Notes under the pieces: generated by a model
Seen by the model: only the letters and a program-made list of their open reading frames with translations
Told to the model about the DNA's origin: nothing
Databases searched by the model: none
Made by a program: the position numbers and the translations under genes
Part shown: positions 1 through 61,092 of the stretch, one piece after another
Numbering within the stretch: the first letter of the stretch is position 1
How the letters are laid out: every line of letters begins with the position of its first letter
NCBI GenBank assembly: GCA_027451585.1
Contig: DAIDIZ010000044.1
Location: 1-61,092, forward strand
From: Chlamydiota bacterium
GTDB taxonomy: Bacteria; Chlamydiota; Chlamydiia; Chlamydiales; SM23-39
Direction of reading: 5' to 3'
DNA length: 61,092 nucleotides

Positions 1-50
1 GAATGACATTGGGAACCTGGATAATCTTCCTGGCGCTCCTCTTGAGTTCA

Positions 51-254
51 TCATGGTACAGATAATTCCAATGAAGAGCTCTCACTTGGCAATTTCCATA
101 TAATTACCCTTGGAAACCGCAGATAATAGGCTACACTATTATTGACGTCTCGAATTTCCTGAAAGACATCAGAATCTTCACGGAGCCATAACGTGTTTGA
201 ATTCCTATCAAAACATCTGTGAATCGACACCGGAACAACAGGGCAATGCAACAT
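51..254 (-). CDS. small hypothetical ORF (67 aa), doubtful
   Basis: ORF track only. It abuts the 257-709 ORF in a different frame. No motif recognised. Confidence 0.2.
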   Translation of the reverse strand: MLHCPVVPVSIHRCFDRNSNTLWLREDSDVFQEIRDVNNSVAYYLRFPRVIIWKLPSESSSLELSVP

Positions 255-256
255 AT

Positions 257-709
257 TTATTTTCTCCTTCGAGGAATTTGTATATTTTTTAAAGAAGAGT
301 CCTTTTCTTCCGAAAAACCAAATCGGCTTCCTTCAGGAGGTACAACACGAATGCAAACAAAATATTGGTCTTCGATCTCTCTTATCTCAATGTTGCTGAA
401 CTCATTCTCATGTAAAATTCTAGCGATCCGAAGGACCTCAGAGCGGATGATATCGACAAATTTTTGATCATCCGTGGTAACAAGTATTTTGTCCCCGAAG
501 GGAATATATATTTCTTCTTCTGTTCCCAGAGAGGGATAAGCCGCATAGACAAACAGGATTCGATGATAAGCTCCATCTATTTCTAGAGTCGTTTTTTGAT
601 GGCACCTTAGAATATCGTTAACCACCGGCAATTGACTCTGAACAAATTTTATCGGATCGATCCATCTTTCCCCGTAAGAAGAAGAACGCTGACCACCAAC
701 TGCACTCAC
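257..709 (-). CDS. hypothetical protein (150 aa)
   Basis: Longest ORF in the region with ordinary amino-acid composition. No motif recognised. Confidence 0.4.
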   Translation of the reverse strand: MSAVGGQRSSSYGERWIDPIKFVQSQLPVVNDILRCHQKTTLEIDGAYHRILFVYAAYPSLGTEEEIYIPFGDKILVTTDDQKFVDIIRSEVLRIARILHENEFSNIEIREIEDQYFVCIRVVPPEGSRFGFSEEKDSSLKNIQIPRRRK

Positions 710-814
710 AAAAGCCCTTTTTCTTGAAAAGGAGCGAGCTTACCAAAGAAGCTGTGAAAAAAGCTAGCCTCTCCTTTTCATAAATGCGCTATTCGCATAA
801 ACTACCGTGCAACT

Positions 815-850
815 TATACCGAAAGAACATGAAGAATCATTTCTGGTATA
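815..850. repeat. family B palindromic repeat, degenerate short copy
   Basis: TATACCGAAAG...TTTCTGGTATA resembles the B consensus TATACCGGAAATGAT..ATCATTTCCGGTATA. Confidence 0.5.
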
Positions 851-872
851 TTATAATGTAGATTTTTTATAG

Positions 873-916
873 ACGCACTCTCGGGAGATGCCGGCAAAAA
901 ATGTACAAAGTCGAGA
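873..916. repeat. family C repeat, single arm
   Basis: ACGCACTCTCGGGAGATGCCGGCAAAAAATGTACAAAGTCGAG matches the right arm of the copy at 36018-36086 and the reverse complement of 53615-53650. Confidence 0.75.
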
Positions 917-940
917 CTAATGGTATAATTCGAGGTTTTT

Positions 941-1297
941 ATGATTCCACTTCCCCAAGCATGCCGAGTATTCGGTTCCTTTGCTTTCCGCTTTAACGGG
1001 GTCCCCGTTATCTATGACGGACCTGTGCATCAAAAAGTTCTCTCCCAATTAGAGCTCACAGGGAAAAAACTCCAGGACGTCGCGATCACTTTTTTTGGCC
1101 CCTATGAAGAAGAAACAACCTTGTGTCGATCCTCCATGGATGCAGAAGATCTCTTCACCCTTGTTCCAAGAGAAGAGCACAGAGCACAGCGCAAGATAGA
1201 GCCTTCAAGAGTTTCTTGGCTTGGAACCATTTCCCCTGAGATGAAGAAGATTGCAAGTGTTATCTTGTTTGCAATCGGGCTGTTGTGCCTTATTTAA
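941..1297 (+). CDS. hypothetical protein with C-terminal hydrophobic anchor (118 aa)
   Basis: ORF with the C-terminal stretch IASVILFAIGLLCLI. No other motif. Confidence 0.4.
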   Translation: MIPLPQACRVFGSFAFRFNGVPVIYDGPVHQKVLSQLELTGKKLQDVAITFFGPYEEETTLCRSSMDAEDLFTLVPREEHRAQRKIEPSRVSWLGTISPEMKKIASVILFAIGLLCLI

Positions 1298-2042
1298 TCA
1301 GCGAGAAAGATCCACTATTTTTCAGATTGGATTCCCATTCCTTGACATGCTCAAGCAAATCGCTCTTGGATGGGTGCCCTCTGAGATAGGCAAGATTTTC
1401 TTCTTTACTGCTCAAGTGGGCTAATTTAGCGAGCAAATGAAGATGTCTCTTATCATCACACGCAAACAAGAAAAAGAGGATGTCAACCGGATTTCCGTCG
1501 AGAGAACCGTAATCGATAGGCGTCTCAGGGAAGACAACAGCGACCACATCAAACGATTCTTGCAAAAGGAAATCGCGTGTATGAGGAACAGCAATTCCAT
1601 TGGATAGAGCAGTCGACATCAATTTTTCTCTGTCCAAGAGAAGTTCCGTCACCACTTCGACATCCAAAGAGATCTGCAGAGCAATCCTTTCTACAGCGGC
1701 GCGGAGCACCTCTTCCTTGGTCGATCCAGGGACATTCGTGTAGACACCTCCTCGATGGATCGCCCGGTAGAGGCCGAATTGGTGAGTTCCGAGACCCTCT
1801 TTTACCTCCTCGATCGATTCCGTAGAGAAAGGAGAAAAAGAACCTTCCTGCTGACAGCTCAATACCCAGTTCTCGATTTCATCTCGACTGAATCGGTATT
1901 GATTGTGAAGACGATAATAAGGAATGCGGCTTTCAGAGATCCAACGTCGGACAGTTCCTTCAGAAACGTTGAGCAATTCCGCTACATCTTTGAGCTTTAA
2001 GTCCATGATATCCCCTTTTGTCTTGAGAGATCTATATATCAT
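1290..2042 (-). CDS. ptsN: HTH (excisionase/MerR-like) DNA-binding domain fused to PTS EIIA type-2 (PtsN-like) domain
   Basis: The N-terminus has LKDVAELLNVSEGTVRRWISESRIPYYR (HTH_17-like). The C-terminus has GIAVPHTRD, the EIIA-2 active-site His region. The ATG at 2042 overlaps the upstream stop (ATGA). An alternative ATG lies at 2006. Confidence 0.8.
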   Translation of the reverse strand: MIYRSLKTKGDIMDLKLKDVAELLNVSEGTVRRWISESRIPYYRLHNQYRFSRDEIENWVLSCQQEGSFSPFSTESIEEVKEGLGTHQFGLYRAIHRGGVYTNVPGSTKEEVLRAAVERIALQISLDVEVVTELLLDREKLMSTALSNGIAVPHTRDFLLQESFDVVAVVFPETPIDYGSLDGNPVDILFFLFACDDKRHLHLLAKLAHLSSKEENLAYLRGHPSKSDLLEHVKEWESNLKNSGSFSLIK

Positions 2043-2491
2043 GAATCAGAAGAAAAGAGAAGGAAAACTTCTTGAGAAGAGGATGCCTTTAAAATTTTTT
2101 TTCTTAAGTCTACATCGCGAATAGCGGAGGTGAGAAGAGAAAGGATTTGGAGATACTCAGCTTGTTTATCTTCGGGACCGCCAATCATGAAGATGATCCG
2201 AACTGGAGCCTTATCAAGAGCATTCCACTCAATTCCTTTTTGCTGCTGTATTCCAATTGCAATAAAAAATTCTTTGATATCAGGGATTTTTGCGTGAGGG
2301 ACGGCGATTCCCATTCCGATTCCCGTTGAAACGAGACCTTCTCGATGGAAAATCGCCTCTCGAAAAGCGGTCTTATCTTGGAGCTTTCCCTTTTCATCTA
2401 GCAAACAAATCAAAGCCTCGATGGCTTCGTCGCGCGATTCTTCTGTTAAAAAAGCAATCAATTGGGGATTGAGATAGTCTGCGATCTTCAT
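2039..2491 (-). CDS. ptsN: PTS EIIA type-2 / nitrogen-regulatory PtsN-like protein
   Basis: Contains GIGMGIAVPHAKI and RIIFMIGGPE, both EIIA-2 signatures. I placed the start at the internal Met (MKIADYL), which avoids overlap with dut. The track ORF extends to 2569. Confidence 0.85.
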   Translation of the reverse strand: MKIADYLNPQLIAFLTEESRDEAIEALICLLDEKGKLQDKTAFREAIFHREGLVSTGIGMGIAVPHAKIPDIKEFFIAIGIQQQKGIEWNALDKAPVRIIFMIGGPEDKQAEYLQILSLLTSAIRDVDLRKKILKASSSQEVFLLFSSDS

Positions 2492-2534
2492 GATTCCTTT
2501 TTTCTTGAGAGGCCGGAAGAAAGCGGCCAATGGA

Positions 2535-2981
2535 TTAGTTCGCGCCTGTATGACCAAATCGCCCCTCACCCCGGTTAGTCACGGCTAATAAATCGCTTCG
2601 GACAAAGTCGGCCTGAAAGACAGGAGCTAGCACGAGCTGCGCAATCCGCATCTTTGGATCGATTACAAAAGGATTTTTGCCATGATTGATTAAAATAACA
2701 GCAATCTCACCCCGATAATCGGCATCGATCGTTCCGGGAGCATTCAAAACTGTGATCTGGTGTTTTGCAGCAAATCCGCTTCTAGGTCTCACCTGGATTT
2801 CGTAGCCTCTTGGCACTTCGACCCTAATTCCTGTAGGAATGATAGCCGAACATCCCGGCAAGATTGTGATAGGCTCTACAATAAAGGCCCTCACATCACA
2901 ACCAGAAGAGCTTTCCGTTGCGTAAGACGGAATGAATTCCTCATCTTCAACTAAAATAGGAACACTGATTTTTTCAAACAC
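2535..2981 (-). CDS. dut: dUTP diphosphatase
   Basis: dUTPase motifs are present: [26 protein letters not shown] and [10 protein letters not shown]. Confidence 0.95.
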
Positions 2982-3897
2982 GAGATCTCTCGGCGATGGT
3001 TAGGAGTTCTTTTAAACGATGCGGCATTTTTTGCGCAACATTTTCTTTAAAACGATCGTTACCCATCAAGAAAGAGAGAAATACATTGAGGCGCTCTTTC
3101 AATGCCGAACGCTTGACAATACAATCGATCATTCCCTTTTCAAGGAGAAATTCAGATTTTTGTGCTTTGGGGGGCAATTTTTGACCAATTGTTTGTTCAA
3201 CAACACGGGGGCCTGCAAAGGCTATCAACGCATCGGGCTCAGCGATGATCACATCTCCAAGCGTTGCAAACGAAGCCGTTACACCGCCTGTTGTTGGATT
3301 TGTCAGAACTGAAATATAGGGAATTTTCGCTTCATGCAAGAGAGCTAAAGCAGCCGATGTTTTTGCCATTTGCATTAAAGAAAGGATGGACTCTTGCATT
3401 CGAGCACCGCCCGACGCAGAGACGATGATGAGGGGAATTCTTTTCCCTTTTGCAAGTTCAATTAAGCGAGTGAGTCTTTCTCCTAAGACGGAGCCCATCG
3501 AGCCGCCCATGAAAGAGAAATCGAGGACTGCTAGAGCAATCGATCTTCCTTTGAGTTCACAGACTCCGACGCAAATAGCATCGTCTCGACCCGTCTTTTG
3601 TTTAGCCTGTTCGAGGCGGGAGGGATAAGACTCTGTATCAACAAATCCCAGAGAATCGAGAGGCTTGACTTCAGTAAAATATTCAGTAAACGTCCCCTCA
3701 TCTGCGAGCAAATCAATTCTTTGCTTTAAAGAAAGACGGTAGTGATAGCCACATTTCGGGCAACAATGGAAGTGAAGAGCAAGCTCATTTGCATGGATTA
3801 ATTCCGCACAACCGGAGCATTTAACCCATCCGCTAAACCCATCCTTTCTTACAGTTTGGATTTTAATCTTTGGTTTAATCTTAGAAAATAATCCCAT
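2974..3897 (-). CDS. accD: acetyl-CoA carboxylase carboxyltransferase beta subunit
   Basis: The N-terminus has a Cys4 zinc ribbon (CSGCAEL...[10 protein letters not shown]), followed by a carboxyltransferase domain ([24 protein letters not shown]). Confidence 0.95.
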
Positions 3898-3931
3898 TTG
3901 CCCGAGATGATAACAGTGAGATCTCTACAGG

Positions 3932-4546
3932 TCAAGCACCCGCTTTCAAAAGACGCTCTTCTACCTGCCGCCAATCAAAAATTTTCCATAACGCTTTGAC
4001 ATAATCGGCGCGTACATTCTTGTACTGGAGATAGTAAGCATGTTCCCAGACATCGATTCCAAGTAGAGGGACCAACCCCTGAGAGCTCAACGGGTCCTGA
4101 TTTACGCAAGTAGCGATTTCAAGCCGTTTGAACCCCTTATTGTACCCGAGCCAACCCCAGCCCGACCCTTGGATCGCAATGGAGGCATTGGTTAACTTTT
4201 CTTGAAACTGAGCAAAAGAACCAAAATCCCGGTCGATGAGCTTCGCCACATCTCCCTTCGGCCCCTCACCACCGCCCTTCGAAAGAGGAGCGAGAATCGT
4301 CCAAAAAATACTATGATTGATATGACCGCCCCCATTGAACTTGATCGCCGCCTGGAGCGAGATCATCTGAGAGATATCATTTTTTGTTTCCGCCTCGTGA
4401 TATTTTTCCAACGCGGCATTCAAGTTCGTGACATAGACTTTGTGATGCTTGCTATAGTGAAGCTCCATGATCTCTGTCGAGATGACAGGTTCAAGAGCAT
4501 TGAAATCGTAGGGAAGATCAGGGAGTTGATGAGTTGTTTGATGCAT
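3932..4546 (-). CDS. sodA: Fe/Mn superoxide dismutase
   Basis: Contains [30 protein letters not shown] and [13 protein letters not shown]. Confidence 0.95.
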
Positions 4547-4683
4547 AAAGGGAAAACTCCTTTTTCCTCAAAACTCTAATCGACTGAGCGATTTACAAGC
4601 AATGGGAAGAAAATCGTCATTCTTATGTACAAGAAACCGTCGAATCAAAAGAATGTTGACTCAAACCGGAGGCATAATGAATC

Positions 4684-4779
4684 TATACTCGTTCCACCCC
4701 AAAATGGCCCAAGAAAACCGAATTTAAAGCATCAAATTTTTTATTGAAAATTTGATGCTTTAAATTCGGTTTTCTTGGG
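4684..4779. repeat. family A palindromic repeat (right outer arm missing)
   Basis: The sequence is TATACTCGTTCCACCCCAAAATGGCCCAAGAAAACCGAATTTAAAGCATCAAATTTT..AAAATTTGATGCTTTAAATTCGGTTTTCTTGGG. The inner 70 bp is a near-perfect palindrome. Confidence 0.85.
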
Positions 4780-4966
4780 TAGTAGCAAACCTCCAAGCAG
4801 TGGGTGGTCTGAAGTGTCAAGACCAAAAACCTATTCACATAGACGCTATCTTAGGCGTAGAGTTTTTCAAAACCCACCCTGTTTTCTTGGACTTTGCAGG
4901 AAAGGCAGCTTACTTCTTTCCACAAAATATCGTCTCTGATATCAGTGAATTAAAAGGTGTGTAGAT

Positions 4967-5470
4967 ATGGACGATCTTTGGCAAATACTGAACGGAATTC
5001 CTTGGTGGGTCTATCTCCTCTTCATTATTCTTGTGAGACTAGGCCTTCGATCGATAAAACCAAGAACGATCACACTGCAAAGACTAAGTCTTCTTCCTCT
5101 TGTTTTCATCCTTTGGTCCCTGCTAAAGCTCTATCAGAATCACGGCTTTGCATTCCCTTCCCTAATCGTTTGGTGGATTCTCTGTTTAGGCATGGGCGCC
5201 TATCTCGGTGTCAAAGAAGTTTCCTCTTGGAAACTTCACGTAGATAAAGAGAAAAAAACCATCACCATTCCCGGCAATTACTCAACGCTTGTGTTGATCC
5301 TTGCCATTTTTATTCTCAATTTTTTCTGGGGCTATTTTTACGCCACTTCAAGGATCCCTATTCCTCATTGGATCCGGCTGGCTGATACCATCTCAACGAC
5401 CACCTGCACCGGCTTCTTCGTAGGAAGAGGCGGATTGTTTCTCAAACGATATCTCTCTCATCGGGGTTAG
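4967..5470 (+). CDS. integral membrane protein, 4-5 predicted TM helices (167 aa)
   Basis: Several hydrophobic stretches are present (WWVYLLFIILV, LLPLVFILWSLL, LIVWWILCLGMGAYL, LVLILAIFILNFFWGYF). No family recognised. Confidence 0.5.
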   Translation: MDDLWQILNGIPWWVYLLFIILVRLGLRSIKPRTITLQRLSLLPLVFILWSLLKLYQNHGFAFPSLIVWWILCLGMGAYLGVKEVSSWKLHVDKEKKTITIPGNYSTLVLILAIFILNFFWGYFYATSRIPIPHWIRLADTISTTTCTGFFVGRGGLFLKRYLSHRG

Positions 5471-5595
5471 ATCTGCCAATCGCCATTAGTTCCACATCCA
5501 CAGGGAACGCGCCTGAGGTAGCCCGCAAAACTCGCCTTGAGAAGAAATTTTGATGATTTTGGTCTTAGGCGATTTGCGAAAAATTACGCCCAACG

Positions 5596-6234
5596 TCAAA
5601 AAGGCAAAACCGCTTCCAAACGGAGTTTTGCGACAACCTCCTCTCTCATCCGGATTAAGGCTGCCTTGGTGACGGGGCCAATCGCCGTCAGCTTCACATC
5701 CGCAGGAAACGCACCAAAGAGCGCTAAAAACGCCTGAACAGTGGACGGGCTTGTAAACACAATCTCCTCCACTTCCGTCAACATGGGCGGTTTATCCACC
5801 CGATTGGGAAGCGGTTCATACAGATCGAACACAAACGAAGAAAACGGGGAAAGGAACTCTCCGAGTTTGTCCCTTGCCAGTTTCGATTTAGGCCAGAGGA
5901 GAAAGGCTTGCGACAGATCCATCGCTTTTAAAAGAGCGATGATCCCTTCTTGCGTTTCCTCTTGCGCAATCAGCGGAGAATAGCCCTTTTGCCGCAAAGC
6001 CTTTGCCGTCACCTCTCCTACAGCAATCGCTACAACGTCCCGATACGTCACCTCCTCGCACCAAAACCGGACCGCCGTTTGGCTCGTGAAAATCACATGG
6101 GTAAACTCTTTCCAACGTCGCTTTGCCTCGGCAAGCTCAGAAGAGAGGATCTTCTCGACCCGAATCACAGGGAAATGGACCAATTTTTTTTGTCTTGGAA
6201 ACCGACTAGGATCTAACCCTAAGTAAAGAATCAT
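5596..6234 (-). CDS. hemD: uroporphyrinogen-III synthase
   Basis: The pattern looks HemD-like (FPVIRVE, VIFTSQTAVRFW, IAVGEVTAKAL, IVFTSPSTVQAF). The start overlaps the hemC stop (ATGA). Confidence 0.7.
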   Translation of the reverse strand: MILYLGLDPSRFPRQKKLVHFPVIRVEKILSSELAEAKRRWKEFTHVIFTSQTAVRFWCEEVTYRDVVAIAVGEVTAKALRQKGYSPLIAQEETQEGIIALLKAMDLSQAFLLWPKSKLARDKLGEFLSPFSSFVFDLYEPLPNRVDKPPMLTEVEEIVFTSPSTVQAFLALFGAFPADVKLTAIGPVTKAALIRMREEVVAKLRLEAVLPF

Positions 6235-6869
6235 GGGCGATGTAATACAGCTAATTGGGAACAGAGATCCCGGTTTTCCGTTTTTCCAATGAGAGCGAGC
6301 CGCCCTTGATGGAGAGCTGTTTCTCCCGGCAAAACCTGTCGATGGAGATGGGTGAGTTGCAACCGAATGAGAGCCGCCTCTGCGACAACCACCCCATCTA
6401 CAACTCCTTTCTCAAGTAAAGCGAGCCTTTCACCAATGGTTCCCCTTAAGTCGACAAAATGGGCTTTTGGGTAAAGAGAGCGGACCACCCCCTCACGTCT
6501 ACTGCTTGAAGTGGCAACAAGCCCGTCTTCAGGGAACGCGAATCCTCTTCGAAAAACCAGACTATCGCGAGGATCAAGCCCGGCCGTAAGAACCCAAAGA
6601 GAGAGCCCCTGAGGGAGCGGGTCAGGAAGATCTTTGGCCGAGTGGATCGCCATCTCGATTGTCCCCGCCAAAACCATTTGATCGAGCTCTCTTGTGAAAA
6701 AATCGGTCTTTTCAAGAAAACGGAGCGATGTTTTCTTATCCCGATCTCCCACTGTTTCAACCCAAATCAGATCGAGCTCCATCCTCAAGGGGAGCAAAAG
6801 AGATCTCACTTCCTCCACCTGAGCCCGAGATAAAGGAGAAGAGCGGGCGCCCGCAACAATCCTTTTCAA
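6231..6869 (-). CDS. hemC: porphobilinogen deaminase (short form)
   Basis: Contains GARSSPLSRAQV, ETVGDRD and IHSAKDLP. The TTG start overlaps the radA stop (TTGA). Confidence 0.85.
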   Translation of the reverse strand: MKRIVAGARSSPLSRAQVEEVRSLLLPLRMELDLIWVETVGDRDKKTSLRFLEKTDFFTRELDQMVLAGTIEMAIHSAKDLPDPLPQGLSLWVLTAGLDPRDSLVFRRGFAFPEDGLVATSSSRREGVVRSLYPKAHFVDLRGTIGERLALLEKGVVDGVVVAEAALIRLQLTHLHRQVLPGETALHQGRLALIGKTENRDLCSQLAVLHRP

Positions 6870-8236
6870 TCCAAAACGCTCCGGATCGCATCATCAACTA
6901 ACTCTACCTCGATCAGAGCGATTTTTTCTACAATCGAAGGAGAAAGCCCACGCATGTTTCTCTTCGGCAAAATACACCGTTTAAAACCCATGTGAATCGC
7001 CTCTTTAAGACGTGTCTCAATGCGACTCACCCCCCGCACTTCGCCTCCCAAACCCACTTCACCCACCACAACTAGATCCCCTGGTAAAGCCCGATTTGTA
7101 AATGAAGAAGCGATCGCTAGAAGAACCCCCAGATCGATCGCCGGTTCCAAGATTTTTAACCCCCCAGCCAGAGCCACAAAGACATCTGAATGGTGCAAAC
7201 TAAATCCCACCCTTTTTTCCAATACCGCTAGCAATAGAGCCAATCGATTTTGATCGATCCCCGTTGACCTCCGCGATGGCGACGGAAACGCTGTTGGCGT
7301 CACAAGCGCCTGAATCTCAAGGAGAAAAGACCTCGCACCCTCTAAACCAGGAACGATGGCTGAACCTGGGAGCTCTTTCATTCTTTCAGCCAAGAACGCG
7401 TGAGAGGGATTTGCCACCTCCGTCAAGCCCCCCTCTTTCATCTGGAAAATGGAGATTTCATCCGTAGAGCCGAATCGATTTTTGATCGCTCTAAGCAGTC
7501 GATACCCATGCTGCCGATCCCCTTCAAAATCAAGGACCGTATCGACCAAATGCTCCAGCACCCGAGGTCCCGCCAGCTCGCCTGATTTTGTCACATGGCC
7601 GATCAAAAATGTGGTGATGCCATGACCTTTGGCCAAATGCATGAATTCCGTTGCAATCTCTCTTACCTGGACAACCGATCCTGGAGACGAAGGAAGTTCT
7701 GCTTTGTAGACAATCTGGACCGAATCAACGATCGCCACATCAGGTTGGAGAACATCGATTTGCGCGCGAATGGCGCTGAACGAAGTTTCGCTGAGCAAAT
7801 AGAGATTTTGGTGATCAACACCAAGGCGCAGAGCTCTGAGCGACGTCTGTTCATTCGATTCCTCGCCGCAAATGTACAAAACAGTAAGACCTTGAGTTGC
7901 CAATGCATTGGCAATTTGGAGAAGAAGTGTCGATTTCCCCACCCCCGGTTCTCCGCCGATCAAGATCAAAGATCCCTCGACGATGCCACCTCCGAACAAT
8001 CGATCGAGCTCACCGATCTTTGTCTCGATCCTTTTGAAAGCCCCGATCGGCACATCGCGAATCCGGATTGGTTTTGCCGATTCCTTGTTCTTCGCTTCGA
8101 ATCGTTGTTTCTTCTCTTCAACCTGGACCTCTTCGAGTAGAGAATTCCACAACTGGCACCCTCCGCAACTCCCCGTCCATTTCAATTGCGAGTGACCACA
8201 TTCTTTGCAAACCCAGGCGATTTTTGTTTTAGCCAT
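6866..8236 (-). CDS. radA: DNA repair protein RadA/Sms
   Basis: Has a zinc ribbon (CKECGHSQLKWTGSCGGC), Walker A (GGEPGVGKSTLLLQ), KNRFG, and a Lon-like C-terminal domain. I placed the start at MAKTKIAWVC. The track ORF extends to 8305. Confidence 0.95.
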   Translation of the reverse strand: MAKTKIAWVCKECGHSQLKWTGSCGGCQLWNSLLEEVQVEEKKQRFEAKNKESAKPIRIRDVPIGAFKRIETKIGELDRLFGGGIVEGSLILIGGEPGVGKSTLLLQIANALATQGLTVLYICGEESNEQTSLRALRLGVDHQNLYLLSETSFSAIRAQIDVLQPDVAIVDSVQIVYKAELPSSPGSVVQVREIATEFMHLAKGHGITTFLIGHVTKSGELAGPRVLEHLVDTVLDFEGDRQHGYRLLRAIKNRFGSTDEISIFQMKEGGLTEVANPSHAFLAERMKELPGSAIVPGLEGARSFLLEIQALVTPTAFPSPSRRSTGIDQNRLALLLAVLEKRVGFSLHHSDVFVALAGGLKILEPAIDLGVLLAIASSFTNRALPGDLVVVGEVGLGGEVRGVSRIETRLKEAIHMGFKRCILPKRNMRGLSPSIVEKIALIEVELVDDAIRSVLD

Positions 8237-8945
8237 GGCGATCCACCCCCAGGTGACCAAGCGCCTCAAAAGCAGCCCTTTGCTCCGCCTCTTTTTTCGA
8301 TTCACCTATGCCCATCCCCACCTCTTTGTCATCAACCCAAACCGAGATATGGAACACCTTGGCATGATCAGGCCCCGTCTCCAGCATCACCTTGTAAAGC
8401 GGCGCCTGGCGAAATTTTTTCTGCGAGTAATCTTGCAATTCCGCCTTGTAATTGCGCGAAGGAGTCCCCATGACCACCTCCATATCATCTTGAAAGTGAG
8501 TCAATAGGAAGCCCTTAGCCATCGCCATGCCCCCATCGATAAAAATCGCCCCCACGATCGCCTCAAACGCATCGGCCAAAATCGACGTCTTCGCCTTTCC
8601 CTCTGTGAGCGACTCTCCCCGCCCTAGCAAAATGTACTCAGGCAAAAGAAGCTTTTGCAGGTAATAAGCGCACGCCTGTGCATCGACAATTCTTGAGCGA
8701 AACTGCGACAGGGGCCCTTCCGAGTAATCAGGGAGCCGTTCATACAAGAAGGCGGAGACCACAAGCCCTAACACCGCATCTCCCAAAAACTCAAGCCGCT
8801 CATTATGCGTTTCGACAAGCTGCCTATGCTCGTTCACAAACGAGCGGTGCGTAAAAGCGAGAATGAGCAGATCGCTATTTTTGAACGAGTAGCCGAGCTT
8901 CTCTTCAATGAGGGGGAGATTTTTTCGAAGGCGGTCCAACTGCAT
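8229..8945 (-). CDS. rnc: ribonuclease III
   Basis: Carries the RNase III signature NERLEFLGDAVLG plus a C-terminal dsRBD (GPDHAKVF...GESKKEAEQRAA). Confidence 0.95.
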   Translation of the reverse strand: MQLDRLRKNLPLIEEKLGYSFKNSDLLILAFTHRSFVNEHRQLVETHNERLEFLGDAVLGLVVSAFLYERLPDYSEGPLSQFRSRIVDAQACAYYLQKLLLPEYILLGRGESLTEGKAKTSILADAFEAIVGAIFIDGGMAMAKGFLLTHFQDDMEVVMGTPSRNYKAELQDYSQKKFRQAPLYKVMLETGPDHAKVFHISVWVDDKEVGMGIGESKKEAEQRAAFEALGHLGVDRHG

Positions 8946-9132
8946 GAAGTCATTTTAAGAAAATGCCCTTTATTTGAATATAGCCGTTTTCTCCCCGGGC
9001 GTGTCTACCGACGAGAAGAAGCCATCATCTATAATCAATTAAAGATAAGACACTTATAGACATCTACAAAATTCCCTTGTTAGCCCTCTATTGATCCAAT
9101 CCCACTCTTGGGGTAAAATAGCTGTCACCTCT

Positions 9133-9642
9133 ATGAAAATGCTCCTCACCTCTCAGCAACTCGTCCAATTTAAACAAAACGGTCATCTCCGGCTCCATGA
9201 CTTCCCTTTAGATTTTGACAAAATCAAACAAGATCCCGGGCGCGACTTCTGGAGAAAATCACCCGCCTTAAAAAAATGGATCTCCCACACCCTCGGCCCG
9301 ATTGCTCTCGAGTTGACTCGGAAATCGGTTCTACGGCTCGCTTGCGATCAATGGATCGATCGCCCTGTTTCCCAAGGAACAATCAAAGATCTTTTTTGTT
9401 TTCAGGGCATTGCCGCCCTATTTTGCTTCTCTTTGCAACAAGGAGAAGTGATCCTCGATATATTTGACTCTTCGTCTCTCTCCTCTCTTTTGCCTATCCC
9501 TTGTTACGTGGTCGTTTTCGGAAATGAGAAAACGGTTTTAATCGAAAACAAACAAGATCCATTTACCCTCACAACGAGAAATCTGGGTTATGTCTACGGA
9601 GATTGCCTCGTCAATCCGTTCCATCCGCTCATTACGAGTTGA
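9133..9642 (+). CDS. hypothetical protein, possible CT296/DcrA-like (2OG-oxygenase-like fold) by position next to rnc
   Basis: The N-terminus LTSQQLVQFKQNGHLRL resembles PhyH-type starts. It sits divergent from rnc, as I recall for CT296. The function call is weak. Confidence 0.4.
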   Translation: MKMLLTSQQLVQFKQNGHLRLHDFPLDFDKIKQDPGRDFWRKSPALKKWISHTLGPIALELTRKSVLRLACDQWIDRPVSQGTIKDLFCFQGIAALFCFSLQQGEVILDIFDSSSLSSLLPIPCYVVVFGNEKTVLIENKQDPFTLTTRNLGYVYGDCLVNPFHPLITS

Positions 9643-9742
9643 TTGAAAATCGCAATTCACCGACACTCTATTAACCTGAGTTTTTGCTCGTAAGAGACAG
9701 CAAAACTCAACACTCAGATTATTAAAAAACAGGGGATCTTCA

Positions 9743-10642
9743 GTGAAATATTGGATTCGGTCATCTCTTTTCTTCTTATGCGGTATTCTTGGTACTTTAA
9801 CCTTCGAAAAAACCACAAGACAGATCAAACGATCCAAGGCAAAAAAGTCTTCGCAAATCGTCGGCATGAAAATACCTCCAAAGCTCCGTCTGGATAAAAT
9901 CCATGGCCCGCATGCAAATGAGATCTGCGATCAGATCTTAGACTTCCCAATGAGTTCCTACCAATTGTTCCGCATTCCGGAGGGCTACTTTTATTTGGAT
10001 GACGTAGACGATATCATTAAAAACCCACTAAAAAAGGGAAACTCTTGGGAGCCCCACATCCAGAAGCTGATTTCCCTTTATGCACAACCTGATTCAACAG
10101 TTCTCGACATCGGCGCCCATATCGGAACCCATACTCTATCAATGTCCCATTCTGTGGGGCCTAAGGGACGTGTCCTCGCTTTTGAACCACAACCCAAAAC
10201 ATTTAGGGAGCTGTTTCTGAATATGACGATCAATGGTGCAGACAATGTCTCTTTTTATTGGGCAGGAGTTGGAGACAAAGATGGAACAATCTGTTTAAAT
10301 CCTCTCAGTCGAGGCAATGAAGGGGGAACCGGATTAGGCGGCTCTCAAGGACCTACGGTTGATTTACTCCGCATTGATTCTCTGGATCTGTCTAATGTCT
10401 CTCTCATGAAAATCGATGTAGAAGGGATGGAAGAAAAGGTATTGGATGGGGCAAAAAGCACCATTGTTTCCAATCGCCCGGTTATTTTAATCGAAATCTT
10501 AGGAGGCAACGATTTCAACACCGCTTCAAGAGAGATCCGGCACCGGATTTTACATGTGGTAGAAAAACTGGAAGATATGAACTACAAAGTCAATCGCATT
10601 GATTGTCATGATTGGATCGCTATTCCTTTGGAAAAAATTTGA
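9743..10642 (+). CDS. FkbM-family SAM-dependent methyltransferase with N-terminal membrane anchor
   Basis: Contains VLDIGAHIGTHT (SAM motif I), VLAFEPQP and LMKIDVEGMEEKVL. The N-terminus SSLFFLCGILGTLTF is hydrophobic. GTG start. Confidence 0.8.
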   Translation: MKYWIRSSLFFLCGILGTLTFEKTTRQIKRSKAKKSSQIVGMKIPPKLRLDKIHGPHANEICDQILDFPMSSYQLFRIPEGYFYLDDVDDIIKNPLKKGNSWEPHIQKLISLYAQPDSTVLDIGAHIGTHTLSMSHSVGPKGRVLAFEPQPKTFRELFLNMTINGADNVSFYWAGVGDKDGTICLNPLSRGNEGGTGLGGSQGPTVDLLRIDSLDLSNVSLMKIDVEGMEEKVLDGAKSTIVSNRPVILIEILGGNDFNTASREIRHRILHVVEKLEDMNYKVNRIDCHDWIAIPLEKI

Positions 10643-11874
10643 TCGACGACTCTCAGTGCTGAGCGGATGCAGCAGTTCACAGACACTCCGTCAAGATAGT
10701 TGCCGGCAAGCAAAAGTCTCGGATATTCTTTGTGCAGCCGCGTTTGCATCGCGCTCAGCCTTTTTTCGTAACCCACTTCAAATTGGGGGATCTGTTTCTC
10801 TTGGAAAGTAGTATGGATGGAAAGAGGCGTCTCCTTTACTCCCAAATGACGAGAAAGAGTCGATAGAGCTTGTCTCTCAGCCCAAGCGGCATCTCCTTGG
10901 TTGCGGATCATCGCCGTCAGGATAAAGGGGCCCTGTTCATTTGGGAAAATGGAGCTGTCCCACACCATGCCAAGCAAGACCTCTTTCTGATCGCTCGGAG
11001 CGAGATATCCAAATCCCTTGTTAGGAAGGATCTCTTTTGAGAAAAGAAGGTTCACCACCCAAATCGATTGGGCGGGGAAGTTTTCCCAGGTCGAAGTAAG
11101 CCTTCCCATTACAGGACCGGGCAGGGCCGAAATCGTCCAATCAGCAGGGCTTAAAAGACCATCGATTATGGGCCCTTCCGGTGTGATGGCTGTCACAGGG
11201 CTATTGAGACGCACATCGATCTGCAACTTCGTGTGCAAAGCATCAATGAGCGATGATAGACCTCTTCTCAAGGTAAAGAGACGATGGTCTTTTTTTCTTC
11301 CGGCCAACAGAGTCGCAAGAAGACTTTTCCCTTCTTTTTCGGCCTTGTATAAAAAAGGGAAGGTACTCTTGAGTGAAAGGCGCCGGATATCGCCAGCAAA
11401 AATGCCAAGCGTGATCGGGTCAAAAAAGGTGGTCGCTACCTTCTCACTCAACCGTCTTGTACAGAAATCATAGATTGACTCGTCTTCAGGAGGTCGGCGG
11501 GGAATAAAAACCTCCCGAAGAAGGGGCCAAATGGCCACCGGCAAAAAAGAACCAACGCTTTTTAAAGAACCCTCTTTCCAGAGATATCTTTTCGCACTCG
11601 CCTCTGAAGAAAAGAGGATTTCAGAAGAGAGATCAAGTTCTTCAAGAAGAGCTAAAAGCGCAGACGATCTCGAAACAGCAAAGGTTCTGGGCCCCGTTTC
11701 AAAATGGACACCTCGATCAGTCACAGTCTCCATCACGCCCCCCAAACGATCCGTTTTCTCAAACAGGGTAATAACCGCTTCTGGATAAGCTTTCTGTATA
11801 TACCAAGCAGTCGTAAGTCCAGAAATTCCGCCCCCTAAAACCGCAATGCGCTTAAGAACTTGATTAGGGTTCAT
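10606..11874 (-). CDS. hemY: FAD-dependent protoporphyrinogen/coproporphyrinogen III oxidase (HemY/HemG-type)
   Basis: Has the dinucleotide fold IAVLGGGISGLTTAWY and a heme-gene context. The ATG at 11874 overlaps the upstream stop (ATGA). Confidence 0.85.
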   Translation of the reverse strand: MNPNQVLKRIAVLGGGISGLTTAWYIQKAYPEAVITLFEKTDRLGGVMETVTDRGVHFETGPRTFAVSRSSALLALLEELDLSSEILFSSEASAKRYLWKEGSLKSVGSFLPVAIWPLLREVFIPRRPPEDESIYDFCTRRLSEKVATTFFDPITLGIFAGDIRRLSLKSTFPFLYKAEKEGKSLLATLLAGRKKDHRLFTLRRGLSSLIDALHTKLQIDVRLNSPVTAITPEGPIIDGLLSPADWTISALPGPVMGRLTSTWENFPAQSIWVVNLLFSKEILPNKGFGYLAPSDQKEVLLGMVWDSSIFPNEQGPFILTAMIRNQGDAAWAERQALSTLSRHLGVKETPLSIHTTFQEKQIPQFEVGYEKRLSAMQTRLHKEYPRLLLAGNYLDGVSVNCCIRSALRVVDQIFSKGIAIQS

Positions 11875-12338
11875 GCCATCACACACATTCTTTTTTTCGG
11901 CGGTCCAGAAGACTCACTCCCTTCGGGCAAGTCGGATGGATTGGATAAGTCTTCTATTTTAATCCTCGTCGGCCTGCATCTTTCCCCTTTTCCTCGCCCT
12001 GAAAAAGGAATTCTGTTGTAATAGTTAGGATTCATTTCTTTATAAAAAGCAACAAGTCCGTTAATGGCCTCTAAACGAATCTTTTTTCTTTCGGAAAATT
12101 CAGTTTCAATCAAAATCATCCAGACCTTTTCATTAGGCAAAAGAGGCATTTGAGACGGAAAGCGGGGTTTGCTTCCCAGCGACGGCGGCTCATTTGCCAA
12201 GCAGGGCTCAAGGCAGGTTAAATAGGCCCAAAAAAAAGATTGGTAAAGGCGTGCTCTCTCGCACTCTTCGTCTAGCTCTATCAGAGGTCTTTCCTCAGAC
12301 AGATTTTGCCAAAAAAGCCACGAGCGACATACGGTCAT
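11871..12338 (-). CDS. hypothetical protein (155 aa) inside the heme operon
   Basis: Tightly packed: it starts 3 nt after the permease stop and overlaps the hemY start (ATGA). No motif. Confidence 0.5.
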   Translation of the reverse strand: MTVCRSWLFWQNLSEERPLIELDEECERARLYQSFFWAYLTCLEPCLANEPPSLGSKPRFPSQMPLLPNEKVWMILIETEFSERKKIRLEAINGLVAFYKEMNPNYYNRIPFSGRGKGERCRPTRIKIEDLSNPSDLPEGSESSGPPKKRMCVMA

Positions 12339-12341
12339 GGA

Positions 12342-13541
12342 TCACCCCGTGAACATGGAAGACAAGCGGTACGTCAACACAGCAAGAGAAAAGAGGAAAA
12401 CAGCCCCCAAAAGGACTTTCCCTCCACCTACTTGGTAATCGCCCACCTTCTTTTTATGGTACCTGCCTACCCACACAATCAAAACAGGCAAAATCCCAAA
12501 CAAAATCGCGTCAATAAATCCCCCCGCAAATCCGAGGGCCGAAAGGAAAAGATGGGGGCGAAGAAGGGTGAAAATCGTTGGAGGGATGAGAACCAAAGGG
12601 TAGATCATCGGATCGTATTGCCATCGGGGAAAACGGCTCAACCCATCTTTGAAAAAATCGACAAAGGCCAGAGTACAGGCGATGAACGGGGTCATCAGAG
12701 CAAAAAAGGAAAAGCTACTGGCAAAAAAGAGGACAGAAGAAGACTCTGATGCCTTCGCGAGCAATCCTGTCACTAAAGCTCCCTGATCCACCTCGTGGGC
12801 AAAAAGTCTCGATTGATCAGGCAAAATCCCTAAAATGGCAAAGTTCCAAATCACATAAATGAGAAACGGAATCGCTGTCCCAACAAAAATGGCTCGCCGG
12901 ATGGCGTTCACGTTCTTTTTGAGTTGGTAGATGATCGTTGGAACGAGATTCTGATACCCAAAGCAAATGAACAGAATCGGAATCGTCGAGGCAGCAGCCG
13001 TCCAATTTTTGTGGAGAAGAGCGCTCCCCTCAATGTGAGGCAAGGCCAGGGAAACAAGAGCCCCGTACGATAGGGCAAGGCCAAAGAGAAAAATCCTCGT
13101 CACATAGGCAATCGCTTGCGTGCCAGTGTAGACTATCACCCCCACAACCACCACAAACACCAAAATCCCCACTTCTCGGCTCACTTGCCCTCTAAAAAAA
13201 GAAGAGAAAATCTCCGAAAAAATCTGTCCGCCCCCATCAATGTAGGCGACAAAAAGACAGTAAAAGAGAAAAAGGAAAAAACTCCACGCTACCCACTTCC
13301 CCCACTTGCCCAAAGCAAATTGGGCCATCGAAAGAAGGTGCACCTTCTTATCAAACCAAAGAGCGGCTTCAACGAGCAAAAGACCTGTTGTCGTTGCAAA
13401 AAAATAGGCGAGAACCATCGCAACTAAAGATGGAATAAATCCCGAAACAGCACTCACTACAGGCAGGCCAATCATCCCTGCCCCAATACAACACCCTGCA
13501 ATCAACAAGGCGGCTCCCCACCCTTTTTCTTCTCGACTCAT
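12342..13541 (-). CDS. aromatic amino acid (Tyr/Trp) permease, TyrP/Mtr family
   Basis: About 11 TM helices. The N-terminus GAALLIAGCCIGAGMIGLPV is typical of the Trp_Tyr_perm family. Confidence 0.75.
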   Translation of the reverse strand: MSREEKGWGAALLIAGCCIGAGMIGLPVVSAVSGFIPSLVAMVLAYFFATTTGLLLVEAALWFDKKVHLLSMAQFALGKWGKWVAWSFFLFLFYCLFVAYIDGGGQIFSEIFSSFFRGQVSREVGILVFVVVVGVIVYTGTQAIAYVTRIFLFGLALSYGALVSLALPHIEGSALLHKNWTAAASTIPILFICFGYQNLVPTIIYQLKKNVNAIRRAIFVGTAIPFLIYVIWNFAILGILPDQSRLFAHEVDQGALVTGLLAKASESSSVLFFASSFSFFALMTPFIACTLAFVDFFKDGLSRFPRWQYDPMIYPLVLIPPTIFTLLRPHLFLSALGFAGGFIDAILFGILPVLIVWVGRYHKKKVGDYQVGGGKVLLGAVFLFSLAVLTYRLSSMFTG

Positions 13542-14923
13542 ATCGCCTTTGAATAGTTTCCTGTTTTGTACTCGTCAAAAACGGAAGCGATCACTCGGAT
13601 CATCAATCGACCCATTGCCGTAGCCACTAGCCGGTCTTCAAAATCCTCAATCAACCCTTCCTGAACAAGACGCATAATCTCTTCTCGACTAGCACTAAAA
13701 TATTGATTAAAAGGAACTTGTGTTAACACAAAAAACTCTCTCTTATCAATTTCAAAGTGACACATCAGTTTTTGAATCACATCTCTCACAATCCGATCTT
13801 TCTCTTTGAGCACATACCCGCGGGAAGCAGGAAGAGCTCCTCGATCTAAAGAGGCCTCGTATTCCGCCATTGTTTTGGCATTTTGGACATAGGTCCCTTC
13901 GACGCAACCGATCGAGGTAATGCCAAGTCCGATCAAATCGGATGATAAGCATACCGAATAGCCTTGAAAATTGCGCATGATTTTTTTCTCTCGATAAGCA
14001 ATTGATAGAGAATCTTCGGGAAGAGAAAAATGATCCATGCCGATCGGTTGATATCCACTCTGCATCCAGATGGCACGTGCATCGGTATAAATGGTGAATT
14101 TTTCCTGATCACTTGGAAGGAGTTCCTCAGAGATCGCCAGCTGATGTTTTTTTAACCAGGGAACCTTCGCGTAGGAGAAAAAGGCAATTCGATCGGGGCG
14201 CAGTTCCGCGATCTTTTGAGCCGTGTTAAGAAAACTCGCTCTTGTTTGGCAAGGCAATCCATAGATTAGATCGAGGTTGATCCCCTGAAACCCAATCTCC
14301 CGAGCCAATCGAAAAGTGGTGAAAGTCATTTCTTCTGTTTGGCGTCGCTTTACCGCTTCTTGAACTTTTGCATCGAGATCTTGGACTCCGAAACTGACCC
14401 GATTGAATCCCAGGGCTTTTAGATGGCGCAATTTCCTGCCCCGATCAGCAAAGACAGTGCGAGGATCGATCTCAATTGAAATTTCGGCTCCCTCATTCCA
14501 AAAAAAGCGGCGTTGCAGCAGATCAACGAGCTCATCGAACTCTTCCTCCGATAAAGAGGTCGGAGTCCCTCCCCCGATATGGAGTTGCGTCACCTCCCGT
14601 TTTTGGGAAAAGGGGAGTAACGAAATTTCTTTGTAGAGATAAGAGAGATAGCGACTTTGCCTTTCAGGATTCCGATTCAAGATGACCGAGCAACCGCAAA
14701 AAAGGCACATGCTCCGGCAAAATGGAATATGGAGATAAAGAGAAAGAGGTTTAGCCGTTTGATCAAACTCTTTTAATTTCTCGATGTAGGTCTCCTCTTT
14801 CATCGAAGAAAACTGAGGAGCCGTAGGATAGCTTGTGTAACGGGGCACTGAAAGGTTCCATTTCGTTAAAAAAGAGGGATCGACGTGGATGAGGTCTTCA
14901 TCCCGTTGGGTAAGTGATGCCAT
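13538..14923 (-). CDS. hemN: oxygen-independent coproporphyrinogen III oxidase (radical SAM)
   Basis: Has the radical-SAM motif HIPFCRSMCLFCGC, GGGTPT and a HemN C-terminal domain. ATG at 14923. The track offers a TTG at 14959. Confidence 0.9.
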   Translation of the reverse strand: MASLTQRDEDLIHVDPSFLTKWNLSVPRYTSYPTAPQFSSMKEETYIEKLKEFDQTAKPLSLYLHIPFCRSMCLFCGCSVILNRNPERQSRYLSYLYKEISLLPFSQKREVTQLHIGGGTPTSLSEEEFDELVDLLQRRFFWNEGAEISIEIDPRTVFADRGRKLRHLKALGFNRVSFGVQDLDAKVQEAVKRRQTEEMTFTTFRLAREIGFQGINLDLIYGLPCQTRASFLNTAQKIAELRPDRIAFFSYAKVPWLKKHQLAISEELLPSDQEKFTIYTDARAIWMQSGYQPIGMDHFSLPEDSLSIAYREKKIMRNFQGYSVCLSSDLIGLGITSIGCVEGTYVQNAKTMAEYEASLDRGALPASRGYVLKEKDRIVRDVIQKLMCHFEIDKREFFVLTQVPFNQYFSASREEIMRLVQEGLIEDFEDRLVATAMGRLMIRVIASVFDEYKTGNYSKAI

Positions 14924-15674
14924 AGACTTGCTCCGGTGAAACGATGATGTAATAGACAAAGGGGGTCACCTGATTTTTCACAGGGAGATTTTTTTGATAC
15001 GTGACCAAGAGAAGAGTCCCATTGGGAGCTTGTGAAAGAGAGATATTGATCACATTGGGGATGAATCCATTCTGGATGGTTCCCCCATCGTTAAATGTCC
15101 CTTTGAGAGTCGTTTGAAGTCCTACGGTTGGGTTAGGGGGCGCTTTTGCATAAGGAATTCCATTCAACAAAGTAAAAGCGTTTTGGATGTCTTGCGCCCT
15201 TTGTTTCATATCGACCGAAAAGAGAGGCAAAACGCCAGGAAGAGCGGTCGTAGAGAAATTGGCATTCGGAGGGATAGGCTCATTATACGAATAGACCAGT
15301 TCCGTTACTTGTTCCACAGGAATCACCACGTAAAAAGGGCGTGTTGGATGTCTTGTCACCCCATTGGGATAGTACGTGACAAACAGCAGGGTCGATTCGG
15401 TCCCACCGATCGCTGTCACGGGGACGATGCTGAGCACATTGACCAAAAGGCCGTTTCTCGTCGTTTGCAAAGCGATCTGTGAAAGGCCTCCGTTGTAGTA
15501 GACCGAAGAGGGGGCTGTCATTGCAGTAAACATACTGACAAGATCAGAAACTCGACCAGTGGGAGAGATCGAGTAAACCGTGAGAGTCCCATTGGAAGCG
15601 GAGGTAATGACAGAGCCAGCTGACTGCCCAAACAGAGAAGAGAGGCAAAAGAAAACGACAAGAAGATTTTTCAT
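14898..15674 (-). CDS. secreted hypothetical protein with internal domain duplication
   Basis: Signal peptide MKNLLVVFFCLSSLFGQSAGS. The two halves share LQTT...LL(F/L)VTY...PF(Y)V(V/Y)I...(V/P)EQV. Confidence 0.6.
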   Translation of the reverse strand: MKNLLVVFFCLSSLFGQSAGSVITSASNGTLTVYSISPTGRVSDLVSMFTAMTAPSSVYYNGGLSQIALQTTRNGLLVNVLSIVPVTAIGGTESTLLFVTYYPNGVTRHPTRPFYVVIPVEQVTELVYSYNEPIPPNANFSTTALPGVLPLFSVDMKQRAQDIQNAFTLLNGIPYAKAPPNPTVGLQTTLKGTFNDGGTIQNGFIPNVINISLSQAPNGTLLLVTYQKNLPVKNQVTPFVYYIIVSPEQVYGITYPTG

Positions 15675-15675
15675 T

Positions 15676-17544
15676 TCACAGATTGATACCAAGAACAGAA
15701 TTCTCTGTCAAAGACCAGTCAGGCACATGAGAGCGGAACCAATATTCGAGCGACATCAAAGCAAAAAGACGTCCCGCATCAGATTTCTTCTTCTCTCTTA
15801 CGAAGCGACGAAGAGCGGAAGGGCGCAAAAGGTTCCGATCTAGAAGCCCCCCTTCGAGAAGCGCTTCTTCCACCTTACGAGATAAGGGTCCCTGCATCCA
15901 CTCGCCGAGCGGCATCACAAAGCCTCTCTTAGGCCTCTCGATGATTGCTGAAGGCAAATATCCCTTTCGAGCGACCTGCCTTAAAAAAAACTTCCCCTGC
16001 GCAGCGGCCAACTTGCAATCGACAGGGAGGCGAGCTACAAATGAGACGAGCTGATGATCCAGATAAGGGACCCTTGCCTCAATGGAATGGGCCATAGTCG
16101 CACGATCTACTTTTGTCAATAAATCATCAGAAAGCCAAAGACGCGTATCGATATGGAGCATTTTATCGAGATAGCTTTTCCCATCACATTCCTTGAAATA
16201 CTGCTCAGCGATCTCTTCTAAAGAATGAGTTTGAGCCATTAAAAACGGCCGTTTGAATAAAGAAGAGAACATTTCCCGGTCAAACAGAGACGGAATGGTT
16301 GCGTACCTACGCGAAAGAGGGCGAGCAAGTGCTTTGCAAAGCCTACTTTTGCGTAATTTAGAAGGGAAAAAAGGGTAGAGAAAAGAAGGAAAAAAGGAGT
16401 GCCATTGGGCCAAGAACTGGGCCTCTTTCATCCTTTTCAGATAATTGCCATACCCAGCTAAAATCTCGTCCGCCCCCTCGCCAGTTAACACCACCGAGAC
16501 AGATTTCTTTGTGAGCTGAGAAAGAACAAGAGTGGGCAAAATCGCCTGATCTCCGAGAGGTTCATCAAAGGAATGATCAAAAGCGTTCATAAAATCTTCT
16601 GGCTGCACAACGAAAGAATGGAGAGGGACGCCCAACCTCTCAGCAACTAATGCAGCATAGTGCTGCTCTCCGTGAGTTCCCTCCAATGCGATCGAAAACA
16701 ACGAAAGATTTCTAGCCCCTTCTTGCTGCATCAGAGAGGCAATTAACGATGAATCAATACCCCCACTTACAAAGGCTCCAACAGGGACATCGGCAACCAA
16801 CATCGATCGAATCGATCTGCGCAACTCACTTTCGAACAAGAAAAGCATCCCATCTCGATCACATTCCCATTTTGGCTCATAGGAAGGAGTCCAATAACAT
16901 CTCTTCGAGATACTCCCTGCCTTGACAACGAGCATGTGAGCGGGAGGAAGTTTCTCTATTTTTTGAAAGATCGTGTAAGGAGAGGGGATATATTGACATT
17001 CCAAATAGAGACCTATCGCATTCGGAGCAATCTCGCGAGGAACTACTGGATGGAGTAAAAGAGCCTTTATTTCGGAAGCAAAGACGATCCTTTGCTCATC
17101 ATGATAGAAATACAAAGGCTTCACACCCAGATGATCACGCGCTAAAAGAAGAATTTCCTCTTTTGCATCCCAAAAAACAAAAGAGAACATTCCCGAAAGT
17201 TTGGATAAACCAGATTCTCCCCAGGTGATCAAGGAGGCGAAAAGAACCTCCGTATCGCCGGATGTGGTGAACCGATAGCCCAAAGCTTCGAGTTCAAAGC
17301 GGAGCTCTTGGAAATTGTAAATCTCTCCATTGAAGGCAAGAACATAGCGCCCATCTGAGCTCACCATCGGCTGGGAGCTCCCCGCCAAATCGATGATTTT
17401 CAACCGGCGATGTCCGACCCCAAAGGGACCTTTTGCATAAAAACCGAACGCGTCGGGTCCTCGATGAACAAGAGAATGAGTCATCGCTTCGAGCACAGCT
17501 TGATCGCTTGGAAATCCATCAAACCAACCCGCAAATCCACACAC
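15676..17544 (-). CDS. asnB: asparagine synthase (glutamine-hydrolysing)
   Basis: Has an Ntn amidotransferase N-terminus (CGFAGWF), HRGPD, and the PP-loop SGGIDSS. A GTG start at 17544 puts Cys at position 2. The track ATG at 17577 would add 11 residues. Confidence 0.9.
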   Translation of the reverse strand: MCGFAGWFDGFPSDQAVLEAMTHSLVHRGPDAFGFYAKGPFGVGHRRLKIIDLAGSSQPMVSSDGRYVLAFNGEIYNFQELRFELEALGYRFTTSGDTEVLFASLITWGESGLSKLSGMFSFVFWDAKEEILLLARDHLGVKPLYFYHDEQRIVFASEIKALLLHPVVPREIAPNAIGLYLECQYIPSPYTIFQKIEKLPPAHMLVVKAGSISKRCYWTPSYEPKWECDRDGMLFLFESELRRSIRSMLVADVPVGAFVSGGIDSSLIASLMQQEGARNLSLFSIALEGTHGEQHYAALVAERLGVPLHSFVVQPEDFMNAFDHSFDEPLGDQAILPTLVLSQLTKKSVSVVLTGEGADEILAGYGNYLKRMKEAQFLAQWHSFFPSFLYPFFPSKLRKSRLCKALARPLSRRYATIPSLFDREMFSSLFKRPFLMAQTHSLEEIAEQYFKECDGKSYLDKMLHIDTRLWLSDDLLTKVDRATMAHSIEARVPYLDHQLVSFVARLPVDCKLAAAQGKFFLRQVARKGYLPSAIIERPKRGFVMPLGEWMQGPLSRKVEEALLEGGLLDRNLLRPSALRRFVREKKKSDAGRLFALMSLEYWFRSHVPDWSLTENSVLGINL

Positions 17545-17592
17545 AGCTCTGCCCCCAAAACAGAGAGACGATACCATATTGAGAAAAAGAAA

Positions 17593-17616
17593 CCAATCGC
17601 AGTATACTGCGATTGG
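17593..17616. repeat. perfect 24-bp palindrome in divergent intergenic region
   Basis: CCAATCGCAGTATACTGCGATTGG equals its own reverse complement. It lies between asnB (-) and the kinase-like gene (+). Confidence 0.9.
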
Positions 17617-17675
17617 GTTGTACCCTTTATCAATTTTTGTAAGCCACTCTAAGCCACGTGCGATACATTCTATCT

Positions 17676-18542
17676 ATGCTAAAAAAGACAATCGGGCTTT
17701 TTCTTCTCTGTGGTTTCGTCCTTTTCACAGGAAAAGGAATTTACCTCCTGCGCGATGGATGGAGCCCCCGAAAAATTGCCCCCTTTTCTTTTCCCTCCTC
17801 TCAAGGAATCTCTCCTGAAGTAGCATCCCTTCTTTCCCAAAATTTTCACTACCTGGGACGGGGCAGACAATGCTTTGCATTTGCAAGTGAAGATGGAGAG
17901 TATGTACTCAAATTCCCAAGAACAGATATCTACACCCTCTCTTTTGGGCTTCGCACCCTTCCCCTTTGGCAATATCGAGAAAAAGTGGAGCGAGCTAAAC
18001 GGAAAAAACAGGCCTTTGTTTTAGAAAGTTTTCGGATCGCAAAAGAAGAGCTTGCAGAGGAAACGCAAACCATTGCAATCCACCTCGGGAAAACAATCTC
18101 CCCTTCACCATCTATTCGAAAACAACAACTCACATGCATCGATTCTCTAGGCATCCCCCATCACTTCTCTTTAGAAGATACCTCTTTCATTCTCCAATAT
18201 CGAAAACCCCTTTGGGACTCCCTCTTTTTACAAGCGAGGCAAGAAGGGAATCGAGAAGAGCAGATCAAGCTTTTGCATGCACTCGTTGATCTCTTGAAGG
18301 CCAGGGGAAGAAAAGGGGTCCTCAATCGGGACGATGCGTTCCTCAAAAACTACGCGTTTGACGGAGAAAAAGCCTATCAAATCGATGTGGGAGACTTCTT
18401 TCATCTTCCAGAAGCTGATCGCGATTATCTCTTGCAGAAATCGGTTCAAGACTCCCTAGTCACGGTGAAAGAATGGATCGCAAAAAAAGACCCCTTACTT
18501 CTTCCGATTCTTGAAGAACAGTCAAAGTCCGTGTCTCTTTAA
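17676..18542 (+). CDS. membrane-anchored protein with protein-kinase-like motifs
   Basis: N-terminal TM segment (IGLFLLCGFVLF). Also LGRGRQCFAF (Gly-loop-like), YVLKF (Lys), NRDDAFLKN (catalytic-loop-like) and IDVGDF (DFG-like). Confidence 0.5.
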   Translation: MLKKTIGLFLLCGFVLFTGKGIYLLRDGWSPRKIAPFSFPSSQGISPEVASLLSQNFHYLGRGRQCFAFASEDGEYVLKFPRTDIYTLSFGLRTLPLWQYREKVERAKRKKQAFVLESFRIAKEELAEETQTIAIHLGKTISPSPSIRKQQLTCIDSLGIPHHFSLEDTSFILQYRKPLWDSLFLQARQEGNREEQIKLLHALVDLLKARGRKGVLNRDDAFLKNYAFDGEKAYQIDVGDFFHLPEADRDYLLQKSVQDSLVTVKEWIAKKDPLLLPILEEQSKSVSL

Positions 18543-18545
18543 AGA

Positions 18546-18606
18546 TATACTCGTTCCACTCTAAAGATGCTCAAAAAAACCGAATTTAAAGCATCAAATT
18601 TTTATA
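18546..18606. repeat. family A repeat, left arm only
   Basis: The sequence is TATACTCGTTCCACTCTAAAGATGCTCAAAAAAACCGAATTTAAAGCATCAAATTT. It lies between convergent genes. Confidence 0.8.
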
Positions 18607-18613
18607 GGAAGAC

Positions 18614-19192
18614 CTACTCCTCTTTTTCTGTTGTATTTGAGAGAAGTCTTTGGCGCGGGACAAAAGACCTTTGGATAACGAGCTCTGTCCCTTGGGAGCG
18701 CTCCTCATTCTCAAAGGCCATAAAAACTTCAGCTCGTTGACGCAACTGGGCAAGACACTGTTGACTTCCATAATACCGGTGGATCGCCGCCGTGGCATCA
18801 ACCTCTTGCCCCGTACGAACTCGGCGATCTTCGATCCTTTTAAGACAGCTTTCAATACAAACCTCCACACGAATAATACCAATACGTGCGTCACAAGAAA
18901 CTTCTTTCGTCCTACGGACAAGATCATCATAGTAGGGGAGCCAAGAGCCTGTCCCTTGGTGAAAAATTACCCCGGAGCCTTTTGCCACAGCTTGAAAATA
19001 GAGTTGGGTCGCTCTTTTAATACTCTCTTCGTGATCGGAGTTCCCACTAACTTTCTTATATGCATCTGGATCAATAATTGTAATTTCACAACCATTGGCA
19101 GAGAGGATTTTTGCCCATACTTGCACAAGGGAACTCTTTCCACAACCGGGAGCTCCTGTCACGAAAAAAACACTAAGACGACTTGGACTCAT
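18614..19192 (-). CDS. P-loop NTPase/kinase (zeta-toxin / AAA_33-like)
   Basis: Walker A VTGAPGCGKSSL lies near the N-terminus and the protein is about 190 aa. No partner gene upstream. Confidence 0.6.
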   Translation of the reverse strand: MSPSRLSVFFVTGAPGCGKSSLVQVWAKILSANGCEITIIDPDAYKKVSGNSDHEESIKRATQLYFQAVAKGSGVIFHQGTGSWLPYYDDLVRRTKEVSCDARIGIIRVEVCIESCLKRIEDRRVRTGQEVDATAAIHRYYGSQQCLAQLRQRAEVFMAFENEERSQGTELVIQRSFVPRQRLLSNTTEKEE

Positions 19193-19304
19193 AACATTTA
19201 ACACAACAACTAAGTTAATTATACATTAATTTGAATAGTAATACAATAATACAAATAATTACCACCCATCATTTTGACACTGTTTGTAAAACACCCTAAC
19301 TCCA

Positions 19305-19320
19305 TTGAATCATTTCCGGC
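19305..19320. repeat. family B repeat fragment
   Basis: TTGAATCATTTCCGGC matches one B arm. Confidence 0.4.
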
Positions 19321-19335
19321 AGACTATGCAAATGC

Positions 19336-19390
19336 CAAGACATCTGCAAAGACGACTCTGTTCAACAGAATGGACTTTGCAGACGTCTTG
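19336..19390 (+). other. nested stem-loop in AT-rich intergenic region
   Basis: CAAGACATCTGCAAAG...CTTTGCAGACGTCTTG pairs at 15/16 positions. The stem encloses an inner CTGTTCAACAG palindrome. Confidence 0.6.
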
Positions 19391-19560
19391 ATTCGGGAGC
19401 CCCAAGGAAATAAGGGACGTATGAATACCTATATTGTTAACTATCAACTACTTATGGCTATAAAAAAACCAACACAACGGCAGCAGAAACAAAAAAAACA
19501 ATTGAAATTAATAAAAAATTATTATATAATTAATACAAAGGACATAATAAAGAGGTCATA

Positions 19561-20162
19561 ATGACTATCCATCTATACACAGAATCACGCATTAGGAACC
19601 TACTGAATACCTTCGAAACTGTGGTCAACAGCTGCGCATCAGTAGTATCTCAGATTTATCATCAGGCGGTAACAAGCACCCCTAGGGAACAAGTAAGCAC
19701 TCCTGGAAAAGGATCGAATGAAGCCGCCCTCGTGACCTTCGATGATTGGCTTCGGGGCCATAAAGATCGTAAAGCGCAGGTTTGTCAGGAGGTAGTCCGT
19801 TGTACAGAACAAGCGTTGTATTCCCACTGCATAGCCCCCCCCCTTCCACGGGTGAAAAGACCGACATAACCCATGAGATCGACGCTCTTAGGGAATATAA
19901 TAATTTTTCTCTCGATACGTTAGGAGAGGGCAAACCCATAAGAGGTCCTAACACCAACGCCCTATTCGAAGGAGTTGCCACGGTAAAAGCGTGTAACCCC
20001 TGCCGGAACAATGTACCAGAAAGTGTTGTTCTAGAGGTCCATTTTCAAATAGAAAAAAATCTGGACCAATACGAAATTGCTATTATTGAGATTAAAAGCG
20101 AGAGCCAGGTCTACACTCTGGATAAACCGACACGTTCAAGCGACCTGTGGCCTGCATTTTAA
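19561..20162 (+). pseudogene. hypothetical gene split into two overlapping ORFs (19561-19869 and 19782-20162) at a C9 homopolymer
   Basis: AGAGG lies upstream of the ATG at 19561. A C9 run sits at about 19835-19843. The downstream frame stays open through the tract, and +1 C would fuse the two into about 200 aa. Confidence 0.45.
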
Positions 20163-20163
20163 A

Positions 20164-20201
20164 CCGGCCAAAAAACCGGCTTTTGAATCATTTCCGGTAT
20201 A
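20164..20201. repeat. family B repeat overlapping the hemE 3' end
   Basis: CCGGCCAAAAAACCGGCTTTTGAATCATTTCCGGTATA. The last four codons and the TGA of hemE lie inside it. Confidence 0.75.
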
Positions 20202-21147
20202 ACGCTGTATCAACAAAGCAACGAACGGCATCCACGGGGGTCTGCGGTTTCACCCCGTGGCCCAAATTCAAAATGAAGCCAGGATCCCCTTCCATCGCAT
20301 AGAGAAGCTCTTTTGTCTTTGTTCGGATTTGATCAAGGGGCTGAAACAGGAAATCGGGATCAAGATTCCCTTGAATAGGTTGTGCTGTTCTTTGCCTCCC
20401 CTCCCTTAGCGATATCGTCCAATCAAGGCTCAACCCGCATGGAATTTTTTCCACATAAGGGCCCATCTCACGCATGAAAAAAAGAGAGGGAAGGTTAATC
20501 GACGCAACACACCTTTGTAAAGGGAAAAGAGAATAGCGCTCATGCTCTTCTTTTGTCAGTACGTTGGCCCAAGAGTCGAAAATCTGTACAGCATCGACCC
20601 CAGCCTGTTTCTGGAGCTGCAAATAGGCGATCGTTGCATGTGTGATCTTATCAATGAGATTTTGGAACGTGAGAGGATCTCGCCGCATCCAATCGGTTGT
20701 TCTTTCTAAATCCCCGATCAAATAACTTGCCACCGTAAAGGGAGCTCCGCAAAACCCAAGCAAAGGAACTAAAAGATCCTGTTTTAAAAGACGAATTGTT
20801 TGGAAAATAGGCTCTAGTTTTTCGGGGAAAAAGGGAAGATGGTCTACATGGGATGGCGTCAATGGAGGGGTGATTTTGGGACCTTCTTGGAAATCGAGAT
20901 CAAAGCCTAAAGACAAAGCAATCACGGTGATGTCCGAAAAGAGAATCGCGGCATCAACTCCAAATCGATTGATCGGCATTTTGGTCACTTCGAAAGCGAG
21001 CTCGGGAGTCAAAAAGAGAGTCTTCAGAGAGTGTTTTTCGCGTAAACGTCGATACTCAGGAAGATAGCGCCCCGCTTGACGCATGAGCCAAACGGGCGCC
21101 CTTCCTCGATTTTCATTTTTGAGCGCTTGCAAAATTAAATGGTTCAA
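20188..21147 (-). CDS. hemE: uroporphyrinogen decarboxylase
   Basis: Contains PVWLMRQAGRYLPEYR and a GFCGAPFT-type core. The TTG start overlaps the tkt stop (TTGA). Confidence 0.95.
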   Translation of the reverse strand: MNHLILQALKNENRGRAPVWLMRQAGRYLPEYRRLREKHSLKTLFLTPELAFEVTKMPINRFGVDAAILFSDITVIALSLGFDLDFQEGPKITPPLTPSHVDHLPFFPEKLEPIFQTIRLLKQDLLVPLLGFCGAPFTVASYLIGDLERTTDWMRRDPLTFQNLIDKITHATIAYLQLQKQAGVDAVQIFDSWANVLTKEEHERYSLFPLQRCVASINLPSLFFMREMGPYVEKIPCGLSLDWTISLREGRQRTAQPIQGNLDPDFLFQPLDQIRTKTKELLYAMEGDPGFILNLGHGVKPQTPVDAVRCFVDTALYRK

Positions 21148-23138
21148 CTGCGGTACAACCTTTCCACAATCGCGTCAACCGTAAAACCAAACTCTTGAGC
21201 AAGATCAGGAGGAGGCGCTGACAATCCGAAGCCTTCCATACAAATTGAAATCCCTTCTCTCCCAATGTATCTGTGCCAGCCTAAGTCAACCGCGGCCTCG
21301 ATCGCCACTCTTACCCCTAAATCTCCGCCCACAATGGATTCTTTGTAGGTTTCGCTTTCTTTGTCAAAAAGAGCCCAGCACGGCATCGAAACGACCCGGA
21401 TTTCTTTGCCCAGTTTTTCAAGGCGATCGGCCACTTCGAGAGCAAGATGGAGTTCCGATCCTGTGGAAAAAAGGGTCATATGGGGCTTTATTTTCTCTTT
21501 TTTGACAATGTAAGCACCTCTCCCCATTCCCTCTTTGTAAGGGACTTGAGTAGCCTGCAGATCGGGGAGATTTTGTCGCGATAAGACAATTGCCGTGGGC
21601 CCTTTATATTGGAGCGCCGCCAACCACGCCATCCTCACTTCATAGGAATCGCCCGGGCGAATTACATGGAGATGGGGAATCGCTCGGAGGGCCGCGAGAT
21701 GCTCCACTGACTGATGGGTGGGACCGTCCTCGCCGAGGAAGATCGAGTCGTGCGTAAATTGGTAAATCACATGATAAGGAGTTAAGCTCGCAAGCCGAAT
21801 CGCATTGCGCATGTAATCGGAAAAGGTGAAAAAGGTGCCGCAGAACGGCTGGAACATCGAGCAAAGGGACAGACCATTGGAAATTGCTCCCATCGCAAAC
21901 TCACGGACCCCATACTTGATATTGCGACCTTGAAATTGTCCAGCCGTAATGATCGGGAACTCTTTCATCATCGTGAGATCTGAGACAGAAAGATCGGCAG
22001 ACCCTCCAATGAGCTGGGGCAACAGTTTACCAAGCGACTGCAAAATGGTTTGCGAAGCAGCCCTTCCTGCAATCGGCGCTTTGATTTCGATTTTTTTGAG
22101 CTCTTCTTCAAGCTCAGCTGGTAAATAATGAGCCCTCATCTTCTCAAATACTGCCGCCAACTCAGGGTAGGCGTGTGCCCAACGCTTGTAAAGGTCCTTC
22201 CACTCAGCTTCCAGGGCATCTTCTTTTGGCCACTTGTGCTCAAAGAACGTCTTCACCGACTGAGGAACATAAAATTCTTCCCTAGGGATTCCGAGTGCTT
22301 CCTTAGTCGCTAATACCTCTTCAACCCCAAGAGGAGAGCCGTGCACTTTCGATGTCCCAGCTTTATGGGGAGACCCTTTACCGATGATTGTACGACACTC
22401 GATGAAGACAGGGCGGTCTTGCTTCTTTTGGATCGCCGAAAAAATCTGATCCATCTGATCAAAATCATATCCGTCGAGATCGAATACATCCCAACCATAC
22501 GCCTTATAACGGGCTTTGGTGTCTTCTGTAAAACATTCTGAGGTGGGACCATCGAGGCAAACGAGATTGGCATCGTGAATGAGGACGAGATTATTGAGCC
22601 TCAAGTGGCCCGCGAACGAAGAGGCCTCTGCAGAAACCCCCTCCATTAAACACCCATCACCCGCCACGCAATAGACTTTGCTATTAAAAAGAGGATAACC
22701 CTCTTTGTTGAATCTTGCGGCGAGCATCTGTTGACCTAGAGCGAGCCCAACCGCATTGGCGACTCCTTGTCCAAGAGGGCCGGTTGTCGCTTCGACACCG
22801 TCAGTCAGCCCATATTCAGGGTGACCCGGGGTTTTCGAATGGAGCTGTCGGAACCGTTTGATCTCGTCTAATGAGAGATTGAAACCTGCAAGGTGTAAAC
22901 ATGAATAGAGCCACATTGAACCATGGCCAGCAGAGAGGACGAGGCGATCCCGATTGAGCCATTTGCTATGCTTCGGATTATGGCGCAGCAAAACACCATA
23001 CAGATAAGCTCCGAGTTCCGCGCATCCCATCGGCATTCCTGGGTGCCCTGAATTTGCTTTTTGCACCGCATCCATCGAAAGACCCCGAATTGTCATCGCG
23101 ATCTTGCTCAAATTCTTCTTCAGTTCTTCGTCCAACAT
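21144..23138 (-). CDS. tkt: transketolase
   Basis: Contains SGHPGMPMG, the GDGCLMEG ThDP motif, and the 664-aa three-domain layout. Confidence 0.97.
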   Translation of the reverse strand: MLDEELKKNLSKIAMTIRGLSMDAVQKANSGHPGMPMGCAELGAYLYGVLLRHNPKHSKWLNRDRLVLSAGHGSMWLYSCLHLAGFNLSLDEIKRFRQLHSKTPGHPEYGLTDGVEATTGPLGQGVANAVGLALGQQMLAARFNKEGYPLFNSKVYCVAGDGCLMEGVSAEASSFAGHLRLNNLVLIHDANLVCLDGPTSECFTEDTKARYKAYGWDVFDLDGYDFDQMDQIFSAIQKKQDRPVFIECRTIIGKGSPHKAGTSKVHGSPLGVEEVLATKEALGIPREEFYVPQSVKTFFEHKWPKEDALEAEWKDLYKRWAHAYPELAAVFEKMRAHYLPAELEEELKKIEIKAPIAGRAASQTILQSLGKLLPQLIGGSADLSVSDLTMMKEFPIITAGQFQGRNIKYGVREFAMGAISNGLSLCSMFQPFCGTFFTFSDYMRNAIRLASLTPYHVIYQFTHDSIFLGEDGPTHQSVEHLAALRAIPHLHVIRPGDSYEVRMAWLAALQYKGPTAIVLSRQNLPDLQATQVPYKEGMGRGAYIVKKEKIKPHMTLFSTGSELHLALEVADRLEKLGKEIRVVSMPCWALFDKESETYKESIVGGDLGVRVAIEAAVDLGWHRYIGREGISICMEGFGLSAPPPDLAQEFGFTVDAIVERLYRS

Positions 23139-23193
23139 AGCTCCTCATCAAAAGATTGCATTCTATCGACTGTCGATTTTTTGGTACAACAAA

Positions 23194-23845
23194 TTAGAGG
23201 CCGTGAGTTGTCGCAAAAACTCTTCGACAGGAACAACCGGAAAGCCTCGATACACCTCTCTTCTTTTTCCTTGTGTTGGGAGATAAATCAGAAGAGCGTT
23301 TCACTTCGATTGCCCCAAAACCCCGAGGCCCATAGATCACAAAATCCACTTCGAGCTTGGTGGCTGTCTGCCAAAAATAGAGAACATGCCTTTCTTTTTG
23401 CAAATGGACCCAAGCTCTTATATACTCGTTCCACTCCAAAATGGCCCAAGAAAACCGAATTTAAAGCATCAATTTTTTATTGGAAATTTGATGGCTTTAA
23501 ATCGGCTTGCTTGGGCCATTTTGGAGTGGAACGAGTATAGACAGATGTAATCCCTTAACGTCTGATCAGGGTGCTTTGCCCCCCAAATAAGAGAGATCAT
23601 CCCCGTTTTTCCTCGATCAAAGCATGGATCTCGGGCAAAAGATGAGGAACTCGTTGCACCTCATCGAGAATGAGCGCTTGTCCCGGACGCATCGCGGCAA
23701 CCACATCACGAATCTTCTCAGGCGCTGCCAGGGAGAGCCTCTCCTCTTCACCTAAAAGAAGGTCGACCTCCCCGTCCCCCCAGGACCGAGAAGAAAATAG
23801 CTCTCTTCGGGAGGAGCAAGCTCCCTTTCTGTGTAATCTGCTAAC
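23194..23845 (-). pseudogene. decayed AAA+ ATPase (AAA_14 + DUF4143-type) gene, frameshifted and interrupted by a family A repeat
   Basis: The minus strand reads MLADYTERELAPPEESYFLLGPGGTGRSTFF*, then ...ALILDEVQRVPHLLPEIHALIEE in another frame. The repeat follows, then LEVDFVIYGPRGFGAIEVKRS. Confidence 0.6.
23421..23539. repeat. family A palindromic repeat, full-length type copy (119 bp)
   Basis: TATACTCGTTCCACTCCAAAATGGCCCAAG...CTTGGGCCATTTTGGAGTGGAACGAGTATA. The outer 30 bp of the two arms are perfectly complementary. Confidence 0.9.
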
Positions 23846-23967
23846 ATAGTTGGTATTTTACACAAAAAATATCACATCTCACTAACAATAAAGATTTTAT
23901 GGCATTAAATTCACAAAAATAGAGAACAAATATTAGTGTGATAAGGAAAAATAAAAAGCGTGTGCAT

Positions 23968-25278
23968 ATGACTTTATTCAGCGCCCCAACAAAAAAAAGA
24001 ACCCGTTCCGAAGCCATTTTTAAGACCCATTGCAACCTGATCCCCGGAGGAGTCAATTCGCCTGTCCGCGCCTTTCACTCGGTTGAGATGACACCGCCGC
24101 TCATCGTCGTCTCTGGGTCGGGTGATACGATCGAAGATGTGGATGGGAATCGGTACATCGACTACTGCGGCAGCTGGGGAGCGATGATCCTCGGACACGC
24201 CCATCCTCAGGTGGTAAAAGGGGTTCAGGAGCGAATGGCGCTCGGCTCTTCGTTTGGGATCACCACGGTAGAAGAGGGGCTTCTTGCCCAAAAAATCGTT
24301 AAGAAAATCCCCTCGATCGAAAAAATTCGCTTTGTGAGCTCGGGGACCGAAGCCACCATGACAGCGCTGCGACTTGCTCGAGGCTACACAGGCCGATCCA
24401 AAGTCATCAAATTCACCGGTCACTACCATGGCCACTCAGACGCTCTTCTTGTCCAAGCGGGATCTGGGGTAGCGACCCTCAATTCAACAGCCACCTCGAA
24501 AGGGGTCCATGCTCATATCGTCCAAGACACCCTTTGCTTTCCATTCAACGATTTCGAAAAGATCCGAAGCTTCTTCAAAACACCGCTTTCTAAAGAGGTC
24601 GCTGCGATCATTCTAGAGCCGATAGCGGGGAACATGGGGACCGTTCTTCCTGATAGAGGTTTTCTGGAGATGCTTCGGGAAGAGACCACTAAAGCAGGGG
24701 CTCTCTTGATTTTTGATGAAGTGATCACCGGCTTTCGTGTGGGACCAAAGGGAGCGCAAGGACTCTACCCGGTCGATCCCGACCTCACCTGCTTTGGAAA
24801 AATCATCGGGGGGGGATTTCCGGTCGCAGCGGTTGCAGGGAAAGCCAAAATCATGGACTATCTCGCCCCTCTTGGGCAAGTGTACCAGGCAGGAACCCTC
24901 TCTGGAAACCCAGTTGCTATGCGAGCAGGATTAGAAACCCTTTTGCAATTGGAAGCGCCCCATTTCTACGAAACCTTGCAAAAGAAAACAGATCGACTCC
25001 TCAACCCCATCCGAGAAGCCGTCCAAGTATCTGGCGGATGCCTCCAAGAATGTGGATCGATGTTTTCTATTTTCTTTGGCTTATCTCAAGTCAAATCGAA
25101 AGAAGATCTCGTCTCGCTCAATAAAAAGAGATTTCGTGAATTGTTTTCGTATCTCTTTGACAGGGGTATTTACATTCCCCCCTCATCACAGGAAGCGTGG
25201 TTTGTCTCAAGCGCCCATACCGATGAACATCTCGATTATACAGCAAAGTCGGTCTGTTCATTTTTAAGCAGTCTCTAA
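23968..25278 (+). CDS. hemL: glutamate-1-semialdehyde 2,1-aminomutase
   Basis: Contains IPGGVNSPVRAF, SGTEATM, FDEVITGFR and GKIIGGGFP (PLP lysine region). I used the ATG at 23968. The track GTG is at 23938. Confidence 0.95.
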   Translation: MTLFSAPTKKRTRSEAIFKTHCNLIPGGVNSPVRAFHSVEMTPPLIVVSGSGDTIEDVDGNRYIDYCGSWGAMILGHAHPQVVKGVQERMALGSSFGITTVEEGLLAQKIVKKIPSIEKIRFVSSGTEATMTALRLARGYTGRSKVIKFTGHYHGHSDALLVQAGSGVATLNSTATSKGVHAHIVQDTLCFPFNDFEKIRSFFKTPLSKEVAAIILEPIAGNMGTVLPDRGFLEMLREETTKAGALLIFDEVITGFRVGPKGAQGLYPVDPDLTCFGKIIGGGFPVAAVAGKAKIMDYLAPLGQVYQAGTLSGNPVAMRAGLETLLQLEAPHFYETLQKKTDRLLNPIREAVQVSGGCLQECGSMFSIFFGLSQVKSKEDLVSLNKKRFRELFSYLFDRGIYIPPSSQEAWFVSSAHTDEHLDYTAKSVCSFLSSL

Positions 25279-25284
25279 AAATTA

Positions 25285-25329
25285 GGCCGGAAATGATTCA
25301 AAAGTCGATTTTTGCATCATTTCCGGTAA
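25285..25329. repeat. family B palindromic repeat
   Basis: GGCCGGAAATGATTCAAAAGTCGATTTTTGCATCATTTCCGGTA, located 7 nt after the hemL stop. Confidence 0.8.
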
Positions 25330-25424
25330 CTCTACTTTGAACCGGTTTTGCAACCCACCTTTCTATTGAAAAAAAACCCCACAAATGCAATACTCCCCTT
25401 TTAAATTCCTTCCAAAGAGAAAGA

Positions 25425-25847
25425 ATGACTTCCAACGCGAGTTCACCACAAGTCCCATCCCCGCCTTTTAGACCCCATCCAACATCATTTTCACGCCCCT
25501 TTCCAACACAAAAGGATCAAGTCCTCAGTGTGGATTTCGATAAAGTGGCTTTAGTGGGTACACTTAAACTCTTCCCTACAGAACAGCTAAAACCTTCATT
25601 CTTAGACTGCCTTACTACAGGCTTCGCCTACGCTTTCGGAGCTAGCTTGGGTATGATTAGCGGATTCGTGGTCATTTCTGTAATTAAGAGGATTTTTCAA
25701 AGCGAATTCGGACCAGAAGCGCCAACTGGAGAGGCGGCACCGAGGATTTTTCAGAGCAGATTCGGACCAGAAGCGCCAACTGATGGGGCGATACCGGGGA
25801 TTGCTCTCCAGACAATCTCATCGCGTTTCTTCGGACCCATTTCCTAA
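25425..25847 (+). CDS. hypothetical membrane protein with tandem 18-aa repeat
   Basis: Pro/Ser-rich N-terminus, a hydrophobic segment (GFAYAFGASLGMISGFVVISVI), and RIFQS(E/R)FGPEAPT repeated twice. Confidence 0.5.
   Translation: MTSNASSPQVPSPPFRPHPTSFSRPFPTQKDQVLSVDFDKVALVGTLKLFPTEQLKPSFLDCLTTGFAYAFGASLGMISGFVVISVIKRIFQSEFGPEAPTGEAAPRIFQSRFGPEAPTDGAIPGIALQTISSRFFGPIS
25689..25796 (+). repeat. 2 x 54-bp in-frame tandem repeat
   Basis: The units start AGGATTTTTCAAAGCGAATTCGGACCAGAAGCGCCAACTG... and AGGATTTTTCAGAGCAGATTCGGACCAGAAGCGCCAACTG... They differ at about 9 of 54 positions. Confidence 0.9.
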
Positions 25848-25865
25848 CAAAGATCGCAAGCACTA

Positions 25866-25985
25866 TTTACTCGCTCGAGTCTAAAGTTACCTTAAGAAAA
25901 CCGAATTTGAAGCGTCAAATTCCCAGTAAAAATTTGACGCTTTAAACTCGGTTTTCTTAAGGTAACTTTAATTGGTGAATTGATA
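25866..25985. repeat. family A repeat, divergent copy with compensated arms
   Basis: CTAAAGTTACCTTAAGAAAACCGAATTTGAAGCGTCAAATT...AATTTGACGCTTTAAACTCGGTTTTCTTAAGGTAACTTTAA. Confidence 0.8.
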
Positions 25986-26063
25986 CGCTTGGCCTCCCAC
26001 CGTTGACTTTTTCTTTTCGAGTGTGAGACAATTTTCCTCTTCTGACCCCCCCAAAGAGGCCTT

Positions 26064-28697
26064 ATGCTTTCACAAAAAATCCGACGCGCTTTTCTCCATT
26101 ATTTTCATTCCCAAGGGCATGCGATCATCCCCTCTTCCCCCGTGATTCCTCATGATGATCCTACCCTTCTCTTCATCAATGCGGGAATGAACCAATTCAA
26201 AGACGTTTTCTTGGGTAAATCGAAAAGAGATTACACGCGAGCGACCACAACCCAAAAGTGTATCCGAGTCGGGGGCAAACACAATGACCTCGATAATGTG
26301 GGCCACACCTCCCGTCACCTCACATTCTTCGAAATGCTGGGCAATTTCTCCTTTGGCGATTATTTCAAAAAAGAGGCAATCGCGTTTGCCTGGGAGGTCT
26401 CAACGAAAATTTTTGAATTCCCGGAAGAGAAAATTTGGGTCTCGGTCTATAAAGACGATGATGAGGCTTTCGCTCTTTGGGAAAAACACATCCCATCAAA
26501 AAGAATTGTCCGGTTTGGAGAAAAGGAGAACTTTTGGGCGATGGGCGACACAGGACCTTGTGGTCCTTGCTCAGAACTCCTCTTTGACAGGGGGGAAATC
26601 TATGGAAAGGCGGAACATCCCAAGGACGATCTCTCAGGAGAGAGGTTCCTCGAGTTTTGGAATTTGGTCTTCATGCAATTCGAACGAGGTGGAGCTGGGA
26701 AAATGGTTCCTCTTCCTAAGCAATCGATTGACACGGGGGCGGGTCTCGAACGGGTGGTCTCCCTCAAAATGGGAGTCGATTCGGTGTTCCAAACCGATAT
26801 CCTCTACTCTCTTATTGCAGAGGTCGCACGAATTTCTCACAAAAAATATGTGAAAGAGGATCTCTCCCTCGCCCCCGCTTTCCATGTGATCGCCGATCAC
26901 ATCCGCAGCCTTTCGTTTGCGATTGCGGACGGCGTGATGCCGAGCAACACCGATCGGGGGTATGTGCTCCGCAAGATCTTGCGGAGAGCTGTCCGCTATG
27001 GGCGAACGCTGGGATTGCAACGGCCCTTTTTGGCAGATGTCCTCCCTCGCCTCGTTTCATTGATGGGCGAGGATTTCCCCGAGCTAAAAGAGGGGCAAAA
27101 TCGGATCGCTGAAATCTTGACTCTCGAGGAAGAGGGCTTTATCCGAACTCTCCTCAAAGGGGGGAATATCCTTCACCAAGTGATTGATCTTTCTCGCAAA
27201 ACGGGACAAAAGATCTCAGGCGATGATGCATTCAAACTCAAGGACACGTATGGCTTCCCCCTCGAAGAGATTGAGTTGATTGCCAAGGATGAACATCTCC
27301 ACGTTGATCTGTCTCGCTTCCACGTTCTCGAAGAAGAAGCAAAGGAAAAGTCGAGGAAAGCGCAAAAAAAAGTAGCTCAAACTTTTTCTCCTCATTTCTT
27401 CGAAGAATTCATGAAGGTACACCCTGCTTCCATTTTTGAGGGATATACTTGTTCCTCTCTCGATGCGAAAATTGTCGCAATTGTGTTGCAAGGCCGTTTT
27501 GTCGACTCTCTTGAAGCAGGCCAAGAGGGGATTCTCATCCTTGATCGAACCCCTTTCTATGCCGAGATGGGCGGACAGGTGGGTGATTCTGGAGAAATCA
27601 GCAGAGGAGAACATCTCTTCACAGTTGACGACACGTCCTCACCTTATCCAGGAGTGATCGCCCACACAGGGGTCATGAAACAGGGCAGCTTCAAAAAGGG
27701 AAGCTCCGTTCATGCAAGGATCGATCAGGAACGGCGCCAAGGGATCGAAAATAACCACACGGCTACCCACCTTCTTCATTTAGCCTTGGTCGAAGAATTG
27801 GGGCCTCATGTGAAACAAGCAGGCTCTCTAGTCGAACAAAATCGCCTCCGATTTGATTTTAATCACCATAAGTCAATCACGGCGAGAGAGTTGAGATCAA
27901 TTGAGGAGAGAGTAAACCAAAAAATCCGGACAGATCAAAAAGTTGAAATCTACTCGCTGAACTACGAGGAAGCGCAAAAGCGGAGCGACATCAAGCAATT
28001 CTTCGGAGAGAAATATGGATCTCAGGTGCGAGTCGTCGACATCTCTTTTTCGAAAGAACTCTGCGGAGGTACTCATACGTCGCGAGTCGGGACGATTGGC
28101 TTTTTCAAGATTGTGAAGGAAAGTAGCATCGCCGCCGGGTGTCGCCGAATTGAAGCTGTGACAGGAAAAGAGGCTGAAACGTTTGTACAAGAAGAGGAAG
28201 ATCTCCTCCAAATGATCGGGAAAGAGCTCAAAACCACTCCGCAAGGGGCATTTGAGAGAGTTCAGTCGCTTTTGAAGGAAAACGAAGAACTTTTCCAAAA
28301 ACTGAAAGGATATCGAAAACAGGAACTTGAAGGGTTCCTAAAAAACTGCCTGAAAACAAAAGAAGCCGTCGGGGCTTCCTTCTTTGTAGGGACTGAAGTC
28401 TCTCTTAGCGCAGAGGAAATTGTCCCCTTTGCAGAAGATTTAATGAAACACCTTTCCTCGGGTGTGGTGGCCTTGGGAGTCAATTTCGGAGATAAATGTC
28501 AACTCACCGTTGCCATTTCTTCTGATCTCGTAGCGAAAAATCTCCATGCCCAAACACTCATCAAAGAGGTGGCTTCCCTCATCCAAGGAGGGGGTGGAGG
28601 CCGGCCGAATCTGGCGCAGGCGGGAGGCAAGGAACCTAAGGGACTGAAAAATGCCATCGCATCCATTCACAAAGCGGTGGTCTCAGCGATCCAATGA
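26064..28697 (+). CDS. alaS: alanine--tRNA ligase
   Basis: The class II core has FTNAGMNQFKD-like NAGMNQFKDVF. The editing domain has HTATHLLH and CGGTH. A DHHA1 tail follows. Confidence 0.97.
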   Translation: MLSQKIRRAFLHYFHSQGHAIIPSSPVIPHDDPTLLFINAGMNQFKDVFLGKSKRDYTRATTTQKCIRVGGKHNDLDNVGHTSRHLTFFEMLGNFSFGDYFKKEAIAFAWEVSTKIFEFPEEKIWVSVYKDDDEAFALWEKHIPSKRIVRFGEKENFWAMGDTGPCGPCSELLFDRGEIYGKAEHPKDDLSGERFLEFWNLVFMQFERGGAGKMVPLPKQSIDTGAGLERVVSLKMGVDSVFQTDILYSLIAEVARISHKKYVKEDLSLAPAFHVIADHIRSLSFAIADGVMPSNTDRGYVLRKILRRAVRYGRTLGLQRPFLADVLPRLVSLMGEDFPELKEGQNRIAEILTLEEEGFIRTLLKGGNILHQVIDLSRKTGQKISGDDAFKLKDTYGFPLEEIELIAKDEHLHVDLSRFHVLEEEAKEKSRKAQKKVAQTFSPHFFEEFMKVHPASIFEGYTCSSLDAKIVAIVLQGRFVDSLEAGQEGILILDRTPFYAEMGGQVGDSGEISRGEHLFTVDDTSSPYPGVIAHTGVMKQGSFKKGSSVHARIDQERRQGIENNHTATHLLHLALVEELGPHVKQAGSLVEQNRLRFDFNHHKSITARELRSIEERVNQKIRTDQKVEIYSLNYEEAQKRSDIKQFFGEKYGSQVRVVDISFSKELCGGTHTSRVGTIGFFKIVKESSIAAGCRRIEAVTGKEAETFVQEEEDLLQMIGKELKTTPQGAFERVQSLLKENEELFQKLKGYRKQELEGFLKNCLKTKEAVGASFFVGTEVSLSAEEIVPFAEDLMKHLSSGVVALGVNFGDKCQLTVAISSDLVAKNLHAQTLIKEVASLIQGGGGGRPNLAQAGGKEPKGLKNAIASIHKAVVSAIQ

Positions 28698-31600
28698 AAC
28701 CGGTCTCGTCCCCTTCTCTTTCGGTCCTGCTAGAAAAAATCAAAGAGAAGTCCCACTCCCTTGTATTGGAGGGGCTCTGGGGATCGGCAAAAGCCTATCT
28801 TGCGACAGAAATCGTAAGGGCGTGTGGGCGATCAATTCTCCTTTTGACAGGAGGCGTTCGAGAGGACCGTCTCTTCCATGACCTTGCCTATTTCGCCCCT
28901 TCTCTTACTCTTGAATTTCCCGCATGGGAAACACTCCCGGGAGAAGAGATTCAGCCGAGTTGTGATATCTTAGGAAAACGGTTTGAAGCGCTTTATACCT
29001 TAGCCAAAAGAAAAGGGCCTTCTATTGTCCTCTGTCCACTGCCCTCCTTTTTGCAAAAAGTCCTCTCCAAAAAGAGCCTTTCCTCTTATTGCATCGAGTG
29101 GAAAATCGGAACGAAAATCGCCTTCCAAGAGATCCCCTCTTTGCTTTTGTCCCTTGGTTATAAAAGAGAAGCGATTGTCTCTGACAAGGGACAATTTGCC
29201 TTGCGTGGAGGCATCGTCGATCTATTCCCTGCATCTGCTACCGACCCCTACCGGGTCGATTTTTTTGATGATGAGATCGATGCGATTCGCACCTTTGATC
29301 CGATCGGCCAAAAATCAAATCAGAAGGTAGACAGACTTTTTCTCTCCCCCGCACAAGAACTCCCCCTTTTGCAAAAAGAAAGTTCACTTCTGGGGATTGA
29401 AGATTTTTTAGAAGAGCCGATCCTTTTCTGGGATGATCTCCTCTCGATTGAAGATGCTTATGTCTCTTTAAAAGAAATGCCTGGGGCAAAATCGCCTTTC
29501 TTCGCCTCTTTTGGAGAGAAGCTTGCAAAATTCAGAGGCCACCTTTTTTGCTCGAATGAATCAATCGAACAATTCTCTGCAAAAAAACACAAACGGGGCA
29601 CCTCACCTCTTTTTCAGTCGATCTCGTTTGCCCTTCTCAACCAAACATTTGAAGCGGAGCGCTTCTTCCATCCCTTTCGGAAAATCGGTGAAGAGCTTCC
29701 CCCTTCTGTTCTGTGCGTCGCCCCCAATGAGACCGACCATGAGGAGATGAAAAAGAAACACGCAGAGCTCACCACCGCCCCCTTTCAGATCGGCTCCCTG
29801 AGTGGCGGATTTGTGATTGAAGATGGATCCTTTGCTCTGCTCTCTTATGCCGATGTTTCGGGGAAAGCTCCCATCAGGCGACAAAAATGGAGAAGTTCTC
29901 ACCACACACCTCCTTCTGAATTTCACCATCTCCAAGCAGGCGATCTAGTCGTCCACTTCCACAGCGGAATCGGCAAGTATCTGGGGCTAGAAAAGCAAAA
30001 AAACCACCTGGGCGTCGAAACTGAATTCCTGATCCTCGAGTACGCCGGGCAAAGCAAACTCTTCGTCCCACTCTCCCAAAGCCATCTCGTCTCTCGCTAC
30101 ATCGGGGCCAAAGAAGAGAGGCCCCCGTTAAGTGAGCTTGGGACCAAGCGGTGGCAAAAGGTGCGCGACCATGCGACAAGCCAAATTGTAGGCTATGCGC
30201 ACGATCTTCTCCAAGCACAAGCCGAAAGGGTCTTCCGAGGAGGATTCATCTATCCGCCGGATGGGCCTCTGATGGAGCAATTTGAAAAAGATTTTCCCTA
30301 CATCGAAACCGAAGATCAGCTCCTCTCGATCCGAGCCATTAAAGAAGACATGCGCTCCGAAAAACCGATGGATCGGCTCATCTGCGGCGACGTCGGATAC
30401 GGGAAAACGGAAGTAGCTATGCGGGCCGCTTGCAAAGCGGTGGTCGACGGAGGGAAACAAGTCGCAGTCCTTGTTCCCACCACCGTCTTAGCGATGCAAC
30501 ACTTCGACACCTTTTCCCAGAGGATGGCCCCCTTTCCGATCAAAGTGGACGTTGTGTCGCGCTTCCGAACGGCCAAACAATCCAAAGAGACCCTCGAAAA
30601 AGTTTACCTTGGGCAAGTGGATGTCTTGATTGGGACCCATCGCCTCCTTTCTCAAGACGTGAAATTCAAAGATTTAGGGCTCATCATCATCGATGAAGAA
30701 CAGCGATTTGGGGTCCGCTCCAAAGAACACCTCAAAAAGCTCAAAACGGGGGTCGACTGCCTCACCCTATCTGCCACTCCCATCCCGAGAACTCTCTACA
30801 TGTCGCTCATCCATGCGCGCGAAATGTCGGTGATCCATACCCCACCCCAAGACCGCCTCCCGATCAAAACGATCATCGCCGAGACCGAGCACAGCCTCAT
30901 CCAAAACGCCCTCATGCGCGAATTTTCGAGAGGCGGTCAAGCATTTTATATCCACAACCGAGTCGAGACCATCTACGGGAGAGCAGAAGAGATCCAAAAA
31001 CTCGTTCCTCAGGCAAGAGTCGCCGTCGTCCACGGACAAATGGATTCCGATGAAATCGATTCCATTTTTCACCGGTTCAAAGAAGGAGGGCTCGATCTCC
31101 TCTTTGCCACCACCATTATTGAAAACGGGATCGACGTACCCAACGCCAATACCATTTTGATCGACAGGGCTGACACCTATGGCCTGGCCGACCTCTACCA
31201 ACTCCGAGGGCGCGTCGGTAGATGGAACCGAGCCGCCTACGCCTACTTCCTTATCCCGAGACATGTGCGACTGACGGAAGTTGCCCAAAAACGACTCTCC
31301 GCCCTTGCCGAATCAAGCGGCTACGGAGGAGGGATGAAAGTGGCTATGCGCGATCTCGAGATCCGAGGCGCCGGAGATATTCTCGGCGTACAACAATCAG
31401 GACAAGTCTCAGCAATCGGCTTTCATCTTTATTGCAAACTCCTCAAAAAAGCAATTGACGCCCTCAAACACAAAAAACCGATCTCCTTCTACGAGACCAA
31501 AATGGAGTTTTCCTTTTCAGCCTACTTTCCTGGCAACTACATCTCCGATGTTTCCATTCGGATGGAACTCTACTACCGACTCGGAGAAGTGGGCACTCTG

Positions 31601-31867
31601 GAAGCTGTCGACGATCTCTTTGCCGAAATTGAAGATCGGTTTGGCCCCTGGCCCGAACCGGTCGTCTTCCTCTACCACCTTTCCCGGATCCGCGTCTTTG
31701 CCGCAGAAAAAGGGATCATCTCTCTCAAATTTGGAACCCTTTCGATCACGGCAGAAAAGCAGATGGGCAAAGAGACAAAAACCCACACCTTTTTAATGCC
31801 CAAAAAAATGCAGCATCCTTCTCTTTTAGAAAAACATGTGACGGAAGCTCTCAGCACAAAACTGTAA
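28694..31867 (+). CDS. mfd: transcription-repair coupling factor
   Basis: UvrB-like N-terminus, CarD/RID region, a helicase core (GDVGYGKTEVAMRA, DEEQRFG, QLRGRVGR), and a TRCF C-terminus. The ATGA overlaps alaS. Confidence 0.97.
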   Translation: MKPVSSPSLSVLLEKIKEKSHSLVLEGLWGSAKAYLATEIVRACGRSILLLTGGVREDRLFHDLAYFAPSLTLEFPAWETLPGEEIQPSCDILGKRFEALYTLAKRKGPSIVLCPLPSFLQKVLSKKSLSSYCIEWKIGTKIAFQEIPSLLLSLGYKREAIVSDKGQFALRGGIVDLFPASATDPYRVDFFDDEIDAIRTFDPIGQKSNQKVDRLFLSPAQELPLLQKESSLLGIEDFLEEPILFWDDLLSIEDAYVSLKEMPGAKSPFFASFGEKLAKFRGHLFCSNESIEQFSAKKHKRGTSPLFQSISFALLNQTFEAERFFHPFRKIGEELPPSVLCVAPNETDHEEMKKKHAELTTAPFQIGSLSGGFVIEDGSFALLSYADVSGKAPIRRQKWRSSHHTPPSEFHHLQAGDLVVHFHSGIGKYLGLEKQKNHLGVETEFLILEYAGQSKLFVPLSQSHLVSRYIGAKEERPPLSELGTKRWQKVRDHATSQIVGYAHDLLQAQAERVFRGGFIYPPDGPLMEQFEKDFPYIETEDQLLSIRAIKEDMRSEKPMDRLICGDVGYGKTEVAMRAACKAVVDGGKQVAVLVPTTVLAMQHFDTFSQRMAPFPIKVDVVSRFRTAKQSKETLEKVYLGQVDVLIGTHRLLSQDVKFKDLGLIIIDEEQRFGVRSKEHLKKLKTGVDCLTLSATPIPRTLYMSLIHAREMSVIHTPPQDRLPIKTIIAETEHSLIQNALMREFSRGGQAFYIHNRVETIYGRAEEIQKLVPQARVAVVHGQMDSDEIDSIFHRFKEGGLDLLFATTIIENGIDVPNANTILIDRADTYGLADLYQLRGRVGRWNRAAYAYFLIPRHVRLTEVAQKRLSALAESSGYGGGMKVAMRDLEIRGAGDILGVQQSGQVSAIGFHLYCKLLKKAIDALKHKKPISFYETKMEFSFSAYFPGNYISDVSIRMELYYRLGEVGTLEAVDDLFAEIEDRFGPWPEPVVFLYHLSRIRVFAAEKGIISLKFGTLSITAEKQMGKETKTHTFLMPKKMQHPSLLEKHVTEALSTKL

Positions 31868-31872
31868 CGACG

Positions 31873-31895
31873 ATATCCGAAATGATTCAACAGCG
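31873..31895. repeat. family B repeat, degenerate half copy
   Basis: ATATCCGAAATGATTCAACAGCG, located 6 nt after the mfd stop. Confidence 0.45.
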
Positions 31896-32034
31896 TGGAA
31901 GTTCCCTACCGGGGATGGTTATGGATAGGAATCGTGCCGGAGAGCAATTTTACCTTGGAATTTAGCCAAAAGTACGACATATTTGGGTTGTAAAACAACC
32001 AAAAACCACCCATTTACACCTTGGAAAATAGCCA

Positions 32035-32557
32035 TGTTCAAGAGAATCATAGACTTCCATCTCGACCTCTGGAGAGTGGATCCTTTCCGAAAACCTCTTC
32101 TTTTGCGAGGAGCTAGGCAGGTGGGGAAAACTTATGCTGTCAGGCGATTGGGGGGGGCAGTTTTAATTCCTTTGTCGAACTTAATTTTGAAAAGTATGCG
32201 AGAAAGGCTCAGGTGAAGTATCTGGAATTGTTGTTTCGGCAGATTCCTCATCTTGTCGGCAAAGGTTTTTCCTATCGAGAAATTCATGGCGAATGCTGAA
32301 CTCCATTTCTGGAAAAGAAAGTCGATTATCTCATTCAAAGAGACGGAAAAATCCTTCCGATTGAAGTGAAAAGTGGACACGGAAATAGGTTGAGGAGCCT
32401 TCACCTCTTTTTGGAAACACACCCGAAATCAACCTCTGGGATCCGGTTTTCTTGTCTGAACTACTCTTTAATCAATAGGGTTGATTCAAGACCTCTCTAT
32501 GCAGCAGCGAGCTTGGCAGATCCGATTCAAAAAGAGGCCCTTATCCGTTTATGCTGA
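32035..32557 (+). pseudogene. decayed AAA+ ATPase (AAA_14/DUF4143-type) gene with frameshift at a G8 tract and a large internal deletion
   Basis: Reads MFKRIIDFHLDLWRVDPFRKPLLLRGARQVGKTYAVRRLG, then a G8 run at about 32150-32157. ELNFEKYA follows in another frame. The C-terminal fragment is DYLIQRDGKILPIEVKSGHG...RPLYAA. Confidence 0.65.
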
Positions 32558-33769
32558 ACGACTATGGATCACTTTAGGAGGTTTGCTCCCTTCAACCGCT
32601 TGATGATCTACAATCACCTCTTTGATCGTTGGATCAGAAGGAATCTCAAACATGAGGTCGCGCAAAATCCCTTCCACAATCATCCGGAGAGCTCTTGCTC
32701 CTGTGCCTGTCTCTTTCGCCTTTTTGGCCATCGCAAGGAGGGCCTCTTCGGTGAAATCGAGCTTCACATTCTCCTCAGCAAACATGGCCACGTATTGCTT
32801 GATGACTGCGTTTTTGGGGCGGACAAGGATTTCCACGAGATCTTGGGTCGTCAGTTCATTGCAGTTGGCGATGCTATTGAAACGGCCCACAAACTCGGGG
32901 ATCATCCCAAAGCTCACCAAGTCTTCTGACTCCACTTTGGAAAGGAGGAAATTGGTATCTTGGGCATCCAGAGAGCGCTTGGTCGCCGCGTCAAATCCGA
33001 TCGTACTCTTTCCAAGGCGTTTAGCAATCATTTTATCGAGATGGACAAACGCTCCGCCTACGATGAAGAGGATGTTCTGGGTATTGACCTTGATGTACTC
33101 TTGATTGGGGTGCTTTCTTCCCCCTTTAGGAGGGACGTTCGCTACAGTCCCTTCGACGATCTTCAAGAGCGCCTGTTGTACCCCTTCGCCCGATACGTCG
33201 CGGGTGATCGATACGTTAGAGGTGGTTTTTCGAATCTTATCAATCTCATCGACGTAAATAATCCCGTGCTCGGCTTTGGCGACATCGTAATCGGCCGCTT
33301 GAAGAAGGCGCAAGATGATGTTCTCCACATCTTCCCCTACGTAACCAGCCTCTGTGAGAGTCGTCGCATCAGAGATGGCAAAGGGCACATCGAGAATCGT
33401 CGCAAGCGTTCGGGCGAGAAGAGTCTTGCCAGAACCCGTGGGCCCAATCAACATGACGTTTGATTTGCTGTACTCCACATCGGATTGCTTGGAGAGAGAC
33501 CGAATCCTTTTGTAGTGGTTGTAAACGGCCACCGCAATGGTCCTCTTCGCCGCCTCTTGCCCAATGATGTACTCGTCAAAATGAGCCTTGATCTCTTTGG
33601 GCTTCAATAGCTTCATCTCATAAGAGACCGGCTTTTTCTGCACAATATCGACACAAAGACCAACGCATTTGTCACAGATGTAAGCGCTCGGCCCAGAAAT
33701 GAGCTTATCTACGGTATCTTCTGTTCTTCCACAAAAAGAGCAACTGGGGAGTTCTGTTTTCTTACTCAT
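32549..33769 (-). CDS. clpX: ATP-dependent Clp protease ATP-binding subunit ClpX
   Basis: Zinc finger CSFCGR...CDKC, Walker [12 protein letters not shown], and Walker [11 protein letters not shown]. Confidence 0.97.
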
Positions 33770-33770
33770 C

Positions 33771-34409
33771 TTAGGTCATCGCCTGTAATTCAGGGGTTTT
33801 GGGGGCAGGAGAAGAGGGTCCCGTGGAAGTGGGGGGTCTTGCAATCTGATCGACAATTCCGTAGTTCAAGGCCCCCTCAGGATCCATATGAAAATCCCTC
33901 TCGGAATCTTCATAAATTTTCTCCAGAGGCTGCCCCGTAAAACGAGACATCAGGCTCGCTGTAATTCTCTTGAGCTCGAGAATCTCTTTGGCTTGCAAGG
34001 AGATATCTTCAGAAGTCCCCATTACACCACCGTAGGGTTGGTGAATCATGATTCTGCTGTGAGGGAGAGCAAACCGCTTCCCCTTAGTTCCAGCGGCAAG
34101 GAGAAGCGCCGCCATTGAGGCCGCTTGTCCTATGCAGTAGGTATTGATATCACAACCAAGGAACAACATCGTATCGAGAATGGCAAGCCCGGCGGTGATA
34201 TGCCCTCCCGCAGAATTGATGTAGAGATTGATGTCCTTTTTCGGATCTTCCATCTTTAAAAAGAGAAGCTGGGCTACAACCACATTGGCCACCTGATCGG
34301 TAATATCGGTTCCGATAAAAATGATGCGGTCTTTGAGAAGACGAGAGTAAATATCCATCGAACGCTCGCCGCGTCCAGTATCTTCAATCACATAGGGGGT
34401 TAGGGACAT
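33771..34409 (-). CDS. clpP: ATP-dependent Clp protease proteolytic subunit
   Basis: Contains [22 protein letters not shown] (catalytic Ser) and IMIHQP (His). Confidence 0.97.
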
Positions 34410-34497
34410 AAGAAAAAAGGCCTCCTTCTAACCTATTGCTCCCTCATAAGAGAGCAACAGACTCCTTCGTAAAGGTATCGAATTTTCCTCTCTGTAG

Positions 34498-35811
34498 TCA
34501 AGTCTTTTGAGAGAGAATCCAAGACTGCGCTTTTTGCAAGAGGAGCGTTGAAAGAGCTAGAGCGTACTCCTCTCTTGTTATTTCTCCCGCTTGAGCACCT
34601 CGTCCAAAATGGGTTAGCTCCCGCTTTTCCAGGGCAGAATCCAAGATCTCTTCATTAGAGATGGTCAATTTTGCATCTTTTACAATCTCTCTTGAAAGAT
34701 AAAAGAGGCGAATGGACCGTTCCGCATCTTGGAAAATCCTCTCTTTCGGCTGTTTTTTCTCATTTTCCGAACCGTTCATAAAGTCTTGTCGCTTAGACAT
34801 TTCTTCATAACGGTGTTTCCACTCGGCTTCAACTAAAGAGCGGGGGATATCAAATACATACTGAGTGACAAGGAAATGATTGACCTGTTCTTCGAGATCT
34901 TTTTTCGCTTTATCTTCCACCTGTTTGGCAAGAGAGCCTTTCACAAGTTCGTGCATAGCGGCCACGTTTGGGGCGCCCACTTTCTTTGCAAACTCGTCAT
35001 CTATCGGGGGTAAAAAGGCTTTTTCCACTTTGACGATAGAGACCCGAACCTTCTTCGGTAGGAATTCCTTTTTCTCTTCTTCGGAAGCATCCTCATCTGG
35101 CGCACTCATTCCCTCGACGACATCGCCTACCCTGGCATTCAGCACAAGATCGCGCATCCATTTAGCCATCCTCTCTGGATTCACTTCAAAGCGGACCTCA
35201 TGGAACACTCTTTCGACCTTTTCTTCCTCGATTGTATCGAGATTGATCAAGATAAAATCACCCGAATCAACGGCCCGATCCTCAACCGATTCCCATTTAG
35301 CAAAGAAAAAGGCCATTTGCCGAATCGCCTCTTCAACCTCTTTTTCTCCGACCACTTTCTTTTCAACAGGTTGTAAATGGAAGAGAGCCGGGTCAACGGA
35401 AGGAACCTCAGGATCGGTCTCAAATCGGTAGCGAAGGGAGGCTCCCTGATCATCAAGCTTCTGCAACTCGAAGGAAACCGGAGAATTTTGATTCAAAACA
35501 GGGACATTAGCCACCTTCTGCGCCTCGACAAAAGCGAGATCGGCCAGCTCTTTTTCGAGCTGTTTGGCTACATCATAAGGAAATTTTTGCAAAACAAGAG
35601 CACCCGGCGCCTTCCCCTTTCGAAAACCGGGGAGAGTCACTTCCTTGGTCACCAACTTGATCGCCTGGCTACGGGCCTTTTGGATCAAAGAAGGGTTCAC
35701 CTGGACAGAAAGTTCGACACGACAGGGGGGGATTTTTTGAACCAACACACGGACAGAGTCGCCGATGAGTTCTTGAGAATCAGATGGATGAGGTATGTGC
35801 ACTTGAAACAC
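34498..35811 (-). CDS. tig: trigger factor
   Basis: Has the GFRKGKAP ribosome-binding signature in a 437-aa three-domain layout upstream of clpP-clpX. GTG start, and the exact start is uncertain. Confidence 0.9.
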   Translation of the reverse strand: MFQVHIPHPSDSQELIGDSVRVLVQKIPPCRVELSVQVNPSLIQKARSQAIKLVTKEVTLPGFRKGKAPGALVLQKFPYDVAKQLEKELADLAFVEAQKVANVPVLNQNSPVSFELQKLDDQGASLRYRFETDPEVPSVDPALFHLQPVEKKVVGEKEVEEAIRQMAFFFAKWESVEDRAVDSGDFILINLDTIEEEKVERVFHEVRFEVNPERMAKWMRDLVLNARVGDVVEGMSAPDEDASEEEKKEFLPKKVRVSIVKVEKAFLPPIDDEFAKKVGAPNVAAMHELVKGSLAKQVEDKAKKDLEEQVNHFLVTQYVFDIPRSLVEAEWKHRYEEMSKRQDFMNGSENEKKQPKERIFQDAERSIRLFYLSREIVKDAKLTISNEEILDSALEKRELTHFGRGAQAGEITREEYALALSTLLLQKAQSWILSQKT

Positions 35812-35830
35812 TCCAGATTGAAAAGCAGAT

Positions 35831-35902
35831 AGCGGGCGATGAGATTCGAACCCACGACCCTCACGTTGGCAACGTGATGCTCTACCACTGAGCTACGCCC
35901 GC
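35831..35902 (-). tRNA. tRNA-Gly (anticodon GCC), CCA not encoded
   Basis: I folded the cloverleaf by hand: acceptor GCGGGCG/CGCCCGC, D arm GCTC-AGTGGTA-GAGC, anticodon arm TCACG-TTGCCAA-CGTGA, T arm GTGGG-TTCGAAT-CTCAT, discriminator U. Confidence 0.93.
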
Positions 35903-36017
35903 ATGTTAAAGGTCACGAGTATAAGGCAGCGAACCGTTTTTTGCAATTCTGTTTTTTGAGCTATGATTCATATCGGCCCTGGAAGGACCGAGTTTTCTTC
36001 AGCGAACGATCCTATCT

Positions 36018-36086
36018 ATCTCGACTTTGTACATTTTTTGAACGCACTCTCCGGAGATTCCGGCAAAAAATGTACAAAGTCGAGAT
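36018..36086. repeat. family C palindromic repeat, full copy (69 bp)
   Basis: ATCTCGACTTTGTACATTTTTT...AAAAAATGTACAAAGTCGAGAT. The 22-bp arms are perfect and the spacer is 25 bp. Confidence 0.9.
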
Positions 36087-36096
36087 CTATCAAAAA

Positions 36097-45812: not shown

Positions 45813-46061
45813 ATGTCAAAACTTCCGGGAGTAACTCTCTCATTTTCTTCTCTTATCTCTGCCTATAAAACTCTCCAATCGGGACTTGTCAAACAGGTTC
45901 GAAGACTTGCTGAACACATCAGTACAGCAAACCCTGGATCGTTCATCTTGATCCAATTCCAGATGAGCCAGGTGACTCAGATCGGCGAGTCGATTTCCAA
46001 CTTGATCTCGCAGGTCAACTCGGTCATCAACCACGCGGTACAAGCGCAAAGAACTAACTAA
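45813..46061 (+). CDS. sctF: T3SS needle filament protein SctF (CdsF)
   Basis: 82 aa helix-turn-helix-sized protein with PGSFILIQFQMSQVTQIGESISNLIS, a needle-like C-terminal helix. Position is equivalent to CT666. Confidence 0.7.
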   Translation: MSKLPGVTLSFSSLISAYKTLQSGLVKQVRRLAEHISTANPGSFILIQFQMSQVTQIGESISNLISQVNSVINHAVQAQRTN

Positions 46062-46070
46062 GAGGGAAAA

Positions 46071-46493
46071 ATGGACTGGAAAAAATATGAGGGAGATTTT
46101 CTCCTATTTCTCGAAACAGGTTTCATCGCGGTAAATCAAGCCGATGAAGATGCTTCTCTCAAGCTGTTTCGAGCAGCAGAGATGCTCAAACCAACGAATA
46201 CGTTACCTAAAGTCGGCTTCGGCTATCTTCACCTGCATAAACTAGAACTCATCGAGGCTTCTAAATGTTTCGAAGAGGTGTTGCGCATAGAGCCAGGCAA
46301 TGAGATGGCAAAGGCTTTTTTAGGTCTTACGATGAGTCTCATGCCAACCGAGCTTTCAAAAGGGGAAAAGGTGCTCGCTGAAATGACGAAATCAGGCGAT
46401 CCAATGATCAAGACGCTTGCCAGTACAGCTCTTGATTTTGTCGATCGATTCGTCAAAACAACACCAGGTCCTGCAGAAAAGAGAAAACCATGA
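46071..46493 (+). CDS. TPR-like needle chaperone, positional equivalent of CdsG/YscG
   Basis: 140 aa with TPR-like helices (ASKCFEEVLRIEPGNEMAKAFLGL). Confidence 0.6.
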   Translation: MDWKKYEGDFLLFLETGFIAVNQADEDASLKLFRAAEMLKPTNTLPKVGFGYLHLHKLELIEASKCFEEVLRIEPGNEMAKAFLGLTMSLMPTELSKGEKVLAEMTKSGDPMIKTLASTALDFVDRFVKTTPGPAEKRKP

Positions 46494-47116
46494 CCACTCC
46501 AAATACCCCGATCTCTCCTGGTAAAGCGGTGGAGTCTGTCGGATCTCCTGGAACAGGCAAGGATTTTTCATCGCTCATGCGAGAATCGGGTGGTCAAAAA
46601 GGGGATACCGACTTGCGCGCCTCTAGCGCCTCCTCTCCTCTCCAAGTCACAGCTCCCAAACCCACTGTGACAACGGCTCCCACTATGGACTCGATGTTGG
46701 TCCAAGCCAAAACAATGCAAGACAGCTTGGGGAAGGTGGGACAGCAGCTCAAAACGCCCAATCTCTCCCTTAAGAGGTCGCAAACCCACCTGCTCAAAAA
46801 CAAACTCTCTGGAGCGCGCGATTACATCCGGCAAGCAGGAGAAAAGGTTGGGGTAGAACCAAAGGTTTCGCAAGCGCCGAGCCTTGGAGGCCCTGTCGAT
46901 CGTTTTTTGAGCTACATCAACGATGGACAAGACCAGCTCATTGGAGTGCAACAACAGCTCAAAAAAATGGCGGCTAAAGGACAGCAACTCAACGCTGGCG
47001 ATATGCTCTCCATCACGGTGAAAATGAATTTAGCGCAGCAAGAAATTGAATATTCGAGCACTCTGCTTGCAAAAGTCATTGAGTCGATCAAACAAATCAT
47101 GAACATTCAGCTGTAA
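46490..47116 (+). CDS. T3SS-associated protein (CT668-position), C-terminus inner-rod/needle-like
   Basis: Disordered P/S/T-rich N-terminal half. The C-terminus is LNAGDMLSITVKMNLAQQEIEYSSTLLAKVIESIKQIMNIQ. The ATGA overlaps the previous gene. Confidence 0.55.
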   Translation: MTTPNTPISPGKAVESVGSPGTGKDFSSLMRESGGQKGDTDLRASSASSPLQVTAPKPTVTTAPTMDSMLVQAKTMQDSLGKVGQQLKTPNLSLKRSQTHLLKNKLSGARDYIRQAGEKVGVEPKVSQAPSLGGPVDRFLSYINDGQDQLIGVQQQLKKMAAKGQQLNAGDMLSITVKMNLAQQEIEYSSTLLAKVIESIKQIMNIQL

Positions 47117-47119
47117 TTT

Positions 47120-48433
47120 ATGGAAAAGCCCTCTTTTGACAAGCTAATGAGCCAACTCGAAGAGGTAGAACTGACCACGGTTCACGGAAGAATTACCGAA
47201 GTGGTCGGGATGCTGATCCGGGCCGTCATCCCTCAAGTGAGAATGGGAGAGATGTGCCTGATTAAAAGAGAGGGGGATCCGCTTGCAGCCGAAGTGGTCG
47301 GCTTTACAAAAGAAGAGGTTATTCTCTCTCCTCTCGGAGATATGCGAGGGATCGGCCCTTCTTCAGAAGTGATCCCGATGCGGATGCCAATGCACATCAA
47401 GGTGGGAAAAAACCTGCTCGGTAGAGTGCTCAATGGACTAGGACAGCCGCTTGACGAAGATACCCACGGCCCTCTCATTCTCGATGAAACGATTCCTGTC
47501 ATGAATCCCCCCCCTGATCCCCTTAAACGGATGTTGATCAAAGAGCCTCTGCCCGTCGGCGTTCGCTGTATCGACGGCGTTTTGACCTGCGGAAAAGGGC
47601 AGCGGATCGGTATTTTCGCTGCAGCTGGGGTGGGAAAATCGACTCTTCTCGGCATGATCGCTCGCAATGCAGTAGCAGACATCAACGTAATCTCTCTCAT
47701 CGGAGAGCGCGGGAGAGAGGTTAGAGAGTTCTTAATCAATGACTTAGGAACTGCTGGCATGAAACGTTCCGTGATCATCGTCTCCACCTCGGATCAGGCA
47801 GCTCAGATGCGCATCAACGCCGCTTATGTGGGGACTGCGATTGCTGAGTATTTCCGCGACCAAGGGAAATCGGTCATCTTGATGATGGATTCAGTGACCC
47901 GCTTTGCAAGGGCCTTGCGCGAGATTGGACTTGCAGCAGGAGAGCCCCCCGCGCGTGCAGGATATACCCCTTCGGTATTTGCCGTTCTTCCTCGTCTCCT
48001 TGAGCGCTCAGGTAACTCAGAGAAAGGATCGATCACCGCTTTTTACACGATTTTGGTCGCTGGCGACGATCTCAACGAGCCGGTTGCCGATGAAGTCCGT
48101 TCTATTTTAGATGGTCACATCGTCCTCTCTGCAGAGTTAGCCCGTCAACACCACTACCCTGCCATCGACGTCCTCGCCTCGGTAAGCCGTATCCTTCCCC
48201 ATATCATCGATAAATCCCACCTGCAACTCACAGGCCAATTGAGAGAAGTACTGGCCAATTACAAAAAAAACGAACTGCTGATCAAAATTGGAGAATATAA
48301 AGCGGGCTCTGATAAAAATGCCGACTTTGCTTTGAAGTACATCGATAAAGTCCACCGATTTCTGAAACAGCAAATCGATGAAAAACCCACATTTGAAGAG
48401 ACTCTGCGCCAACTGAGATCTCTTTTTACATGA
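47120..48433 (+). CDS. sctN: T3SS ATPase SctN (CdsN)
   Basis: Walker A GIFAAAGVGKSTLLGMI, Walker B VILMMDSVTRFA, and GSITAFYTILV. It has the F1/FliI-like layout. Confidence 0.97.
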   Translation: MEKPSFDKLMSQLEEVELTTVHGRITEVVGMLIRAVIPQVRMGEMCLIKREGDPLAAEVVGFTKEEVILSPLGDMRGIGPSSEVIPMRMPMHIKVGKNLLGRVLNGLGQPLDEDTHGPLILDETIPVMNPPPDPLKRMLIKEPLPVGVRCIDGVLTCGKGQRIGIFAAAGVGKSTLLGMIARNAVADINVISLIGERGREVREFLINDLGTAGMKRSVIIVSTSDQAAQMRINAAYVGTAIAEYFRDQGKSVILMMDSVTRFARALREIGLAAGEPPARAGYTPSVFAVLPRLLERSGNSEKGSITAFYTILVAGDDLNEPVADEVRSILDGHIVLSAELARQHHYPAIDVLASVSRILPHIIDKSHLQLTGQLREVLANYKKNELLIKIGEYKAGSDKNADFALKYIDKVHRFLKQQIDEKPTFEETLRQLRSLFT

Positions 48434-48514
48434 CAGGATCCAAGAGAAAAAACAAGATATGCAAGGTGTAATACGAATTAACATTGCATTTGGCAAGATC
48501 GGAGATTCGAGGCT

Positions 48515-48562
48515 TATACCGGAAATGATGCAAAAGTCGGCTTTTGAATCATTTCCGGTATA
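48515..48562. repeat. family B palindromic repeat, full type copy (48 bp)
   Basis: TATACCGGAAATGATGCAAAAGTCGGCTTTTGAATCATTTCCGGTATA. Confidence 0.9.
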
Positions 48563-48571
48563 TCGCCGATA

Positions 48572-48617
48572 TATACCCATTCCACTCCAAAATGGCCCAA
48601 ACAAACCGAATTGAAAA
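48572..48617. repeat. family A repeat, left-arm fragment abutting the autotransporter start
   Basis: TATACCCATTCCACTCCAAAATGGCCCAAACAAACCGAATTGAAA. Confidence 0.7.
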
Positions 48618-50881
48618 TGAAAAAATGGGCTCTCTCTTTCTTTTCCATCCCCCTTCTCGCAGCCTACTCTCCCGTGCCCACTTATATCACGGATCCTCCA
48701 GGAAGCCAACTCTACCTCATCGACCCAGTCACTAACACAGCCGTGCAAACAATAGGCAATAGCACCTCTGTCCCTTTTTCACGTCCGCAAGGAATTGCGT
48801 TAAGTCCCGATCGGACTTTTGGGTACATGATGGATAACTTAAGTTCCTCCATTTACTACATCGATACAGCAAAAAACCAAGCGACGGGACTGGTGCAAAA
48901 TACAACAGGAAGACCCTTTGGAGATTTGCTCGGGGTTGCGATCAGTCCGAACGGACAATTTGCCTATGCGGCAGATAACACGGGGGCCCTCTATTACATT
49001 GATGTAAAGAGCAATACGGCCTCTACAGCTATCACCCAAGCGGCAGGGACCCCCTTTACATCGCCCGCCCTTGTCGCTATTTCTCCTGATTCCTCTTTTG
49101 CTTATCTCTCCAACTACGTCGGAACTCCCAATATCTATGTCATCCAAACAGCCACCAATACCGCGACCATTTTAAACAATATAACGGGAACCCCATTTTC
49201 CTCTCCGATCGGGGTGGCTATTAGTCTCGATGGGACCTTTGGCTACATCACCGATACAACGGGCAAGGTTTTTTATGTAGATACAGCAACGAACACAGCG
49301 ACACAGCTCGTCACCAATCTCACGGGAACCCCCTTTAGTGCCCCTATCGGAGTGGCGATTAGTCCCGACAGCTCCTTTGTTTATGTAGCGGATCCTGGAA
49401 GCTCCTCTGTTTTCTTGATTGATCCAAAGACAAATACAGCAACGAATAAAATTGCGGTCCCGAGTATTGGGGCCCCCTCATCCAACCCAATTGCGATCAG
49501 TCCGGATGGACAATTCGCCTACGTGGGAGGCGGAGCTGGAGCCTCTATCTACTCAATCGATGTGGCAACAGGACGCGTTCTCTCCACCTCAAATGCTTCG
49601 GGAATCCCTTTTACTGGACCACTTTGGGTGGCGATGCCTCTTCCCCGTATCTCGACGACCACTCTTTCAGGGAATAACTTAATTTTAGCTAATTATCTCA
49701 ATCAAAATGCCCCTTTTCCCACCCAACTTCCTTTTGCGCTACTCTCAGGAAATGCCCTCATCCAAGCTCTTGAAATGGCAGCCCCTACTCGCAACGCCTT
49801 TTTTACATTTGCAGCGCAAATCAACCAAATCGCCATTGGGAATCTTCTATCAGACCGGATGACCCAAATCCGATTTCGCAATCAGAAAGCAAAAGCAGTG
49901 CCCTCCCTTGCCTCCTATCTCAACGAAATCGATCTCGACTCTCTTTACGCCGAATCAGAATATCCCTACTACTACAAAACTCGTTATCGAGCGCCACCTC
50001 CCCCGGCCTCATCTTCGAAAAAAGAGCCAAGAGAGCGATTCGGGGGAATCTGGCTCGGCGGATTTGGCCAGTACTCCCGCGAAAAGAGTCAAGACCAAAC
50101 ACCCTCCTTTCACGCCGGTTCAACAGGAGCAATCCTCGGTCTCGACTTCCGCTCAGTAGCAGCTCCCTTCTCCCGGATTTTAGGCTTAGCTGCGGCTTAC
50201 GCTTATACCAACTTGCACGAAAACGAAGGATTTGGCAGAGCCCGCCTCAATCAAGGAGTGGGAGGGTTTTACGGCGATTTTTCAGCGAAGCACGGGTATG
50301 CCAATTTCGCCTTTTGGGGAGGTTACTACCAAGCCCATAATATCCGAAACATTGCGTTTTCCAATATCCAGGGAGAAGCCAGAATGAAAACGGAAGGGTG
50401 GATGTTCACTCCTCATGTAGAGATTGGAGCGAGAATGGTATCCGGATGGCTAGGAGCGAGCCTCTTCACGCTCGCTGACTTTGTCCATTCTTGGGAAAAA
50501 GGGGCCTCTGAATCGGGCAATACACCCCTGAATTTCCACCAGAAAGGGAGAAAAGCCTCTCTTGCGAGAAGTGAAACAGGGATCCGGCTCCAAGAAACCT
50601 TTTCCTATCCTTGGGGGACTGTTTCCCTCAATCAAAAGGGGAGCTACGCCTACCAAAAAACTCTTAAGACAGGAAGAATCACAGCCTTTTTGATTGACTC
50701 TCCTGGAGAGTTTACCGTGAACACCTTTAAGTCTTCTGGAAATTTAGGAATCGCTGAATTCGGAGTTCTTTTGACCCCTGAAAAGAAACAATACCCCGAA
50801 TGGAGCTTGAGCTACCACGGAGAAATCGGCTCTCAATACCAATCGCACGAAGGCACCTTCGAAATCACCTTGCATTTTTAA
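48617..50881 (+). CDS. autotransporter with 7-bladed YVTN-type beta-propeller passenger
   Basis: Signal peptide MKKWALSFFSIPLLAAYS. There are seven repeats of about 44 aa (..Y.ID..TNTA......G.PF..P.GVAISPD..F.Y..). The C-terminal beta-barrel region runs from about 50038 (GGIWLGGFGQYSRE...) and ends in ...ITLHF. I used the ATG at 48617. The track TTG is at 48611. Confidence 0.8.
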   Translation: MKKWALSFFSIPLLAAYSPVPTYITDPPGSQLYLIDPVTNTAVQTIGNSTSVPFSRPQGIALSPDRTFGYMMDNLSSSIYYIDTAKNQATGLVQNTTGRPFGDLLGVAISPNGQFAYAADNTGALYYIDVKSNTASTAITQAAGTPFTSPALVAISPDSSFAYLSNYVGTPNIYVIQTATNTATILNNITGTPFSSPIGVAISLDGTFGYITDTTGKVFYVDTATNTATQLVTNLTGTPFSAPIGVAISPDSSFVYVADPGSSSVFLIDPKTNTATNKIAVPSIGAPSSNPIAISPDGQFAYVGGGAGASIYSIDVATGRVLSTSNASGIPFTGPLWVAMPLPRISTTTLSGNNLILANYLNQNAPFPTQLPFALLSGNALIQALEMAAPTRNAFFTFAAQINQIAIGNLLSDRMTQIRFRNQKAKAVPSLASYLNEIDLDSLYAESEYPYYYKTRYRAPPPPASSSKKEPRERFGGIWLGGFGQYSREKSQDQTPSFHAGSTGAILGLDFRSVAAPFSRILGLAAAYAYTNLHENEGFGRARLNQGVGGFYGDFSAKHGYANFAFWGGYYQAHNIRNIAFSNIQGEARMKTEGWMFTPHVEIGARMVSGWLGASLFTLADFVHSWEKGASESGNTPLNFHQKGRKASLARSETGIRLQETFSYPWGTVSLNQKGSYAYQKTLKTGRITAFLIDSPGEFTVNTFKSSGNLGIAEFGVLLTPEKKQYPEWSLSYHGEIGSQYQSHEGTFEITLHF

Positions 50882-50885
50882 AAGT

Positions 50886-51407
50886 ATGGCAGAACCGCAA
50901 AAATATCCTCTCGAACAAGTGATCTCGATCAAACAAAAACGCTTTGATCAAGCGGTGAAAACGCTCGAAATCAAAAAAGAGATTCTCGAAAAAGCGTATG
51001 AAAGACTCTATGATCTCAACGAAGAGAAAACCAAAGTACAGGAACATAAGAAAAGCAAACTCACCCAATTGCGAGAGGGGCTTGATCAGGGAATCTCCAC
51101 CGATAAGATCCAGCAAATGAAATTCTATTTGAAAACGGTGGAAGAAAAGCTCCTGGAACACCAGAAAAAAGTTGATGCACAGCAAAAAGTTGTCGACCAA
51201 GCACAAACAGAGGTAGATAAAGCAACCGATGACCTATTTCAGAAGAAAAAAGATCTGGAGAAAATGGAAATCCATAAAAAAGAGTGGAATAAAGAAGAAG
51301 CCTATCTAGTTGAACGAAAAGAAGAAGTAGAACATGATGAGCAAGGATCGGCCACTCATGAGAGAGTGAAGCGCGAGAGGAAGAAACAGAAAGATGGCAG
51401 TAAATAA
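50886..51407 (+). CDS. sctO: T3SS stalk protein SctO (CdsO/YscO-like)
   Basis: 173-aa all-coiled-coil K/E-rich protein in the position expected after sctN. The N-terminus KYPLEQVISIKQKRFDQA matches what I recall of CT670. Confidence 0.65.
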   Translation: MAEPQKYPLEQVISIKQKRFDQAVKTLEIKKEILEKAYERLYDLNEEKTKVQEHKKSKLTQLREGLDQGISTDKIQQMKFYLKTVEEKLLEHQKKVDAQQKVVDQAQTEVDKATDDLFQKKKDLEKMEIHKKEWNKEEAYLVERKEEVEHDEQGSATHERVKRERKKQKDGSK

Positions 51408-52536
51408 AATTGGCGATACATCTCCTACAGATCCGAATAAAGAGTCGAGCAATCCAGTAGAGCACCGAAAAGTAGAAAAGGTGGAAAAGATTCAAGGGGT
51501 CAGTGAAACGGAAAATGAGCGGAGAAGAAGATCCTTTCAACGATTCATGGAAAGTGATGACGAAACCTCCACACAAGAAAAAGCCCCATCTCCTTACGAA
51601 AGTTCCTTTTTCAAAGCAGCGCCCCCTCTCGAGGATCTTCAAAACAACATCGTTCCCGACGCCTCTTCTACGCCCCCTCCTCACGTAAATCAAACAACCT
51701 CAAGACAAAAAACAAGCCGTCCAGAATCATCCCTTCCTCACAGCCATCAATTCTGGTCTAAAGCAGAACCGACGACCTCCCATCAGAAAACCCCGATAAA
51801 AAAAGACGCTCCAGAAAAGAAAGAAAAAAAACTACCCCAAGCCACTCAAGCATTCCCCTCTGTTTACGCGCCTCCTGGGAAAACCATTCTCTCTGTAGAA
51901 GAAGAAAAGAAAAAACAAACAGAGATAAGAGAAAAAAAGAAAGGGGTACTGGGACTTGTTCAAGAAGAAAAAGGGGGACTCATTCCCGATGTGAAATCCC
52001 TTGAAAAAGAACATCGAGAAAGAGAGAAAAACACGAAAACTCTTTCGCTCGAAGAGAAGATCGACCCCTCCCAATTTCACACTCTCGCACCTCCCGCTTT
52101 CTCAGCTGCCCAGACCGCGATCACAAATGCCACCCCCCACTTAAATCACGAAATTTCCCCCCTCTTTTTTCAGATGGTCGGATCGATCTACACGATCATT
52201 GAAAAACCAGGGATTTTCACAACAGAGATCGTCTTGAACGCCAAAGCCTTTGTCAATTCCCCCTTCTTTGGGATGAAGATTGCAATTGAAAAGTATGCAA
52301 CAGCGCCTAATTCGCTCAATATTCGTCTTATTGGCAATCAGCAATCGGTAAAAGTATTTGAAAAGAACATCCCCAGCCTCTATACAGCCTTTCAAAACGG
52401 AAATTTTAATTTTCAAATTGGAAGAATCTCGACCGAGTACGCCATCGAGCGCCCCCTATTTCGGAGAAAAGAATCGGGAGAAGGAAAAAGAGAATCTGGA
52501 GGAGATGAGATGAAAGACCCAAGAGGAGATCGGTGA
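51394..52536 (+). CDS. sctP: T3SS needle-length/substrate-switch protein SctP (CdsP)
   Basis: Disordered P/S/K/E-rich N-terminal two-thirds. A FliK/YscP-like T3S4 C-terminal domain follows (TEIVLNAKAF..FGMKIAIEKY...LNIRLIGNQQSVKVFEKNIPSLYTAFQ). Confidence 0.6.
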   Translation: MAVNKIGDTSPTDPNKESSNPVEHRKVEKVEKIQGVSETENERRRRSFQRFMESDDETSTQEKAPSPYESSFFKAAPPLEDLQNNIVPDASSTPPPHVNQTTSRQKTSRPESSLPHSHQFWSKAEPTTSHQKTPIKKDAPEKKEKKLPQATQAFPSVYAPPGKTILSVEEEKKKQTEIREKKKGVLGLVQEEKGGLIPDVKSLEKEHREREKNTKTLSLEEKIDPSQFHTLAPPAFSAAQTAITNATPHLNHEISPLFFQMVGSIYTIIEKPGIFTTEIVLNAKAFVNSPFFGMKIAIEKYATAPNSLNIRLIGNQQSVKVFEKNIPSLYTAFQNGNFNFQIGRISTEYAIERPLFRRKESGEGKRESGGDEMKDPRGDR

Positions 52537-53606
52537 ATAAACAACCCTGGATGAATCGACTATCCACCTACTTCGAAGAAAAACAAGAGATTCCCCTTTT
52601 TGGGAACTCTCCCCCCTTTCCTTGGGAACTCTTTTCCTCTGAGCTCGGCAGAGAACTCGGGATCGAAGAATGTACCGTTCGACTAAAAGGACAAAAGTGG
52701 AGAGAGGCTGAAGAGTGGAAAAAAGGACAAGGATCCCATCTGATCGTACAACCCATCACCATCGCTCCATTTGAATCACCTCTTTATTGGATGATGGCCA
52801 AAACCGAAGTAGAGAAATTAACAAGCCGGCTCCTCTCAGGAAGCGGAAAAAAACGAGAATTCTCCTCGTCCTCTCTTCAAGAGGGTTACTACCGTTTTCT
52901 GCTCCTCGAAGCTCTTTATGCAGCCCAGATGCAAGGTCCAATTGAAGGGATGACGATCCAATTGAATGATGAAGAAGCCCCTCCTCATGAAAAAGGGCTT
53001 TGCCTCGATATTGAGATCCAGATCGAAGAAATAACCCTGCAAGGGAGATTGGTCATCCCTTCTTCTTTTCAGACCGCTTGGATCCAACATTTTTCCGCAT
53101 TCCCCCGCCCCTTCTCTCCTGGAAGACTCTCTTTAAAACTGCCCTTGTCACTCAAAATCCAAATTGGATCGATCGAACTCTCCTCCCAAGAATGGGGAAA
53201 TTTAGAATTGGGAGACATTTTGATTCCTGATACACTCTTTCAAAAAGAGCCGCTCCTCATTCTCGGTAACATTCCCCTTTTTCAAACTCATCTCAAAAAC
53301 AAAGAACTCACACTTAACCACTACACCTCCGAGGCACCCATGGACGAAGAAACATTTTTAGAGCATCTCGACACCTCAGAACAAGACGCAGAGAAAATGA
53401 GAGATATTCCTCTTCAGATTAAGATTGAAATCGGACAGATCGGCATGACGCTCGGCGAGCTAATGGAATTAAGTCCCGGTCACGTTCTCAAACTCCCTCC
53501 TCACGCAGAGAATAAAATCCATCTCGCTGTGAACGGAAAAAAAATTGGCACAGGAGAACTCATCGAAGTAGGAGAAACTCTCGGAATCCGACTAATCGAA
53601 ATCTAA
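52533..53606 (+). CDS. sctQ: T3SS cytoplasmic sorting platform protein SctQ (CdsQ)
   Basis: C-terminal SpoA/FliN domain (IPLQIKIEIGQIGMTLGELMELSPGHVLKL...LAVNGKKIGTGELIEVGETLGIRL). The GTGA overlaps sctP. Confidence 0.85.
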   Translation: MNKQPWMNRLSTYFEEKQEIPLFGNSPPFPWELFSSELGRELGIEECTVRLKGQKWREAEEWKKGQGSHLIVQPITIAPFESPLYWMMAKTEVEKLTSRLLSGSGKKREFSSSSLQEGYYRFLLLEALYAAQMQGPIEGMTIQLNDEEAPPHEKGLCLDIEIQIEEITLQGRLVIPSSFQTAWIQHFSAFPRPFSPGRLSLKLPLSLKIQIGSIELSSQEWGNLELGDILIPDTLFQKEPLLILGNIPLFQTHLKNKELTLNHYTSEAPMDEETFLEHLDTSEQDAEKMRDIPLQIKIEIGQIGMTLGELMELSPGHVLKLPPHAENKIHLAVNGKKIGTGELIEVGETLGIRLIEI

Positions 53607-53614
53607 TAATCTTT

Positions 53615-53650
53615 ATCTCGACTTTGTACATTCTTTGCCGGCATCTCCGC
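53615..53650. repeat. family C repeat, single arm
   Basis: ATCTCGACTTTGTACATTCTTTGCCGGCATCTCCGC is the reverse-complement type of the 873-916 copy. Confidence 0.75.
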
Positions 53651-53798
53651 GCCGAAAATTGCTTGAACGATCGTCTCCAGGAAAAGTCCTGTCGACATCT
53701 CATCGTAAAAAACGGTATCACTTGCACGAATATTCCTCTATGATTTACGATTCAGGACAGGTTGGCGAGAGGTTTTTATCCTCCTTGTTTACAAATTC

Positions 53799-61092: not shown

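Follow-up and report, generated by a model that had tools for sequence, protein, structure and literature searches.

A palindromic repeat family of an uncultured chlamydia is probably an IS630-type MITE

Introduction

Contig 44 of an uncultured chlamydia MAG (G000) raises a simple question: what is the palindromic sequence that recurs, whole or in part, seven times along its 61,092 nucleotides, and what keeps its hairpin intact? The contig, hereafter the window, belongs to an assembly of 82 contigs, 1.37 Mb and 45.5% G+C that is 85% complete. An initial annotation described the repeat, family A, as an element of about 120 bp that is MITE- or REP-like and might serve as a bidirectional terminator between convergent genes. 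We have followed the family through its own genome and through other genomes, and we conclude, with a probability of about 85%, that it is an IS630/Tc1-mariner MITE, with termini from an IS630-family IS of the same genome, that inserts at TA and keeps its hairpin while transposing.

Results

Family A in the window and in its genome

All seven places named in the initial annotation were found again. A 30-nt terminus matched the window seven times at ≤3 mismatches, with 0 matches expected from 100 dinucleotide-preserving shuffles, and a repeat finder recovered all seven places together with their mutual inverted-repeat relations. The family is real and stands far above chance. Its places in the window, and one adjoining feature, are as follows.

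58784..58951, arm polarity alpha->beta on the + strand: full-length copy of the candidate MITE, 168 bp counting the TA at each end, with a YidD-like ORF on one side and a convergent SulP transporter gene on the other
23421..23539: centre-deleted copy, 119 bp, both 30-bp termini perfect
4684..4779, + strand: truncated copy, left terminus present, right terminus absent
18546..18606, + strand: left-end fragment of ~61 bp in a convergent spacer, 4 nt past the stop of the upstream gene
25866..25985: copy of a divergent subfamily, ~120 bp; its centre is deleted and its termini are degenerate, and the inner stem of 40 nt is intact
48572..48617, + strand: left-end fragment of ~46 bp, directly upstream of an autotransporter start codon
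60918..60953, + strand: terminal fragment with a beta-type arm, 36 bp, 100% inverted-repeat match, from a copy interrupted by an ISAs1-like IS
60954..61092, + strand: left end of the ISAs1-like IS (CAGGGCGATTGCATGATAAAT...), which ends the contig and is separate from family A

The census proposed in the initial annotation showed that the family extends far beyond the window. BLAST located 121 places in the source assembly and a profile search 139, the latter summing to 13.2 kb, or ~1% of the assembly, and comprising 21 full copies, 24 copies of 100–159 bp, 72 shorter fragments and 22 copies cut by contig ends. At least 22 of the 164 contig ends fall within a family A copy.

An element exists as described, but its standard form is 167–168 bp rather than about 120 bp. 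The copy at 58784-58951, at first taken for a variant with a larger loop, aligns end to end with 14 other copies of 167–171 bp (n = 15; mean pairwise identity 92%) and is therefore the typical form; the element proper measures ~164 bp (TACTCGTTCC...GGAACGAGTA). The 119-bp copy at 23421-23539, which had been called full, covers profile positions 1–167 but is without ~48 central bp, and is an internal-deletion derivative. A short subfamily propagating at 119 bp was ruled out, as breakpoints are not shared among the copies of 100–159 bp; these are therefore independent deletions or truncations.

As first noted, family A has no coding capacity of its own and gives rise only to spurious or extended ORFs. 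Non-coding, 167–168 bp long and a hairpin throughout, it falls within the size range of MITEs (<300 bp). The hairpin predicted from the letters was borne out on folding: 58784-58951 as ssDNA gives -53.9 kcal/mol (z = -14.5), and 23421-23539 as RNA forms one hairpin of -75.2 kcal/mol (z = -14.0).

Several copies in the window carry marks of their own. The YidD-like ORF at 58406-58867 (Pfam YidD, 6e-12, residues 49–98) runs into the full-length copy, from which its final ~28 codons are taken, so that its C-terminal tail was replaced or extended by the insertion. Weak outward sigma-70-like hexamer pairs (9/12 matches) lie at 58782-58811 (-) and 58946-58974 (-); they use the element's TTGGGC and terminal TATA, and their count is no higher than in shuffles. 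The 23421-23539 copy occupies a divergent intergenic region of ~900 bp, compared with ~114 bp for the orthologous spacer in sister genome G003, where the element is absent. At 4684-4779 the inner hairpin has been re-symmetrised, with two alpha-type arms that form a perfect 33-nt palindrome.

The copy at 25866-25985 had been listed as full and divergent. It belongs to a divergent subfamily, but it is centre-deleted and its termini are degenerate; by inverted-repeat search its inner stem is 95% complementary. Upstream of it, ...GCAAGCACTA is a relic of the sister IS630 terminus type, and a tandem duplication of 54 bp (85% identity) closely precedes the copy, at 25688-25795. The fragment at 48572-48617 does abut the autotransporter start codon, as had been described, and a family B element of 48 bp (48515-48562, see below) lies 10 bp upstream of the fragment. 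The ISAs1-like IS end CAGGGCGATTGC... begins at 60954 and continues past the contig end.

An IS630-family IS with the same termini

The initial annotation had called for a search for an IS with matching terminal inverted repeats, and one was found. The outer 30 bp of family A are the terminal repeats of an IS630-family IS, remnants of which lie in the same genome on contigs C25, C36, C40 and C52. On C25 (reverse complement), the terminus TATACTCATTCCACTCCAAAGTTACCCAAG is followed by 42 nt and then by the ATG of an IS630 transposase N-terminus that matches HTH_33 and the NCBIfam IS630 equivalog NF033545. On C36, C40 and C52, the transposase C-terminus (...IKLNPIKVG) is followed by a stop, 12 nt and then CTTGGGCATCTTTGGAGTGGAACGAGTATA, beyond which each contig continues with its own, different flank. 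The C52 right end is identical to the left terminus of 58784-58951 at 30/30 positions and the C25 end to a MITE copy on C15 at 29/30; the terminus variant AAAGTTACC noted for 25866-25985 is shared with these C25 and C15 ends. Inward of the shared 30 bp, IS and MITE are unrelated. A transposase relative, 53–62% identical, matches DDE_3 at 1e-30 and NF033545 at 162 bits.

The 85%-complete MAG yielded no intact transposase for the matching IS. The piece on C25 has an in-frame stop and is truncated, that on C36 is a remnant, and those on C40 and C52 begin at contig ends; intact relatives of 342–346 aa are present in other genomes. A single metagenome scan for an intact parent IS yielded just one intact IS630 element, which comes from a different lineage and is 37% identical. 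A closed Parachlamydiaceae chromosome has no more than a decayed sister IS of ~1.1 kb, bounded by TATAGAGGTTCC. Relatives of family A elsewhere look more recently active, for example in G016, where 19 copies average 95% identity (up to 99.4%) and many IS630 C-termini lie at contig ends. The IS ends seen in G016 (…GGAAGCACTATA) are unlike the MITE ends there (…GGAACGGGTATA), so cross-mobilisation would have to be assumed in that genome.

A second IS630 N-terminal remnant was noticed at C32:4841-5240, its protein 87% identical to the C25 copy. Its terminus, TATAGTGATTCTGGTCC, is the type found at IS ends in G016, G013 and G007; the remnant has a TA in common with a terminus of family B and is cut off by another mobile element. 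The ISAs1-like IS was also considered as parent, on the strength of C74, where a transposase C-terminus is followed by a family A terminus. It was ruled out by copies on C3, C69, C73 and C45, where the IS has CAGGG...CCCTG ends of its own; the C74 sequence is thus a recombinant junction, and position 60954 of the window marks an insertion into a family A copy. This IS has ~10 left ends in the genome and leaves pieces at the ends of C45, C74, C3, C69 and C73.

Target site and genomic setting

All intact family A ends read TA-TAC...GTA-TA, and immediately beyond the conserved core ~88% of 174 ends have the three bases T-A-T. No duplication longer than TA was seen between the two sides of copies, either in the source genome or among 46 copies elsewhere. 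At 18 junctions, which read ...GGAACGAGTA-TA-TACTCGTTCC..., two termini have exactly one TA in common, as expected if one element had entered the duplicated TA of another. In the IS630 family, insertion is almost confined to TA, which is duplicated (ISY100, PMC2170065). From the flank statistics, the logic of the junctions and this rule of the family, we infer that the element is TACTCG...CGAGTA between a TA duplication. The search for empty sites yielded none: sister genomes are only ~70% identical, mine-drainage reads containing the genome (2–3x depth) held no joints across any element, and exact-protein look-ups with flanking genes gave no match.

Termini often meet. At 28 of 173 ends (16%) a second family A terminus follows directly, against ~2% expected on the assumption that the 9,472 intergenic TA sites are used evenly. 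Beyond the TA of the 110 non-abutting ends, the next dinucleotide is again TA in 28%, compared with 5% genome-wide, and this TA-TA preference accounts for much of the excess abutment. Sister elements are abutted as well, at IS ends of the form ...AAGCACTA-TA-MITE in G016 and at the family B end beside the C32 IS630 copy.

At most 5 of the 139 places lie within ORFs, though ~87% of the genome is coding. For the 88 places with two flanking genes in our crude, ORF-based gene set (87% coding), the spacers were distributed as follows.

Tandem spacers: 53 family A places; 670 genome-wide
Convergent spacers: 22 family A places; 184 genome-wide
Divergent spacers: 13 family A places; 194 genome-wide

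The convergent excess, 22 against ~15 expected, is not significant (chi-square ~3.7, 2 df), and arm polarity, which every copy has through differences at fixed positions between its arms, bears no significant relation to the direction of flanking genes (9 vs 3 in tandem contexts). An intrinsic terminator was rejected: the ends consist of GAGTATA and a variable flank, with no T-run, and no terminator-like site was called. The bidirectional terminators suggested by the initial annotation were thus not borne out.

Distribution among genomes

Family A occurs in five of the seven genomes of the genus and was not found in the other two, which are 96–99% complete. At the family level, 2 other genera of 17 sampled were positive, and a search of 16 other families of the order did not find it. 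Orthologous spacers in sister genomes are without the element; these presence/absence differences between related genomes and the ~139 dispersed places fit a MITE.

Among 185,579 species genomes, a paired-terminus pattern matched 44 loci, which belong to 17 assemblies. The same palindrome of 166–171 bp (156 bp in one) is present in at least 12 Chlamydiota assemblies: twelve of the 17 are MAGs of this phylum, some vaguely labelled at NCBI, to which the closed Parachlamydiaceae chromosome is added. The same termini enclose other interiors in 3 chlamydial MAGs, and the same 19-nt termini enclose unrelated, non-palindromic interiors in the gammaproteobacterial MAGs Alteromonas, Kangiella and NORP44; mobilisation by this type of transposase therefore does not strictly require the full hairpin. 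In an Alteromonas MAG, an intact 346-aa IS630 transposase, 41% identical, adjoins TATACCCGTTCCAC. The outer ~14 bp are thus the recognition motif of this IS630 subgroup, and a deeply conserved one. The gammaproteobacterial MITEs with terminus TATACCCGTTCCACCTCAA measure 163–182 bp (loci L081, L082 and L096 in Alteromonas, L058 in Kangiella, L093 in NORP44; L116 is listed too). Family A had no match in plasmids or in 5,426 E. coli genomes (20,395 records; blastn, word size 11).

A hairpin conserved between genomes and decaying within one

For comparison between genomes we aligned 18 copies from about 12 genomes (identity mean 63%, minimum 46%). RNAalifold predicted 68 pairs, 45 of them with compensatory double changes. 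A recount of the inner stem, which covers 39 pairs inside the 30-bp termini and leaves out one misaligned row, gave 94% pairing and compensation at 29/39 pairs; column shuffles reached at most 73% paired and 27 compensated pairs, and sliding the partner by 1–3 columns gave at most 52% paired. Across genomes, compensatory changes thus preserve the stem of roughly 80 bp. Three features are invariant: the termini, the centre (A/G)TATT-N7-AATA(T/C) and, ~45 nt in, a motif of GAAAG type. In nearly all genera the arms also differ from each other in a fixed way (...CGAATTGAAAG... vs ...CGA-TTCAAAG...), so that a base is bulged out and most genomes also have a mismatch. Symmetrised copies exist, among them the one at 4684-4779 in the window and locus L095 in MAG BP7.bin23.

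Stem changes in the 15 full copies of the source genome are nearly all one-sided: 62 are of this kind, 36 pair-breaking and 26 wobble, against a single compensated pair, where 1.1 would be expected by chance. Because resident copies decay without compensation, the structure is not maintained at their loci but along the transposing lineage. These data argue for a hairpin kept only in the propagating lineage, through selection at the level of the element or occasional arm-to-arm copying; the persistence of the arm asymmetry indicates that such copying is rare. In Rfam 15, only generic miRNA-precursor hairpin models responded, at 17–50 bits against thresholds of 48–200. An IHF-type site in the arms was considered and rejected, as near matches in G000 are, by eye, not conserved in other genomes.

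Family B and other repeats

The source genome holds a second palindromic MITE family, family B, with 79 termini of the type TATACCGGAAATGATTC.

Copies in the window: 48515-48562, 25283-25328, 60871-60916, 20171-20201, also ~834 and ~19307
Copies elsewhere: C9:6284-6453, C24:24711-24879, C63:1385-1557, C73:37331-37500

Full copies are 169–173 bp and minimal forms 48 bp, with hairpins of -80 to -110 kcal/mol. The layout resembles that of family A, with TATAC ends, a GAAAGC motif and a GTATT-N7-AATAC centre, and family B frequently adjoins family A fragments. Its parent IS was not found. A 23-nt stretch of its interior is 91% identical to family A-like elements of another MAG; this short match and the positional motifs hint at one palindromic core with different termini. 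Chimeras at C78:16681-16780 and C82:1046-1162 join ~42 bp of a family A left terminus to a family B right half (...CCGAATTTTGAATCATTGTCGGTATA).

A 20-mer, AAAAATGTACAAAGTCGAGA, occurs 68 times in the genome at ≤2 mismatches, and also in a related genus (L033, ~2030). In the window it lies at 897-916, 36019-36038 (-), 36066-36085 and 53616-53635 (-), perhaps as one more dispersed repeat or as a regulatory or promoter motif common to these sites.

Discussion

The shared termini, the TA flanks, the distribution and the contrast between covariation and decay are together best explained by an IS630-type MITE mobilised in trans. The IS630 transposase would bind the 30-bp repeats through its N-terminal helix-turn-helix domains, excise the element and paste it into a TA, the duplication of which would produce the TA-TAC...GTA-TA ends. 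A preference for TA sites preceded by TA would lead to frequent landing at a TA beside the terminus of the same or a sister element, and insertions would persist almost solely in intergenic DNA. The inner ~108 bp, which are not IS-derived, would form an ancient palindromic core. Its hairpin would be preserved only in the lineage that goes on transposing, and inserted copies would decay by uncompensated substitutions, centre deletions and truncations.

Could the structure instead serve the host at each locus, as a terminator or insulator, a stabiliser of mRNA 3′ ends or a site for RNase III/E? The RNA hairpin, at -75 kcal/mol, is very stable, nearly all copies are intergenic with a mild convergent excess (22 vs ~15 expected), and Correia and ERIC elements act on transcripts in this way (PMC10969869). 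Yet resident copies lose pairing (36 breaking and 26 wobble changes vs 1 compensated) and most are truncated, orthologous spacers of sister species do without the element, no T-run or terminator-like call was obtained, and neither the convergent excess nor the polarity bias (9 vs 3) is significant. The combination of resident decay with covariation between genomes argues against a function at each locus, and we consider this account quite improbable. Covariation of the arms might also arise with no selection on the hairpin, if changes were mirrored by copying of one arm onto the other, through hairpin-templated repair or gene conversion, in the founders of bursts. Such an origin is suggested by 2 of 22 long G000 copies that have two alpha arms, including 4684-4779 with its perfect 33-nt palindrome, and by the L095 element of BP7.bin23, the arms of which are essentially identical. 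We nevertheless find it doubtful as the general explanation, for whole-arm copying would erase the bulge and mismatch that are fixed in nearly all genera, and the 15 resident copies bear no sign of patch conversion.

The REP-like alternative in the initial annotation implies an element of REP/RAYT or IS200/IS605 type, moved as ssDNA by a Y1 (HUH) transposase. Many intergenic copies of a palindromic hairpin would fit such an element, but no match to Y1_Tnp (PF01797) was found in the assembly (85% complete), and at 168 bp family A is four to eight times the length of REPs (20–40 nt). Its termini are identical to those of an IS630-family IS, and TA-flanked ends are typical of Tc1/mariner-type DDE transposition; we give this alternative almost no credence. 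The MITE-like part of the same description stands, with an IS630-family IS bearing the same 30-bp termini in the same genome and a family that is genome-wide and present in relatives.

Returning to the IS630-type MITE, we put forward tentatively a further idea, one that we would ourselves call unlikely: far from being filler, the ~168-bp palindromic core may act as a conserved chassis and favour by itself the transposition of very short elements of IS630 type. Its parts would be the fixed length of 166–171 bp, the AT-rich centre (A/G)TATT-N7-AATA(T/C), a bulge that gives polarity and GAAAG ~45 nt from each end. Extrusion as a cruciform could bring both cleavage sites together at a four-way junction, and would spare the cost of looping DNA below its persistence length. 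At least two terminus classes occur on the chassis layout in the source genome, family A (TATACTCGTTCC) and family B (TATACCGGAAATGA), and these, with the shared 23-nt interior, suggest that termini were swapped onto a selected core.

The family matters in several respects. Taking up ~1% of the genome and at least 22 of 164 contig ends, it is among the main causes of the fragmentation of chlamydial MAGs. It gives rise to altered or spurious ORFs, as in the YidD-like tail and upstream of the autotransporter gene. With a family A model, environmental Chlamydiota could be annotated better. The family also shows that elements of IS630 type, together with their MITEs, have long been active in obligate intracellular bacteria. 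Strong covariation between genomes beside free decay of resident copies makes this a clean case of selection on structure at the level of the element, not the host, and the role of hairpins in the success of MITEs becomes directly testable.

Comparison with known systems

Family A is a known kind of element, an IS-derived MITE; what appears new is its occurrence in Chlamydiota. In plants, Stowaway MITEs are Tc1/mariner-derived, TA-flanked and hairpin-forming, are often nested in one another, and are mobilised in trans by mariner-like transposases, sometimes with limited similarity of the ends. These elements belong to eukaryotes and are unrelated to family A in sequence. Full-text literature searches found no chlamydial MITE, and Chlamydia goes unmentioned in a 2024 review of MITEs in prokaryotes (PMC10969869).

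Among bacterial repeats, Rickettsia palindromic elements (RPE) are likewise palindromic and reside in an obligate intracellular bacterium (PMC10969869), but typically they are inserted within genes, in frame, and no IS is known as their parent, whereas family A is almost wholly intergenic. ERIC/IRU (127 bp) shares with family A the full-length imperfect palindrome, the terminal TA and the intergenic location, and ERIC RNA hairpins can alter transcript stability (PMC10969869, PMC2229807). ERIC has no known parent IS; family A is longer and has 30-bp IS630 termini, and membership in ERIC was rejected, as family A had no blastn match (word size 11) among 20,395 ERIC-carrying E. coli records. The Correia/NEMIS elements of Neisseria are MITEs with terminal repeats of ~24–26 bp and a TA duplication, and their paired RNA termini are cut by RNase III (PMC10969869, PMC2229807). 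Their interiors are not fully palindromic and some have an IHF site, whereas family A has, by eye, no conserved IHF consensus.

The closest described system is RUP/IS630-Spn1 of Streptococcus pneumoniae. RUP is 107 bp long, with ~108 copies, IS630-like termini and a TA target, and inserts into other mobile elements (PMC2229807). Like family A it is short, non-coding, multicopy and intergenic, it shares its terminal repeats with an IS630-family IS that resides in the same genome, and its target is TA, the probable target of family A (PMC2229807, PMC10969869); both tend to insert into or beside other mobile elements. The two differ in length (107 vs 168 bp) and phylum and have no sequence similarity. 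Unlike RUP, family A forms a near-perfect hairpin over its full length, and its length, centre motif and arm asymmetry are conserved across many genera.

Follow-up and report, generated by a model that had tools for sequence, protein, structure and literature searches.

An autotransporter gene with a predicted propeller passenger at the sctN–sctO junction of a chlamydial type III secretion cluster

The window, which is the whole 61,092-nt stretch of DNA analysed here, belongs to an uncultured chlamydial clade as judged from SctN and SctO, whose sequences are 84–88% and 60–76% identical, respectively, to those of related chlamydial MAGs. Its type III secretion system (T3SS) genes stand on one strand in the order known from chlamydiae (cdsD...cdsN-cdsO-cdsP-cdsQ-...-cdsC), to which the window adds 2.45 kb between cdsN and cdsO. 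This insertion contains a gene for a 754-aa autotransporter (Table 1). As an earlier note on this DNA had proposed, the gene separates sctN from sctO, and its stop codon stands just 4 nt (50882–50885) ahead of the sctO ATG at 50886. Downstream, sctP overlaps sctO and sctQ overlaps sctP, which fits a single transcription unit with sctO. The autotransporter gene itself has a GC content of 0.492, a GC3 of 0.489 and an RSCU distance of 0.086, all within the range of its neighbours. Recent horizontal transfer was considered and rejected, since none of these three measures sets the gene apart from the rest of the window.

Table 1. Features in and around the sctN–sctO junction, numbered from the first nucleotide of the window.
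Feature	Position	Strand	Evidence or remark
sctN (cdsN), T3SS ATPase, upstream flank	47120–48433	+	Pfam ATP-synt_ab (E 4e-89), T3SS_ATPase_C (E 1.5e-23)
Intergenic region sctN–autotransporter, 183 nt	48434–48616		Strongly structured
Repeat B, dispersed REP-like hairpin, stem ~21 bp	48514–48560		Repeat search, fold, blastn
Repeat A, one arm of a ~120-nt dispersed palindrome, abutting the autotransporter ATG	48570–48616	+	Repeat search, alignment
Autotransporter gene, 754 aa	48617–50881	+	ATG 48617, TAA 50879–50881
Putative Sec signal peptide, aa 1–16 (MKKWALSFFSIPLLAA)	48617–48664	+	Read from sequence alone
Passenger, predicted seven-bladed YVTN beta-propeller, aa 20–343	48674–49645	+	AF2, Foldseek, profiles
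Conserved helical domain, aa 350–421 (LSGNNLxLANYLNxNAP...ALExxAPTRNAF)	49664–49879	+	Homolog alignment, AF2
Low-complexity disordered linker, aa 424–473	49886–50035	+	pLDDT <50; aligns poorly among homologs
Autotransporter beta-barrel, aa 476–754, 12 long strands, terminal Phe	50042–50878	+	PF03797, TIGR01414, Foldseek, DSSP
sctO (cdsO)	50886–51407	+	YscO-like (E 5e-37)
sctP	51394–52536	+	Position and tblastn conservation
sctQ	52533–53606	+	FliMN_C (E 1.6e-19)
sctC, secretin, downstream end of the cluster	53799–57410	+	Secretin_N, Secretin and GspD N0 domains

The protein opens with MKK, a 13-residue hydrophobic stretch and then AA/Y (MKK-WALSFFSIPLLAA-YS), which together resemble a Sec signal peptide. 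Its homologs likewise start with a hydrophobic N terminus, and the AF2 model, whose mean pLDDT is 82.9 over the whole protein, falls below 50 for aa 1–17. The passenger that follows is modelled as 28 strands between aa 22 and 340 (pLDDT ~90), arranged as a seven-bladed propeller in which the N-terminal strand (aa 22–26) probably closes the last blade. The seven tandem repeats described in the earlier note are all present, with starts at aa 33, 80, 126, 174, 219, 266, and 312; their spacing, put there at about 44 aa, measures 45–48 aa. That the repeats are of the YVTN type is borne out by the TIGR02276 profile (37.5 bits, cutoff 27.85) and by the match of the passenger alignment profile to PDB entry 1l0q (E 2.7e-52). 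A Foldseek search with the passenger model also finds 1l0q (E 2e-19, TM 0.65 normalised to the target), and the best matches, 1l0q and WRAP-T designs, are all seven-bladed propellers. The 1l0q propeller comes from a surface-layer protein of Methanosarcina mazei and shares with the passenger the YVTN repeat, the seven blades and the cell-surface location that we envisage below. However, that protein is archaeal, carries a PKD domain after the propeller, is anchored by other means and has no autotransporter barrel.

Some propellers act as enzymes, and whole-protein Pfam scores also pass the cutoffs for SGL (41.7 bits), Arylesterase (41.5 bits), and Lactonase (33.2 bits), as might be expected if the passenger were a surface-displayed lactonase or arylesterase-like hydrolase comparable to the esterase autotransporter EstA. 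EstA does provide a precedent for an enzymatic passenger that is not a beta-helix (PMC9289746). The Pfam scores, however, represent generic blade similarity summed over the repeats: no single stretch passes alone for Arylesterase or Lactonase, and one short stretch does so for SGL. Propellers of the SGL and arylesterase families are six-bladed, as against the seven blades here. With the NCBIfam enzyme equivalogs scoring far under cutoff, and with the non-enzymatic surface-layer propeller 1l0q as the dominant match, we regard an enzymatic passenger as improbable. The 754-aa protein contains no cysteine, and a cysteine-free passenger is consistent with crossing the membrane unfolded.

C-terminal to the propeller, the AF2 model has helices at aa 352–421. 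This helical domain is the best-conserved part of the protein family and is common to relatives with other passengers, with invariant columns at L350, N353, N354, Y360, N362, L385, P390, R392, and N393. No Pfam family matches it, and its single PDB match, CroV588 (6nyr, E 1e-8), was rejected as spurious, the score being the sum of eleven weak matches to FNIP leucine-rich repeats with individual E values above 40. The linker beyond it, which was modelled without confidence, presumably spans the barrel pore. PF03797 covers aa 478–718 of the barrel (E 1.3e-21; 77.9 bits, cutoff 26), TIGR01414 reaches 17.9 bits where the cutoff is 16, and the AF2 model places 12 long strands within aa 476–753 at a pLDDT of mostly 80–95. 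In Foldseek, the barrel matches that of EstA (3kvn, E 8e-13). Both the profile match and the terminal Phe of the ..ITLHF ending agree with the autotransporter-like C-terminal barrel described from the sequence.

The overall layout resembles that of the type Va autotransporter EstA from Pseudomonas aeruginosa (PDB 3kvn). EstA has an N-terminal signal sequence, as the window protein probably does, and the two have in common a passenger that is not a beta-helix and a 12-strand barrel whose last residue is aromatic. The EstA passenger, however, is a GDSL lipase rather than a seven-bladed propeller. The connection to the barrel differs as well: while the textbook type Va linker is a short single helix, the AF2 model has a helical domain of ~70 aa and then ~50 disordered residues before the barrel begins. 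A 2022 review sorts the published autotransporter passenger structures into three architectural types, none of which is a propeller (PMC9289746). The best functional precedent is XatA of Xylella, a classical autotransporter with ~50-aa tandem repeats for which a propeller fold is predicted. It has been shown to reside in the outer membrane and to promote virulence as well as autoaggregation and biofilm formation (PMC3426408). XatA has six LGxL-type repeats, whereas the window protein has seven of the YVTN type. XatA is also gammaproteobacterial and without T3SS context, whereas the window gene lies inside a T3SS cluster. Closer to home, the chlamydial Pmps are autotransporter surface proteins and adhesins that carry the same PF03797 barrel (PMC2811131, PMC9289746), but their passenger is a predicted beta-helix. 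Neither the Pmp repeat nor the Pmp middle-domain Pfam profile matches the window protein at E ≤ 0.01. The passenger is free of Pmp motifs, as had been stated from the sequence: GGA[ILV] is absent, and the single FxxN (aa 699) falls inside the barrel. The protein is thus supported as a classical type Va autotransporter, its passenger being a YVTN propeller, and not as a Pmp. A propeller carried by a conserved translocator would be a natural system in which to study the export and the C- to N-terminal folding of a closed, velcro-type fold.

Homologs of the protein form a family of 379 cluster representatives at E ≤ 1e-30, of which dozens match over the full length and many over aa ~340–754 only; one member is annotated as Chlamydiales. 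It is a sizeable, uncharacterised family in environmental Chlamydiota, built on a translocator of helical domain plus barrel, and its hundreds of cluster representatives pair this translocator with a propeller or with another passenger. Among ~33 loci of other family members that were examined, none has T3SS genes nearby. The best homolog (P0241, 45% identity) lies ~120 kb from the T3SS cluster of a related genome, on the same contig as locus L013, where it adjoins an IS66 transposase. A conserved context for the family was looked for and rejected: two of its loci (L001 and L117) have only the autotransporter gene in common, and no ancestral home could be assigned.

Chlamydial T3SS clusters are usually regarded as rigidly syntenic. 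Outside the window's clade, as assigned from a rough neighbour-joining tree, 31 of 32 loci have sctN directly next to sctO; the junction there is mostly 25 nt or shorter and exceeds 200 nt in one locus only. Adjacency is therefore the rule in these lineages, and the autotransporter gene does interrupt a normally adjacent pair. Inside the clade, the junction measures at least 500 nt in 21 of 34 loci and holds 0.5–2.7 kb of unrelated cargo, while the six other tight junctions from sctD to sctQ never exceed 200 nt. Apparent gaps between sctO and sctP were rejected as insertions, SctP being variable in length and poorly conserved. The cargo consists mostly of genes for Inc-like membrane proteins with a bilobed hydrophobic domain, encoded on the opposite strand, together with toxin–antitoxin genes; HipA and a Schlafen/AlbA_2 protein also occur, and one distant lineage has a TpsB/TpsA pair in this slot. 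In three genomes, the T3SS cluster is broken at this junction, and housekeeping genes are found there. Among the nearest relatives of the window, the junction is 51 nt in one (L053) and 787 and 1205 nt in two others (L020 and L008), in which it holds other ORFs. When all gap ORFs were used in tblastn searches, no remnants of the relatives' cargo were detected in the window.

The possibility that the same gene sits at this place throughout Chlamydiota was also examined. Across 80 chlamydial sctO loci, the space between sctN and sctO never holds a homolog of the autotransporter, which supports a derived rather than ancestral placement. The gene therefore occupies an insertion hot spot in a lineage-specific manner, and we found no earlier report of a hot spot at sctN–sctO in the literature searched. 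The placement had been called unusual, and it is so, but in this clade the junction is often occupied, and a link to secretion does not follow from the placement.

The gap between sctN and the autotransporter gene is filled by repeats B and A, with the A arm reaching the ATG, as described in the earlier note. As RNA, this region has a predicted fold of −57.7 kcal/mol (z = −4.4 versus shuffles). Repeat A is present in seven copies in the window, the others lying at 4682, 18544, 23419, 25864, 58782, and 60916. Repeat B is found again at 20171, 25282, and 60870. The first two of these copies directly follow the genes at 19782–20162 and 23938–25278, 3–9 nt past their stop codons, and the third is fused to an A arm. 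This B–A composite recurs ~80 nt upstream of a + strand ORF at 61039. Both repeats are absent from 116 related loci and are therefore genome-specific.

The link from sctN to the autotransporter gene could also be a chimera that arose at the dispersed copies during metagenome assembly: this join lies in repeats that are present elsewhere on the contig, and the contigs of the closest SctO relatives (L088 and L089) break directly upstream of sctO. The copies, however, are only 47 nt long and 62–96% identical, with a longest exact common run seen of 27 nt, and the composition of the gene matches the contig. The join between the autotransporter gene and sctO is free of repeats, so the linkage to sctOPQ holds regardless. 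An assembly artefact is accordingly the least credible of the readings considered here, and we regard it as highly improbable.

A scan of the + strand of the 183-nt gap found neither a consensus sigma-70-type promoter nor an intrinsic terminator. No promoter-like hexamers were detected in the 56 nt between 48561 and 48616, even in a relaxed promoter scan, and no U-tract follows the B hairpin. Because the autotransporter gene is on the same strand as sctO, 4 nt away and with no terminator-like site on the + strand, its co-transcription with sctO-sctP-sctQ is plausible from the gene arrangement. The transcript would either read through from sctN across the B hairpin or start within the repeat-filled gap. 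Since two of the three other B copies directly follow stop codons, repeat B could be the site, downstream of sctN and ahead of the autotransporter gene, at which a transcript has its 3′ end.

In an extended version of this idea, the operon would be split: the B hairpin would end or stabilise an sctD–sctN transcript, and autotransporter-sctO-sctP-sctQ would form a separate unit expressed from a non-consensus promoter inside repeat A, such that the insertion brought or created the promoter now driving sctOPQ. The ~21-bp stem of B, the 3–9 nt that separate its two other copies from stop codons, and the second B–A composite ahead of the ORF at 61039 are all consistent with such a division. In many relatives, sctO is clearly expressed from a promoter of its own: the cargo is on the opposite strand, and a TTGCCA-N18-TAAAGT block is conserved 36–79 nt upstream of the gene; the physical breaks at the junction in three genomes also fit. 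That block, however, is absent from the window, where the U-tract and the promoter-like hexamers are missing as well, and the nearest relative with a short junction (L053) looks co-transcribed. We therefore treat a split operon as a tentative possibility, and a rather doubtful one.

The explanation that we favour, at a probability of roughly 0.6, is that the window encodes an intact, lineage-specific type Va autotransporter, which occupies the sctN–sctO hot spot, is probably co-transcribed with the genes behind it and would serve in surface binding. By analogy with type Va secretion, the Sec signal peptide would take the protein to the periplasm, where the C-terminal 12-strand barrel would insert in the outer membrane. 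The cysteine-free passenger, a propeller on a conserved helical stalk, would then be threaded out, and this ligand-binding, adhesin-like module would be displayed on the cell surface. The analysis shows how the protein is built, that its placement is lineage-specific and that the junction is a hot spot; surface display, ligand binding and co-transcription are probable, and the protein is probably a surface binding protein. In this reading, the family moves around genomes, and one member has landed between sctN and sctO in the orientation of the operon; in this clade, accessory genes, mostly ones of host interaction, recurrently insert at this junction, which is also a breakpoint. For this organism, the autotransporter is a candidate surface antigen or adhesin, with its expression probably locked to sctOPQ.

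The earlier note had gone further and suggested from the placement a possible link with the injectisome. The autotransporter would then be co-regulated with sctOPQ and act as a contact adhesin that grips the host membrane for needle engagement, having been placed at the junction by selection. The gene does keep the polarity of the operon, as it is oriented like sctO and stops just 4 nt short of it. A second, independent type V case is found in the same slot and orientation in L060 (MAG PMV_8.15), where a tightly packed type Vb pair, an ShlB/FhaC-type TpsB and a 1222-aa TPS-domain exoprotein, lies between sctN and sctO; the pair is unrelated in sequence to the window protein and belongs to a different, distant chlamydial lineage (SctO 51% identical). 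Moreover, relatives most often carry Inc-like cargo, and Inc-like proteins are putative T3SS substrates; the junction thus tends to hold host-interaction genes. Nevertheless, the proposed link is not supported, because it rested on an exceptional placement, and in this clade insertions and breaks are general at the junction, which holds many unrelated genes, including toxin–antitoxin and Schlafen/AlbA_2 genes and, at the breakpoints, housekeeping genes. Family members elsewhere never adjoin T3SS genes, which is a second ground against it: the association is seen in one of ~33 family loci, and all 80 other chlamydial sctO loci examined lack it. With ~35 junctions occupied or broken, chance could account for two type V events. 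We consider a functional tie to the injectisome, with selection having placed the gene, unlikely. The same degree of doubt applies to the junction being a dedicated accessory slot, in which host-interaction genes are co-expressed with the injectisome and the propeller serves as a needle-positioning contact adhesin; docking of the injectisome itself is speculation. Understanding of T3SS and type V secretion is unchanged by these observations. Nevertheless, the one junction that forms a hot spot in this clade, often with Inc-like genes, could guide effector discovery in uncultured chlamydiae.

[quoted passage not shown] It is flanked on both sides by T3SS genes of its own strand (+). Upstream come a CesT-like chaperone, sctD, DUF5398, sctF, a TPR chaperone, sctL and sctN, and downstream sctO, sctP, sctQ and the sctC secretin. 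The 183-nt gap after sctN contains two dispersed repeats, B and then A, with an arm of A running up to the ATG, and only 4 nt separate the stop codon from the sctO ATG, both as first described. GC, GC3 and codon usage are ordinary for the window, which argues that the gene is not a recent foreign import.

Positions of the autotransporter gene, its neighbours and the repeats of the window
Feature	Position	Strand	Remarks
sctN, T3SS ATPase	47120-48433	+	upstream flank of autotransporter ORF
Repeat B, 47-nt hairpin	48514-48560		other copies 20171-20205, 25282-25328, 60870-60916
Repeat A arm	48570-48616		abuts autotransporter ATG
Autotransporter ORF	ATG 48617 to TAA 50879-50881	+	754 aa
sctO	50886-51407	+	YscO-like, E 5e-37; downstream flank of autotransporter ORF
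Repeat A, seven copies	4682-4779, 18544-18602, 23419-23541, 25864-25970, 48570-48616, 58782-58953, 60916-60962		
B-then-A composite, two copies	48514-48616, 60870-60955		second copy about 80 nt upstream of an ORF from 61039 that leaves the window
Third dispersed repeat, core GGAGATGCCGGCAAAAAATGTACAAAGTCGAGA	884-916, 36034-36085, 53615-53649		one copy within the 192-nt sctQ-sctC gap
Tandem duplication, 54-nt unit	25688-25795		85% identical; inside ORF 25425-25847

The protein begins with MKK and a 13-residue hydrophobic stretch, a putative signal peptide, followed by seven passenger repeats starting at aa 33, 80, 126, 174, 219, 266 and 312, and it ends in ...ITLHF. The passenger exceeds the cutoff of the YVTN repeat model TIGR02276, and the barrel (aa 478-718) matches PF03797 (autotransporter beta-domain, E 1.3e-21), with a TIGR01414 match just over cutoff. 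Searching with a profile of the protein aligned to ten full-length homologs gave matches to 1l0q, the YVTN propeller of a Methanosarcina surface-layer protein (E 2.7e-52), and to the EstA autotransporter 3kvn (E 4.5e-5). In the AlphaFold2 model from the same alignment (mean pLDDT 82.9, pTM 0.77), 28 strands make up a seven-bladed propeller (aa 22-340, pLDDT about 90). A domain of helices follows (aa 352-421), then a disordered stretch (aa 424-473), in which the expected pore-filling segment has low confidence, and finally 12 long strands (aa 476-753). Foldseek ranked 1l0q first, making it the closest fold to the passenger (E 2e-19), and matched the barrel to EstA (E 8e-13). The barrel, terminal-residue and YVTN propeller features tested were found, and together the profile, model and Foldseek matches mark the protein as a classical autotransporter of type Va whose passenger is a propeller. 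The repeats, barrel and terminal residue read from the sequence alone hold up, as does the passenger's lack of Pmp motifs: the protein has no GGA[ILV] and a single FxxN, located in the barrel. It is not a Pmp by the features tested for that family.

Secretion would follow the ordinary type Va route, which the protein combines with an unusual passenger and a unique position. After Sec export, the BAM machinery would put the barrel into the outer membrane and the passenger, which contains no cysteine, would be threaded C-to-N; the N-terminal strand (aa 22-26) would then join the last blade and close the propeller. Published passenger architecture types include no propeller (PMC9289746), and the sole characterised autotransporter with a predicted propeller passenger is XatA, which mediates autoaggregation and biofilm formation (PMC3426408). 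Though numerous in sequence databases, the class is thus essentially undescribed apart from XatA. Because the closest fold is a cell-surface propeller and XatA offers a precedent, the passenger is probably a surface binding module; an enzymatic role is less likely.

A word-indexed search returned only about ten full-length relatives (28-44% identity), and an exhaustive search of 1.84 billion cluster representatives returned 379 at E ≤ 1e-30. Dozens of these align end to end; in many the similarity is confined to aa ~340-754, and the N-terminal part is a different and often much longer one. The best-conserved stretch is the helical domain (LSGNNLxLANYLNxNAP...ALExxAPTRNAF), to which no Pfam model matched. 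The family thus seems to conserve a unit of 'helical domain + linker + barrel' and to exchange its passengers. Some family members, at least, are chlamydial. The best homolog, P0241 (45% identity), and the T3SS locus L013 share a 1.92-Mb contig, about 120 kb apart, and the P0241 cluster includes one member annotated Chlamydiales; a second homolog, P0009, comes from MAG clean353, another of whose contigs or loci, L048, is a T3SS locus.

Exact-protein lookup located family members at seven loci, and scanning metagenomes with the family alignment gave 25 (one of the latter, L092, is on the same contig as L001); no T3SS genes occur within their fetched flanks. Neighbouring genes vary, and L001, which holds the homolog P0002, has only the autotransporter gene in common with the P0241 locus, L117. 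Beside P0241 are an IS66-family transposase and a protein with a group II intron maturase domain, and the region (L117:5221-7077 and 2292-2702, contig CAWHDP010000002.1) also has a Peptidase_C58 (YopT-like) protein, which suggests a mobile, accessory neighbourhood. In L001, a second autotransporter of 1304 aa with PATR repeats and a barrel (3985-7899) lies directly upstream of P0002; family members can therefore be clustered.

We then compared the sctN|sctO junction across Chlamydiota by scanning one genome per species with an alignment of chlamydial SctO proteins and placing T3SS genes in the resulting 80 loci by tblastn. An autotransporter relative lies between sctN and sctO in none of the 80, so the gene is not ancestral there. 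In the outer lineages (SctO <56% identical to the window's; records titled Parachlamydiaceae, Simkaniaceae, Rhabdochlamydiaceae and others), the median junction is 16 nt, most are ≤25 nt and 1/32 reaches 500 nt, namely L060. In the window's clade (SctO ≥56%), the median is 800 nt, 21/34 are at least 500 nt and the longest is 2688 nt; additional loci have sctO without any sctN upstream. Six of the other seven sctD-sctQ junctions are always ≤200 nt in this clade. Apparent sctO|sctP gaps were rejected as insertions, as they stem from variable SctP length. In a rough NJ tree of SctN+SctO, variable-junction loci fall within one derived clade, and the window's nearest relatives all differ (L053, 51 nt; L020, 787 nt; L008, 1205 nt). 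The junction is thus plastic in the window's clade, with the autotransporter gene as a lineage-specific occupant. The chlamydial pangenome papers that we read count the T3SS among conserved core features, with no mention of a variable sctN|sctO junction. For the closest SctO relative (76% identical), two independent assemblies, L088 and L089, both stop 120-154 nt upstream of sctO, as would be expected if this lineage, too, has repeats or strain variation at the junction.

These comparisons divide the earlier interpretation. A type Va propeller autotransporter in a non-ancestral position stands; the link to the injectisome, drawn from position, is not supported, since the junction is a hot spot in the clade. 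The position is better explained by local insertion than by function, and we consider a co-regulated adhesin that docks the injectisome quite unlikely.

Scans found neither a + strand terminator-like site around the gene nor a promoter in its 3′ end. Barring a hidden promoter in that 3′ end, sctO-P-Q would be expressed from transcription that runs through the autotransporter gene. This transcription could be read-through from sctN, and the 51-nt junction of L053 points to an unbroken operon in the immediate ancestor. It could also start anew in the repeat-filled gap, where B may act as a 3′-end element because two of its three other copies lie 3-9 nt past stop codons. Repeat A is palindromic (~120 nt, 56-nt arms), occurs as full or half copies that are always intergenic, and is absent from all related loci searched; it looks REP- or MITE-like. 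In relatives with opposite-strand cargo (L010, L011, L013, L014, L016, L021, L022, L023 and L034), a conserved ~38-nt block, CCCATTTGCCAGCAATCACTTAGGTCAGGTAAAGTTTG (TTGCCA-N18-TAAAGT), lies 36-79 nt before sctO. The window lacks this candidate promoter, whose presence in those genomes indicates that sctO is transcribed there from a promoter of its own.

The cargo between sctN and sctO is heterogeneous among relatives. Across 15 loci, at least 23 small ORFs, most of them minus-strand, encode proteins with a single uncharged hydrophobic domain, 40-55 residues long and starting near aa 30-80. This is the bilobed pattern that is typical of inclusion-membrane (Inc) proteins of chlamydiae. One sequence family, present in two or three tandem copies per locus, accounts for fifteen of the ORFs, and the Inc-like ORFs are possibly new T3SS effectors. 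They sit in the gaps of L010-L014, L016, L021-L025, L028, L034 and L045. Other cargo comprises a HipA-type toxin with its N-terminal partner, an AlbA_2/HATPase_c_4 protein, an XRE-like protein and several polar proteins without family. In L027, L044 and L046 the T3SS cluster is broken exactly upstream of sctO, with housekeeping genes in place of sctN; within 6 kb these encode thioredoxin-reductase-like, glycogen phosphorylase, phosphate (PHO4) transporter, amino-acid permease and sulfatase proteins.

In L060, from the distant Chlamydiae MAG PMV_8.15, a TpsB (ShlB/FhaC-type, 550 aa) and a TPS-domain exoprotein (1222 aa) lie between sctN (stop 665) and sctO (start 5998), packed with 25-nt and 44-nt gaps. 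Like the window's gene, this pair is type V and in operon orientation, but of the two-partner type, and it represents a separate type V insertion into this junction. The more useful leads, in our view, are the junction hot spot, with the Inc-like genes it carries, and the independent arrival of type V genes there on two occasions. A 256-aa 'ORF' in the gap of L026 (5064-5834) consists of tandem copies of a ~47-aa unit (…RFIHAPPRPLFPRFAAYPFSLPLYLPFSVLKFMP…); it is probably not a gene but non-coding repetitive DNA.
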